64,000 bases of DNA, taken from the NCBI GenBank assembly GCA_014905635.1, contig JABVCE010000031.1, positions 124,001 through 188,000 of the forward strand, read 5' to 3'. Below the pieces are notes generated by a model that was not told the DNA's origin, did no database searches, and saw only the letters and a list, made by a program, of their open reading frames with translations. The stretch's first letter is position 1. Every line of letters begins with the position of its first letter. The translations under genes and the position numbers were made by a program. This document shows, piece after piece, positions 1 to 64,000 of this stretch. The DNA comes from Scenedesmus sp. PABB004 (lineage: Eukaryota).

Positions 1-177
1 GCGCGCTCGCGGTTGCGCGGAGGGACCTGGACGCCGGTGCGCCGCCGCGCTCGCGCCCACGCTCCCGCGATCGCGCGCGCCGCGGGGGCCAGGGGGCGCG
101 CGTGGACGCGGCGCGCGCCCTGCAAGCCCCCTCCCCCCAAACCGATCGAGCTGCGTGCGCCGCCGCCGCCCTGCAGG

Positions 178-3100
178 TGCCGCGCGCACCGCGCGCCTGG
201 AGCTGGAGCTGGACAACGCGAGCGGCCGCGCGGCGGCCAAGGAGCGGGAGCTGGCCGAGGCGCTGTGCCTGAGCGTGAGCGCGCGCGCCGGCGCCCGGCT
301 CGGGCCCGGCCGCGCCGCGCCGCGCCGCGCCGCGCCGCGCCGCGCCGCGCCGCGCCGCCCACTACGTGCACCCCCCCCCCCACACACACACACCCACAAA
401 CACACGCACGCGCAGGCGCTGCTGAAGAGCAGCAGCGAGGGCACCATCGCCGCCCTGTCGGCGCAGCTCGCCACCGCGACCGCGGCGCGCGACGCCGCGG
501 ACAAGGCGCTGGCCGAGCAGGCGGCCGCGCACGAGGCGCAGCTCAGCGCGGCGCGCGACGCGCACGCTGCCGCGCTCGACGACCAGCGGCTGCAGATCGG
601 CGCCGCGCGCGGCCAGCTGCGGGACGCGGCCGCCCGCGAGGAGGCGCTGAGCGCTGAGCTGGGCGACGCGCGCGCGGCGGCCGCGCGCGGCGCGGCCGCC
701 ATTGCCAGCCTGGAGGCGCAGGTCGCAGGTGCGCGGGAGGGGGCTGTGAGCCCTGTGCCCTGTGCCCTGCGAGCGCGCCGCGCGCGCCTCCCACACGCCG
801 CTTGTCGTGCGCGTGCCTCCCGCGCCGCAGGCCTCACCGCCGCGCGCGACGTGGCCGCCGCCGCGCTGGCCACCAGCGAGGCGCGCGTGGCTGAGGCAGC
901 CGCGTCGCTCGACGCCGCGGCCGCGCGCGCGGCCGGCCTGGAGGAGCTGCTCGCGGCGGCCAAGCAGGGCTGGGAGGCGGCCGAGGCCGCCGCGGCCGAG
1001 GCCAAGGCCGCGCAGCAGGCGGCCGAAGCGTGCGACGTGGGTGCCGCTGCCGCCGCGCTGCCGGCCGGCGCGGCTGTTGTCTGAGCCGCCGGCGCCGCCG
1101 CGCTGCTGCCGCCGCGTGCAGGGCAAGGCGGGCGAGGAGGCGGCCGCCCTGCGGGGGCAGCTGTGCACGCTGACGGACGCGCACGCGCGGCTGGCGGACG
1201 AGCTGCAGGCCAAGGAGGTGCGGCGGGCCCCCTGGCGCGCAGCTAGCTGCGCGGCCGCGCGCTGCGCTGGGTGCCGCGCCGGCGGCAGCTCGGACGACGC
1301 GCGCGCGGCCGCGCGCGCCGCGCCGCGCCCCGCAGGCGGCGCTCGCGGCCGCGCAGGACAGCGCCGGCGCGCAGGCGTCCGCGCAGGCCGAGGCGGCGGC
1401 GCTGCGGGGAGAGCTGGCCAGGGAGCGGGCCATGAACCGCAAGGCCACCGAGAGCGCCGCCAAGGTGCGTGCGTGCGCGCGCGCTCGCGCTCGCGTGGCG
1501 GTGGGCGCGGCGGCGGGCCCGGCGCTGAGCCCCGCCGACCGTGCCGCCGCCGCGGCGCGCAGCGCATGGATGAGATGATGGCGCAGGCGCGCAGGGCCCA
1601 GGCGGTGCGTGCGCGTTTGTGTGTTGTTTATGGGGGCTGAGCGCGCGCTGGTGCTGGGCCGCTGTGCCGCGGCGTGCTGGCGGCCGCGGCGCAGCGCGGC
1701 GCCGGCGCGGCGCGGGGGCTGCCTCCAGGTGCGCCGACCCGCCGGCTGCGCCGCCCGCAGCTGGAGAAGGAGCTCGCGGCCGCCCAGGAGCGGCTCGCGG
1801 CCGCCGAGCAGGCGGCGGCCGGCTGCGCCGCTGCGGCGGGCGCGGAGGGCGCCGAGGCGGCCGCGCTGCTGGCGGGCGTGGTGGCGGAGCTGGAGAGCGC
1901 GCACGCGGCGCGGCAGCAGGACAGCGCGGCGCTCTGCAGGTGCGAGCGGCGGCGCCGCGGGCGCGCAGGGGACGCTGGCGCCCCGCCGGCACGGGCCGCG
2001 CCTGCGGCACTGCGCGACGGCGCGCGCCGTCGCCCGCCGCAGCCTGGCGACGCAGCTGGAGGCGCGCGAGGTGGCGATGCGCGAGGCGCGCGCGGCCGGC
2101 GCGGCGGCGGTGGAGGACCTGCACGCGCAGCTGGATGCGCTGAGGGCCAGCCTGCAGGGCAAGGCGGGCCTGGAGCAAGAGGTGTCGCGCCTGCGCGCCA
2201 CCGTCGCCGACCTGCAGGTGCGGGTCAGGCGCGGGGTCCAGCGCGGCGCGTGCTGCGCGCCGCGCGCCCCGCGCGAGCCGCGCGAGCCCGCTACGGCCGC
2301 CCGCACCGCGCGCAGGCGGCGGCCCTGGCGGACAGGGAGGCGCCCATGCTGGCCAGCCTGGCGCCCTGCGACGACGCGCTCACCCTGCCGGCGCCGCCCG
2401 ACCACGCCGCCGCGGGCTTTGCGGCGGCGGCCGCCTTCAACGCCGACGCGGCGCCGCCGCCGCCCCAGGCCGCGCCGCGCGCGGGCGGCCGGCGCTCGGC
2501 CCGGCAGGGCCGCTCGCAGCGCGCGCCGGCGGGCGATGCCGGCGGCGCGTGGCTGCTGGCGGGCTCGCAGCACGCCTCACAGTCGCTGCTGGGCGCGCAG
2601 GTGCCCCCGGGCTCCCAGGCCCCGCCGGCCTCGCAGCCGTGGGCGGCCGGGGACGCGCTGGAGGGCGCGGAGGAGGTGCTGCCAGGGGAGGAGCTGCCAG
2701 ACGCGCCACCGCTCAGCCAGCCCGGCGGGGCCGCAGCGGCGCACAAGGGCGGGGCGCGCGCGCGCGAGGCGGCGCCGCCCGCCAAGGCTGCGCGGCAGGC
2801 CGAGGCCGGCGGCCGTGGCGCCGCGCGCGCGGCGGCCGCCGCCAAGGCGGCGGCAGCGACAGCGGCTCAGCCGCGCCCGGGCAGCCGCGCCCGCGCCACG
2901 CTCACCTCCCCCGACCTGCAGCTCGGCTTTGGCGCCAGCCTGGCCACCAAGACGCCAGCCAACCCCGACGCCGAGCCGCGGCTGCAGAAGGGCAGCACCC
3001 GCCTGGGGTGAGCCGCAGGGGGGGGGGCGGGGTGCAGGGGCGGGGCGCACGGCTGCCCGCGCCGCGCCCTGGCCCGCCCGGCTCCCGAGCGCCGCCCTGC

Positions 3101-3996
3101 CCCCGCGCGCGCCGCTGCGCAGCGGCGGCGCCAAGAAGCGCGCGCGCCCGGAGCTGGAGCTGTTCACCGACCTGGACAGCCAGGCGGCAGCGAGCCAGGG
3201 CGAGCGCGGCCTGGCGCGCATGCCCAGCCTGGAGAGCGACGGCGCCGAGGACGCGGCCGCCGCAGGGGCCTGCTACGGCACGCAGGTGCGGCTCAGCTCC
3301 CGGCCGCAGGGCGCGCCGACAGAGGCGCACGGCGCACGCCGTGCCCGCTGGCTGGCAGCGCGCGCGGCCCTCGCTGCGCGCAGCGCGCGGCCCTGCGCCG
3401 CTGCCAACGACGCTGCCGCGCCCGGCAGGCGGAGCCCGAGCCGGAGCTGCTGGCGCCGCGCGCGGCCAAGCGCGTGCCGGACAAGGCCGCGGCCGGCGAC
3501 ACGCGCGCCGTCGGCGCCGGCAGGGGCGCGGCGGCGGCGCGCGGCAGGAAGGGCGGCCAGGGGCAGGCTGCGCGCGACGCGCCGGCGCCGGCGCCGTCCA
3601 GGGGCGGCGGCGCAGGCGGCGAGGGTGCGGCGCCCAAGGGCGGCCGCCTGGCGGCCATGTCAGTGCACTCGGGCGTGAGGTGAGCCGCGCGCGCCGGCGG
3701 GCGGCACGAGCGCTGCGGCGCTGGCAGCGCGCTGCGCCACGCGCGGGCGCCGGCCCTGCGGCTCAGGCAGCGCCGCCGGCGCCGCCGCCCGGCGCTCCCC
3801 CGCCCCGCCCCCGCGCAGCCTGGACCGCCACGCGAGCGCTGAGGTCAGCAGCGCGCGCGCGCGGCAGGCCGGCGCGGCGCGCCCGCGCAACCGGCGCAGC
3901 GCGCACATGGCGCCGCCCGCGCCGCGCGCTGCGGGCGGCGGCGGCAAGGCCACGGGCGGCGCGGCGGCCGACATCTTTGGCACCATCTTTGGCTGA
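178..3996 (+). CDS. Multi-exon long coiled-coil protein with a disordered S/TQ-rich tail; 5' end uncertain, probably partial
   Basis: Ala/Glu/Leu-rich heptad exons (LELELDNAS, LSAQLATATAARDAADKAL, LEKELAAAQERL, LEQEVSRLRATVADLQ) separated by ~100-nt GT..AG introns. Last exon starts after cgcag at 3818 and ends ...AADIFGTIFG with TGA at 3994-3996. Confidence 0.7.
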
Positions 3997-5018
3997 GAGG
4001 GGGGGGGGGGCGCGGCGGGTGGGGCTGACTGCACTGCAGGTGGGGGTGTCGGGGTGTCGGCGGGAGGGGTGCCTGCCTGCCTGTGCTGGGGGTGCGGCGA
4101 GGTGAGGGCGCTGCCCGCGGCGGCGGAGCGCAGGCGCGGGCGCGTGGGTCCTGCGCGGCACGGCACACGCGCGCGGTGGAGGCGGTGGAGGCGGGCAACT
4201 TACTCGTGCGCAGACCCGAAGCCAGTGCCACACGCAAACAACAGCGGCGGCGACCGGCTGGCCAGGGGGCCACACACAGCCGCACCCAGACGCCAGTCAT
4301 TGCGCGCGCCAGCGGCCGGCAGCACGCACAGCGGCGCTCCAAAGCCACCCACCCTCCTGCGCGCGCGGGGCCTGCGCATCGTTGCTGCACCAGAGACCCC
4401 CCTCCCTCCCTTTCCCTGGCCGCTGCGTCGTCGCAGCAGCGGCCGCAAGCCCTCGGTGCGGCCCGCGCACACAGCGGCAGCCGGCGACCAAGCCCCACAC
4501 GCCGCCAAACACCGGACGCAGCGCGCGCCCGGCGGCCGACAGCGCGCACGGCGGCACGCACACACCGCCCCTGCATGCGTGCGCGTGTTCCAGCACAGCA
4601 CGCGCGCAGTGAGCACGCCGCTGCGTCGTCTCAGCGACGGCGCTGCGGTTATTTCCCGCGGTGCCAAGGGAGTGCCAAGAGATGCTCTTGATGGGGTGGC
4701 AGGACGGGATGGACTGAAAACTCGAAAGCGAGGAGTGGAATGGGGCCGCAGAAGGATGGTGATGAAATGATGAAACCGCTGCTGCTGCGCAGCTGACGGG
4801 GGTTGTCGGAACATAAGGATGTGACAAGGCAAGGACGTGATGGGACATAATGGCAGCTTGCCATGAAATGATGAAATGAAGTCACAGACGTGATGGGCAC
4901 CAGGATGGCAGAGGAAAGTGACGACGGCGAAAGCATGGATTGATGATAAAGTCGTGGGAGCTAGACCTCAGACACGGCTAAACCTCAGCCCCCCAGCTGA
5001 CACACAGCAGCTGCCGTC

Positions 5019-8000
5019 CTACCAGCCGCTCCCGCCGCTCAGGCGGCTCGCGCGGCGGCCGCCGCCGCGGCGCCTGCCGGCCTGCTGCCACTGCTGCTGC
5101 TCCGCAGCCAGCGCCTGCTGCAGCGCCTGCCCTTCAAAGCGCCCGCCGGTGCCCGACACCTGGCGGCTGGGCGTGCGCGGCGCGGCCGGCCGCGCCTCGC
5201 CGCTGCCGCGGTCGCTGTCGCAGGCCGCGCTGCAGCCCTTCGGCAGCGTCTGCACGCGGCCGAGGCTGCCCTGGCTGCCGCACGCCTCGGCCGGCTTGGC
5301 GTTGGTCGGCGCCAGCTTGGCCTCGGCCGCGGCCAGCTTGGCCTGCAGGTCGGCGAGCTGCGCCTCCATGTCCTCGTGCTCGGCGCACTTTGCCTGCGTG
5401 GATGGGGGGCGGGGCACGGCGCAGGGCAGGGTCAGCGCTGTGCTGGCATGTCGGCGCAGCAACGCCCGCACGTGCCGCCCAGCGCGCGCGCACTCACCCA
5501 CAGGTCGCGCTGCGTGTGCGCGCAGGCCTCGCGGAAGGGCCGCTGGCGCTCCGCCTCGGCACGCAGCTCGGCGACCTCGGCGGCCAGCGCCGCGCTCTGC
5601 GCCTCGGCGTTGGCCGCCTTGGCCTTGGCCCGCGCCAGCGCGCCCTTGTGCGCCTTGAGCGCGGCCGCCTGCTCCGCCGCCCCGCGCGCCGCGTCGGCCG
5701 CCTGCACGGCGTGCACGGCAGCGGACGCATGAGCCAGCAGGCGCGGGCGCCAAGCTGCGGCTGCGCCGCGGCAGGGCCCGCCCAGCGCGTGCGCGCAGCG
5801 CACAGCGCGCCGCACCTCGCTCGCCGCGTGCGCCCGGGCCTCCGCCGCCTCGGCCTCGGCCGCGACGACGCGCGCCTTGAGCGCGGCCGTCTCCTCCGCC
5901 GCCACGCGCGCAGCGTCGGCCTGCAGGGCGCACGGCAGCGGTCGCGTGACCCAGCAGGCGCGGGCGCCAAGCTGCGGCTGCGCCGCGGCAGGGCCCGCCC
6001 AGCGCGTACGCGCAGCGCGCAGCGCGCCGCACCTGGCTGGCAGCGAGCGCGGCGCTCTGCGCCTCGGCCTCCTCGGTCTTGCCCTCCGCCGCCGCGACGC
6101 GCGCCTTCAGCGCGGCGACCTCCTCGGCGGCGCGCGCCGCGTCGGCGGCCTGCAGGGCGCACGCAGCGGTCGCGTGAGCGAGCAGACGCGGGCGCCAGGC
6201 TGGGGCTGCACGGCGGCAGGGCCCGCCCAGCGCGTACGCGCAGCGCGCAGCGCGCCGCACCTGGCTGGCAGCGAGCGCGGCGCTCTGCGCCTCGGCCTCC
6301 TCGGTCTTGCCCTCCGCCGCCGCGACGCGCGCCTTCAGCGCGGCGACCTCCTCGGCGGCGCGCGCCGCGTCGGCGGCCTGCAGGGCGCACGCAGCGGTCG
6401 CGTGAGCGAGCAGACGCGGGCGCCAGGCTGGGGCTGCACGGCGGCAGGGCTTGCCCAGCGCGTACGCGCAGCGCGCAGCGCGCCGCACCTGGCTGGCAGC
6501 GAGCGCGGCGCTCTGCGCCTCGGCCTCCTCGGTCTTGCCCTCCGCCGCCGCGACGCGCGCCTTCAGCGCGGCGACCTCCTCGGCGGCGCGCGCCGCGTCG
6601 GCGGCCTGCAGGGCGCACGCAGCAGGCGCGTGAGCGAGCAGACGCGGGCGCCAGGCTGGGGCTGCACGGCGGCAGGGCTTGCCCAGCGCGTGCGCCGCAC
6701 AGACCGCAGCGCGCCGCACCTGGCTGGCAGCGAGCGCGGCGCTCTGCGCCTCGGCCTCCTCGGTCTTGCCCTCCGCCGCCGCGACGCGCGCCTTCAGCGC
6801 GGCGACCTCCTCGGCGGCGCGCGCCGCGTCGGCGGCCTGCAGGGCGCACGCAGCAGGCGCGTGAGCGAGCAGACGCGGGCGCCAGGCTGGGGCTGCACGG
6901 CGGCAGGGCTTGCCCAGCGCGTGCGCCGCACAGACCGCAGCGCGCCGCACCTGGCTGGCAGCGAGCGCGGCGCTCTGCGCCTCGGCCTCCTCGGTCTTGC
7001 CCTCCGCCGCCGCGACGCGCGCCTTCAGCGCGGCGACCTCCTCGGCGGCGCGCGCCGCGTCGGCGGCCTGCAGGGCGCACGCAGCAGGCGCGTGAGCGAG
7101 CAGACGCGGGCGCCAGGCTGGGGCTGCACGGCGGCAGGGCTTGCCCAGCGCGTGCGCCGCACAGACCGCAGCGCGCCGCACCTGGCTGGCAGCGAGCGCG
7201 GCGCTCTGCGCCTCGGCCTCCTCGGTCTTGCCCTCCGCCGCCGCGACGCGCGCCTTCAGCGCGGCGACCTCCTCGGCGGCGCGCGCCGCGTCGGCGGCCT
7301 GCAGGGCGCACGCAGCAGGCGCGTGAGCGAGCAGACGCGGGCGCCAGGCTGGGGCTGCACGGCGGCAGGGCTTGCCCAGCGCGTGCGCCGCACAGACCGC
7401 AGCGCGCCGCACCTGGCTGGCAGCGAGCGCGGCGCTCTGCGCCTCGGCCTCCTCGGTCTTGCCCTCCGCCGCCGCGACGCGCGCCTTCAGCGCGGCGACC
7501 TCCTCGGCGGCGCGCGCCGAGCCGGCGGCCTGCAGGGCGCACGCAGCAGGCGCGTGAGCGAGCAGACGCGGGCGCCAGGCTGGGGCTGCACGGCGGCAGG
7601 GCTTGCCCAGCGCGTGCGCCGCACAGACCGCAGCGCGCCGCACCTGGCTGGCAGTGAGCGCGGCGCTCTGCGCCTCGGCCTCCTCGGTCTTGCCCTCTGC
7701 CGCCGCGACGCGCGCCTTCAGCGCGGCGACCTCCTCGGCGGCGCGCGCCGCGCCGGCGGCCTGCAGGGCGCACGCAGCGGTCGCGTGAGCGAGCAGACGC
7801 GGGCGCCAGGCTGGGGCTGCACGGCGGCAGAGGGGGCTGCCTGGCCGCGCAGCGGCTTGGACGCCCCGCTCGCGCCGCACCTCGCAGGCCTCGTCGTTGT
7901 TCGCCGGCGTGGCCTTGGGCTCCGTCGCGGCGGGCATGGCCGGGCCCTGCATGCGCCGGCAGCCCACGTCGGCAGCGGTGGTGCGTGAGGAGGGCCGCCG

Positions 8001-9131
8001 CGTGCGGTGCAGCGACAGCGCGCGCAGTGGAGCGCACGCGCCACACCTTGAGCGTCGCCGCGTAGGTCTTCTGGGGCGCGGCCTTGGGCGCGGGCGCGGC
8101 CTTGGGCGCGGCCTGGGGCGCCGGCGCGGCCTTGGGCGCGGGCTGGGGCACCGGCGCGGCCTTGGGCGCGGCCTTGGGCGCGGCCGTGGGCGCGGCCTTG
8201 GGCGCCGGCGCGGCCTTGGACGCGGGCTGGGGCACCGGCGCGGCCTTGGGCGCCGGCGCGGCCTTGGACGCGGCCTTGGGCGTGGCCGTGGGCGCGGGCG
8301 CCGCCTTGAGCACCGCCGCGGCGGGCTTGGGCAGGGGCTGCGCGCAGCGGCGGGGATAGGTGGCGTCAGCAGCAGCCGTGTGCGGAGGGGGCCGTCAGGC
8401 CGGACGCGCCAAGCGGTCCGCCAGGCTGGCGTCCCCCACCACTCTCACGCCGCACCGCGCAGGGCACCGCCTCGCTCACCTTGGGCGCGGCCTGCGCCAC
8501 CTCGGTCTTGGGCACGGCCTGCGCCACGGCGGCGGCAGCCGGCGTGAGCAGCGGAGCGGAGCGCAGAGGGGGCTGTCCGGCACGCGCGCGCGCGGCGGCA
8601 GCGCGCGCGCACCCCCAGGACCGCCTCGAGGTAGCTCCTCTTGGCGGCGGGGGGCGCGACCGGCGCCGGCGCGCTGGTCATGGCCGCGGCCTGCGCGCGG
8701 CGGCAGCCGGCGTCGGCAGGGGGGCGCGGAGGGGGCTGCAGCGCGGCGGCGGCCCTGTCGCGGCGCGAGGCGTCCCGCTCGCGCCGCACCTCGCTGGCCG
8801 CGTCGGCGCGCGCCACGGGCGCCGGCGCCGCCGTCTTGGTCGCCTGGGGCATGGCGTGGCGGCCCTGGGGCAGCGGCGCGGCGCAGGCAGCGGCGTGGGC
8901 GTGGGGCGCCATGCCGGCGCCCGGCCGCGCGCTGGCGCCGCGCGGCGGTGTCGGGCGCGCTCGCCCCGGACGGCAGCCGACCAGACACACCGCTGTCCGG
9001 GCGCGCGCGGCGCGGCAGCGGCCCAGCTGCCCGGGCGGCAGCCCCGGAGCTCGCGGCCTCACCGTGGCCGCCCCGGCGCGCGCGGCGCCCGCCTGCTTGG
9101 CCCGGTAGGCGTAGAACGCCTTGTTGGCCAT
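5019..9131 (-). CDS. Repeat-exon coiled-coil protein, copy 1 (PKAA-rich N-terminal region, 8 full + 1 diverged 39-aa repeat exons)
   Basis: ATG at 9131 (MANKAFYAYRAKQ), phase-0 GT-AG exons, 117-nt exons AADAARAAEEVAALKARVAAAEGKTEEAEAQSAALAASQ (e.g. 7644-7760, 6033-6149), stop at 5019-5021 after RLSGGSGW. Confidence 0.8.
5816..7760 (-). repeat. Tandem exon-intron array, 228/231-bp unit, 8 full exons plus one diverged
   Basis: Splice donors recur at about 7643, 7412, 7181, 6950, 6719, 6488, 6260 and 6032. Confidence 0.95.
8075..8310 (-). repeat. Coding minisatellite giving (K/Q)AAP(A/V/T)P repeats
   Basis: Recurring gcggccttgggcgc motif; translation KAAPAPKAAPVPQPASKAAPAPKAAPTAAPKAAPK. A shorter version is at 30100-30237. 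Confidence 0.85.
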
Positions 9132-9305
9132 CTCAGCGAGGTGGCGCAGCTTGAAGTTGCCGGACAAGGCGGTCACCGGCGAGGCGAGCCCGACGACTGC
9201 TGGTGCGAGCGCGTGGCTGGCCGTAGAAGCAGCAGGGAGCGCTGTGGGAGCTTCAGACGAGCTGCGGACAGTCGGTTGTGTGCTCGGCCAGGGGGCGCGC
9301 GTGAA

Positions 9306-9311
9306 TTTATA
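9306..9311 (-). promoter_or_regulatory. Putative TATA box of repeat gene copy 1
   Basis: TATAAA on the minus strand ~175 nt upstream of the ATG in very GC-rich DNA; conserved in copy 2. Confidence 0.6.
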
Positions 9312-9805
9312 CCCCCCGGCAGCCCCACCCGGCAGCCAAGCGGCCGGGGTTTGCGAGCCGCCGCTGTTTTGCGCTCCTCGCTGACCGCGCTAGCGCCCTG
9401 GCGGCGCGCGCCGCGCGCCGGCCGCGCAGCAGGGCGCCGACGGCCGCGGCGTCGGCGAGCGGCGGCGCCGCTGCTTTCGCGCGCGGGTGCCGGCGGCGGC
9501 GCGCCGCGTGCGGCCGCCCACGGTCCAGGCCCGGGGCCTGAGACCCTCACGCGCGCGGCGGCGCGGGCGCCGGGCCGCCGGGCGCCGCCGCCCGGCCGCC
9601 GAGTGCCGCCGCTGCGCGCCGCGCGCGCCGCCTGTGCGGCGCCCGCCGGTCCGCGGCGCGCGATGGAGCGCGCGACGCCAGCATTACTGACCAGCACCAC
9701 ACAGCCGCCCGGCCTCTCTCGGCAGCACGCGCCGCCCTGTCCGTCGGGCCGCTCGCCCGCGAGCGCGCCGCGCGCCGGACCGGCGCCGCGTGCCCACACT
9801 CAGCG

Positions 9806-11090
9806 TCACTTGAGGATGTTGCGCAGCGCGTCCGGCAGCTCGGTGTACTTGAAGGCAAAGCCCGCCGCCTGGGCGCGCGTGGGCAGCACCTTCTGGCCCT
9901 CCAGCACCACCTGCGGCGCGGCGGAGGCTGAGCGCGCGGACGGGCGCGGCGCGGCGTGCACGCGCCCAGCGCGCCCGCGCGCCCCGCGCGCCTGCGCGCC
10001 CTCGCCCAGCAGCGTGGTGATGGCAAAGTCCGGCACCGGCAGCCAGCTCGGCCGGCCGAGCACGCCGCCGACGGCGCTGCAGAGCTGGGCCATCGTGACG
10101 GGCTGCGCCGCGGCGGCGGCGGTGGCGGCGCGTCGGCGCGGCGGCGCGGGCGTGGGCGGCCCGTCGCCGCGCCACGGCCCCTCACGCGCCGCGCGCCGGC
10201 CGGCCGCGCCTTGGGCGCTGTGCCGTTGTAGACGCCCGAGTAGGCCGGCTTGCGCAGCGCGTCGATGATGAGGTCCACCAGGTCGTCGCGGTGAATCCAG
10301 CTCACCCACTGCTTGCCCGTGCCCAGCGGCCCGCCTGGGCGGACGCGGCGGCGGCGGCGGCGGCGCGCGCGGCGTGGCGTGGCGCGGCGGTGCCTCGGCC
10401 GCCGCCCGCCGGCGCACCGGGAGGGGAGGGGCTCGCGGCGGCGCGGCGCCCGCCAGCCTCGGCCCCGCGACGCCGAGCCCCGCGTGCGGCGTCGAGCCCC
10501 CGCCGGCACGGCTCGAGCGCGGCCGCGCACCCGCAAAGAGCTCAAAGATTGGCAGCATGCGCGCCAGCACGCCGCCGTCGCGGGCGAGCACGATGCCGGT
10601 GCGCAGGAGCACGACGCGCGTGGACGGCGGCACGGCGCGCGCGGCGGCCTCCCACTCGGTGCAGATCTGGGCCAGGTAGTCAGAGCCTGGGCGCGCGGCG
10701 GGGCGCGCAGCGCGTGGGCGGCGCGCGGGCGGCGGGCGCGCGCGTGGTGGAGCTCGCGCGACGGCGGCGGCGGCGGGCCGCCCGCGGGCTGCCGGCGCAC
10801 CCGCGGGGCTGTCCTCGGTGAAGCTCGCCGTCTGGCTGGCGCCGTAGTACCCGACCGCGCTCGACGACACAAACACGCGCGGCCGCGAGCCCTCGGGCGC
10901 GTTGCTGATCGCGTCCTGGGCGGCGCGGCGAGCGGAGGGCGGCGGGCGGCGGCGGCGGGGCGTCGCCAGGGCGGCGGCGGCGGCGGCGGCGGCGCTCCCC
11001 GCCGCGGCGCGGCGCGCGCACCGCGAGGCTGCGCGTGACGTCGAGGCGCGACTGCTTGATCTGGCGCTTGATCTCAGGCGTCCACCTGGC

Positions 11091-11131
<41 letters not shown>

Positions 11132-11407
11132 CGCCGCGCCCTCGCCACGCAGGCCCCGCGCCCCGCCGCCAGCGGCGCAGCCGCCGCGCGCACCGCGTGC
11201 CGATGGGCGCGCCCGCGAGGTTGACCACGCCGTCGGCGCCGCGCACCGCGTCGGCGATCTGGGCGAGCGTGAAAAACTCGAGCCCCGGGTACTGCAGCGC
11301 CGCGCGCGCGGACGTGACGTTGCGCGTGACGACGCGCACGCGGTTGCCCTGCGCCGCGAGCTTGGCGGTGAGGCGGCTGCCGACGAGGCCGGTCGCGCCT
11401 GCGGTCG

Positions 11408-11438
<31 letters not shown>

Positions 11439-11836
11439 GCGGCGGCGTGCGCGTGGCGCGGCGGCGGCTGCTGCGTCCAGCCGCGCCGCACGCGCGCCCC
11501 CGGGCGCGGCGCCAGGCTGGCGCGCGGCGCAGCAGCAGCGCGGGCGCGCGGGCGGCGCGCCCCCGCGCGCGCACCCGTGATGGTGACCGTCATCTTCTCC
11601 GCGCCGCCCTCAGCCGCCACGCGCACCGCGGCGCGCCGCGGGGGCCGGCGGGAGGCGGCAAAGGCCGCCGGCGGCCGCGCCGCCGCAGCAGCGGCGCCTG
11701 GCCGGCAGCGCGCGCCGCGCGCCGGCCGCGCCGCGCCGCCCTGGGCGGCGACGCCGGGCGTGCTCACGCCGAAGATCCCGGGGGCGCGGCTCACGCGCGC
11801 CGCCGAGGCGCCATGCTGCGCCGCGAGCGCCTGCAT
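9806..11836 (-). CDS. TIGR01777/SDR39U1-family NAD-dependent epimerase (plant GC1/SulA-like), plastid-targeted
   Basis: Transit-peptide-like N-terminus, spliced ITGATGLVG Rossmann motif, ADGVVNLAG, VFVSSSAVGYYG, LRTGIVLARDGG, SWIHRDDLV, YNGTAP, and C-terminal GQKVLPTRAQAAGFAFKYTELPDALRNILK. Confidence 0.9.
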
Positions 11837-12645
11837 CGCGCGGCCCTCGTCTGCTGCTCGGGTGACTGCGGGCCGCCGCGGGCGCTCGCCTGCTGGTCGG
11901 CGTCGGGGGCGTGAGTGCGAGTGAGGCGACCGCCGCGCGGGTGCGCCCGCAGCGTGCGGGACGAGCAGCGCGGCGGTCGGAGCGCGCGTTTGCGCGCTCC
12001 GGCCTGAACGCCACGCGCCCCGCCCGCCGGCCCGCCGGCGTCCGGCCGTCTGTGTTCTCACGAACGTACCAACTAGCGGACGGGATCGCGCCGCGCACGC
12101 CCACACGCGCGACCCCGGAGCGCGCGCGGTGGTTGGGGGCCGCCCCCGCCGCCCTGGCCGCCGTCCGCGCCTCGCTGGCAGCTGCGTCGGCGCCGCAGGC
12201 CTCGGCCACAGGCGCCTGTGCGCGCCACACGCGGCGGCGAGGCCCGCCCGAGCTTGGCGGGGCGGGGCAATCACCCGGGCTTTTGAGCCGTCCACCAGCG
12301 CCGGAGAGCCCCGCGGGACGCCGGCGGGCGGCCAGTCATGGTGCCCTGCTCGCGCCCCAGCGCCTGAGGCCACGCAGTGGCCGCGCCAGGGCGCGGCCAG
12401 GGCGGCCGGGCCCAGCGCAGCGCGGGCGCGTGGCCTGCTGTTGCTGTCGCGAGGTGCGGCGGCGCCGCGCCGCGCCGGCGCGCCCGCCCGCCCGGCGGCA
12501 GCTCCTGCAGCTGGCTGGCGGCGCCGCCGGTCGCCGCCGCGGCGTGCGCGCCGCGCGCCGCGCCCGCAGACGCGCCGCCACCGCCGCCGCCCAACCGCAC
12601 GCAGCGCGGCGGTTGCGCAGGGCGGTTGCGGTCCGCGGCCGCGGC

Positions 12646-14342
12646 ATGGAGGCGTACGTCAAGGGCCCCGTCATCGGGGAGGGCACCTTTGGCAGCGTGC
12701 TGTGCGCGACGCACCGCGCGAGCGGGCGGCAGGTCGCGCTGAAGAAGGTCCGCCTCGGCGCGGGCCGCGGCGGCGACGGCGTCGCGCCGGCGGCGCTGCG
12801 CGAGCTCCGCGCGCTGCGCGCGCTGTCGGGCCCGCACGTCGTGGAGCTCTTGGACGTCTTCACGACCAAGGCGAGCCTGGTGCTCGTGTTTGAGTTCATG
12901 CCCTGGAGCCTCGAGGACCTCGTCGCCGACCGCGGCGCGGCGCTCGGGCCGGGGGAGGTCAAGGCCATCATGGCCATGCTGCTGCGGGTGCGACCAGCAG
13001 AGGACGGGCGCCCGGCGCGGGCAGGCACCTGGCGTGCGCGGCGCGGCCGCCGAGCGGCGCGCGGCCGCCCGCGCGCGCTCGCGCAGGGCCTCTCGCGCGT
13101 GCACGGCGCGGGCATGGTGCACCGGGACGTCAAGCCCGACAACCTGCTGCTCTCGGAGGCCGGCGTGGTCAAGCTCGCCGACTTTGGCCTCGCGCGGTGC
13201 GGCCCGCGCTGCGCGCGCACCGCGGGCGGGGCGTGCGTGCGACAAGGGGCGCACGCAGGGGGGCGTGCGACGAGGGGCGGGGCCGCGCGCCGACGCCGCC
13301 CGCCCGCCCGCCACGCCCCACGCGCCGCCCGCAGCGCGCTCGACGACGGCGCCGACTCGCCGCCCGGCGGCGGGGCGGGGCGGCTCACGCCGCAGGTCTT
13401 TGGCCGCTGGTACCGCCCGCCGGAGCTGCTCATGGGCGCGGAGCGCTACGGCCCGGCGGTCGACATGTGGGCGGCGGGGTGCGTGCTGGCGGAGCTGCTG
13501 CTGCGCCGGCCCTGGTTCCCGGGCGTGTGTGACATGGATCAGCTGGACCGCATCTTCAAGGTCCTTGGTGTCCCCACCGTGCAGAGCTGGCCGGGGCTGG
13601 CGCAGCTGCCGCACCGCATCGACTTTCGGCCCGCGCCGGGGCAGCCGCTGAAGCAGGTGTTCCCACAGGTGGCCGCCGCACCGCGTGCCCCGCGGCGGCG
13701 CGGCCCGCGCCGCGCCGCCGGCGCCTGCAGCAGCAGGCCGCCGCCCACGCGCGCCGCCGCGCCGCCCGGCAGGCGTCGCCCGACTGCCTCGACCTGCTGC
13801 GCCGGCTGGTGGCGTTTGACCCGGACGCGCGGCCCAGCGCGGCGGAGGCGCTCACGCACCCCTTTTTCACCTCGGGGCCGGCGCCCACGCCGCCGGGCGC
13901 GCTGCCGCGCCCCGCCAGCAGCAGGCGCGTGCCACGCCCGGCGCCGGCGCCGCGCCGCCTGCGTCGCCCGCCACACTCGCCGCCTGCGCCACGCGCCGCG
14001 CAGGGCCGGGCGTCGTGGCGCCGCGATGGTGCCGGCGATCATGCAGGACCTGCTCATGCAGCCGGCCGTGATGCTGCGGCAGCCGCCGCCGCAGGCGCCG
14101 GGCGCACAGCAGCAGGGCGCCCAGCAGCAGCAGCCGGCCGGCGGCGCGGACGCTGGCGCGGGCATGGCCGCCAGCCGCGCGCTGTTCAGCCGCCAGCCAG
14201 CGGCGGCCTTTGCCGAAGGCAGCGCCTCGTTCTCGGGCCGCTTCCTCCTGGGCGGCGGCGGCGGCAGCGGCGCGGAGCAGCTGCTGGAGGCGTCGCGCCT
14301 GGGGCGCGGCGGCGGCGGCATCGCGCCTGGGCCGGCCGAGGG

Positions 14343-14408
<66 letters not shown>

Positions 14409-16272
14409 CGTGCGCTTTGGCGGCAGCAGCGTGCTGTCGGACGACGGCCCCGCCGTGCCCTGGAAGGGGCGGCTGAGCTTTGACGCGGCGCTGGACGAAG
14501 CGGACACGGTGCTGGGCGACGCGGGCGCTGGCGGGCAGCAGCAGGCGCTGCTGCCCCGGCGCCCCTCGCCCGGCGCGGGGCAGCCGGGCAAGGCGGGCGC
14601 CAGCAGCAGCATGCGGCCGCCGCTGCACCGCGGCGGCGGCGCAACCGGCGCGACGCCGCTGCCGGCACGGCCGGGCAGCGCCGGCGCCTCGGCGGCGGGC
14701 ACCGACGTGGCGGCGGACGGTGCGGCGCCGGGCGCGGCCCGACGGCGGGGCGTGTCGGACCTGGCGGCCGCGCTGTCCAGTGCTGCGGCCGACGGCGGCG
14801 GGCCGCTGGGCGGCGCGCAGCCGGGCCTGGAGCCGGGGCAGCCCGCCTGGGACAGCACCACGCCTGCGGCTGGCCTACTTGCGGTCTCGCGCTGCGGCGG
14901 CGGCGGCGGCGCCGGCGCCGGCGGCCCTGCGGACAGCGGCGAGGACCTGGCTTGCCCCATGTCACTCGGCACGAGCGCGCACAAGCGCTCGCGCGCAGTG
15001 TTTGAGGCCGCCGCGCCTGCGGGGGCGGCCGCGCAGGGCGAGGCCGGCGCGGCGGGCGAGCAGCAGCATGGCCAGCAGCACGCTGGCGCAATGAGCGCCA
15101 CCAGCAGCGGCGCCGGCGCGCGGCGACTGCTGCGCGGCCGCCGCAGCAGCCTGGGCTCCGGCTGCTGCAGCATGGACACGGACGCGGAGCCGCCCAGCAC
15201 GGGCGCGGCGCACGGCGGCGGCGCGCAGGCGGGCACGCGCCCAGCGGGCGCGCAGGCGGCCCCGCCGGCCCAGCCGCCGGCGCCGGACGCCGCCGGAGAG
15301 CGCGACGGGCGGCAGCCGGCCGGCGCGCAGGGGGGGCGGCAGCAGGCAGATGCGCGGGCGGAGCTGGGCGGGCCCGCGCCGCGCGCTGACGGCGCGTGCG
15401 CGCTGCAGGCGCTGCAGCCCTGGCAGCTGGGCGGCGGCCCCGCGGCGGAGCAGCCCGGCGGCGGCGCGCACAGCGGCGGCGGCGGCGGCAGTGGCGGCGG
15501 CAGCGGCGGCAGCGGTGGCGCGCCGGGCGGCGCCGCCGGCGCCTTTTGCTGCGCGGAGCTGAGCCAGGGGGCAGACGCCGGCGCGGCGCCCGGCGGCTCC
15601 GCCGGCGACGCGAGCGCGTGCCCCATGAGCCTTGACGGCCGTGCCTGGACCGGCGCGGCGCGGCGTGCCGGCGGCGGCGGCCACGCCGGCAGCGCGGGCA
15701 TGGGCAGCGCCGCCGGCGGCGCGCCGTCCGCCGACGGGCGGCCGCCCGGCCCCAACGGCCTGGTCGGGCCCAGCGGGGCGGAGCGCTTTGCTGCGATGGA
15801 CCCCGCTGACCTGGCCGAGCTCGCCGACTGGTGGCGCCCGCGCCTCGACTCGGCCGAGCGCCGCTACCTGCGCTGCCGCAAGCTGCAGATGGACGAGGCA
15901 CTGCTGCAGGCGCGGCGCGGCGCTGCGACGCACGGCGCTCCCCGCGCCTCCCGCACGCGCGCCGCGCTCGCCGCCGCCCGCCGGCGCCCGCGCTGACCCG
16001 CGGCTCCCGCGCCGACCCCGCCCGCGCAGGCGAGCCAGCAGGGCGACGACGGCGGCGACGGCTGCGGGGGCGCGCTGGGCAGCCCAGAGTTTGAGGTGCG
16101 CGGCGCGCCGCTCTTCGGGTCGCCGCTGAGCGCAGACGGCGACGCGGAGCCCGACCAGGGCGGGCCGGGCTCGGTGCGGCGCCGCAGCGGCGCCGCCGCC
16201 GCCGCCGCTGCGGTCGCCGCCGGCGCGGTCGCCGAGGGCGGGCGCGACGCCGCGCCGGTGACGGCGGGCTGA
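12646..16272 (+). CDS. CDKD: Cyclin-dependent kinase, CDKD/CDK7 (CAK) type, with a long low-complexity tail
   Basis: GEGTFG, VALKK, PAALRE helix, HRDVKPDNLL, DFGLAR, TPQVFGRWYRPPELLMGA, AAGCVLAELLLRRP and FFTSGPAPTPPGALPRP resemble plant CDKD as recalled. Stop TGA at 16270-16272. Confidence 0.8.
14344..14406 (+). repeat. (CAG)21 poly-Gln tract in the CDK tail
   Basis: Uninterrupted CAG run, in frame. Confidence 0.95.
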
Positions 16273-16427
16273 TCGGCCCTCGTGGGGCGGGGCTGGCGGC
16301 GCTGGGTGCCGCGCCTTGGCTGCGCGCGGCGGCAGGCCGCACTTGTGCCACGCGCAGCGACGGGCTGGGCTCTGCGCTGGGCTCGCTCATGGGACGGGCC
16401 TGCTCCGCCTTGACGGGGCGCTCTCGG

Positions 16428-16432
16428 TGTAA
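16428..16432 (+). terminator. TGTAA polyadenylation signal of the CDK gene
   Basis: Chlorophyte poly(A) signal ~155 nt after the stop codon. Confidence 0.7.
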
Positions 16433-16437
16433 GTCAG

Positions 16438-16442
16438 TTACA
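16438..16442 (-). terminator. TGTAA polyadenylation signal of the convergent minus-strand gene
   Basis: ttaca on the plus strand, ~200 nt past the stop at 16640. Confidence 0.7.
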
Positions 16443-16639
16443 CCTCACAGGCGTGCCGGCAATTCAGGAGGGGCAGTGCACACGAGTTTGAGCTTGCGCC
16501 CGCCGCGGCCAGCGGTCAGCACTGCTGAGTTGATCCGTTCTCCGCCACAGAGCAAACACAGAAGACGCAATGCTGCGGCCCACTGTTCAGCCCCCCTCGC
16601 TGCTGGGGTTTGGTGGTGCCTGCACAAGTCCCGCGCGCA

Positions 16640-17572
16640 TCAGGCCCGCCCCTCGTTCTGCAGTGCCTTGCCGTCCGAGCTGCTGTCGAGCCACCAGCGC
16701 AGCTGCTCTTGCAGCAGCGCGCTGCGCCGCAGCGAGTGCTCCTCCGCGGCCGCCCTGAAGAGGCAGGCCATCGAGCGCCCCCCGGCGTCGCCCTGCGGCG
16801 CCGCGTCGCCGGCCGCGCCCTCCGCCTCCGCCTCGGCCGCGCCCGCCGCCTCGCGCGCGGCGCGCTGCTGCACCGCCTCCGCCTCCACCGCCTGGGCCAC
16901 CGCGCTGAAGCTGGGGAGAAACGGATAGGATGCGACCACCTGGGGGGCGCGCGCGGCGCGGCCGGGCGGTCGCGCGGCGGCCGCGGGGCCGGGGCGCTCG
17001 GCCGCCGCGCCCCGCCCCTCCCCTCTTCTTCCCCTCTCTCTCTCGCGCGCGCGGCGGCTCACCAGCTGTGCGATCTGCAGCCGCGTGAGGGTGTTCATGA
17101 AGAACATAGCCATCATGCACAGCCGCAGCTGCCGCATGCCCACGTGGCGGTGCAGCGCGCCGTCCAGCGCCGCCGCGCTGCCGCCGCCCGCCTCGCCGCC
17201 CGCCGGCTCGCCCGGCGGCGGCGGCGACGGCGGCGCCGCTGCCGCCGCCCCGCCCTTTCTGGACGTGCGGCGGCGCCGCGGCGCGGCGGCGGCCTTGTCG
17301 CCGGCCGGCTGCTCCGGCGCACCGCCGCTGCCGCCGCTGCCGTTGCCGCCGCCCGAGCTCGGCGCGCAGGCGTCGGCGTCGGGGCTCGCGCTCGCGGCGC
17401 GGCTGCTGCGCTCGTGCTCGGCCGCCGCGACGAGCAGGCCGGGCGTCGCGGCCTGGCCAACGAGTTGGGTGCCCTCTGCGGACGCGGCGCGGTTGAACCG
17501 CGCATACTCCGCCCGCGCGATGCAGACCTGCTGCACCTGCTGCGGCGAGAGGTGCAGCCGCGTCGCGACCCT

Positions 17573-17625
<53 letters not shown>

Positions 17626-18637
17626 CCGCGTCGGCCCCCGCACGTGCAGGGGACGCCGCGGCACGGCTGCCGCCCGCGCGCCCTGCCCCCGGCGGCGGCG
17701 CGGGGCGGCGCGGCGCGGCGCGCACTGCGCGGCGTGCGTCGGCGGCGGCGTCGCGAACGTGCAGGTGGCGCAGTTGTAGCATGCAGCCCTGAGCATGGGC
17801 ACGTGGTTGAAGAGATACGCCAGCAGGAACAGCCGGACATAGTGATCCACCACGCCCTCCAGCAGCGCCAGGCTGGCCGCCGGGCCGGCCGCGCTCCCCG
17901 CACCGCCGCCGCCGCCGCCGCCGCCGCACGCCGGCGCGCCGGGCGGCGCCGCGTCGAGCTCGTCGCAGCGGTTGATGAGCTCCAACAGCACCACCAGCTG
18001 CGCGGCGCGCAGACGACCAGGGTGCGTGTGGCGTGCGCCCGCGCTGGCAGCCCGGCAGCGCGGCGCAGGGCGCCGCGCCAGCTGCGCCGCCGCGCCGCCG
18101 CGCCCGGCGCGGGGCGCCCACCTTGCTGAACATGCCGTGGACGAGCTCGCACCAGTCGGCCGCGGCGGCGAGCGACATGACCCGGTCCAGGTCGGCCAGC
18201 GTCGCGGTGCGGAGCAGCTCGGCGGTGTAGCCGCTCGCCTCAAAGCCCCGCGCCGCCTCGCCGCCCGCCTGCCCCGGCTGGCAGGCCGCCGTCGCCGTCT
18301 GCTGCGGCTGCTGCTGCTGCGGCGGCGCCTGCTGCTGCTCCGCGGCCGGCTGCGCCGCGGCCGGCTGCTCGCCGGCCGCCGGCGCGTCGCCGCCGCAGCA
18401 GCCCTGCGCCGCCGCCTGGTGGCGCACGAGCGAGAGCACGAGGTCCTGGTGCAGGATGAGGTCGAGCAGGCAGCGCTGGCGCTCGTGCGTCCGGGCCAGG
18501 CAGGCCTGCGCCGCAGCGTGCTCGGCCCGCGCGGCGTCGAGCCGCGTGAGCAAACGCTTGTACGTCGACCTGCTGTGCTCAGGCGCCACGGCGGGGCCCT
18601 TCTTGACGCGCCCGCGGGTGCGCCGCAGCGCGTCCAT
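16640..18637 (-). CDS. Hypothetical protein, possibly a chlorophyte bZIP/DOG1-like regulator
   Basis: Basic N-terminus (MDALRRTRGRVKKG...RSTYKRL) then a leucine-periodic helix; C-terminal LHLSPQQ and NTLTRLQIAQL|VVASYPFLP motifs; GT-AG introns. Confidence 0.5.
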
Positions 18638-19409
18638 CCTGTGCAGCGGCGAGCGGGCCAGCGTGGCGGGGCAGCAGCGGCGGCGTCGGCGGCGGTGGTG
18701 AGCCGGCCAGTTTTTCCGGCGGCGCCGGCCGCCAGCACGCCAGCACAGCCAGCTGGACTCGCCCGCCAGCAGGCGCCAGTCGCAGAGGCGCGTGCGGCCC
18801 GGAGAGGCCGGCGCTGCTGCCCTCACCGCTGCTGCTCCGACCCGGCCGTCGCGCCGCCTGCGCCGCTTCCGGCGGCACGTTCAGACCTCAAGATCGCCAA
18901 TCAGGGGACCACGGCGCGCCTTCCGCGCCCGCCGGCGCGCGCCGGCGCGCGCCGGCGGTGGCCATGCCGCGTGGCGCGCTGCCTGGGCGCGCGGTGGGCG
19001 GTCCGGAAGGCGCGGACGGCCAAGGGTGGCCGCCTGGCGAGCGGTGTCACGGCGCGGGAGCGAACGGAGCGTGGTCACCGCGGCGCCGCCGCAATTGCAG
19101 GCTTTTGTCGCACCGCCGCACGCCGTCGCGCCACGCCGTTCGCACAGCCCCGCCACGCCTCTACGCCACACCACTCCAGCCACACGGATGCCCCACAGGG
19201 AGCGCTGTCGACGCGCCGCCCGGTCCCGCTCTGCGCCCGCGCCCCGTCTCGCCGCTGGCTGCGCGCCACCACCACCGCCGCCACCACAAAACCACCGCAC
19301 CCACATCAACGACGGCAACAGCGCGCACCCCCGCCGCCCCGACAGCCCCCTGCCGCCAGCCCCCCGCCGCGCAGCCCGCAGGGGGCGCCGCGGTGCTCAC
19401 GCGCCGTGC

Positions 19410-19509
19410 TCACGCTGCGCCGCCACGCAGGATGGCCTCCTCAAAGTCCATCGGGTCCCTGAAGAGCCAGATGTCTGCAAGGGTTGTGTGTGTGAGGGTT
19501 GTGTGTGAG

Positions 19510-19544
<35 letters not shown>

Positions 19545-22500
19545 GAGGAGGGGGGGGGGGGGGTGGTGAGGCGGAGCGAGGCCTGCTCCCCGCGCAGCGC
19601 ACGGCCTGCGACGCGCAGCGCGCGCGGCCCGCGGCGCGCACCCTGGAGTCGGCCGTCCGGGGCGAAGAGGTCCACCTGCGGCGACGGACGGCGCCGCGCT
19701 CAGCTGCCGCCCCGGCGGCGCCCGGCCGCGCGCGCGGCCGCGCGCCGCCGCCGCCGCGCCTGCACGCCCTCGATCTCAAACGCGGGCGCGCCGCCGGCGC
19801 GGCTGACGATGCGGGAGCGCCAATGAGTGAAGCCCACGTTCTGCGCGGCGCGGCGCGGCGGTGGGCGCGGCGGTCCGTCCGACGCACACGCAGCACGCAC
19901 ACGCACACGCAGCACGGCCCGCGCGTGCAGTCTCAACGCACGCAGACGCACGCGCAGCACGCACCCACCTTGGTGAGGCTGACCGCGTTGTCCACCAGCT
20001 TGCACTTGATGTCATACCTGACCAGACGGGGGGCGGCGGGCGGGGTGCAGGAATCACTGTGCGCACGTCCGCGGTGGCAGCCTGGCGTCGCGCACGCCTG
20101 CGCCCCCCGCCCCGCCCCGCCTGGCCCCTCGCCCCTTCCGTCCTGCGCCCCGCATCCTCCGTCTCCTGCCGTCCCCGCGCCCAGCTCACCGCTCCTGCGG
20201 CGGCGGCAGGCCGGGCGGTGAGCGTGAGGGGCGTGGCGCGCGCTGTCGGCGCGGCGCGGCGCGCCGCCGGTTGCGCGCGCTGCCCGCCGCCCGCCCAGCC
20301 GGTCACCCCCCGGACCTTGGTCGCGGCGATGATGTCCTTCACCGCCTCGTAGCGCACCACGCACGCGTCGGCCTCGCCGCGCCGCGCCGGGTCGCACAGC
20401 ACCGGCAGCACTGCGCCGCGGCGGCGGCGGGGCGGGGTGAGGTGGCACCGCGCGGCGGGCGCGGGGCGGGGTGGGGTGGCGCCGCGCGGCACGGTGGGCA
20501 CGGGAGCGGCGGCGGCGGCGGCGGCGGCGGCGTGGAACGGCGGGGCCCCAGGGTGGCGGCGGGCACGGCGCCAACATCGCCCTCTCCCCCCCCCCCCGGC
20601 CCCCGCGCACCGCCGTACGCGTCCCAGAGCCGGAAGGAGGGGTCCAGCGCGCGGTCCAGCACGCTCTCGGGCTGCCCTGGAGGGCGCGGGCGCGGGGCGG
20701 GGTGCGCAGGGCGCGGGGCGGGAGCGGCGGGCGCGGGGCGGGAGCGGCGGGCGCGGGGCGGGAGCGGCGGGTGTGGGGCGGGGTGGGGGAGCCCGCCAGG
20801 CTGCCGCCGCAGCCGCCGCAGGCGGGCGGGTCGCTGCGGCGGAGGGTGCGCTGCGCAGGGCGCGGTGCGCGCGGGGACCCGCACCCGAGCTGCGCGCCTG
20901 GCACCACGCGCGGCTGTTGGCGAGCGGCACCTCGTTGCTCAGGCCGGCGGGGTAACCGGCCAGGTCGGCCTCGGGGAAGGGCGTGGTGCCTGGGCGCGCA
21001 AGGGTGCAGGGCCGCCGGTTCAGGGTTAAGAGGGGTCCGGAGGGGTTTGAGGGGTGGAGAGAGGCCGAAGGGCGCGCGCCAGAGCGTGCGCGCCGCGCCG
21101 CGCACCCGCGCTGTGCGCCGAGTCGAGGCTCGCGAGCCCGCTGACGTCCTCGGGGCTCAGGCTGCTGCGCTCGTGCACCGCCATCACCTGCGGCGCCGCG
21201 CCGGCGCGGGGGCGCGAGGCGGGCGCGCGCGTCGGCGGCCTGGGCGCTCAGGCCCTTACGGGTGCTGCGGCGGCCGGTCAGGGTTTAGCGCCCCCCCCCC
21301 CTTGAACAAAACCCTGTCAGTCACACCTTGAGCGCCGTGTCGTCGTACATCACGTCCATGACCATCACCTTGTAGCCCACGCTGCAACAAGCAGCGGCAG
21401 GCGAGGGCGTTTGGGAGTTCAGGGGGGCGCGGGTGGGCGGTGAGGGGCGCGGGTGGGCGGTGAGGGGCGCAGGCGGGCGGCGCCGGGCTGCGGGCTCGCG
21501 CCGGGCCCCGGCCAGCCCCGCGCCGCGCCGTCGCACCTCACGCGCTCGTCGGGCAGCACCTTGGAGCGATACTTGAACTCAACCAGCGCAAAGAACGTGT
21601 CGTCCTGCGCGAAAACAGTGAGTGTGCGGCGCGGTGATGCCTCAACAGCACGGGCCAGAGGCGACGCCCCAGCGCGCCACGCCGCAGCGCGCCACGGCCC
21701 GGCGGCGGCGGCGGCGGCGGCGGCACGCGGCAGCGGCGCGCGGCGGTGAGCCAGGGCGGCGGCGCGCACCAGGGAGCACGCGGCGGTCGCGAGGATGCGG
21801 TGGCCGGCGAGGTCCATCTTCTCGTGCCCCACGCTGATGCGCTTCAGCAGGTAGTCGATGCCCTGTTTGGGTGGGTTTGAGTGAGTGTTTGAGCGAGCGA
21901 GCGAGTGAGTCAGTGAGTGAGCGGGTAAGTGCGTGAGTGAGGGAGTGTGCGAGTATGAGGCGACGGCGGCAGCGGCCAGCGTGGCCCGCGCAGCCCGCGC
22001 GGCGCACCTGGCCCTTGTGGCGGCGCAGCACCTGGGTCGACCGGAACTCGACCGCGCTGTCGACGTCCGCCAGCAGCCCCGCGCGGGCGGCCTCGGGCCC
22101 CATGGCGATGCCTGGGCGCGGCGCGGCCGCGGCGGCGTGGGCGGGCGGCCTGCGGCCGGGCGGGGCCGCCGTGCGGCGCAGCGCTGACCCTTGAACCAGG
22201 TGTTGACCACCTCCGAGCCGAGCGCGCAGATCTTCTCCTCGCGGTGCGCATCGCTGCGGGCGCGCGCGCGCACAGGGTCGGCGCGGCGCTGCGAGGCGCG
22301 CGCGGCCTGGCCGCAGCACGGCGCGCATCGCGCACCGGTAGGCGACGACGCTCAGCGCGGTCCGGGCGCGGCGAAGGGCCGGGCGCAGCGGGGCCAGGCG
22401 GGGCGCGGGCGCGCGCGCGATCACGGCGCGGGCGGCCTGCGCGGCAGCGCCGGCGGCGGCAGCGGCGGGCGGGTCGGCGGCAGGCGCTGGCAGCGTCGCG

Positions 22501-22548
22501 CAGCGCGGTCGGGATCGCAAATCGGTCTCGGCGCACCGTGGAGCGCAT
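19410..22548 (-). CDS. Plastid-targeted hypothetical protein, possibly NTF2/SnoaL-like
   Basis: MRST|AARAVIARAPAPRLAPL... transit peptide, many short spliced exons (GIDYLLKRISVGHEK, DDTFFALVEFKY, NVGFTHWRSRI, VDLFAPDGRLQ|DIWLFRDPMDFEEAIL), stop at 19410-19412. The fold call is inference. Confidence 0.6.
19513..19542. repeat. (GT)n microsatellite, intronic
   Basis: About 15 GT units. Confidence 0.9.
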
Positions 22549-22931
22549 GATGCGTGGGGCTGGGTGGCGAACGGGAGGGGCCTGCGCGGCGCGCGATGGG
22601 AGTCGTGACTTGCAGCGCGCTGCAGTTGTCGCAGCGCCCCCGCGCGCGCGCCGGCATCCCCCGACACGACGCAGAAGCAGCCTGAAGGCTCGCCAGCACT
22701 CACTTGGGGGCCGGCAGCGGCGGCGCTCGCGGGCAGCTTTTCAGGTGTGGGCTGCGGCTCTGCCTGGTGCCTGGTGCGTCCGGGTGGACTGACGGTGTGG
22801 CCGCGCGGCGCATGAGATCGGCGCTTGCGGCGCGCGCGGTTTGCCGCGCGCGGTTGCAGCGCGCCGCGTGCAGCACGCGCCCGCCCTTGCCCGCGGCGGC
22901 GCCGCCGCCGCCGCCGCAGGCCGGATCAGTT

Positions 22932-24217
22932 TCACAGCGGCTTTCCCGTAAAGTCGCTGCCGCCGCCCAGGCCGCCGCCGCCGCGGCGCGGCCCGCGCCC
23001 GCCGCCGCGCCCGCCGCGCTCGTCGCGCTCCTCCTCCTCCTCCTCCCAGCGCCGCCGCGGCGCCTGCCACTCGGGGCGCGCCGGGTTGGCCCAGCCCTGC
23101 CGCCGCTCAAACGGGTCGTCGCCGCCGGGGCCGCGGTACGGGCCCCACTCGGTCGGCGCGCCGCCCCAGCCGCCGCCGTCGCCCTCGCCGCCGCCGTGCG
23201 TCGGCCGCCGCCCCCGCAGCCCCGGGTTGTCCGTCTGCTCCTGCACGCGCCGGTGCCACGCCTCGCTGGTGCCGCTGCCAAACGGGTCCAGCCGCCCCGC
23301 GCCCCAGTCGCGCATGCTGCCGGCGAGGCCGCGCCCGCCGCCGCCGCCCATCACGCGAGCGAGCCGCTCCAGCATCTCCTCCGGGCTCAGGGCCGGCCCC
23401 TCGCCGCCGTCGGCGCCGCCGTCCGCGCCCGCCGGCGCGGCGCGCTCCTCCTGCTCCCACATGCGCCTGCGGCGGCCGGGACGGGCGCGGCGCGTGAGGC
23501 GCCGGTCCGCTCTCCATCGCTCGCTCGGCGCCGCCCGCGGTCCCGCCCCGCGCCCCGCGCCCGCGTGCGCGCGCGCCTGTGCGCCTCCCAGGGGTCGGCG
23601 CCGCCGCGCCGCCAGCCCTCCTCCTCCTCCACGTCAACGTCCTGGAAAAAGTTCAGCCGGCGCCGTGACCGCGCCGCGTCGTACTCGGCGCGGCGCGCCG
23701 GGTCGGCGAGCGTCTCATAAGCGGACTTGGCCGCCTTGAACGCCTCCTCGGCGCCCGCCTGCCGCGGCGCGCGTGAGGGCGCGGCGTGAGGGCGCGGCGC
23801 GAGGGCGCGGCGCGAGGGCGCGCCAAGGTTTGCCGGGGGCGCGCGGCGGCGGCGGCGGCGCGCCCCCCGCGCGGCACCTGCTTGTTGACGTCGGGGTGGA
23901 GCTCCTTGGCGCGCCGCCGGAACGCGGCGCGGATGTCGTCCTCGCTCGCGTCGTCGGAGACACCGAGCAGGTCGTAGTGGCTCGCTGCGCGCCGGCGCGG
24001 CACGTGAGTGGGCGCGTGAGTGGGCGGCGGGGGTGTGCGGCGCGGCGTCCGCGCCGGCCGCCGCACGGCGGCCGGCTGCCGCGCCCGCTGCTGTCCGCGC
24101 GCCACACTCACGCGTCTTGCCGGTGGCGGCCGCGGCGACGCCGCGCCGGCCGCCGCGCGGCGCGCGGGGCCGCTGGTGCTGCTGCTGCTGCGCGCCGAGC
24201 GGCCTGCGGAGGTGCAT
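22932..24217 (-). CDS. DnaJ (J-domain) protein, probably organelle-targeted; start uncertain
   Basis: SHYDLLGVSDDASEDDIRAAFRRRAKELHPDVNKQ|AGAEEAFKAAKSAYETLADPARRAEYD with the HPD motif; Gly/Trp/Arg-rich tail ending GKPL-stop. Confidence 0.85.
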
Positions 24218-25103
24218 GCGTGCGTGCGCATGCACGGGGCGCGACGGCGCGGGGTCAGCAGGAGCGGCGAGGAGAGGGAGCGAGAAGCAGACGCGGCCGC
24301 ACCGCGCGCCGGGCCTGCCGCCGCTGCTCCACATCCCGCCGCGGCTCCCGCTCTGTGTGGGCTGCCCGGCCGCTGTGACGACGGCCCAGTCGCGCTGCGG
24401 GCGTGGCGCGCAGACGTGGGCGAGGGAGCGAGCGCTCTGCTCGCCGCCGCTGCTGGCGCGGGCGCTGCCGCTGCCGCTGGTGCGGCGCAGCTGCTGCCGC
24501 TACTCTCGTGGCGCAGCAGCTGTGAAGTGAGTTGCCAACCCAACACAAAGCGCCGCGGCCGCGCGGCGCGCTGAACCCGGGGCGCAGCGCCGCCCGCCTG
24601 CCTCGCGTGTGTGCGACGAGTGCCTTGCTCCGCAGGCAAGCAATGCCGATGCAGAAATGCCAGTGCGTGCTGCGTCGCAGGAAACCATGCATCAAGTCAA
24701 AAAAGGGAAGCACGGTGGGCGCCAAGCAGTCCTCCGGCAAGCGGGGCAAGTGCGTGTGCGTGCAGCAGAGGTGGCTGTGCAGACGCGGAACGCACCGAGG
24801 AGTTGGTCGAACTGGCAAACTGAGCCCGGAGGGTGCGACTGGCAAGCCCAAAGGGATTGCGTGGGGTGCAGGGTTCGTCTGGCTGAAAGAATTGGGCGCG
24901 CCGCAGCGAGGCGAGGCGGTGAGACTGGAAAGCCCAAGGAAGTGCTGCTGTGCGTGGGTGCAGGGTTCATCTGCGTGAAACAATTGGGCGCGCCGCCGAC
25001 GGGCAGTGTCGGAAAGCCGGGCCCGGCAGACCCAGGCACAGGTGCTGTGTGTGCAGCCGCGCGCCAGTCGCGCGTGGCCGCCCCCGCTGAATGAGGCCGC
25101 CCC

Positions 25104-28100
25104 TCACGCGCAGCGCCGCGGCCGGCCGCGGCCGCCGTTGCAGCGCCCGCTGCAGCAGTCACGGTCGGCGCTGCACGTCGCGCCCGACGGCGCCCCGGTG
25201 CAGCACCAGCCGCCACGCGTGCACGCGCCGGCGCGGCCCGCGGTGGTGCAGGCCCTGCCCGGCTGTGTGAAGTAGGAGCACGAGCCGGAGCCAAGGCACG
25301 TCCCCACGACGCACTGCGCGTCCTGCCCCGCCGGCGGCGTGGTGCAGCTGCCGGCGTTGCACGCGCAGCGCAGGTCTGCCGTGCAGTCGGGCCGGTCGAC
25401 TGGGCACGCCGGCGCGGCGGGGCCCGGCGCCGTGCACGCGACGCAGCGGTTTGCGCCGCCGTCCTGGAGGCAGAACGGCGCCCAGGGGCTGAGCCAGCCG
25501 CACGTCGAGTCGCTCAGGCAGGCCTTGCACGCGCCGCCGGCGTCGCACACGCCGCGCGCGCGAGAGGCCTGCGTGCAGCCCGTGCCGGCGGGGTACACCG
25601 AAAACGCGCAGGTCTGCGCCGTCGTGCAGGTCGCGCGGATGCAGCCGCTGCTCATGCCGAGCGGCGGCCGGCAGTCGCTGCTCCGCCAGCAGCGCTGCAC
25701 GGGCGCCGGCGCGGGGCTCGGCGACGGCGACGGCGACGGCGATGGGCTGGGCGAGGCGGGCGACGGCGACGGTGACGGCGAGGCGGGATCCGGCGATGGC
25801 GACGGTGACGCAGGCCCGGGCGAGGGCGAGGGCGAAGCCGGATCTGTGGGCGGGCGGGCAGCAGGGCGGGGTCGGCGGCGCGGGTCTGGCGCGTGCCGCG
25901 GTGGTGCCCACCGCTGACCGCGGGACGGACGCCCTCACCTGGCGAGGGCGAGGGGCTGGGACTCTCGGCCGGCGCGGGGCTGGGGCTAGGGCTGACCGGC
26001 TCGGGGAGGGCGAGGGCGACGCCGGCTCGGGGGAGGGCGAGGGCGACGCAGGCTGGGGGCTCGGGCTGCGGCCGCCGTGCGCGCGTGAGAAGCAGCCGGC
26101 AGCGGGCGCGGCCGCGCCGCCGCCCGCCCGCGCGCGCGCAGCCCGCGCACGCACCTGGGGCTGGCCGGCGCCGGCGACGGCGACGCCGGGTCCGGGCTGG
26201 GCAGCGGGATCTCCTGGCCGACGAGCCGCGCCGCCTCGGCCTGCGCCGCCTCGACGTCCAGCAGCCGGCCGCCGATGCCGCCGCCCGAGACGTACGGCGT
26301 CGGCACGATCGTCGTGGTGGAGGTGAGGACGCGCTTGATGGTCGTCGCGTTGAGCGAGGGATAAAGGTTGCGCAGCGCGAGCGCCGCGCCCGACACAAAC
26401 GGGCAGGCCACTGCGGCGCGGGCGCGGCGCGCGGCGCGCCGCGCGTGGGCCGGTGCGCGGCGCGCGGGCGTGGGGGCGGGCGCGGCGCGGGCGCGGGCGC
26501 GGCGGCAGCAGCGGCAGCAGGCGGCGCGCACTGGAGGTGCCGGAGTAGAATGCGCCGCCGCCGCCGAGCACGGAGCTGTAGATGCCTGCCCCCGGCGCGG
26601 CGATGCCGACGGTCGGCCCAAAGTTTGAAAAGGACGTCAGCCGGTTGTTCGAATCGGTGGCGGCGACGGAGAGCACGCAGTCGAGGCCCGCCATGCCAGC
26701 GTAGGCGGCCGGGAAGCGCGCCGGCGACGCGTTGACGTCGACGCCGTCGTTGCCAGCGGCGCACACCCACAGCACGTCGGCGGCGCACGCCCCGCGGATT
26801 GCCTCGGCTAGAAGCGTGCTGAAGCCACCGCCACCCCAGCTGTTGGACATAACCTTGACGCCTGCCGCGATCATCTCTGCGGGGCAGGGGCGCGGGCCGG
26901 GGGCGGGCCGCGGTTCACGTTGGGCGCGCCGCCGGGCGCAGGGCGCAGGGCGGAGGGTGGCATGGGGCAGCGCGGAGGCCCGGGCGGCGGCGGCGGGGGC
27001 GGGGGGCGGCGCACCGTTGATGCAGTCAATGGCGTCCGAGGTGTAGCCGCCGTCGGCGGCCAGGAACTTGCAGGACACGAGGCGGGCCGCGCTGGCGACG
27101 CCGACGGGCGTGCCGGCGCCCGAGCCGTGCGCGGCGGCCATGATGCCGGCGCAGTGCGTGCCTGCGGCCGCGCGGGCGCGCGCGCGCGCAGTTTTGCTCG
27201 CTCGCTTGCCGGCGCCGCCGCGGGGCGCCGGGGCGGCGGCGGCCGTCCCGGCGGCCATGCGCGGTGCGCACCATGGGAGTCGGTGTCCATGCCCTTTGTG
27301 CTGTTGTTGCACACGGTCGTCAGCGGGTCGAGGCAGGCGGTCGACCGGCTGGTGTCGACGACGCCCGCCAGCTCGGGGTGCGTGTAGTCGATGCCCTGCG
27401 CGGCGCGGCGCGGCGCGGGCGGGCTGCCTATCGGCTGGCCGCCCGGCCACGGCTGGCGGGCGCGCCCGCGCGCCCGCGCGCCCGCACCGTGTCGATGACC
27501 GCGCCGGGCGTGAGCGTGCCGCCAAACGCGGGCAGCTTGGCCCACACGCGGTCGGCGCGCACGCGCGTCACGCCCCAGTAGCGCTTGTCCGCCGTGTCGC
27601 TGCACGTCGCGCCGCCGCCGCACTCGGCCGGCATCGCGAGCGCGGCGAGGGGCTCGTCCATCTCGGCCACCTCCACGTCCAGCCCCCGGCGCGCGTTGAG
27701 CCACGCGAGCAGCGCTGCCGCGCCGCCCGCGTCGCGCGCCTCGACGGCAAACGTGTTACGCGCCCGCATCGGGGACTGCGCCTTGAAGCCCGCCTGGCCC
27801 CGCACGCGCGCGCTGGCCTGGGTGATGCGGTCGGGGGAGAGCGAGTCCTTGTACTTGACCATCAGCCGCGTGCGCGGCAGCGTCGCGACGCGGTTGAACA
27901 GCTGCGCGGCGGCGGCGGCGCGGCGGCGGCGGCGGCGGCGGCGGGGAGGGGGTCACCGCCCGGTGCCGCAGGCGTCACCGCGCGTGCGCGCGCGTGCGCG
28001 CGGGCCGGCGCCCCGCCCAGGCCGCGCAGGCGTTCGCGAAGCGCGCGGGAACAGAGGTGCTGGTGCCGCGGCAACGCGTGCGCTCCACACAGCGGCGCGC

Positions 28101-28278
28101 CGCGGCGCGTTGGGCGCCGCGGAGCAGCCGCTGCTGCGGCGCCCGGGCGCCTCGCGCGCCGGGCCCCGCGCTGCGTCACTCCGTCACGCACCTGTTCGGG
28201 CGGCTCCTGCGCGCCGGCGCTGGCGAGGCAGGCCAGCGCGAGCACGACCAACGCGGACGACGCGGCAAGCGGCGCCAT
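25104..28278 (-). CDS. Secreted subtilisin (peptidase S8) with an (SP)n linker and a Cys-rich C-terminal domain
   Basis: Signal peptide MAPLAASSALVVLALACLASAGAQ; catalytic triad AVIDT|GID, HG|THCAG and GTSMACPFVSG (spliced); SNSWGGG and AAGNDG; SPSP repeats; Cys-rich end. Confidence 0.9.
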
Positions 28279-29104
28279 GCGCGGCCGTGCGCGTGCCAGG
28301 AGCGGCAGTCTGCGCCGCGCCACGCGTCGCAGAACTCCAGGCGGCCGCGCGGGGAGGGAGACGGTTGCGGGTCTGCTGGTGGCGCGCTCTCGGCGCGGGC
28401 TGCGGTCAGGGCAGCGCTCGCGATCGTGCGTGTGTTTGAAGGCTGGGTGCGGACTGCGGCGAGCGGGGCGACTGGCACGCGAGTGGGAGAGGCGCGGGGG
28501 CTGGTCCCGGACGCGCCGCGCGGCGGCCTTCCGTGACCCCGCACCGCGCGTCTCCGCAGAGCTTGGTCCCGGCGCGCCCGCCCGGTGGCACCGGCGCGCC
28601 GAGCACGCTCCCCGCCATGGTTTCAGGCCGCCGCGACGGCAGCGCAACGCTTGGGCCCGGCCGCGAACTTCTGCACGCGTGTGCGGCGGCGGAGCGCCTG
28701 CCGCGTGTGCGGGCGCGCTGGCGTGGGGTGGCGGTGCGTGAGCAGGGGGTGGTGGTGAACGCGCCGCAGGCGCGGAGGCGCGATCGCCCCGCACGCCGAC
28801 CCCGCCTTGCGCGGGCCAGTGCGGGCGGCGGCGCCCGGCGGCCCGGCGCCCGCGCCGCCGCGCGCGTGAGGGTCTCAGGCCCCGGGCCTGGACCGTGGGC
28901 GGCCGCACGCGGCGCGCCGCCGCCGGCACCCGCGCGCGAAAGCAGCGGCGCCGCAGCTCGCCGACGCCGCGGCCGTCGGCGCCCCCGCCGCGCGGCTGGC
29001 GCGCGGCGCGCGCGGCCAGGGCGCTAGCGCGGTCAGCGAGGAGCGCAAAACAGCGGCGGCTCGCAAACCCCGGCCGCTTGGCTGCCGGGTGGGGCTGCCG
29101 GGGG

Positions 29105-29110
29105 TATAAA
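29105..29110 (+). promoter_or_regulatory. Putative TATA box of repeat gene copy 2
   Basis: ggggTATAAAttc ~175 nt upstream of the ATG at 29283. Confidence 0.6.
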
Positions 29111-29282
29111 TTCACGCGCGCCCCCTGGCCGAGCACACAACCGCCTGTCCAGCTCGGCTGAAGCTCCCACAGCGCTCCCTGCTGCTTCTACGGCCAGCCA
29201 CGCGCTCGCACCAGCAGTCGTCGGGCTCGCCTCGCCGGTGACCGCCTTTTCCGGCAACTTCAAGCTGCGCCACCTCGCTGAG

Positions 29283-32200
29283 ATGGCCAACAAGGCGTTC
29301 TACGCCTACCGGGCCAAGCAGGCGGGCGCCGCGCGCGCCGGGGCGGCCACGGTGAGGCCGCGAGCTCCGGGGCTGCCGCCCGGGCAGCTGGGCCGCTGCC
29401 GCGCCGCGCGCGCCCGTACAGGGGTGTGTCTGGTCGACCTCCATCTGGGGCGAGCGCGCCCGACACCGCCGCGCGGCGCCAGCGCGCGGCCGGGCGCCGG
29501 CATGGCGCCCCACGCCCACGCCGCCGCCTGCGCCGCACCGCTGCCCCAGGGCCGCCACGCCATGCCCCAGGCGACCAAGACGGCAGTGTCTGTGCCCGTG
29601 GCGCGCGCCGGCGCGGCCAGCGAGGTGCGGCGCGAGCGGGACGCCCCGCGCCGCGAGAGAGGGCCGCCGCCGCGCTGCAGCCCCCTCCGCGCCCCCCTGC
29701 CGACGCCGGCTGCCGCCGCGCGCAGGCCACGGCCATGACCAGCGCGCCGGCACCGACCGCGCCCCCCGCCGCCAAGAGGAGCTACCTCGAGGCGGTCCTG
29801 GGGGTGCGCGCGCGCGCCGGCAGGCCCCCTAGGCAGAGGCCTCTGCGCTCCTCTCCGCTGCTCACGCCGGCTGCCGCCGCCGTGGCGCAGGCCGCGCCCA
29901 AGACCGAGGTGGCGCAGGCCGCGCCCAAGGTGAGCGAGGCGGTGCGCTGCGCGGTGCGGCGTGAGAGTGGCGCGGGACGCCAGCCTGGCGGACCGCTTGG
30001 CGCGTCCGGCTTGACGGCCCCCTCCACACACGGCTGCTGCTGACGCCACCTATCGCCGCCGCTGCCCGCAGCCCCTGCCCAAGCCCGCCGCGGCGGTGCT
30101 CAAGGCGGCGCCCGCGCCCACGGCCGCGCCCAAGGCCGCGCCCATGGCCGCGCCCGTGCCCAAGGCCGCGCCCAAGGCCGCGCCCGCGCCCCAGGCCGCG
30201 CCCAAGGCCGCGCCCGCGCCCAAGGCCGCGCCCAAGGCGCGCGCCGCCGAGGAGGTCGCCGCGCTGAAGGCGCGCGTCGCGGCGGCGGAGGGCAAGACCG
30301 AGGAGGCCGAGGCGCAGAGCGCCGCGCTCGCTGCCAGCCAGGTGCGGCGCGCTGCGGTCTGTGCGGCGCACGCGCTGGGCAAGCCCTGCCGCCATGCGGC
30401 CCCAGCCTGGCGCCCGCGTCTGCTCGCTCACGCGCCTGCTGCGTGCGCCCTGCAGGCCGCCGACGCGGCGCGCGCCGCCGAGGAGGTCGCCGCGCTGAAG
30501 GCGCGCGTCGCGGCGGCGGAGGGCAAGACCGAGGAGGCCGAGGCGCAGAGCGCCGCGCTCACCACCAGCCAGGTGCGGCGCGCTGCGGTCTGTGCGGCGC
30601 ACGCGCTGGGCAAGCCCTGCCGCGGTGCAGCCGCAGCTTTCGGCGCCCGCGTCTGCTCGCTCACGCGCCTGCTGCGTGCGCCCTGCAGGCCGCCGACGCG
30701 GCGCGCGCCGCCGAGGAGGTCGCCGCGCTGAAGGCGCGCGTCGCGGCGGCGGAGGGCAAGACCGAGGAGGCCGAGGCGCAGAGCGCCGCGCTCACCACCA
30801 GCCAGGTGCGGCGCGCTGCGGTCTGTGCGGCGCACGCGCTGGGCAAGCCCTGCCGCGGTGCAGCCGCAGCTTTCGGCGCCCGCGTCTGCTCGCTCACGCG
30901 CCTGCTGCGTGCGCCCTGCAGGCCGCCGACGCGGCGCGCGCCGCCGAGGAGGTCGCCGCGCTGAAGGCGCGCGTCGCGGCGGCGGAGGGCAAGACCGAGG
31001 AGGCCGAGGCGCAGAGCGCCGCGCTCACCACCAGCCAGGTGCGGCGCGCTGCGGTCTGTGCGGCGCACGCGCTGGGCAAGCCCTGCCGCGGTGCAGCCGC
31101 AGCTTTCGGCGCCCGCGTCTGCTCGCTCACGCGCCTGCTGCGTGCGCCCTGCAGGCCGCCGACGCGGCGCGCGCCGCCGAGGAGGTCGCCGCGCTGAAGG
31201 CGCGCGTCGCGGCGGCGGAGGGCAAGACCGAGGAGGCCGATGCGCAGAGCGCCGCGCTCGCTGCCAGCCAGGTGCGGCGCGCTGCGGTCTGTGCGGCGCA
31301 CGCGCTGGGCGAGCCCTGCCGCCATGCGGCCCCAGCCTGGCGCCCGCGTCTGCTCGCTCATGCGCCTGCTGCGTGCGCCCTGCAGGCCGCCGACGCGGCG
31401 CGCGCCGCCGAGGAGGTCGCCGCGCTGAAGGCGCGCGTCGCGGCGGCGGAGGGCAAGACCGAGGAGGCCGAGGCGCAGAGCGCCGCGCTCGCTGCCAGCC
31501 AGGTGCGGCGCGCTGCGGTCTGTGCGGCGCACGCGCTGGGCAAGCCCTGCCGCCATGCGGCCCCAGCCTGGCGCCCGCGTCTGCTCGCTCACGCGCCTGC
31601 TGCGTGCGCCCTGCAGGCCGCCGACGCGGCGCGCGCCGCCGAGGAGGTCGCCGCGCTGAAGGCGCGCGTCGCGGCGGCGGAGGGCAAGACCGAGGAGGCC
31701 GAGGCGCAGAGCGCCGCGCTCACCACCAGCCAGGTGCGGCGCGCTGCGGTCTGTGCGGCGCACGCGCTGGGCAAGCCCTGCCGCGGTGCAGCCGCAGCTT
31801 TCGGCGCCCGCGTCTGCTCGCTCACGCGCCTGCTGCGTGCGCCCTGCAGGCCGCCGACGCGGCGCGCGCCGCCGAGGAGGTCGCCGCGCTGAAGGCGCGC
31901 GTCGCGGCGGCGGAGGGCAAGACCGAGGAGGCCGAGGCGCAGAGCGCCGCGCTCACCACCAGCCAGGTGCGGCGCGCTGCGGTCTGTGCGGCGCACGCGC
32001 TGGGCAAGCCCTGCCGCGGTGCAGCCGCAGCTTTCGGCGCCCGCGTCTGCTCGCTCACGCGCCTGCTGCGTGCGCCCTGCAGGCCGCCGACGCGGCGCGC
32101 GCCGCCGAGGAGGTCGCCGCGCTGAAGGCGCGCGTCGCGGCGGCGGAGGGCAAGACCGAGGAGGCCGAGGCGCAGAGCGCCGCGCTCACCACCAGCCAGG

Positions 32201-35200
32201 TGCGGCGCGCTGCGGTCTGTGCGGCGCACGCGCTGGGCAAGCCCTGCCGCCATGCGGCCCCAGCCTGGCGCCCGCGTCTGCTCGCTCACGCGCCTGCTGC
32301 GTGCGCCCTGCAGGCCGCCGACGCGGCGCGCGCCGCCGAGGAGGTCGCCGCGCTGAAGGCGCGCGTCGCGGCGGCGGAGGGCAAGACCGAGGAGGCCGAG
32401 GCGCAGAGCGCCGCGCTCACCACCAGCCAGGTGCGGCGCGCTGCGGTCTGTGCGGCGCACGCGCTGGGCAAGCCCTGCCGCGGTGCAGCCGCAGCTTTCG
32501 GCGCCCGCGTCTGCTCGCTCACGCGCCTGCTGCGTGCGCCCTGCAGGCCGCCGACGCGGCGCGCGCCGCCGAGGAGGTCGCCGCGCTGAAGGCGCGCGTC
32601 GCGGCGGCGGAGGGCAAGACCGAGGAGGCCGAGGCGCAGAGCGCCGCGCTCACCACCAGCCAGGTGCGGCGCGCTGCGGTCTGTGCGGCGCACGCGCTGG
32701 GCAAGCCCTGCCGCGGTGCAGCCGCAGCTTTCGGCGCCCGCGTCTGCTCGCTCACGCGCCTGCTGCGTGCGCCCTGCAGGCCGCCGACGCGGCGCGCGCC
32801 GCCGAGGAGGTCGCCGCGCTGAAGGCGCGCGTCGCGGCGGCGGAGGGCAAGACCGAGGAGGCCGAGGCGCAGAGCGCCGCGCTCGCTGCCAGCCAGGTGC
32901 GGCGCGCTGCGGTCTGTGCGGCGCACGCGCTGGGCGAGCCCTGCCGCCATGCGGCCCCAGCCTGGCGCCCGCGTCTGCTCGCTCATGCGCCTGCTGCGTG
33001 CGCCCTGCAGGCCGCCGACGCGGCGCGCGCCGCCGAGGAGGTCGCCGCGCTGAAGGCGCGCGTCGCGGCGGCGGAGGGCAAGACCGAGGAGGCCGAGGCG
33101 CAGAGCGCCGCGCTCACCACCAGCCAGGTGCGGCGCGCTGCGGTCTGTGCGGCGCACGCGCTGGGCGAGCCCTGCCGCCATGCGGCCCCAGCCTGGCGCC
33201 CGCGTCTGCTCGCTCACGCGACCGCTGTGTGCGCCCTGCAGGCCGCCGACGCGGCGCGCGCCGCCGAGGAGGTCGCCGCGCTGAAGGCGCGCGTCGCGGC
33301 GGCGGAGGGCAAGACCGAGGAGGCCGAGGCGCAGAGCGCCGCGCTCGCTGCCAGCCAGGTGCGGCGCGCTGCGGTCTGTGCGGCGCACGCGCTGGGCGAG
33401 CCCTGCCGCCATGCGGCCCCAGCCTGGCGCCCGCGTCTGCTCGCTCATGCGCCTGCTGCGTGCGCCCTGCAGGCCGCCGACGCGGCGCGCGCCGCCGAGG
33501 AGGTCGCCGCGCTGAAGGCGCGCGTCGCGGCGGCGGAGGGCAAGACCGAGGAGGCCGAGGCGCAGAGCGCCGCGCTCGCTGCCAGCCAGGTGCGGCGCGC
33601 TGCGGTCTGTGCGGCGCACGCGCTGGGCGAGCCCTGCCGCCATGCGGCCCCAGCCTGGCGCCCGCGTCTGCTCGCTCACGCGCCTGCTGCGTGCGCCCTG
33701 CAGGCCGCCGACGCGGCGCGCGCCGCCGAGGAGGTCGCCGCGCTGAAGGCGCGCGTCGCGGCGGCGGAGGGCAAGACCGAGGAGGCCGAGGCGCAGAGCG
33801 CCGCGCTCGCTGCCAGCCAGGTGCGGCGCGCTGCGGTCTGTGCGGCGCACGCGCTGGGCAAGCCCTGCCGCCATGCGGCCCCAGCCTGGCGCCCGCGTCT
33901 GCTCGCTCACGCGCCTGCTGCGTGCGCCCTGCAGGCCGCCGACGCGGCGCGCGCCGCCGAGGAGGTCGCCGCGCTGAAGGCGCGCGTCGCGGCGGCGGAG
34001 GGCAAGACCGAGGAGGCCGAGGCGCAGAGCGCCGCGCTCACCACCAGCCAGGTGCGGCGCGCTGCGGTCTGTGCGGCGCACGTGCTGGGCAAGCCCTGCC
34101 GCGGTGCAGCCGCAGCTTTCGGCGCCCGCGTCTGCTCGCTCACGCGCCTGCTGCGTGCGCCCTGCAGGCCGCCGACGCGGCGCGCGCCGCCGAGGAGGTC
34201 GCCGCGCTGAAGGCGCGCGTCGCGGCGGCGGAGGGCAAGACCGAGGAGGCCGAGGCGCAGAGCGCCGCGCTCACCACCAGCCAGGTGCGGCGCGCTGCGG
34301 TCTGTGCGGCGCACGCGCTGGGCAAGCCCTGCCGCGGTGCAGCCGCAGCTTTCGGCGCCCGCGTCTGCTCGCTCACGCGCCTGCTGCGTGCGCCCTGCAG
34401 GCCGCCGACGCGGCGCGCGCCGCCGAGGAGGTCGCCGCGCTGAAGGCGCGCGTCGCGGCGGCGGAGGGCAAGACCGAGGAGGCCGAGGCGCAGAGCGCCG
34501 CGCTCGCTGCCAGCCAGGTGCGGCGCGCTGCGGTCTGTGCGGCGCACGCGCTGGGCGAGCCCTGCCGCCATGCGGCCCCAGCCTGGCGCCCGCGTCTGCT
34601 CGCTCACGCGCCTGCTGCGTGCGCCCTGCAGGCCGCCGACGCGGCGCGCGCCGCCGAGGAGGTCGCCGCGCTGAAGGCGCGCGTCGCGGCGGCGGAGGGC
34701 AAGACCGAGGAGGCCGAGGCGCAGAGCGCCGCGCTCACCACCAGCCAGGTGCGGCGCGCTGCGGTCTGTGCGGCGCACGCGCTGGGCGAGCCCTGCCGCC
34801 ATGCGGCCCCAGCCTGGCGCCCGCGTCTGCTCGCTCACGCGCCTGCTGCGTGCGCCCTGCAGGCCGCCGACGCGGCGCGCGCCGCCGAGGAGGTCGCCGC
34901 GCTGAAGGCGCGCGTCGCGGCGGCGGAGGGCAAGACCGAGGAGGCCGAGGCGCAGAGCGCCGCGCTCGCTGCCAGCCAGGTGCGGCGCGCTGCGGTCTGT
35001 GCGGCGCACGCGCTGGGCGAGCCCTGCCGCCATGCGGCCCCAGCCTGGCGCCCGCGTCTGCTCGCTCACGCGCCTGCTGCGTGCGCCCTGCAGGCCGCCG
35101 ACGCGGCGCGCGCCGCCGAGGAGGTCGCCGCGCTGAAGGCGCGCGTCGCGGCGGCGGAGGGCAAGACCGAGGAGGCCGAGGCGCAGAGCGCCGCGCTCAC

Positions 35201-38200
35201 CACCAGCCAGGTGCGGCGCGCTGCGGTCTGTGCGGCGCACGCGCTGGGCGAGCCCTGCCGCCATGCGGCCCCAGCCTGGCGCCCGCGTCTGCTCGCTCAC
35301 GCGCCTGCTGCGTGCGCCCTGCAGGCCGCCGACGCGGCGCGCGCCGCCGAGGAGGTCGCCGCGCTGAAGGCGCGCGTCGCGGCGGCGGAGGGCAAGACCG
35401 AGGAGGCCGAGGCGCAGAGCGCCGCGCTCGCTGCCAGCCAGGTGCGGCGCGCTGCGGTCTGTGCGGCGCACGCGCTGGGCAAGCCCTGCCGCCATGCGGC
35501 CCCAGCCTGGCGCCCGCGTCTGCTCGCTCACGCGCCTGCTGCGTGCGCCCTGCAGGCCGCCGACGCGGCGCGCGCCGCCGAGGAGGTCGCCGCGCTGAAG
35601 GCGCGCGTCGCGGCGGCGGAGGGCAAGACCGAGGAGGCCGAGGCGCAGAGCGCCGCGCTCACCACCAGCCAGGTGCGGCGCGCTGCGGTCTGTGCGGCGC
35701 ACGCGCTGGGCAAGCCCTGCCGCGGTGCAGCCGCAGCTTTCGGCGCCCGCGTCTGCTCGCTCACGCGCCTGCTGCGTGCGCCCTGCAGGCCGCCGACGCG
35801 GCGCGCGCCGCCGAGGAGGTCGCCGCGCTGAAGGCGCGCGTCGCGGCGGCGGAGGGCAAGACCGAGGAGGCCGAGGCGCAGAGCGCCGCGCTCACCACCA
35901 GCCAGGTGCGGCGCGCTGCGGTCTGTGCGGCGCACGCGCTGGGCAAGCCCTGCCGCCATGCGGCCCCAGCCTGGCGCCCGCGTCTGCTCGCTCACGCGCC
36001 TGCTGCGTGCGCCCTGCAGGCCGCCGACGCGGCGCGCGCCGCCGAGGAGGTCGCCGCGCTGAAGGCGCGCGTCGCGGCGGCGGAGGGCAAGACCGAGGAG
36101 GCCGAGGCGCAGAGCGCCGCGCTCACCACCAGCCAGGTGCGGCGCGCTGCGGTCTGTGCGGCGCACGCGCTGGGCGAGCCCTGCCGCCATGCGGCCCCAG
36201 CCTGGCGCCCGCGTCTGCTCGCTCACGCGCCTGCTGCGTGCGCCCTGCAGGCCGCCGACGCGGCGCGCGCCGCCGAGGAGGTCGCCGCGCTGAAGGCGCG
36301 CGTCGCGGCGGCGGAGGGCAAGACCGAGGAGGCCGAGGCGCAGAGCGCCGCGCTCACCACCAGCCAGGTGCGGCGCGCTGCGGTCTGTGCGGCGCACGCG
36401 CTGGGCGAGCCCTGCCGCCATGCGGCCCCAGCCTGGCGCCCGCGTCTGCTCGCTCACGCGCCTGCTGCGTGCGCCCTGCAGGCCGCCGACGCGGCGCGCG
36501 CCGCCGAGGAGGTCGCCGCGCTGAAGGCGCGCGTCGCGGCGGCGGAGGGCAAGACCGAGGAGGCCGAGGCGCAGAGCGCCGCGCTCACCACCAGCCAGGT
36601 GCGGCGCGCTGCGGTCTGTGCGGCGCACGCGCTGGGCGAGCCCTGCCGCCATGCGGCCCCAGCCTGGCGCCCGCGTCTGCTCGCTCACGCGCCTGCTGCG
36701 TGCGCCCTGCAGGCCGCCGACGCGGCGCGCGCCGCCGAGGAGGTCGCCGCGCTGAAGGCGCGCGTCGCGGCGGCGGAGGGCAAGACCGAGGAGGCCGAGG
36801 CGCAGAGCGCCGCGCTCGCTGCCAGCCAGGTGCGGCGCGCTGCGGTCTGTGCGGCGCACGCGCTGGGCGAGCCCTGCCGCCATGCGGCCCCAGCCTGGCG
36901 CCCGCGTCTGCTCGCTCACGCGCCTGCTGCGTGCGCCCTGCAGGCCGCCGACGCGGCGCGCGCCGCCGAGGAGGTCGCCGCGCTGAAGGCGCGCGTCGCG
37001 GCGGCGGAGGGCAAGACCGAGGAGGCCGAGGCGCAGAGCGCCGCGCTCACCACCAGCCAGGTGCGGCGCGCTGCGGTCTGTGCGGCGCACGCGCTGGGCA
37101 AGCCCTGCCGCGGTGCAGCCGCAGCTTTCGGCGCCCGCGTCTGCTCGCTCACGCGCCTGCTGCGTGCGCCCTGCAGGCCGCCGACGCGGCGCGCGCCGCC
37201 GAGGAGGTCGCCGCGCTGAAGGCGCGCGTCGCGGCGGCGGAGGGCAAGACCGAGGAGGCCGAGGCGCAGAGCGCCGCGCTCACCACCAGCCAGGTGCGGC
37301 GCGCTGCGGTCTGTGCGGCGCACGCGCTGGGCAAGCCCTGCCGCCATGCGGCCCCAGCCTGGCGCCCGCGTCTGCTCGCTCACGCGCCTGCTGCGTGCGC
37401 CCTGCAGGCCGCCGACGCGGCGCGCGCCGCCGAGGAGGTCGCCGCGCTGAAGGCGCGCGTCGCGGCGGCGGAGGGCAAGACCGAGGAGGCCGAGGCGCAG
37501 AGCGCCGCGCTCACCACCAGCCAGGTGCGGCGCGCTGCGGTCTGTGCGGCGCACGCGCTGGGCAAGCCCTGCCGCCATGCGGCCCCAGCCTGGCGCCCGC
37601 GTCTGCTCGCTCACGCGCCTGCTGCGTGCGCCCTGCAGGCCGCCGACGCGGCGCGCGCCGCCGAGGAGGTCGCCGCGCTGAAGGCGCGCGTCGCGGCGGC
37701 GGAGGGCAAGACCGAGGAGGCCGAGGCGCAGAGCGCCGCGCTCACCACCAGCCAGGTGCGGCGCGCTGCGGTCTGTGCGGCGCACGCGCTGGGCAAGCCC
37801 TGCCGCGGTGCAGCCGCAGCTTTCGGCGCCCGCGTCTGCTCGCTCACGCGCCTGCTGCGTGCGCCCTGCAGGCCGCCGACGCGGCGCGCGCCGCCGAGGA
37901 GGTCGCCGCGCTGAAGGCGCGCGTCGCGGCGGCGGAGGGCAAGACCGAGGAGGCCGAGGCGCAGAGCGCCGCGCTCACCACCAGCCAGGTGCGGCGCGCT
38001 GCGGTCTGTGCGGCGCACGCGCTGGGCAAGCCCTGCCGCCGTGCAGCCCCAGCCTGGCGCCCGCGTCTGCTCGCTCACGCGACCGCTGTGTGCGCCCTGC
38101 AGGCCGCCGACGCGGCGCGCGCCGCCGAGGAGGTCGCCGCGCTGAAGGCGCGCGTCGCGGCGGCGGAGGGCAAGACCGAGGAGGCCGAGGCGCAGAGCGC

Positions 38201-41200
38201 CGCGCTCGCTGCCAGCCAGGTGCGGCGCGCTGCGGTCTGTGCGGCGCACGCGCTGGGCGAGCCCTGCCGCCATGCGGCCCCAGCCTGGCGCCCGCGTCTG
38301 CTCGCTCATGCGCCTGCTGCGTGCGCCCTGCAGGCCGCCGACGCGGCGCGCGCCGCCGAGGAGGTCGCCGCGCTGAAGGCGCGCGTCGCGGCGGCGGAGG
38401 GCAAGACCGAGGAGGCCGAGGCGCAGAGCGCCGCGCTCGCTGCCAGCCAGGTGCGGCGCGCTGCGGTCTGTGCGGCGCACGCGCTGGGCGAGCCCTGCCG
38501 CCATGCGGCCCCAGCCTGGCGCCCGCGTCTGCTCGCTCACGCGCCTGCTGCGTGCGCCCTGCAGGCCGCCGACGCGGCGCGCGCCGCCGAGGAGGTCGCC
38601 GCGCTGAAGGCGCGCGTCGCGGCGGCGGAGGGCAAGACCGAGGAGGCCGAGGCGCAGAGCGCCGCGCTCGCTGCCAGCCAGGTGCGGCGCGCTGCGGTCT
38701 GTGCGGCGCACGCGCTGGGCAAGCCCTGCCGCCATGCGGCCCCAGCCTGGCGCCCGCGTCTGCTCGCTCACGCGCCTGCTGCGTGCGCCCTGCAGGCCGC
38801 CGACGCGGCGCGCGCCGCCGAGGAGGTCGCCGCGCTGAAGGCGCGCGTCGCGGCGGCGGAGGGCAAGACCGAGGAGGCCGAGGCGCAGAGCGCCGCGCTC
38901 ACCACCAGCCAGGTGCGGCGCGCTGCGGTCTGTGCGGCGCACGCGCTGGGCAAGCCCTGCCGCGGTGCAGCCGCAGCTTTCGGCGCCCGCGTCTGCTCGC
39001 TCACGCGCCTGCTGCGTGCGCCCTGCAGGCCGCCGACGCGGCGCGCGCCGCCGAGGAGGTCGCCGCGCTGAAGGCGCGCGTCGCGGCGGCGGAGGGCAAG
39101 ACCGAGGAGGCCGAGGCGCAGAGCGCCGCGCTCACCACCAGCCAGGTGCGGCGCGCTGCGGTCTGTGCGGCGCACGCGCTGGGCAAGCCCTGCCGCGGTG
39201 CAGCCGCAGCTTTCGGCGCCCGCGTCTGCTCGCTCACGCGCCTGCTGCGTGCGCCCTGCAGGCCGCCGACGCGGCGCGCGCCGCCGAGGAGGTCGCCGCG
39301 CTGAAGGCGCGCGTCGCGGCGGCGGAGGGCAAGACCGAGGAGGCCGAGGCGCAGAGCGCCGCGCTCGCTGCCAGCCAGGTGCGGCGCGCTGCGGTCTGTG
39401 CGGCGCACGCGCTGGGCGAGCCCTGCCGCCATGCGGCCCCAGCCTGGCGCCCGCGTCTGCTCGCTCACGCGCCTGCTGCGTGCGCCCTGCAGGCCGCCGA
39501 CGCGGCGCGCGCCGCCGAGGAGGTCGCCGCGCTGAAGGCGCGCGTCGCGGCGGCGGAGGGCAAGACCGAGGAGGCCGAGGCGCAGAGCGCCGCGCTCACC
39601 ACCAGCCAGGTGCGGCGCGCTGCGGTCTGTGCGGCGCACGCGCTGGGCGAGCCCTGCCGCCATGCGGCCCCAGCCTGGCGCCCGCGTCTGCTCGCTCACG
39701 CGCCTGCTGCGTGCGCCCTGCAGGCCGCCGACGCGGCGCGCGCCGCCGAGGAGGTCGCCGCGCTGAAGGCGCGCGTCGCGGCGGCGGAGGGCAAGACCGA
39801 GGAGGCCGAGGCGCAGAGCGCCGCGCTCACCACCAGCCAGGTGCGGCGCGCTGCGGTCTGTGCGGCGCACGCGCTGGGCGAGCCCTGCCGCCATGCGGCC
39901 CCAGCCTGGCGCCCGCGTCTGCTCGCTCACGCGCCTGCTGCGTGCGCCCTGCAGGCCGCCGACGCGGCGCGCGCCGCCGAGGAGGTCGCCGCGCTGAAGG
40001 CGCGCGTCGCGGCGGCGGAGGGCAAGACCGAGGAGGCCGAGGCGCAGAGCGCCGCGCTCGCTGCCAGCCAGGTGCGGCGCGCTGCGGTCTGTGCGGCGCA
40101 CGCGCTGGGCAAGCCCTGCCGCCATGCGGCCCCAGCCTGGCGCCCGCGTCTGCTCGCTCACGCGCCTGCTGCGTGCGCCCTGCAGGCCGCCGACGCGGCG
40201 CGCGCCGCCGAGGAGGTCGCCGCGCTGAAGGCGCGCGTCGCGGCGGCGGAGGGCAAGACCGAGGAGGCCGAGGCGCAGAGCGCCGCGCTCACCACCAGCC
40301 AGGTGCGGCGCGCTGCGGTCTGTGCGGCGCACGCGCTGGGCAAGCCCTGCCGCCATGCGGCCCCAGCCTGGCGCCCGCGTCTGCTCGCTCACGCGCCTGC
40401 TGCGTGCGCCCTGCAGGCCGCCGACGCGGCGCGCGCCGCCGAGGAGGTCGCCGCGCTGAAGGCGCGCGTCGCGGCGGCGGAGGGCAAGACCGAGGAGGCC
40501 GAGGCGCAGAGCGCCGCGCTCACCACCAGCCAGGTGCGGCGCGCTGCGGTCTGTGCGGCGCACGCGCTGGGCAAGCCCTGCCGCGGTGCAGCCGCAGCTT
40601 TCGGCGCCCGCGTCTGCTCGCTCACGCGCCTGCTGCGTGCGCCCTGCAGGCCGCCGACGCGGCGCGCGCCGCCGAGGAGGTCGCCGCGCTGAAGGCGCGC
40701 GTCGCGGCGGCGGAGGGCAAGACCGAGGAGGCCGAGGCGCAGAGCGCCGCGCTCACCACCAGCCAGGTGCGGCGCGCTGCGGTCTGTGCGGCGCACGCGC
40801 TGGGCAAGCCCTGCCGCGGTGCAGCCGCAGCTTTCGGCGCCCGCGTCTGCTCGCTCACGCGCCTGCTGCGTGCGCCCTGCAGGCCGCCGACGCGGCGCGC
40901 GCCGCCGAGGAGGTCGCCGCGCTGAAGGCGCGCGTCGCGGCGGCGGAGGGCAAGACCGAGGAGGCCGAGGCGCAGAGCGCCGCGCTCACCACCAGCCAGG
41001 TGCGGCGCGCTGCGGTCTGTGCGGCGCACGCGCTGGGCAAGCCCTGCCGCGGTGCAGCCGCAGCTTTCGGCGCCCGCGTCTGCTCGCTCACGCGCCTGCT
41101 GCGTGCGCCCTGCAGGCCGCCGACGCGGCGCGCGCCGCCGAGGAGGTCGCCGCGCTGAAGGCGCGCGTCGCGGCGGCGGAGGGCAAGACCGAGGAGGCCG

Positions 41201-43172
41201 AGGCGCAGAGCGCCGCGCTCACCACCAGCCAGGTGCGGCGCGCTGCGGTCTGTGCGGCGCACGCGCTGGGCAAGCCCTGCCGCCGTGCAGCCCCAGCCTG
41301 GCGCCCGCGTCTGCTCGCTCACGCGCCTGCTGCGTGCGCCCTGCAGGCCGCCGACGCGGCGCGCGCCGCCGAGGAGGTCGCCGCGCTGAAGGCGCGCGTC
41401 GCGGCGGCGGAGGGCAAGACCGAGGAGGCCGAGGCGCAGAGCGCCGCGCTCGCTGCCAGCCAGGTGCGGCGCGCTGCGGTCTGTGCGGCGCACGCGCTGG
41501 GCGAGCCCTGCCGCCATGCGGCCCCAGCCTGGCGCCCGCGTCTGCTCGCTCATGCGACTGCTGCGTGCGCCCTGCAGGCCGCCGACGCGGCGCGCGCCGC
41601 CGAGGAGGTCGCCGCGCTGAAGGCGCGCGTCGCGGCGGCGGAGGGCAAGACCGAGGAGGCCGAGGCGCAGAGCGCCGCGCTCACCACCAGCCAGGTGCGG
41701 CGCGCTGCGGTCTGTGCGGCGCACGCGCTGGGCGAGCCCTGCCGCCATGCGGCCCCAGCCTGGCGCCCGCGTCTGCTCGCTCACGCGCCTGCTGCGTGCG
41801 CCCTGCAGGCCGCCGACGCGGCGCGCGCCGCCGAGGAGGTCGCCGCGCTGAAGGCGCGCGTCGCGGCGGCGGAGGGCAAGACCGAGGAGGCCGAGGCGCA
41901 GAGCGCCGCGCTCGCTGCCAGCCAGGTGCGGCGCGCTGCGGTCTGTGCGGCGCACGCGCTGGGCGAGCCCTGCCGCCATGCGGCCCCAGCCTGGCGCCCG
42001 CGTCTGCTCGCTCATGCGCCTGCTGCGTGCGCCCTGCAGGCCGCCGACGCGGCGCGCGCCGCCGAGGAGGTCGCCGCGCTGAAGGCGCGCGTCGCGGCGG
42101 CGGAGGGCAAGACCGAGGAGGCCGAGGCGCAGAGCGCCGCGCTCGCCACCAGCCAGGTGCGGCGCGCTGCGGTCTGTGCGGCGCACGCGCTGGGCGAGCC
42201 CTGCCGCCATGCGGCCCCAGCCTGGCGCCCGCGTCTGCTCGCTCACGCGCCTGCTGCGTGCGCCCTGCAGGCCGCCGACGCGGCGCGCGCCGCCGAGGAG
42301 GTCGCCGCGCTGAAGGCGCGCGTCGCGGCGGCGGAGGGCAAGACCGAGGAGGCCGAGGCGCAGAGCGCCGCGCTCGCCACCAGCCAGGTGCGGCGCGCTG
42401 CGGTCTGTGCGGCGCACGCGCTGGGCGAGCCCTGCCGCCATGCGGCCCCAGCCTGGCGCCCGTGTCTGCTCGCTCATGCGACCGCTGCCGTGCGCCCTGC
42501 AGGCCGCCGACGCGGCGCGCGCCGCCGAGCAGGCGGCCGCGCTCAAGGCGCACAAGGTCGCGCTGGCGCGGGCCAAGGCCAAGGCGGCGAACGCCGAGGC
42601 GCAGAACGTGGCGCTGGCCGCCGAGGTCGCCGAGCTGCGCGCCGAGGCGGAGCGCCAGCGGCCCTTCCGCGAGGCCTGCGCGCACACGCAGCGCGACCTG
42701 TGGGTGAGTTCGCGCGCCGCTGGGCTGCACGTGCGGGCGCCGACATGCCAGCACAGCGCTGACCCTGCCCCGCGCCGTGCCCCGCCCCCCATCCACGCAG
42801 TCCAAGTGCGCGGAGTTCGAGGATATGGAGGCGCAGGTGGCCGACCTGCAGGCCAAGCTGGCCGCGGCCGAGGCCAAGCTGACCGCGGCCGTCGCCAAGC
42901 CGGCCGAGGCGTGCGGCAGCCAGGGCAGCCTCGGGCGCGTGCAGACGCTGCCGAAGGGCTGCAGCGCGGCCTGCGACGGCGACCGCGGCAGCGGCGAGGC
43001 GCGGCCGGCCACGCCGCGCACGCCCAGCCGCCAGGTGTCGGGCACCGGCGGGCGCTTTGAGGGGCAGGCGCTGCAGCAGGCGCTGGCTGCGGAGCAGCAG
43101 CAGTGGCAGGCGGGCAGGCGCCGCGGCGGCGGCCGCCGCGCGAGCCGCCTGAGCGGCGGGAGCGGCTGGTAG
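29283..43172 (+). CDS. Repeat-exon coiled-coil protein, copy 2 (~59 exons, predicted ~2,390 aa)
   Basis: ATG at 29283; exon 30072-30341; 52 x 117-nt exons; exons 42503-42703 and 42801-43172 (TAG). The measured exon lengths are multiples of 3 and the boundaries are GT-AG. Confidence 0.8.
30238..42502 (+). repeat. Tandem exon-intron array, 52 full units (35 x 231 bp + 17 x 233 bp) plus a partial first exon
   Basis: Exon ends at 30341 and 42387 are 12,046 bp apart = 52x231 + 17x2. The 17 long introns (gcagctttcggcgcc) were counted directly. Confidence 0.95.
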
Positions 43173-43214
43173 GACGGCAGCTGTTGTGTGTCAGCTGGGG
43201 GCTGAGGTATAGCC

Positions 43215-43292
43215 GTGTCTGATCAGACACATTGATGATAAAGTGATGGGAGCTAGACCTCATGAGTTCTAGCTCCCATCACTTTATCATCA
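43215..43292. repeat. Two adjacent palindromes (16 bp perfect; 60 bp with one mismatched pair)
   Basis: gtgtctgatcagacac at 43215-43230 and tgatgataaagtgatgggagctagacctca/tgagttctagctcccatcactttatcatca at 43233-43292. Confidence 0.95.
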
Positions 43293-44255
43293 TTCCATGC
43301 TTTCGCCGTCATCACTTTCCTCCTCCGCAGTTTTGGTGCCCATCACGTCTAGACATCCCTCATCATCATTACATAATGTCATGGCAGCCGCAGTCCCATC
43401 ACGTCCTTGCCCTGTCCTGAGCCCATCGCGTCCTCGTTTGTGTGTGTCCTAACCACCCCCGTCGGGTGCCATGCTGCGCACTTCATCAGTTCATTACCAT
43501 CCTTCTGCTGCCATTCCACCTCCTCGCTTTCGAAATTTCCATCCATCCCGTCCTGCCACCCCATCAACCTCATCTCTTAGAGCTCCCTCTGGCCACCGCG
43601 GGGAATAAGCGCAGCTGCGGCCGTCGCTCAGCGGCGAGCTCACTGCGCACGTGCTGTGCTGGAACACGCGCACGCAGGGATGGTGCGTGCTGCCGTGCGT
43701 GCTGCCGGGCGCGCGGTGTGTCTGGTGTTTGAGTGTGGCGGCGTGTGGGGCTTGGTCGGCTGGCCGCCGGCTGCCGCTGTGTGTGCGGGCCGCACCGAGG
43801 GCTTGCGGCCGCTGCTGCAATGACGCAGCGGCCAGGGAGAGGGAGGGAGGGGGGTCTCTGGTGCAGCAACGATGCGCAGGCCCCTGTGCGCGGGAGGGTG
43901 GGTGGCTTCGGAGCGCCGCCGTGCGTGCTGCCGGCCGCTGGCACGCGCAATAACTGGCGTCTGGGTGCGGCTGTGTGTGGCCCCCTGGCCAGCCGGTCGC
44001 CGCCGCTGTTGTTTGCGTGTGGGGCACTGGCTTCGCGTCTGCGCACGAGTAAGTTGGCCGCCTCCACCGCCTCCACCGCGCGCGTGCGCCGTCCCGCGCC
44101 GGACCCACGCGCCCGCGCTCCGCCGCCGCCGCCGCGGGCAGCGCCCTCACCTCGCCGCACCCCCAGCACAGGCAGGCAGGCACCCCTCCCGCCGACATCC
44201 CGACCCCCCCACCTGCAGTGCAGTCAGCCCCACCCGCCGCGCCCCCCCCCCTCTC

Positions 44256-44431
44256 AGCCAAAGATGGTGCCAAAGATGTCGGCCGCCGCGCCGCCCGTGG
44301 CCTTGCCGCCGCCGCCCGCAGCGCGCGGCGCGGGCGGCGCCATGTGCGCGCTGCGCCGGTTGCGCGGGCGTGCCGCGCCGGCCTGCCGCGCGCGCGCGCT
44401 GCTGACCTCGGCGCTCGCGTGGCGGTCCAGG
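44256..44431 (-). pseudogene. Orphan duplicate of the last exon of the first coiled-coil gene
   Basis: Encodes LDRHASAEVSSARARQ...AADIFGTIFG as at 3819-3996, but no upstream exons of that gene are present here. Confidence 0.7.
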
Positions 44432-44837
44432 CTGCAGGGGGACAGCCACACGTCATGGCAGGAAGATCAGAGATGCTCAACTCGCTGACGCAGCCCCCGC
44501 TGCCAGGCACGCGAGGTCCGGCCGCGCAGCCTGGGCCGCCGTTGCCGGCAGCGCGCGCGCCAGCCAGCGCCGCGGCGACAGACACCACCACGACACAGTG
44601 CGGCCAGCACGCACTGCGGGGCGGCACCTGCCGCTGCCTTTCGTCAAGCGCACGCGAGCGGTGCCCCGCCGCCGCTTTGAACCGCGCGCTGACAGCTGCG
44701 GGGCCGCGGCCTCACCTCCGCCCGCCCGCCGCCCTCAGACGCACACCCGCTCATCCGCGCCCACCGACGCATCGGCCGGCACGCTCGCCCATGCGGCGCT
44801 AGCGCACGGGCACACGCCGCCCCTCCCTCCGCTGCCG

Positions 44838-47800
44838 ATGGCGCCGCAGGAGTTTGTGCTGCCCAAGGCCGCCGGCCGGGCGGCCCTGGAGGAAGCGCAT
44901 CTGGACCTGGCGGACGCGGACGGTGCGGCCGGCGGCCGCGGCGGCCGCTGCGCGGCGCGCGCCGGCGGCAGCGGCGCTGACGACGGCGTCGCCTGCCGCG
45001 GCGGCGCGCGCAGAGCTGCTGGGCGAGCTGGCCGATCACGATGCGCTCTACATCACCGTGGATGGCGTGTATGAGCGCTGCGAGGCCCTCGCGCGGTGCG
45101 GGCGCGTGGCGAGCAAGCAGCAGCAGCAGCGTGCCACGGCGGCAGCGGTGCCCGCCCGCCCGCCCGCCCGAGTGCCGAACCAACCGCCCCGCCGCCGCCG
45201 CCGCCGCCGCGGCGCGACGCCAGCGGCTTCCTGCGCCTCGGCCCGCGCGCGCGCGCCCGCGCGGTCGACGCTCTCGCGGCCAACCTCGCCAGCCTCGCCG
45301 CGTCGGCGGGCCACCTGCTCGCAGCCTGCGAGGCCGCGCCGCCCGAGGCGGTGCTCGCGCACCGCAGCGCCGCGCGGATGACCGCGCACCTCCTCGCCGG
45401 CATCGCCGCCGCGGCGGAGCGCGACGCCGCGGCGGCACGGGGCGCAGAGAACGCGGCGGCGCGGCCCAGGGCAGCGGGTGCGGCGGCGGCGGGGCGGTGC
45501 CGCAGCGGGGGCGGCGCCGACCTGCCCCGACCTGCCCCGACCTCCCCGCGAGCGCCGCGCGCCCGCGCCGACCCGCCCCGCGCGCCGCGCGCCGCCGGCG
45601 CAGGCCGCGGCCGCAAGGCGGCCGCCGCGCCCGACGGCGACGCCTGGGACTGGCCGTCGGCGCGCGTGCGCGTGCTGCTGAGCGTCCGCGAGCTCATGGC
45701 GGCGGACCTCAAGGCCCTGTTCAAGGGCCTCGCCGCGGCGGAGGGGCTCGTCAACCTCTGCATGGAGCTGGTGCGCCGCCCGGCGTGGGCGCGGCCGCCG
45801 CTGCGGCGGGCCCCTCGACGGCGCGCCGCGGGGGGCGGCGGCGCGGCGCCGCGCGCTGGGCACGGACCGCGGCGCCCGCGCCGCTCGCCGCGCGCAGGCG
45901 CTCGCCGCGCTGGAGTGCACGGCCACGGCCAAGGCGGACGGCGCGTGGCCGGCCTGCCGCGACGTGCTCACGCGCGGCGCGACGGCCTACGGGCAGGCCG
46001 GCTTTGTCGCGGCCGCGCTGCTCGAGCGCGCGCGGAAGCACGAGCACCTGCCGCCGCTGGTGGCGGGCATCGCGGCGCACGCCGAGGCCGCGGCAAACAG
46101 CACACAGCTGGTGCGCGCGCGCGTGCGGGGGCCGGCGCCGCCACTGCAAGGGCGGCGCCGGCGCTCGGGGGCGGGGGCCGCACTGCGTGCGGGGGCCGGC
46201 GCTCGCTGCGCTGCCGCGACGCGCTGCGACGCGTGTCGTGCCGCGCCGCGCCGCCGCCCAGGCCGTGCAGATCCTGGGCGAGTTCTGCCGCGCGTCGCCG
46301 GCCGACTACGACGAGCAGTACGCCACCAACCCGGTGTCGGTGCGCCTGGCAGGTGCGGCGGCGGGGCGCCGGCGCCGACGCGGCGGCCGCCGCCGCTGCG
46401 GCCGACCGGCCGGCCGCGCGTGGCCGCAGGCGACGTCGTCGCGATGATGGCCGACCTGCAGCCGCGGGTCGTGTCCAACCAGTTCAGCCAGCTGCGACCC
46501 TACCTCGGCTGCGCCAAGGCCTACTGCCTGCGCGGCGCGCTGCTGGCGGCCGCGGGCAGCGTGCTCGCGCAGGTGAGCCCGCGCGGGGGCCGCGAGCGCG
46601 GCGCTGCGCGGCGCACCCGGCGGCGAGCGCCCGCCCGCCCGCCCGCGCGCGCGCGCGCGCGCCGCAGGTCCTGCACAGCAGCCACCTCAACGCCTCGCTG
46701 GGCGAGGGCGCCGCCGCGGCGCACCTGCGGAGCAAGGAGGCGCTGCTGGGCCTGCTCGCGGCGCGCGTGCTGGACAAGGTCCGGCGGGCGGCGCCGCCGC
46801 GCCCACGGCGGGCGGCCTGCGCCAGCGCTGCTGCGCCGCCGGCTGCGCGCGGACGCCCCACTCGCGCCGCTGCCGCGCGCGTGCGGGGCGCAGAACGCGT
46901 ACGTTCGGCAGAAGGCGCTGCAGACGTGGGCCATGCTGGTCAAGGAGGGCGGCGTGCCGCTCGCGCACTGGAACACGCTGCTCGGCCTGGGTGCGCCGCG
47001 GCCGCCCGCAGCCGCGCGTGCCCAAGTCGGCCGGCCCCCAGCGCCGCTGCGCGCCGCTCCGCCCGCCCTTGCCGACGGCCGCCCTCCCGCGCCTGCCCCG
47101 CGCTGCGCGCCGCGCAGCCATCGGGCGGCTGGAGGACGAGAGCCAGCTGGTGGTCAAGGCGGCGCTGCAGCTGCTCATGCGCATGGTCGCCGCGGGCACC
47201 TTTGCGCCGCCGCTGCGGCCGCAGACGTACCTCAACACGCTCGCGCGCGCGGAGGCAGACCTCGCTGCGCTCCTTCCCGCGCGCGGCGACGGCGAGGAGC
47301 GTGACGAGGACGAGCGCGACGGCGACAGCGACGGCGGCGGCGGGGGCGGCGGCGAGGAGCGCGGGGCGGGGCCGCGCTGGGAGGCGGGCGGCATCGAGGT
47401 GCGCCGGTGCGGCCGGCCGCCGCCGCGCTGGGCGCGCGTCGGCGCCCGCGGCAGCGGGCGACCCCCACGCCGCCGCGCGCCGCGCCGCGGCGCCGCAGAT
47501 CAAGGAGGAGGTCATGCCTGACGCAGACGGCGCCGACGGCGCCGACGGCGCCGACGGCGCCGCCGCGCCGCCCTCGCCGCGGCGCGAGGGCGCCGCCGCG
47601 GGCGACGCGGCGGTGCGGCGCGCGCGGCTGATGGTCGCGACGCTCAAGGAGGGCCTGGGCTTTTGCCGGCGCCTCGCGGGCGCGCTGCCGGCGCTGGGCG
47701 CGCTGCTCGCCAACCCCGCGGCGGGCGTGGTGCACGACGCCATCGCGTTCCTCACGCTCTGCGAGTGAGCGAGGGCGGCCCGCGCGGCGCGCGGCGCCCC

Positions 47801-50800
47801 GGGGTCCACGAGCGGCGCCTGACGGCCGCGCCGCCGCGCCGCCGCGCCGCCGCGCCGCCGCGCCGCCGCGCCGCCGCGCAGGGGCGTGGGCGTCGAGGGC
47901 GCCGCGCCGGCGCTGCGGGGCATGTGGCCCCTGGTGTTCAGCAAGCACGAGCCGGTGCGGGCGCAGGTGCTGGACAGCTGGCACCTCAACCACATCGCCA
48001 ACCGCCCGCCCAAGGCGCAGGTGAGTGTGGGTTGAGAGTTTTGGGTTTTAGGGTGCCATGCACGCCCAGCTGCCGCCGGGGCGCTGACCGCGCCGCCGCC
48101 GCCGCCGCAGCTGGAGGAGCTGCTGCTTCGCGTCCTGCCGGGGCGGAGCCTCGCGGAGCTCACCGCGCTGGAGGCGATTGTGGCCGCGCTGGTCGCGCAG
48201 GGCCAGCTCGACGCGCGCACGCTGCTGCGCCTGGCGCTGCAAGACGCCTGCATCCACGCGACCGCGCTGCGCGAGCTGCGCGCTGCGCCGCCCGGCGACG
48301 CCATGGACGCCGACGGCGGCGCCGAGGCGGGCGCCGAGGCGGGCGGGGAGGCGCCCGAGGCGGCGCGGCGTGAGATGCTGCGCCACTGCTTCACGCTCCT
48401 CTCACTGCTCACCTCCGCGGCGCCGGCCGAGCTCGAGCAGCGCCACGTGGCGGTGCTGCTGGACACGGCCCTCGCGCCCGACCTGGCGGTGCGCGTGGCG
48501 CGGGGCGCGCCGTGCGATGCGCGCTGGCGCGCGGCCCCAGCGCGGCTCACGCCGCCTGCCCCGCCGCCGCTCCCGACAGGACGCCTGGGTGGCGCGCCAC
48601 GCGTGCCTCGCGCTGCGCTCCGCGGCGCACCACCTCGTGCCGAGCCATCCGCTCGCGCGCGCGGCCGCGGCGACCGCGCCGCGCGGCGGCGGCGCGGCGC
48701 CGCCGCGCGGCGACGGCGGCGGCGCGCTCGACGACGCGTCGCTCGCGGCGGTGTTGGCGGCGCTCGCGCGGCTGTTGCTCGCGCCGCCGCCGCCGGCGCT
48801 CGCGCCCAACTGGCCCTCCGCGGCCGAGGCGGCGCTGGCCGCGCTCTACGCCCTCGCGCCGCAGCCCACCGAGCTCGCGGCCGCGGTGCTGGAGGAGCTG
48901 TTCGCGCGCGCGGCGCCCGCGGCGGGCGGCGAGCCCGAGTTTTGCGGCGCCTCAGCCGCCGTGCTGGGGCGCTTCTTTTTCGTGCTCGGCCGCACCGCGC
49001 TGCAGCAGCTGCTGGCGATCGAGTCGCTCGGCAAGGCGGTGCGCGCCGTGCGCGGCGCGCGCGACCGCGCCGCGGCCGAGGCGGCCGAGCGCGCGGCCGA
49101 GGCGTCCGCGGTCGGCGGCGGCGCGCGGCGCGGCGGCCGCGGCGCGGCGGCCTCGGCCGCGGCGGCCGCCGAGAGCGACGACATCGGCTCGCAGCTGGGC
49201 GTCGGCTCCGTGGCGGCGGACGCCGAGCTGGACGCGCTCGTGGAGGCGGTGGAGGCGCAGGCGCGCCGCGCGCCGCGCGCCGCCGCCTGGCGCCCATCGC
49301 CTCGCCCCGGCCCGCGGCGGCGAGCGCGCCCCCCGCGCCGCGCTCACCCCGCGCCGCCGCCCGCCCGGCGGCGGCCCCGCCGCAGGTGCTCGCGCGCGAG
49401 TCGCTGCTGGGGCGGCACGGCGCGTTGCTGAGCCGGCTGTGCCACCTCAAGGCCCTGCTCGGCGCGCCGGCGGGGCTGCAGGCGTCCGCGCTGCTCGCGC
49501 TGACTCAGCTCATGGCCGTCGACGGGGCCTTCTGCGCAGACAACGTCGCCCTGCTCTTCACGCTGCTCGTGCGGCGGTGCGTGTCCGGGGGCTGGTGCGG
49601 GCGTGTGGGTGTGTGCTGGGAGGCGGGGAACAGGGCGGCGCCGCGGCGCGCCCCGCCTGCGCCCAGCCCCGCCCGCGCGCCGCGCCGCGGCGGCAGGCAC
49701 GTGGCGGCCGAGGTGCGCGTCAACGCGGTCGTCGCGCTCGCCGACCTCGCGAGCCGCTGGCCAAACGTGCTGGAGCAGTGGACCGCCTGCATGTACGAGC
49801 CGCTCTCAGGTGACCCGGTGCACGAGCAGGCAGCAGGGGGAGGAAGCCAGGGGCTCCCTCTCGGGCTGCGTGCCCCGCGCTGCGCGTGCACGGGCGCTCC
49901 GCCGCACGGCCACGCACGAGCTGAGCTCGCGCCCACGGCCGCCGCGCAGACCCCGAGCCCGCCGTCAAGCTCGCCGCGCTGGGCAGCCTGACGCACCTCG
50001 TGCTGGGTGGCATGGTCAAGGCCAAGGGCAACGTCGCCAAGGTGGCGCTGCTGCTTGTCGACGACGACCAGGGTGGGTGTGGGCGGTGGGTGGGTGGGTG
50101 GGTGGGTGGGTGGGTGGGTGGGTGGGTGGGTGGGTGGGTGGGGCCGACGGGCCGGCCAGCAAGAGCTGCAGCTGGGCGGGGGCTCCGCGGCAGACGCGGC
50201 CCTCTCTGGCGGGCGCTGCGCTGTTGATGCCTCCCCCAACATACACTCACCCACACACGCGCGCGCTCACCGCCGACCAACCGCCCAACCGCCCGTCCCC
50301 CGACCGCCAGACGTGGTCGACCGCGCCGTGCTGTTCTTCGAAGCCCTGGCCAAAACGGGCACCGGCCCCGCGCGCGGCGGCGGCGGCAGCACGGCCGCGG
50401 GCGGCAGCGCCGCAAACCCGGTGTACAACCTGCTCCCCGACTGCCTCAGCGCGCTGCTGCGCGAGGAGGGGCTGCGCGCAGAGCAGGGCCAGGCGATCAT
50501 GCGCACGCTGCTGGCGTATGTGCAGGTGCGGGCGCGGGCCGCGCGCGCGCTGCAGCGGGGGGCTCGCGGGGCGGCGCAGTGCGCGCGGCCGTGGACGCCG
50601 CTCGCGCACGCACGCGCCCCGCGCCGCGCCGCCCGTGCGCCGCGCGACAGGACAAGCAGGCGGAGGCGCTGCGCGAGCGGCTCGTCGCGCGCCTGTGCGG
50701 CGGCGGGCCGTGCGAGTGGCGGCTGGTCGCGTGGTGCATCGGGCAGCTGCCCTACAGCGAGAGGGGGCTGCGCCGCGTCATCGAGCTCACGCCGACCTTC

Positions 50801-51979
50801 CGCCACGCGCTCGGCGAGCCCGCGGTGCGCGCTGCTGGCCGCCTCGCGCGCCCGCGCGCACGGGGCTCGCGCCCTGCGCCCGGCCGGGCGGCGGCGGCGG
50901 AGGCCGCGCGCTCTCGCGCAAGAGCACACGGCACACGCGCCAGCTCAGCCAGCTCTTGGTTGCTCCTGCGCTGACACTGCGGGACACTCTGCCGCCGCCG
51001 CCGCCGCCAGGTGTTTGACGTGTTCATGGCCCTTGCTGACAAGGGCCGCCGCGCCGCCGGCGGCGCAAAGGCGGCAGCGAGCGGCGGCGCCGACGCCGGC
51101 GGCGGCGCGGCGCCCGGCGGCGCCGGCGAGCTGCGCGCCGCGGTGGAGGACTGGGCGGCCGACCTGGCGGCGAGCAGGGAGGCGGCGCTGGAGGCCGCCG
51201 AGGTGGAGGCGACCGCGGCCGCGGCGGCGGCGCGCGAGGCGGCGGCGGGCGCGCAGGACGGCGCCGCCGCGATGGACGCGGACGCGGCGACGGAGCGCGG
51301 GGAGCGGGGCGGCCAGCTGCTGGCCGACGAGCCGCGCGAGGCGGGCACGCCGGGCGAGCCGCCTGGCGAGCCGCGCGAGCAGCCGGGCGAGCCGCTGGGC
51401 GAGCTGCCGGGCGCGGCCGCTGTGGGCGGCGGCGAGGCGATCGCGCTCATGCGGTCGCAGGAGGTGGCAGACCTGGACGAGGACCCGCCGGAGGCGGCCG
51501 ACGCGGCGGCCGCGCGGCAGACGCGGGCGCAGCTCGTCGCGGACCTGCAGCGCCTCAGCCTCGCCGGCGGCGGCGCCGGCGCGCGGGCCGGCGCGCGCGG
51601 CGCGGCCGGCGGCGCCAAGCGCGGCGGCGCCCGCGGCGGCGGCGCGGCGGGCAAGGCCGCGGCCCGGCCGGGGCGCGCCGCGGCGGCAGGCAGGCGCGCC
51701 GCGGCGGCTGAGGACGAGGAGGACAGCAGCGACGGCGCCGCGAGCGACAGCGAGTCTGGAGCCAGCGACGACGACGACGGCGGGGGCTCCGACGACCAGG
51801 CGCCGTCTGCGGCCAGGCCGCCGCGCGGCGCCGGCCGCACCTCGGCGGGAGCCGATGGCGCAGGGGCCAAGGCGGCGGGCCGGCGCACCAGCGCGCGCCG
51901 CGCGAGCGCTCGCGCCTCGGCCGGCGGCGGCGGCGGCGGCGGCGGCGGGCGGCGGCGTGGGGCAGCGCTTCGGCTTTGA
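44838..51979 (+). CDS. CAP-D2: Condensin I HEAT subunit CAP-D2 (Cnd1/Ycs4)
   Basis: RVLDK|NAYVRQKALQTW, GRLEDESQLVVKAALQLL, MWPLVFSK, and Cnd1-domain-like VRVNAVVALADLASRWPNVLEQWT, LTHLVLGGMVKAKG, LFFEALAK, NPVYNLLPD; acidic/basic tail. Confidence 0.88.
50086..50140. repeat. (GGGT)n microsatellite, intronic, with G-quadruplex potential
   Basis: About 13 GGGT units. Confidence 0.9.
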
Positions 51980-52095
51980 CAGCGAGGACGACGATTGAGC
52001 CGGAGCGGTTGGCAGTCGTTGCGGAGCGGGGACTGGGGCGCGGGGCGATGCAGTCCTGTGAGCAGACGGCGCCCTGGACCGCGCGACAGCCTCGC

Positions 52096-52100
52096 TTACA
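52096..52100 (-). terminator. TGTAA poly(A) signal of SCC3
   Basis: ttaca ~210 nt past the stop at 52310. Confidence 0.65.
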
Positions 52101-52309
52101 CGCAGGCACGCTGGGCAGCGCTGCGGCCGGCCGCGTGCGCCGCGGGGACCGCGGCGGCGACCCCGGCGCCGCACGCCTTGCCCTTATGAACACCGATGCG
52201 CCCCCCCCCCCCCCGTCACATGGCTCGTCCTGCAGCGCCCCCGTCTGCCCCCGCCCCCTCCGCCCGTCACCCACCCCCGCGCACGCCGCGCGCCTCGCAC
52301 CGCGCGCGC

Positions 52310-55300
52310 TCAGCGGCGGCGCCGCCCGCCGCCGGCGCGGCGCGCCACGACCGGCTCCTCCACCTCCTCGCCCTCCTCCTCGTCCAGCTCGTCCTCCAGC
52401 ACCACCTGCAGGCTCGGCAGCGGCTCGCTGTACTGCGACTGCAGCCCGCCGCCAAAGCCGGCGCCCGGCGCCTCGTCGTCGTCGTCGCTGCCGGCGCCCG
52501 CGCACGCCAGGCGCGCGCCGCGCTGCCCCTGCTGCTGCTGCTGCTCCTCCTCCTCCTCCTCCTCCTCCTCGTCCTCCTCCTCCTCCTCCTCGCTGCTGCC
52601 GGGCGGCGGCGGCGGCGCGGCAGCGGCGGCCGCGCCGCGCCGGCCGGCGGCGGGCCGGCCGCGCCCGCGCCCCGCGGGCGGCGCCGCCTCGGCGCGCGGC
52701 AGGCGCCCGCCGTGCTGCTGGCTCGCGAGCTCTAGCCCGCTGCCGAAGCCGCCCTGCTCGTCGCCCTGCTCGTCACCCTCGTCCTCGGACGAGGCCGCCG
52801 CCGCCTGGCGCGCGGCCGCGGCGCCGCGCCGGCCGCGCCCGCTCGCGCCCGCCGCCTGCTCGCTGCCGCGGCCCCCCTCGCTCTGCTGGCTCTGCGTCGT
52901 CAGCGGCCCCGCGTCGTCGATCAGCGCCAGCGCCGCACGCAGCGGCGACACGCCCTTGGCGCCGCCCTTGGCGCCGCCCTTGGCCCCGCGGCGCGGATGC
53001 GCGCGCATGGCGGCGAGCGTGCGCGCGTCGTCGGCGTCCAGCTCGTCGATCGGCTCGTCATCGCCCGACGCGATCGGGTCCTCCTCCTCCTCGCTGCTCG
53101 GCGGCAGCGCGTCCTCCGGCGCGACCGCCGGCCTGCCCCGCGCGCGCGCGGGGCGCTTGGCCGCCGCCGGCCGCGCGGGCGACGCGCCGCCGCGCGCCGC
53201 GGCCGCGGCGGCGCGCACGCCGCGCTTGCTGCGCCAGCCGCCGCCGTCGGGCGCGTCGCCGGGCGCCGCGTCCCACTCGTCGTCGGCGTCGTCGTCGGCC
53301 GGCGCGGCGCGGCGCCTGCGCTTGGCGCCGGCGCCGCCGCCGCCGCCGCCGCCGCCGGCGTCGCCGCCGTCCAGCTCCATGTCGTCAGCAAACTTGATGC
53401 GCGCCGGCCGCGCGGCGCGCTTCTTCTTGCCGGCGCTGCCGCCGGCCGCGCCGGGGCTGGCCGCGGCGGCGGGCGTCTTGAGCACGCCGCGCGTGCCGCG
53501 CTTGCCCGCCGCGCGGTCCTGCAGGGCGTGCAGGTACGCCTGCGCCGCCTCGAGCGCGTCGGGCGCGTCCTGCAGCTCCGCGTGCGCGGCGCCGCCCTCC
53601 TCCAGCTGCTCCGCGAGGCCGCGCGCGATGCGCTCCGCCTCGGGCGGCGAGAGCTTGGCAGTGAAAGGCCCCAGGCACGTCGGCAGGAAGTCGGCGCGCA
53701 GCGCCGGCGCGTCGAGCGCCCACGCGACGCCGCCGCTCACGAGCGCGCGCAGCGGGCCCTGGCTCAGGTTGATACCTGCCGGGCGGCTCGGCGGGCGGTG
53801 CCGGCGGGTGTCGGCGGCGGCGTGCGGGCGGCGCGCGGCGGGGCGGCGCGGCGGCCCCGGGGCCCGCGGCTGCGCAGCCCCGCGGCGTGCGGCACGGCGC
53901 GGCCCCGCACCCGTGTAGAGCGCGGCAACCTTGCCGGACACCGCCGCGAGGGCGCGCCACGCCTCGTCGCCGCCGTCCTCCGCCTCCTCCACCGCGTCCT
54001 CGTACAGCGCCGTCAGCGCGCCGAGCAGCGCGTCGGGCATGCCCGCCGGGTCGGCGGAGCGCAGCGCGGTCAGCACGTCGCGCGCGGCGCCGGCGACCTG
54101 CGCGCGCGCACGTGGGCGCGCGGCGGCGGCGCGGGGTGAGCGATTCTGAGCGCGGGCCGCCCGCCCCTCGCTCGGCCGGGCGCGCGGCAGCCGGTTGGGT
54201 GTGCGCCGCCGGCGCAGCGGCGCCGCCCACCTGCGCGCCGTGGCTGTCCAGCAGGCTCACCACCCTCGCCAGCAGCCAGGCGTGCGACGGTTCGGGCAGC
54301 GCAGCGAGGCAGAGCAGGCGGCCGAGCGCCTGCACCGCGGCGACGCGCATGCGCGCCAGCGACAGCGCCGCCGCCATCAGCGCGCCGTGCTTCGCGTCGC
54401 GGCGGGCGGCGCGCGCCGCGGCGGCGCCTGCGCGCGCCGCGACGGCGGCGGCGCCTGGTCAGCTGCCGGTGCGGCGCGGCAGAGCGGGGCACGCGCCGGT
54501 GCACGCGCGCGCCCGCCGCCGCGCACTCACTCTGCTCGTCCCAGCCGTCCATGTCCTCGTCGCCGCCGTCCTCGCCGTCCGAGGCGCTGTCGCCGTCCGC
54601 GAGCTCGTCCTGCAGGTCGGGGCCCTCCGCCTCGAGCAGCGCGACGCAGTGCCGCCACATCCTGGGCGCGGCGCGGGGCGCGTGGCGCGCTGCGTGTGAG
54701 GCCCTGGGGGCACGTGGCGCGTGGCGCAGCGCGCTCGCCGGGCAGGGCGCGGCTGCCGCGGCGGGCGCAGCAGCGCGTCGCGTCGCTGCGCGGCGCGCAC
54801 TTGGCGACGAGCGCGTGCGAGGGCGCGAGCCGCGCCGCGAGCGGCGCGGCGTCGCCGCCGGCCGCCGCGACCGCGGCGGGCAGGCTGGCGTCGAGGGCCA
54901 GCAGGTCGGCGAGGCGCCCAAACGCAAAGCCCGCCAGCGACTCCACGCCCGCGCCGACCTGCGCGACGAGGCCCGGCGGCGCGGCGCGGCCGCCGGGGCC
55001 GCCGCAGCCGAGCAGGGCCTCGGGGCTCGCGAGCAGCTCGGACGCGCCCGACTCCAGCAGGCCCTCCAGCACCTTGGCCAGCGCGGCGCGCGCGGACAGG
55101 TATGCCTCCAGCGACGCGCCGGGGCTCGCGCGCGCCGCGGCGAGCTGCCACCACACGCACAGCGCGGCGACGTGCACCAGCAGCACGGTGAGCTCCGGCC
55201 CGAGCTCGCGGCCCTGCAGCGCCGCGGCCAGCAGCGCCATGCACGCCTTGGCCAGCTGCCGGTCGCGCGCGAGCGAGTCGGCGCCGGCGGCGAGCAGCGC

Positions 55301-58300
55301 GTGGCAGCGCCGCGCCGCGCCGGCGAGGCTGAGCAGCGCGTCGGGCGCGTCGGCGGGGCTGGCCACAAGGTCGGCCACGCCCTCGGCCAGCTGCTGCGAC
55401 CGCAGCCTGGCCACCGCGCCCGCGGCCGACGCAAACTTGGCGGCCGCGGTCACCGCGGCCGCCGCCAGCACCTGCGCACCGACCTCCTGCGCGGCCGCGC
55501 GCGCGCGAGGGAGAGGCAGCGGCCGGACGGAAGGGGAGGGGAGGGGGTAGGGGTCAGCACGTGCGCCGGGCGCGTGCAGCCCGCCCGCGGCGGCGCGACG
55601 TGCGGCCGCGAGCCGCACCTGCAGCGCGGCAGGCCCCGCCGACGCGGCGTGGACGAGCGTGCCGGCGCCCTCCTGCAGCAGCTCCTGCTGGCTGTGGCGC
55701 TGCAGCAGGCCGTCGACCTGTGGGCGCCGCGCGGCAGGGGCGGCAGGCAGCGTGAGCCCTGCGCGCCGGCGCGCGCTGGCAAGGGCGCGGCGCGCCGCCG
55801 CACCTGCCCCAGCAGCGCCCTGTACGCGTCCGCCTGGCCGCGCAGGCTGTACAGCTCGAGGCGCAGCAGGCGCGGCAGCGCCAGCAGCGGCGCGGCCTGG
55901 CGGCGGCGCGGCGCGGCAGCGCCGCGCGGCGTCAGCGCCGGCGGGCGGCCGCGCGCACGCAGCGCCGCCAGCGGCGCGGGAGCGAGGCAATGGGGGTGGG
56001 CCGCCCGCTGGCCCCTGCGCACGCAGCCAGCAGCGCGGGCGACGCACCACCTGGGGCTCTGACTGGAAGCGCGTGAGCAGCCCCGGCAGGCGCTGCATAA
56101 GCGCAACCGTGACCTCCTGCTGCGCCTCCTCGTCCAGCGCGGCAGCAGCCGCGCCGCCGCCCTCGGCCGCCGCCGCGGGCGCGGACGCGGCCTTGCGCCC
56201 CAGGCGCGCGCGCCGCGCCGCCGCGGGCGGGTGCACCGCGCGGTGCGCCGCCGCCGCGAGCAGCGCCGCGAGGTGCGCGCTGCCGAGCGGGCCGCGCAGC
56301 TCCGCGCCGGCCTCGTCCGCGAGCGCGTCGGCCAGGCCCGCCGCGTCGGCGAGCGTGTGGGGGAGGTGCTCCCACAGGGCGTCCACCAGGTTGGCCACGG
56401 TGCAGCCGTCCAGCACGGGCAGCGGCGCGCCCGCCTCGCCGCCGCGCGCGTCGTCGCCCGCGCCCGCCTCGCCGCCCAGGCTCACGCGGTGGTGGTGCCC
56501 CGCCGCGGCGGCGTCCTGCGCGGCGGGGCGCGCGCGGCGGGCGGGCGCGCGCTCGCGCGGGGCCACGCGGCGCCGGCGCGGGCGCGGGCGGACGCGCTCG
56601 GCGGCGGGGTTAGGGGCCCACCCACCTGCGGGGCGGCCAGGCGCGCCATGACGGCCAGCAGCCCCGCGAGCGCCAGCTGGCGCGGCTCCTCGAGCGCCGC
56701 CTCGGCGGCAGCGGCGGCCGCCGCCGACGCCGCGGCCGCGCCGCCGCCGTCGGCGCCGCTGCCGCGCTTGGCGCCGCCGCGCCCGCCCTTGGCCTTGGGC
56801 TTGGCGGCGGGCCGCGCCGCGCCGTCGGCGGCCTGCGCGTGTGCGTGAACGGGCGGGCGGCGCGGCGTGAGCCGGTGCGCCGGAGCGCGTGGGCGGCGGC
56901 AGCGGGCGCCGCGCGCCGGCGGCCGCGCCTGCAGGCGCTCCGCCGCCGCGGTGAGCGCGGCCCTGCCCTGCTCCTCCAGCAGCTGCACCACCAGCTCCGC
57001 CGCCGCGTGGCGCAGCGCGGGGCTCGTCGTGCCGAGGAGGCCAAACACGCCGTCCACGTCCTGCCGAGGCGCGCGGTCGCGGCGCGCGGGAGTCGAGGCC
57101 TTGCGTGCGTGGGGCAGCGCAGCCAGGCGCATCAGCCACACCCGCGCAGCGCGCACAGCGCGCGCACCTTGTGGCCCAGCGCCTTGTTTCGCACGAGCAG
57201 CGCGAGCAGGTGCAGGCCCGCGACCGCGACGCCCTCGTCCCGGTCAGCCATTAGCTCAACGAAGCGCGCCGCGAAGCGCAGCGTGAAGTCGTGCAGGCGC
57301 GGCACGTTGTCGCTGCGGGTGCGGGTGCGGGTGCGGCGGCGGCGGCGAGACGGGCGAGGGAGGGCGCGCGGCGGCGGCAGCGGATGCGGCGGGGCGGGAG
57401 GGCGTCGGTGGCATGCGGCCAGCACGCGGCGGCGGCGCGCAGCCCCGCCCTCGCCCCGCCCCGCCCGCCCCGCGCGGCCGCGGGCGCGCCTGGCGTCGTA
57501 GAGCCGCGCGAGCGCGGCGACCGCGGCGCCGCGCACGGGCGGCTCGGCGTCGCTGAGCGCCCAGGCGAGGTACTTGAGGTGCGAGTCGCCGAGGAACTCG
57601 GCCGGCAGCGCCGCGATCCAGCCGCCGATCGACTCGACCACGATCGACCGAATCTCGGCGCTCACGTCCCTGCGGGCGGCGCGGGCGCGTGCGCGTTGAT
57701 GCGCGGCGGTGCGCGGAGGCGGCCCCGGAGGACGAGCACAGACACGCGCGCACGCACAGACGCGCGCGCGCGCCTGAAGCGGTGGCTGAACACGCCCGTG
57801 AAGGTGACGGCCCTGAAGTTGCGCAGGTCCTCGACGCGCGCGTGCATGCGCTCGAGGTTGCGCTTCAGCGACCCCACGACCTCGCGCGACGGCTGCGCGG
57901 CGCGCGGCGCGCGGCCGCGGCGGCGGCGGCGGCGGCGGCGGAGGTGGCGGCACGCGCGGCAGTGGGCACGGCGGCAGCGGTGTGCGGGTGCAGCGGTGTG
58001 CGGGCGCAGCGCGGCACGCGTAGAGCAGCAGCGTGCACAGCACACAGCGCGCACAGCGCGCACAGCGCACACCTTCTTCTTGCCCTCCTCCTGCTCCAGC
58101 TGCTCGCGCGTGATCTCTCGGCTCTCCGCCAGGCCCGCGCTGATGGTGATCCAGCTGCTGATCAGCTGCGCCGCCGTGTGCGTCGCGGCGAGGCGGAACG
58201 AGCGCACGACCGAGCTGCGCGGCGCGGCGGCGCGGCCGGAGGCGCGTGGGGCGCGGCGCGGCCGCGCCCGCCGTCGCCAGCCCGCGCCGCGGCGCCGCCC

Positions 58301-59805
58301 CTGGCGTCCGCGCCCTCCCGCGCGCGCGCTCCCGCGCCGCGTGCTCACATGCTGAGCGCGGTGACGAGGCGCGTGAGCTTGTCGTTGAGCTCAAAGTCGT
58401 CAAACAGCAGCTCCCCCGCCGCGAGGCCGCGCAGCGCGCCGTCCCAGAAGCGCCGATACGAGGCCGCAAAGCCCCGCCCCGCGCGGCCGCCGTGGAACGC
58501 GTCGGCGCCGCCCTCCTGCGAGCGAGCACAGGGAAAGGCAGCGGGGGGAGCGGAGGGTGCATGAGCGCGGCGCCTGCCGCCGGGCGGCCGGGCCGGGGCG
58601 GCGCCGCCGCGCAAGCAAACGCGGCGCGGCGCGGCGCGGTGCGAGCGCTCGCCTCGATCACGGTCTGGCTGAGCCGCGCCGCGAGCTGGTCCACCTCCCC
58701 CGCCTCCACGTCCGCCTCGCTCAGCTCCACCACGCAGCCCGCGGCCTGGCAGAAAGGAGGCGTGGGCGGGGGAGCAGGGCGGTGCGGAGGCGCGGCGTGT
58801 GCGCCGGTGGCACCGCAGCCGCGCCGCAGCCAGCCCCGCCGCCGTCAGCAGCCCCAGCCCGCCGCTGCAGGTCGCCGCCGCCGCGGCCCGTCGGCGCCGC
58901 ACCTGCACCAGCAGCGTCATCAGCTCCGCCGCCGCCGCGCCGCGGTTGGCGCGGTAGCGCGCGACCCACTCCTGCGAGGCGCGCGGCAGCAGCGCGCGCA
59001 GCGGGCGTGGGGCGCCGTCGGCGCGCTGCCCGCCGGCGCAAGCCTACAGCGCGCCGCCGCCGCCGCTGCCCCAGGCGCTGCCCCCGGGCTTCGCGGCGCG
59101 CGCGCGCACCTGCACCGCCTTGTCAATGGCGCCGCTGTGCTTGGCAACGATCTCTGCCGCGCGGCGGCGGCGGCGGCGGCGTGCGTGGGTGAGCAGCGCG
59201 CCGCTGCCGCTCGCCCCGCTGCCGGCCCGCGGGCGCGCGGGAGCGTCCTCCCGCCGCAGCCCCCTGCCCTGGCTGCCGCCCGTCGCTGCTGTCACTGCCG
59301 CGGCTGCCGCTGCTGCCGCCGCTGGCGCCGCGGCCGCGCGCGCGGCGCCCCAACCGCCGCAACCGACCGATGAGCTCCAGGCCGTGCAGGTCGGCCTTGG
59401 CGCCCGCCGTGGCCTGCCGCTTGCGCGCCGGCGCGGCGGCGTTGGGGTCTGCGTTCTGCGCGCCCCGCGCCTGCGGCGGCGGCGCGGCGGCGGCATCAGC
59501 CGCATGCGCGTCCGCGGCCCCAGCGCGCGCAGCAGCAGCGGCGGCGGGCGCCGAAGTCGGCGCGCGCACGCCCGCGCGCGCGCGCGCCTTGCGCTTGGCG
59601 CCGCCGGCGGGGGCCTTCTTCACGTCGTCGTCGGAGTCGTCGTCCCAGGAGTCCTCCCTGCGCGGGGTGAGGCCCGGTGGGTCGGCCTGCTGCTGCCCGC
59701 GCACAGCCCCGCTGCGGGGCGCCCCGGCACGCACGGGTCCTCCGCCAGGCTCTTGTGCGCCGCGGACGCCGCGCGCGAGGCGCGGCGGGCCGTGGCGGCC
59801 ACCAT
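52310..59805 (-). CDS. SCC3: Cohesin subunit SCC3/STAG (stromalin)
   Basis: STAG-like VRSFRLAATHTA and the SCD-like FTGVFSHRFR|DVSAEIRSIVVESIGGWIAALPAEFLGDSHLKYLAWALSDAEPPVR...LARLY; FTLRFAARFVELMADRD; acidic tail. Confidence 0.92.
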
Positions 59806-60068
59806 GGCGCTCGGCAGCAGCAGATGGCGCGCGCTCGCGCTCGCAGCGCGCCCGCGCGTCTCGAGGGCTGTGCGTCCGTCTGGACCTGTGGAACTGCCCT
59901 CGCCGCGTGTGGCGGGACGCCGCGGGCGGCGTAGGACGGCGCCGGCGGCGCGACGGCGTGCGGTTCAACGATTCGAGCGCGCGCGCGGCGAGCGCCGCGC
60001 CCCTTGCTCGCCGGCGGCGCACACAATCCCGCCGCCGGCCTCAGCAGGGCGCATCACCAGTTGCCACG
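59806..60068. promoter_or_regulatory. Short divergent intergenic region between SCC3 and the kinesin
   Basis: Only 263 bp between the two predicted ATGs. Confidence 0.5.
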
Positions 60069-62575
60069 ATGGCCGAGCCGTGCACGCACGCGTCGTCGAC
60101 GGTGGTGGCGGTGCGCCTGCGCCCGCCGTCGGCGCGCGAGAGCGGCGCGCGCTGCATCGCGCCGGCCGACGAGCGCGCGCTGGCCTTCACCAACCCCGAC
60201 CGCAGCGTGGCGGGCTTCGCCTTCGACCGCGTGTACGGTGCGCGGCGCGGCACGGCGCGGCGCAGCGCAGCGCGGCGCGGCGCGGGGCCTGCCGCTTGCC
60301 CGCACACTCCGCTCCCACCCGCCGCGGCGCAGGCGAGGAGGTGAGCCAGGCGGCGGTGTTCGAGGACTGCCGGCCGATCGTGGCCTCCGTGCTGCGCGGC
60401 AACAACGGCACCATCCTCGCCTACGGCCAGACCGGCTCCGGCAAGACCCACACCCTCATCGTGCGCCGCGCGGCGCGCGCCGCGCGCCATGCCGCGCGCC
60501 GTGTGGAGCGGCGCCGCGGCGCGCCTGCACTGGCGCCGCGACACCGCGCGCGGCGCCTCGCAGGGCAGCGTCGACGACGCCGGCCTGCGCGGCCTCGTGC
60601 CGCGCGCGGTCGCGGCGCTGGGCGAGGGCATCGCGGCTGACACGAGCGGCGCCGAGTTCAGCGTGCGGTGAGGCATGGCGGCGGCTCGGCGCCGCCGCCC
60701 CGGCACCGGGCCGCCCGCGCAAGCAAACTCCCGCGGCCGCCCGCGCCGCCAACTGGCCGCCCCCGCACCACCACCACCGCCACCGCCGCCGCGGGCAGGC
60801 TGTCGGTGGTAGAGACGTACTGCGAGCGCATCAGGGACCTGCTCGACCCCGCGGCAGACAACCTGCAGGTCAAGCAGGACTCGGGCGGCGCGATGTTTGT
60901 GGACGGTGCGGCGCCGCGCCGTGCCGCGCCCCGCCGCCGGGCCGCGCCGCCCGCCGCGGGCCCGGCCCGGCCTGGGCGAGCGTCGCCGCCGCGCTGCGGC
61001 GACGCGTGCGCGCGCAGGCGCGCTGGAGGCGCAGGTGGGCAGCGAGGAGCAGCTCGTGGCCGTCATGCGCCGCGGCCTCGCGGCGCGCACCGTGGCGGGT
61101 GCGCGCGCTTGCGCTCCTCCCCTGCGCGCCGTGCCGCGCCGCGCCTGCTGCGTCCTGCAAGCTCACGCGCCGCTGTCGCCGCCGCCGCGCGCTGTGTGCT
61201 GTGTGCGCTGTGGTGTTGGTGCAGCCACGGGCATGAACGAGCAGAGCAGCCGCAGCCATTGCGTGGTCACGGTGACCGTGGAGAAGGTCCGCCCCGACGG
61301 CAGCCTGCTCGTGGGCAAGCTGAAGATGGTCGACCTCGCGGGCAGGCGCGGCGCGCGCGCGGCGCTCTCGCAGGACGGCGCGCGCGGCGCTCTTGCAGGA
61401 CGGCGCGGGGCGCGGCGCGCGTGCAGCTGACGCCCGCCGCGCCCGCCGCGCGCGCCCCTGGCGGCGCCGCCAGCGAGCGGCAGGACAAGACGCACGCCGC
61501 GGGGCAGACGCTGGTGGAGGGGAGCCAGATTAACAAGAGCCTCAGCGCGCTCGCCAACGGTGTGGCGGGGGAGGGGCGTCGGCGGCGCCTGACGCGCGCA
61601 CACGCCGGCCGCGCCGCGCGCGCGCCGCCCCGGCTGCCGCCGCCGATCCAACCCAACCGCGCCGCCGCCGCCGCCACCGCCAGTGATCTACGCCCTCACC
61701 GATGCGCCCGGCGGCGACGGCGAGCCCGGCGCGCCGTCGGGGGCGGTGCCCAAGCACGTGCCGTACCGCGACTCCAAGCTCACGCGCATCCTGCAGGACT
61801 CGCTCGTGCGGCGCGGCACCGGGGGCTGCGGCGGGCACGAGCGCGCGCCGGCCGCGCTGCGCTGCACCTGCGCAGCCTGCGGCGGACGCCGCGCCCGCTC
61901 GTGGCGCCCGCGGCGCAGGGCGGGTCGAGCCGCACCATGCTCATCATCTGCTGCAGCCCCTGCGCCGAGAACGGCCCCGAGACGCTCAGCAGCCTGCGGT
62001 GCGCGGCGCCGCGCGGCGTGTGCGCGACGGCGCCTCCGCCCGCCGCCGGGCTGCGCGGGCCGCCGGCTGAGATGCGCACTGCGCGCGCGCACGCGCGCGT
62101 GCAGCTTTGGCTCCCGCGCGCGCGGCATGAAGAGCCGCGTGACGCTCAACGTGCGGCTCAGCGCCGAGGCGCTCGCCGCGCAGCTGGCGGCGGCGCAGGC
62201 CAAGGCACGGCGCGGCGCGCGCGCGGCTTGCGGCGGCCTGGCGCGCCGCCGCGCGGGCAGCTGCGGCCGCCCCTGAGCCTGCGCCGCCGCGCCGCCGCGC
62301 TGCGCCCGTGGTGGCAGATCAAGGCGCTCGAGCAGCAGCTCGCCGACGGCCGCGCGGCGGCGGCGCTGGCGGCCGCCGCGCCGCCAGAGCCGCGCGGGAC
62401 GCCGCCTGCGCCGCCCCTGCCCGGCTGCGGCGGTGGCGGCTGTGGTGGCGGCTGTGGCGCGCGCGTGCTGCCGTGGTGGCAGCACGCGGTGCTGGCGGGC
62501 GTGAGCGTGCTGAGCATGGCGGCGTACATGGGCTGGGAGGCGCGCTGGCTGGCGACCCAGGCGGTGGTGGCCTGA
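60069..62575 (+). CDS. Kinesin motor protein (kinesin-1/plant PSS1-like) with a short stalk and a hydrophobic C-terminus
   Basis: VAVRLRP, FAFDRVY, P-loop AYGQTGSGKT, NEQSSRSH, MVDLAGSE, INKSLSAL, HVPYRDSKLTRILQDSL|GGSSRT, CCSP...ETLSSLR|FGSRA. Confidence 0.92.
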
Positions 62576-62619
62576 GCGGTCGGTGTGACAGCGTGACCGC
62601 CACAGACACGGGCCCTCGC

Positions 62620-62624
62620 TTACA
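62620..62624 (-). terminator. TGTAA poly(A) signal of the TBC gene
   Basis: ttaca ~320 nt past the stop at 62941. Confidence 0.6.
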
Positions 62625-62940
62625 CGCGGGCGCGCCGCGCTCGCTGGCCGGCGCCGCCGCCGCCCCCGGGCAGCGCAAGCAGGCGACCGCGCGACTAGGA
62701 TTGAATCAATGAGCCAAAGCCGCCTGGGATGGATGACTCATCCCAAACGTCCGACCTGCCCGACACAGCCGCACGGCAGCGAGAGAACACACCGCGCCAG
62801 GCCGAGAGCTGCCTGGCTGGCTGCTGGACAGGGGCTCGCCGGACCAACTCGATAACCGCAGCCGTCGACCCCGCGCACGGGCGGCTCGTGCCGCCAACCG
62901 CTGCTGCTGCCGCTGCTGCTGCCGCTCGCGGCCGCCGCCG

Positions 62941-64000
62941 CTACCGCGGCGGGCCCATGCTGACCGGCGTGACGAGGCCCGCGCCGCCGCCGCTGCCGCC
63001 GCTCGCCGCAGCCGCGGCCTGCTGCTGGTACTGCCGGCGCAGCTGCTCCAGCCGCCGCGACACGGGGATGCGCAGCGCCGCCTGCGCGCACGGGCGGCGG
63101 TGTCGGGCCGGCGGCGCGCGGCGCCACAGCCGCCGCCTCGGCCGCGTGGCCAGCCAGCCCTGCGCGCGTCTGCCGACCCACGCACCTTCATGAGCGCGTC
63201 TGGGTGGCGCGCGAGCAGCGGGAAGCCGTTGCGGCTGTTCAGCGCGGCGACGAGCTTCTCAAACGGCAGCGCCGACAGCTGCTCCTGCGCGCTGACCAGC
63301 AGCGCGACGCCGACGCGGAACACGACCTGCGCCCGGCGGCGGCGGGCTCGGCGGCCGCGGCGCCGCGCCCACAGCGCCTGCGCCGCGGCACCCCACGCTG
63401 AGCCGCTCGCTGCCGGGCACGCTCTCCCGCCCGTTCGGCCCGCACCCACACGCGCACACCACGCCCACGCCCACGCCCACGCCCAGGCGGCTGTCTGCTC
63501 AACCCCCCAGCCCGGCGCACCTTCATGCCCTCAAGCAGGAAGACGTCCCACACGCGCAGCAGCTGCTCAAAGGGCAGGCTGTAGGCAAAGACGGTGTTGA
63601 ACCAGTGCGTGCAGTACATGCTCGGCACGACGCCCTCCTGCGAGAGCGCGCGCGGCCCAGCGCGGGTGGGGCGTTGGCGGCAGCGGCGGCGGGCGCGGCG
63701 CCGCGGGGCGGAGAGGGAGAGGGAGGGGCGAGGGAGAGGCGCGCGGGAGAGGCGCACGGGCGCCGCACCGCCTCCAGGTGCCCGCCGAGGCGCGGGTGCT
63801 CGGCCTTGAGCAGCTCCTGGAACTGGAAGAGGCACTGCGTCAGCAGCGGCATGCCCGCCTGGTACAGCCCCTCCAGCGGCGGGCTGCACGGCCCGGGCCC
63901 GCCCGGCCCGCGCAGCGGCGGCGGCCGCAGCTCCGCGAGCAGCCCGCGCTCGCGCTCGCGCGGCGGCGCGCCGCCGCCGCCGCCGCCGCCGCCGCTGCCG
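62941..64000 (-). CDS. TBC-domain Rab GTPase-activating protein, 3' part
   Basis: GLYQAGMPLL...HPRLGGHL, PSMYCTHWFNTVFAYSLPFEQLLRVWDVFLLEGMK|VVFRVGVALL; stop at 62941-62943. Confidence 0.9.

Follow-up and report, generated by a model that had tools for sequence, protein, structure and literature searches.

Genes built from iterated units that hold whole exons and introns are of a known kind, with examples in spider silk genes, the kringle IV type 2 (KIV-2) region of human LPA and the LRR exons of Ectocarpus. In the silk genes (Argiope MaSp2 and the flagelliform spidroins), the iterated introns are described as 97.6% alike on average; the authors propose that such introns may assist the duplication and homogenisation of repeats, and they report intergenic conversion (PMC9779670). 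The KIV-2 unit of LPA is 5.6 kb long and its copy number sets protein size, with more than 40 isoforms on record (PMC6314250). In Ectocarpus, each 24-aa LRR is encoded by one 72-nt exon, a multiple of three (PMC3341825).

The lamin-like trypanosome protein NUP-1 is acidic (pI 5.07), almost all coiled coil and contains 17 near-perfect repeats of 144 aa; its length has been estimated from ~1.5 Å per residue. According to the same account, the number and size of the repeats differ by species, those within one gene are almost the same, and BLAST returned no relatives outside the lineage (PMC3313915). The high-molecular-weight trypanosome proteins MARP-1 and MARP-2 consist largely of tandem 38-aa units, which are a demonstrated microtubule-binding motif (PMC2289396). 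In tropomyosin, two chains form an acidic coiled coil whose core has clusters of alanine, and each of its pseudo-repeats of 39-40 residues meets one actin subunit (PMC4714992).

Here we analyse a 64-kb stretch of DNA (the window) containing two copies of a repeat gene of this architecture. The window is eukaryotic nuclear DNA of ~80% GC; matches to Kinesin, Pkinase, stromalin SCD, Cnd1_N, subtilase and DnaJ are found in it, split over ORFs. We think it probable, with some reserve, that the two copies are head-to-head paralogs of a lineage-restricted nuclear gene, that they encode a modular coiled-coil rod with one 39-residue unit per exon, and that the rod has grown by unit duplication.

Results

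The repeat array

Tandem Repeats Finder (TRF) reports 53.2 copies of a 231-bp period with 97% matches at positions 30236-42551. Our own parsing of the sequence gives 53 donors of the form CAG/GTG[C/T]GG, spaced 231 bp apart in 35 of 52 intervals and 233 bp apart in the other 17. Each unit of 231 or 233 bp combines a phase-0 exon of 117 nt, encoding 39 aa, with a GT..CAG intron, and the 53 exon+intron units occupy positions 30236..42502 of the plus strand. All 52 internal exons, from the first (30456-30572) to the last (42271-42387), are exactly 117 nt long, so that length variation within the array is entirely intronic: the 53 introns measure 114 nt (35 introns), 116 nt (17) or 115 nt (one). 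An earlier sequence-only reading had described a tandem array of near-identical exon+intron units with length variation confined to introns, and both points are borne out. Its coordinates were also accurate, 30238 being the start of unit homology within exon 5 and 42502 the final base of the last array intron.

The array contains four exon variants, ten intron variants and 14 unit types in total, and the order of the types is non-periodic. Exact internal repeats reach at most 907 bp, and a stretch of ~1.8 kb has a near-exact second occurrence 4861 bp away. The mean pairwise difference among units is 1.41 in 117 nt for the exon and 4.38 in ~115 nt for the intron. Variable columns number 4/117 in the exon and 15/117 in the intron alignment (Fisher p = 0.015); when linked changes are treated as single events, the numbers become 3 and 10 (p = 0.08). 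Across the array, no variation is seen in the first 31 or the last 13 bases of the introns, and the splice signals are the same in all 53.

Gene model of copy 2

The array can be placed in a 59-exon model with the ATG at 29283 and the stop at 43170-43172. The CDS of 7188 nt encodes 2395 aa with a single terminal stop, and is free of internal stops and frameshifts. Each of the 58 introns has GT..AG borders and lies in phase 0, and the length of every internal exon is divisible by three. The model supports the exon/intron partition and reading frame proposed from the array, and extends the claim that all junctions are phase 0 through the unique flanks. Because all exons are multiples of three, any exon subset stays in frame, as had also been claimed; this holds as arithmetic.

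The gene lies on the plus strand in a duplicated segment (28822..44441, by self-BLAST; inverted relative to copy 1) that includes ~460 bp of upstream and ~1.27 kb of downstream sequence. Direct reading finds a TATAAAT box at 29105..29111, ~175 nt 5' of the start codon and conserved in copy 1, and no ATG between this box and the start at 29283. Exon 1 (29283..29351; 69 nt, 23 aa) starts with the ATG and is identical in copy 1. It is followed by exon 2 (29550..29624; 75 nt), which has AG/GT borders, exon 3 (29726..29803; 78 nt) and exon 4 (29891..29929; 39 nt), all phase 0-0. In exon 5 (30072..30341; 270 nt), basic Lys/Ala/Pro repeats of the KAAP type are joined in frame to a first, partial helical unit. 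Downstream of the array, exon 58 (42503..42703; 201 nt, 67 aa) has a unit-like start and continues as a canonical heptad (leucine-zipper-like) segment. Exon 59 (42801..43172; 372 nt including the stop TAG) is predicted to encode a helix, a disordered stretch containing Cys, Ser, Gly and Pro, a short helix and an Arg/Gly tail. A probable 3' UTR of lower GC (55%) extends from 43173 to approximately 43650 and contains a 60-nt palindrome at 43233-43292.

Evidence for coding sequence and introns

Base composition supports the coding and intron reading of the array; splicing itself is predicted. The unit exon has a GC content of 0.82, 0.62 and 1.00 at the three codon positions, the unique exons have 0.76, 0.63 and 0.98, and GC3 is 0.89-1.00 in eight Pfam-supported exon stretches of the window. 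The 114-nt intron read in frame has a GC3 of only 0.76. Unspliced reading from exon 5 runs into a stop at 30729 after 219 aa; therefore, the long product needs splicing. An intron of ~118 nt in the DnaJ domain of the window has the same signals as the array intron, CAG/GTGC ... CTCAC ... GCAG/G. In copy 1, 7/7 unique internal exons are multiples of three, for which the chance is ~0.0005 at one in three each.

Two arguments for selection made in the sequence-only reading do not carry the weight it gave them. The 17 "+2" introns were taken as a sign of selection on the frame, but 16 of them carry an identical 116-nt intron and the 17th differs by one base, so these units represent one ancestral variant spread by unit duplication. 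Nor are the phase-0 junctions a test of selection, because all units inherit their phase from one founder unit. A constraint on the frame is better supported, at moderate strength, by comparison of the paralogs than by regularity within the array.

Comparison with copy 1

The coding region of copy 1 lies on the minus strand at 5019..9131 and has 17 exons encoding 745 aa. The earlier count of only eight full units agrees with the eight 117-nt exons found here, to which we add one degenerate exon of 105 nt; copy 2 has 53 units. The copy 1 array (5829..7830, minus strand) amounts to 8.7 units of 231 bp by TRF. Elsewhere in the 64-kb window, no further array of such a kind was found at a TRF score of at least 200. 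The duplicated segment spans 3808..9594 (minus strand) by self-BLAST, with 8165-9594 matching 30245-28822 at 94.4% and 3808-4970 matching 44441-43263 at 86.8%. The paralogs are inverted, head-to-head and 19 kb apart on one contig. The 300 bp 5' of their start codons are 97.6% identical. Copy 1 keeps an exon 5 tail and a 66-nt exon (7946-7881), both of which are absent from copy 2. Short metagenome contigs match the 3' ends of the two copies separately.

Wherever exon lengths differ between copy 2 and copy 1 (201/204, 372/375, 270/291 and 117/105 nt), they do so by multiples of three; the intron length differences include 99/101, 94/87, 104/97 and 114/115/116/111/112 nt, several of which are not multiples of three. 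Divergence is ~4.5% in both the unique exons (38/837 nt) and the introns (~28/620 nt), and dN/dS is 0.47 (16 synonymous and 22 non-synonymous differences). The equal divergence of exons and introns, taken with this ratio, suggests a weak to moderate constraint on the exons. Some copy-2 units have the same exon and intron sequence as units 3-5 of copy 1, although the flanks differ by 4.5-5%, which points to conversion between the arrays.

Predicted protein structure

The first 145 aa of the protein are basic (pI 11), with Lys/Ala/Pro repeats. AlphaFold2, run on single exons without alignments, predicts no regular structure for residues 1-53 of exon 5 (pLDDT 56-67) and one uninterrupted helix for residues 54-88, the unit part (pLDDT 80-90). 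In exon 59 it predicts helices at residues 3-31 and 86-106, and pLDDT is below 50 for residues 36-79.

The 39-aa unit is composed of 41% Ala, 10% Val+Leu, 15% E and 10% K+R. Because 39 residues cannot be divided into whole heptads, each of the identical units must contain a single stutter of four residues; a structural period of 39 residues would consist of four heptads and one hendecad, or 11 helical turns. The best 39/11 register has a core stripe of A4, A7, V11, L14, V18, A21, T25, A28, S32, L35 and Q39. These 11 positions hold all four large hydrophobic residues (V11, L14, V18 and L35) and no charged residue, the other seven being four Ala and one each of Thr, Ser and Gln. Charges complement each other in the g-e' pairs E10-K15, R17-E22 and K24-E29, so that the five regular heptads contain three attractive pairs and no repulsive one. 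When the unit was shuffled 20000 times, 836 shuffles reached the core score, 23 the g-e' pairs and three both; the weights in this test are ad hoc, and its g-e' part was framed after the pairs had been seen. Fourier analysis of Kyte-Doolittle hydropathy gives an amplitude of 15.5 at 39/11 (3.545 residues) and of up to 30 at other periods, with no dominant 3.5-residue harmonic. The heptad score is 4.4/8 for the unit versus 6.8/8 for the C-terminal segment, the strongest within the C-terminal 190 aa. The unit is predicted to be helical and compatible with a closed 39-residue, 11-turn coiled coil, the core of which would be weak and mostly alanine. In this form, the predicted helix and the rarity of matching shuffles support the coiled-coil-type unit claimed previously. 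The rod lengths given at the time also hold as arithmetic: with a continuous helix, we obtain ~306 nm for copy 2 versus ~51 nm for copy 1.

Searches for relatives

Searches of Pfam, the PDB, protein databases and metagenomes returned no relative of the protein, in line with the earlier failure to recognise a family. For seven single-exon translations, Pfam gave only chance-level matches at E ≤ 1 (BMFP 0.14, DivIC 0.24, ABC_tran_CTD 0.22, DUF2076 0.6). Exon 58 has a weak, non-significant resemblance to a leucine zipper in the PDB (E 0.26).

Three known families were considered as candidates. LEA group 3 (LEA_4) gave no match at E ≤ 1, and the unit cannot be divided into 11-mers (39 = 3 x 11 + 6). 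SF-assemblin and the striated-fibre proteins gave no Pfam family match at E ≤ 1; the SF-assemblin repeat has 29 residues, four heptads and a skip residue, and the period here is 39. The Tropomyosin profiles (PF00261 and PF12718) had no match at E ≤ 1 to the seven single-exon translations, no tropomyosin chain was among the PDB matches at E ≤ 10 to single-exon queries, and unbroken heptads of the tropomyosin type are precluded by the stutter. The repeat period of exactly 39 aa does fall within the 39-40 residues given for tropomyosin (PMC4714992).

Discussion

The array, the gene model with its frame, the paralogy and a helical pattern compatible with a coiled coil can be read from the sequence; splicing, the oligomeric state, the way in which the array expanded and the role in the cell are inferred. 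We propose that the protein starts with a basic, unstructured N-terminal part, which is followed by a long acidic α-helical rod and by a coiled coil of heptads near the C-terminus; disordered sequence and a tail rich in Arg and Gly complete it. One structural period of the rod would correspond to one symmetric phase-0 117-nt exon, followed by a short intron of ~114 nt. Unequal crossing-over or replication slippage between units could then add or remove whole 39-residue modules (~5.8 nm), and the frame would be kept because the units are nearly alike and all exon lengths are divisible by three. Copy 2 would have expanded in this way to 53 units and a rod of ~300 nm, if continuous, and copy 1 would have retained eight units and a degenerate ninth, equivalent to ~50 nm. 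Gene conversion would homogenise the units within each array as well as between both arrays. A structural part is the likeliest role: the protein would form a parallel two-stranded rod, such as a spacer, a tether or the subunit of a filament, with its basic N-terminus as the anchor. It is a long shot that the short (~50 nm) and long (~300 nm) orphan rods are true cellular spacers or rulers that set the distance from a surface bound by the basic Lys/Ala/Pro head to a partner at the C-terminus, tunable in ~5.8 nm steps. If they were, ruler length could be tuned in 39-residue steps through unequal crossing-over of exon+intron units. In bolder versions, the protein would line filaments as tropomyosin does, since its 39-aa period equals that of actin at 39-40 residues, or would be a nucleoskeletal tether resembling lamin or NUP-1, with a head similar to histone H1.

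Alternatively, the repeat region may form no coiled coil. It could be a monomeric single helix rich in Ala, or an acidic spacer with some disorder, and would serve as a linker of entropic or rigid type; any dimers would then form only via the C-terminal heptads. Peptides rich in Ala that also contain Glu and Lys/Arg are able to fold as stable helices on their own, and the high Ala content of the unit, its sparse Val and Leu, its heptad score below that of the C-terminal segment and its lack of a dominant 3.5-residue harmonic all fit this view. We consider it rather unlikely, while giving it appreciable weight: few shuffles combine a closed 39/11 core stripe free of charges with three complementary g-e' pairs, and known single α-helix domains are typically high in Glu and Lys/Arg, at levels above those of the unit. 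A separate question is whether the length of copy 2 matters. The gene could be real and its 53-unit expansion a neutral or mildly harmful, minisatellite-like run-away, with copy 2 tolerated or decaying, rod length without function and copy 1 the working gene. Since the units are so alike in exon and intron, the frame could survive without selection, and the phase-0 symmetry comes from one founder; the paralog comparison indicates a weak constraint compatible with either copy being constrained, and copy 2 no longer has the 66-nt exon or the final part of exon 5. This loss, however, is in frame (270 nt versus 291 + 66 nt), the CDS has stayed open throughout, splice signals are invariant in 53/53 introns with exon columns less variable than intron columns, and the promoter region and start codon are conserved between the copies. 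We regard a functionless run-away as unlikely.

The number of 53 units is read from one assembly and could reflect over-expansion or a mis-join, to which the ~1.8 kb near-exact recurrence would lend itself; equally, the paralogs could be mis-assembled haplotypes. The chance of either is slight. With 14 unit types in irregular order and exact repeats of at most 907 bp, accurate long reads can anchor the array, and a contig that runs for 64 kb without gaps, across 12 kb of repeats with 97% matches, leads us to infer that long reads were used. The paralogs show structural changes in addition to 4.5-5% sequence difference, they lie inverted on the same contig, and metagenome contigs distinguish their 3' ends. 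We give almost no credence to the array being a non-coding satellite, or being read unspliced or from the opposite strand, with a coincidental look of exons and introns. At 80% GC, each of the six frames does contain long open stretches (235 ORFs of 180 aa or more), and of the 53 array introns, the 35 with a length of 114 nt can be read through in frame. Yet unspliced reading soon ends, introns on the opposite strand would be CT..AC, and GC3 reaches 1.00 in the proposed frame only. Unique exons flank the array, and with them come a TATA box, start and stop codons and a 3' UTR of low GC, all duplicated in the paralog; the array has no Rfam family match.

As a gene for a modular coiled-coil rod, our preferred reading, the locus can be compared with known systems at two levels. 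At the protein level, NUP-1 is similar by description, as a large acidic repeat-cored rod restricted to one lineage; unlike the present gene, it is described as intronless, with a longer repeat and a nuclear-lamina role shown by experiment (PMC3313915). The MARP-1/2 unit of 38 aa is close to ours of 39 aa in length, and microtubule binding is documented for the MARP repeats (PMC2289396). Tropomyosin shares the 39-residue period and the alanine in the putative core, but its heptads are unbroken and its periods non-identical, whereas an exact 39-aa repeat forces a stutter per unit (PMC4714992). By our own geometric estimate, the stripe would rotate by ~60 degrees per unit, giving no tropomyosin-like quasi-equivalence.

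At the gene level, LPA KIV-2 has a comparable tandem unit holding whole exons and introns. The LPA unit, however, comprises two exons and encodes a globular kringle domain, and its polymorphism is documented between individuals, whereas the copy-number difference here lies between paralogs (PMC6314250). The LRR exons of Ectocarpus are an algal case of a one-repeat-one-exon design, in which exon gain or loss preserves the frame; they are diversified and belong to candidate receptors with LRR/TPR solenoids, not to a homogenised helical rod (PMC3341825). The spider silk genes share with our locus iterated, homogenised exon+intron units, although silk, as described there, is a secreted animal protein with Gly/Ala/Pro motifs and much larger ensemble repeats (PMC9779670). 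The sequences are unrelated, and the locus described here is a protist gene with 53 units of only 231 bp, each encoding a 39-aa helical module.

Results

The array in copy 2, the longer of two inverted paralogous genes, consists of a 231-bp unit present in 53.2 copies at 30236-42551 with 97% matches according to TRF. The same unit recurs in inverted orientation (8.7 copies at 5829-7830) in the shorter paralog, copy 1, and TRF found no further large arrays in the window. Splice-motif parsing of the copy 2 array gave 53 donors, spaced at 231 bp (35 times) or 233 bp (17 times), and 52 exons of exactly 117 nt each, with introns of 114 nt (35), 116 nt (17) or 115 nt (1). The unit exon at 30456-30572 translates to AADAARAAEEVAALKARVAAAEGKTEEAEAQSAALTTSQ. 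Four exon variants occur in the array, differing in only 4 nucleotide columns; they encode TT, AA or AT near the end of the unit, plus one Glu-to-Asp change. A sequence-only reading had described an array of 117-nt exons and GT..CAG introns here, and TRF and splice-motif parsing bore out this description of array and unit in all particulars.

In our model of copy 2 (plus strand), a TATAAAT box at 29105 precedes the ATG at 29283, which heads four short unique exons. Exon 5 (30072-30341) leads from Lys/Ala/Pro repeats directly into the first partial unit, and is followed by the 52 unit exons, exon 58 (42503-42703) and exon 59 (42801-43172), which ends in TAG. The 59 exons give a coding sequence of 7188 nt (2395 aa), and all 58 introns are GT..AG and phase 0. 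Copy 1, on the minus strand from the ATG at 9131 to the stop at 5019, comprises 17 exons encoding 745 aa, among them 8 full units and a degenerate unit of 105 nt. It retains the last part of exon 5 plus a 66-nt exon, both lost from copy 2 via an in-frame fusion. The duplicated segments, 3808-9594 and 28822-44441, are arranged head to head with about 19 kb between them.

In both paralogs (5019-9131 on the minus strand, 29283-43172 on the plus strand) every intron is phase 0, and all internal exons, including the unique ones, have lengths divisible by three. Intron 6 of copy 1 opens with the same 16 bases as the intron following exon 2, a sequence similar to the beginning of the array intron. 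Duplication of exon+intron pairs may have built up the entire gene. In its low-GC 3' UTR, copy 2 contains a 60-nt palindrome at 43233-43292, made of two abutting 30-nt arms that are 97% complementary, and copy 1 has a single arm only at the matching place. Either a local inverted duplication or a trace left by a small mobile element could account for it.

The G+C content is about 80% across the whole 64-kb window, which contains no N. There are 235 open reading frames of at least 180 aa, abundant in all six frames, and an open reading frame is therefore uninformative by itself here. If left unspliced, the frame that leads into the array meets a stop at 30729, and a single unspliced frame was rejected on this ground. 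An antisense gene was also rejected, as GT..AG is absent on that strand and the GC3 pattern is wrong. GC3 is 0.98-1.00 in the proposed exons versus 0.89-1.00 in Pfam-supported exons of the window; for the 114-nt array intron read in frame it is 0.76, and in the UTR-like flanks the overall GC content falls to 55-69%. An independent intron within the DnaJ domain of a neighbouring gene shares its donor, acceptor, CTCAC branch-like motif and length class with the array intron. Copy 1 has seven unique internal exons, each a multiple of three in length (chance about 0.0005). Where exon lengths differ between the paralogs, they always do so by multiples of three, whereas differences in intron length often are not such multiples.

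Within the array, 4/117 exon columns vary versus 15/117 intron columns (p = 0.015), and the first 31 and last 13 bases of the intron are invariant; counted as events, the exon/intron contrast becomes 3 versus 10 (p = 0.08). The paralogs differ by about 4.5% in unique exons and introns alike, and dN/dS is only 0.47 (16 synonymous and 22 non-synonymous changes). The sequence-only reading had argued for splicing and selection on the protein frame mainly from a 2-bp length difference confined to 17 introns, together with phase-0 junctions in every unit. This argument is weaker than it appears, because the 17 longer introns represent one variant (16 identical, one off by one base) and the junctions were inherited from one founder unit. 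The interpretation itself is supported in part, a real, spliced gene encoding a helical rod being the most likely reading.

Among the 53 array introns (30342-42502), the 35 of 114 nt have no in-frame stop. Retention of one of these would add a basic stretch of 38 residues, with Cys and Pro among them, and keep the frame; retention of any 116-nt (17) or 115-nt (1) intron would shift the frame.

The 14 unit types of the array follow each other in irregular order. The longest exact repeat inside the array is 907 bp, and about 1.8 kb of sequence is repeated 4861 bp (21 units) away, indicating multi-unit duplications. An artefactual copy number is not favoured, since markers within the array are spaced less than 1 kb apart. 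Units 3-5 of copy 1 (6720-7298, minus strand) match some copy 2 units (30456-42502) at 100% over both exon and intron, whereas the unique flanks of the two copies differ by 4.5-5%. Identical units despite diverged flanks point to gene conversion across the 19 kb that separate the inverted arrays.

The predicted copy 2 protein has a mass of 234 kDa, a pI of 4.7 and a composition of 41% Ala and 14% Glu; the net charge per unit is -3. Its N-terminal 145 residues have a pI of 11, with the first acidic residue at about position 48 as read from the gene model; that this region resembles an organelle transit peptide is only an impression. In single-sequence AlphaFold2 predictions, exon 5 lacks regular structure over its Lys/Ala/Pro part and forms a single unbroken helix over its unit part (pLDDT 80-90). 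For exon 59, they gave helices at 3-31 and 86-106, a disordered stretch at 36-79 and a tail.

Because 39 is not a multiple of 7, plain heptads are impossible across identical units. However, 39 = 4 x 7 + 11, so that each unit can have 11 core positions. The best register has as its core A4, A7, V11, L14, V18, A21, T25, A28, S32, L35 and Q39, a set that takes in every one of the four large hydrophobic residues and leaves out all charged ones; the g-e' pairs E10-K15, R17-E22 and K24-E29 are each complementary. Among 20000 shuffles of the unit, 836 matched the core score, 23 the pairs and 3 both, with weights of our own choosing and a pair test that was post hoc. The unit core is weak and Ala-rich and lacks a dominant 3.5-residue Fourier peak; the C-terminal segment has stronger, conventional heptads (score 6.8 of 8). 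Prediction of a two-copy complex of the 39-aa unit, run without controls, scored 0.03 (mark 0.32) and speaks neither for nor against pairing. With a rise of about 0.15 nm per residue, and only if the helix is continuous, the 53 units would span about 306 nm and copy 1 about 51 nm.

No relatives emerged from the searches, in agreement with the sequence-only reading, which had recognised no family: none came from Pfam, PDB sequences, protein clusters or metagenome loci. Seven exon translations gave only chance-level Pfam matches (E 0.14-0.6). PDB sequences gave nothing below E 0.13 for the unit, exon 58 or exon 59. A word-indexed search of 5.8 billion clusters returned none at E <= 0.01 for the C-terminal exon ('longer' and 'near' lengths) or exon 5 ('longer'), and HMMER, run exhaustively over 1.84 billion representatives with the 39-aa unit as query, returned 0 at E <= 0.001; so short a query has little power to pick up lone diverged units. 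Scans of metagenome loci with exons 59 and 58 gave 596 pattern matches each, of which 0 were confirmed. The best ESM Atlas score for exon 59 was 0.84, a sub-threshold match to an unnamed Chlorophyta cluster. The products of both paralogs were themselves absent from the protein-search results; this genome's proteins are thus seemingly missing from those collections, and the lack of relatives is weak evidence. Rfam contained no family for the whole window, so that the repeated intron is not explained by an intron-borne snoRNA or other known RNA. A word search of the open-access literature on algal tandem exon-intron coiled-coil genes found no description of this gene, which may still be in print.

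Two candidate identities for the unit were rejected. One was a reading as LEA-like 11-mers. The other was a pyrenoid-linker-like protein: the linkers known so far are basic, whereas the unit is acidic.

Of the sequencing runs, only two, both metagenomic, contain 4-5% of the sampled words from the window, and none of those listed is an RNA run. Reads of the coded runs X1 and X2 compared with 42390-43700 yielded only short contigs. Contigs from X2, a freshwater metagenome, match the 3' ends of the paralogs separately, some being copy 2-like and some copy 1-like; one 122-nt piece has 2 differences, and a loose end is identical to the copy 1 3' UTR. These matches suggest that the source organism or a close relative is present in X2 at low depth, but carry no information on the array.

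By its sequence, the window is eukaryotic nuclear DNA with introns; its GC content and intron style hint at a green alga. A Pfam scan of 71 long frames outside the arrays (E <= 1e-5) found matches in nine, to pieces of Pkinase, Peptidase_S8, DnaJ, DUF1731, Cnd1_N, stromalin SCD and kinesin; of these domains, DnaJ and kinesin are each divided between frames. The neighbours at 9600-28800 and 44500-64000 are ordinary, intron-split nuclear housekeeping or cell-cycle genes: DUF1731 (about 9.8 kb, minus strand), a protein kinase (about 12.6-13.2 kb, plus), a DnaJ protein (about 23.7-24.0 kb, minus), a subtilase (about 26.5-27.2 kb, minus), condensin Cnd1 (about 45.6 kb, plus), cohesin stromalin/SCC3 (about 57.5 kb, minus) and a kinesin (about 60.3-61.6 kb, plus). 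None has an evident tie to the repeat gene. ESM Atlas confirmed the kinase as eukaryotic, without informative taxonomic detail. The long frame bearing its domain contains a perfect (CAG)21.7 microsatellite (14344-14408), possibly a poly-Gln or poly-Ala tract; further perfect microsatellites are (GCCGC)10 at 309-358, (GCG)17.7 at 17573-17625 and (GCCGCGCC)6.9 at 47825-47879.

Discussion

Most likely, the locus is a genuine pair of spliced orphan genes for a modular helical rod, probably two-stranded, which expanded through duplication of its units. If expressed as modelled, it would be an unusually clean natural example of a rod whose length is given by its exon count, with one structural period per exon and every exon symmetric. 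Short and long versions would adjoin in one genome, making rod length a simple genetic variable for probing what sets cellular distance. With 80% GC and 53 near-identical units, such a gene is easily collapsed, mis-assembled or left unannotated.

A ruler or tether function is plausible for the protein predicted here. Nebulin is an exon-modular ruler. The 39-residue period equals the actin period of tropomyosin, 39-40 residues (PMC4714992), but the unit has neither a tropomyosin profile match nor unbroken heptads, and membership of that family fails. By analogy, the nearest counterparts at the protein level are lineage-restricted giant repeat proteins. NUP-1 is an acidic coiled coil of 17 near-perfect 144-aa repeats without outside relatives (PMC3313915), and MARPs are built of tandem 38-aa units (PMC2289396).

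The gene architecture is, by comparison with described genes, of an already known kind. Spider MaSp2 and flagelliform genes have small near-identical introns between repeat-module exons (PMC9779670), the copy number of the exon-bearing KIV-2 unit of LPA sets protein size (PMC6314250), and Ectocarpus ROCO genes encode each LRR in a single exon of 72 nt, a length divisible by three (PMC3341825). In silk genes, LPA and some algal receptor genes, homogenised introns mark the limits of repeat expansion and are probably its driver; if expressed as modelled, the present gene would be a protist addition to these few.
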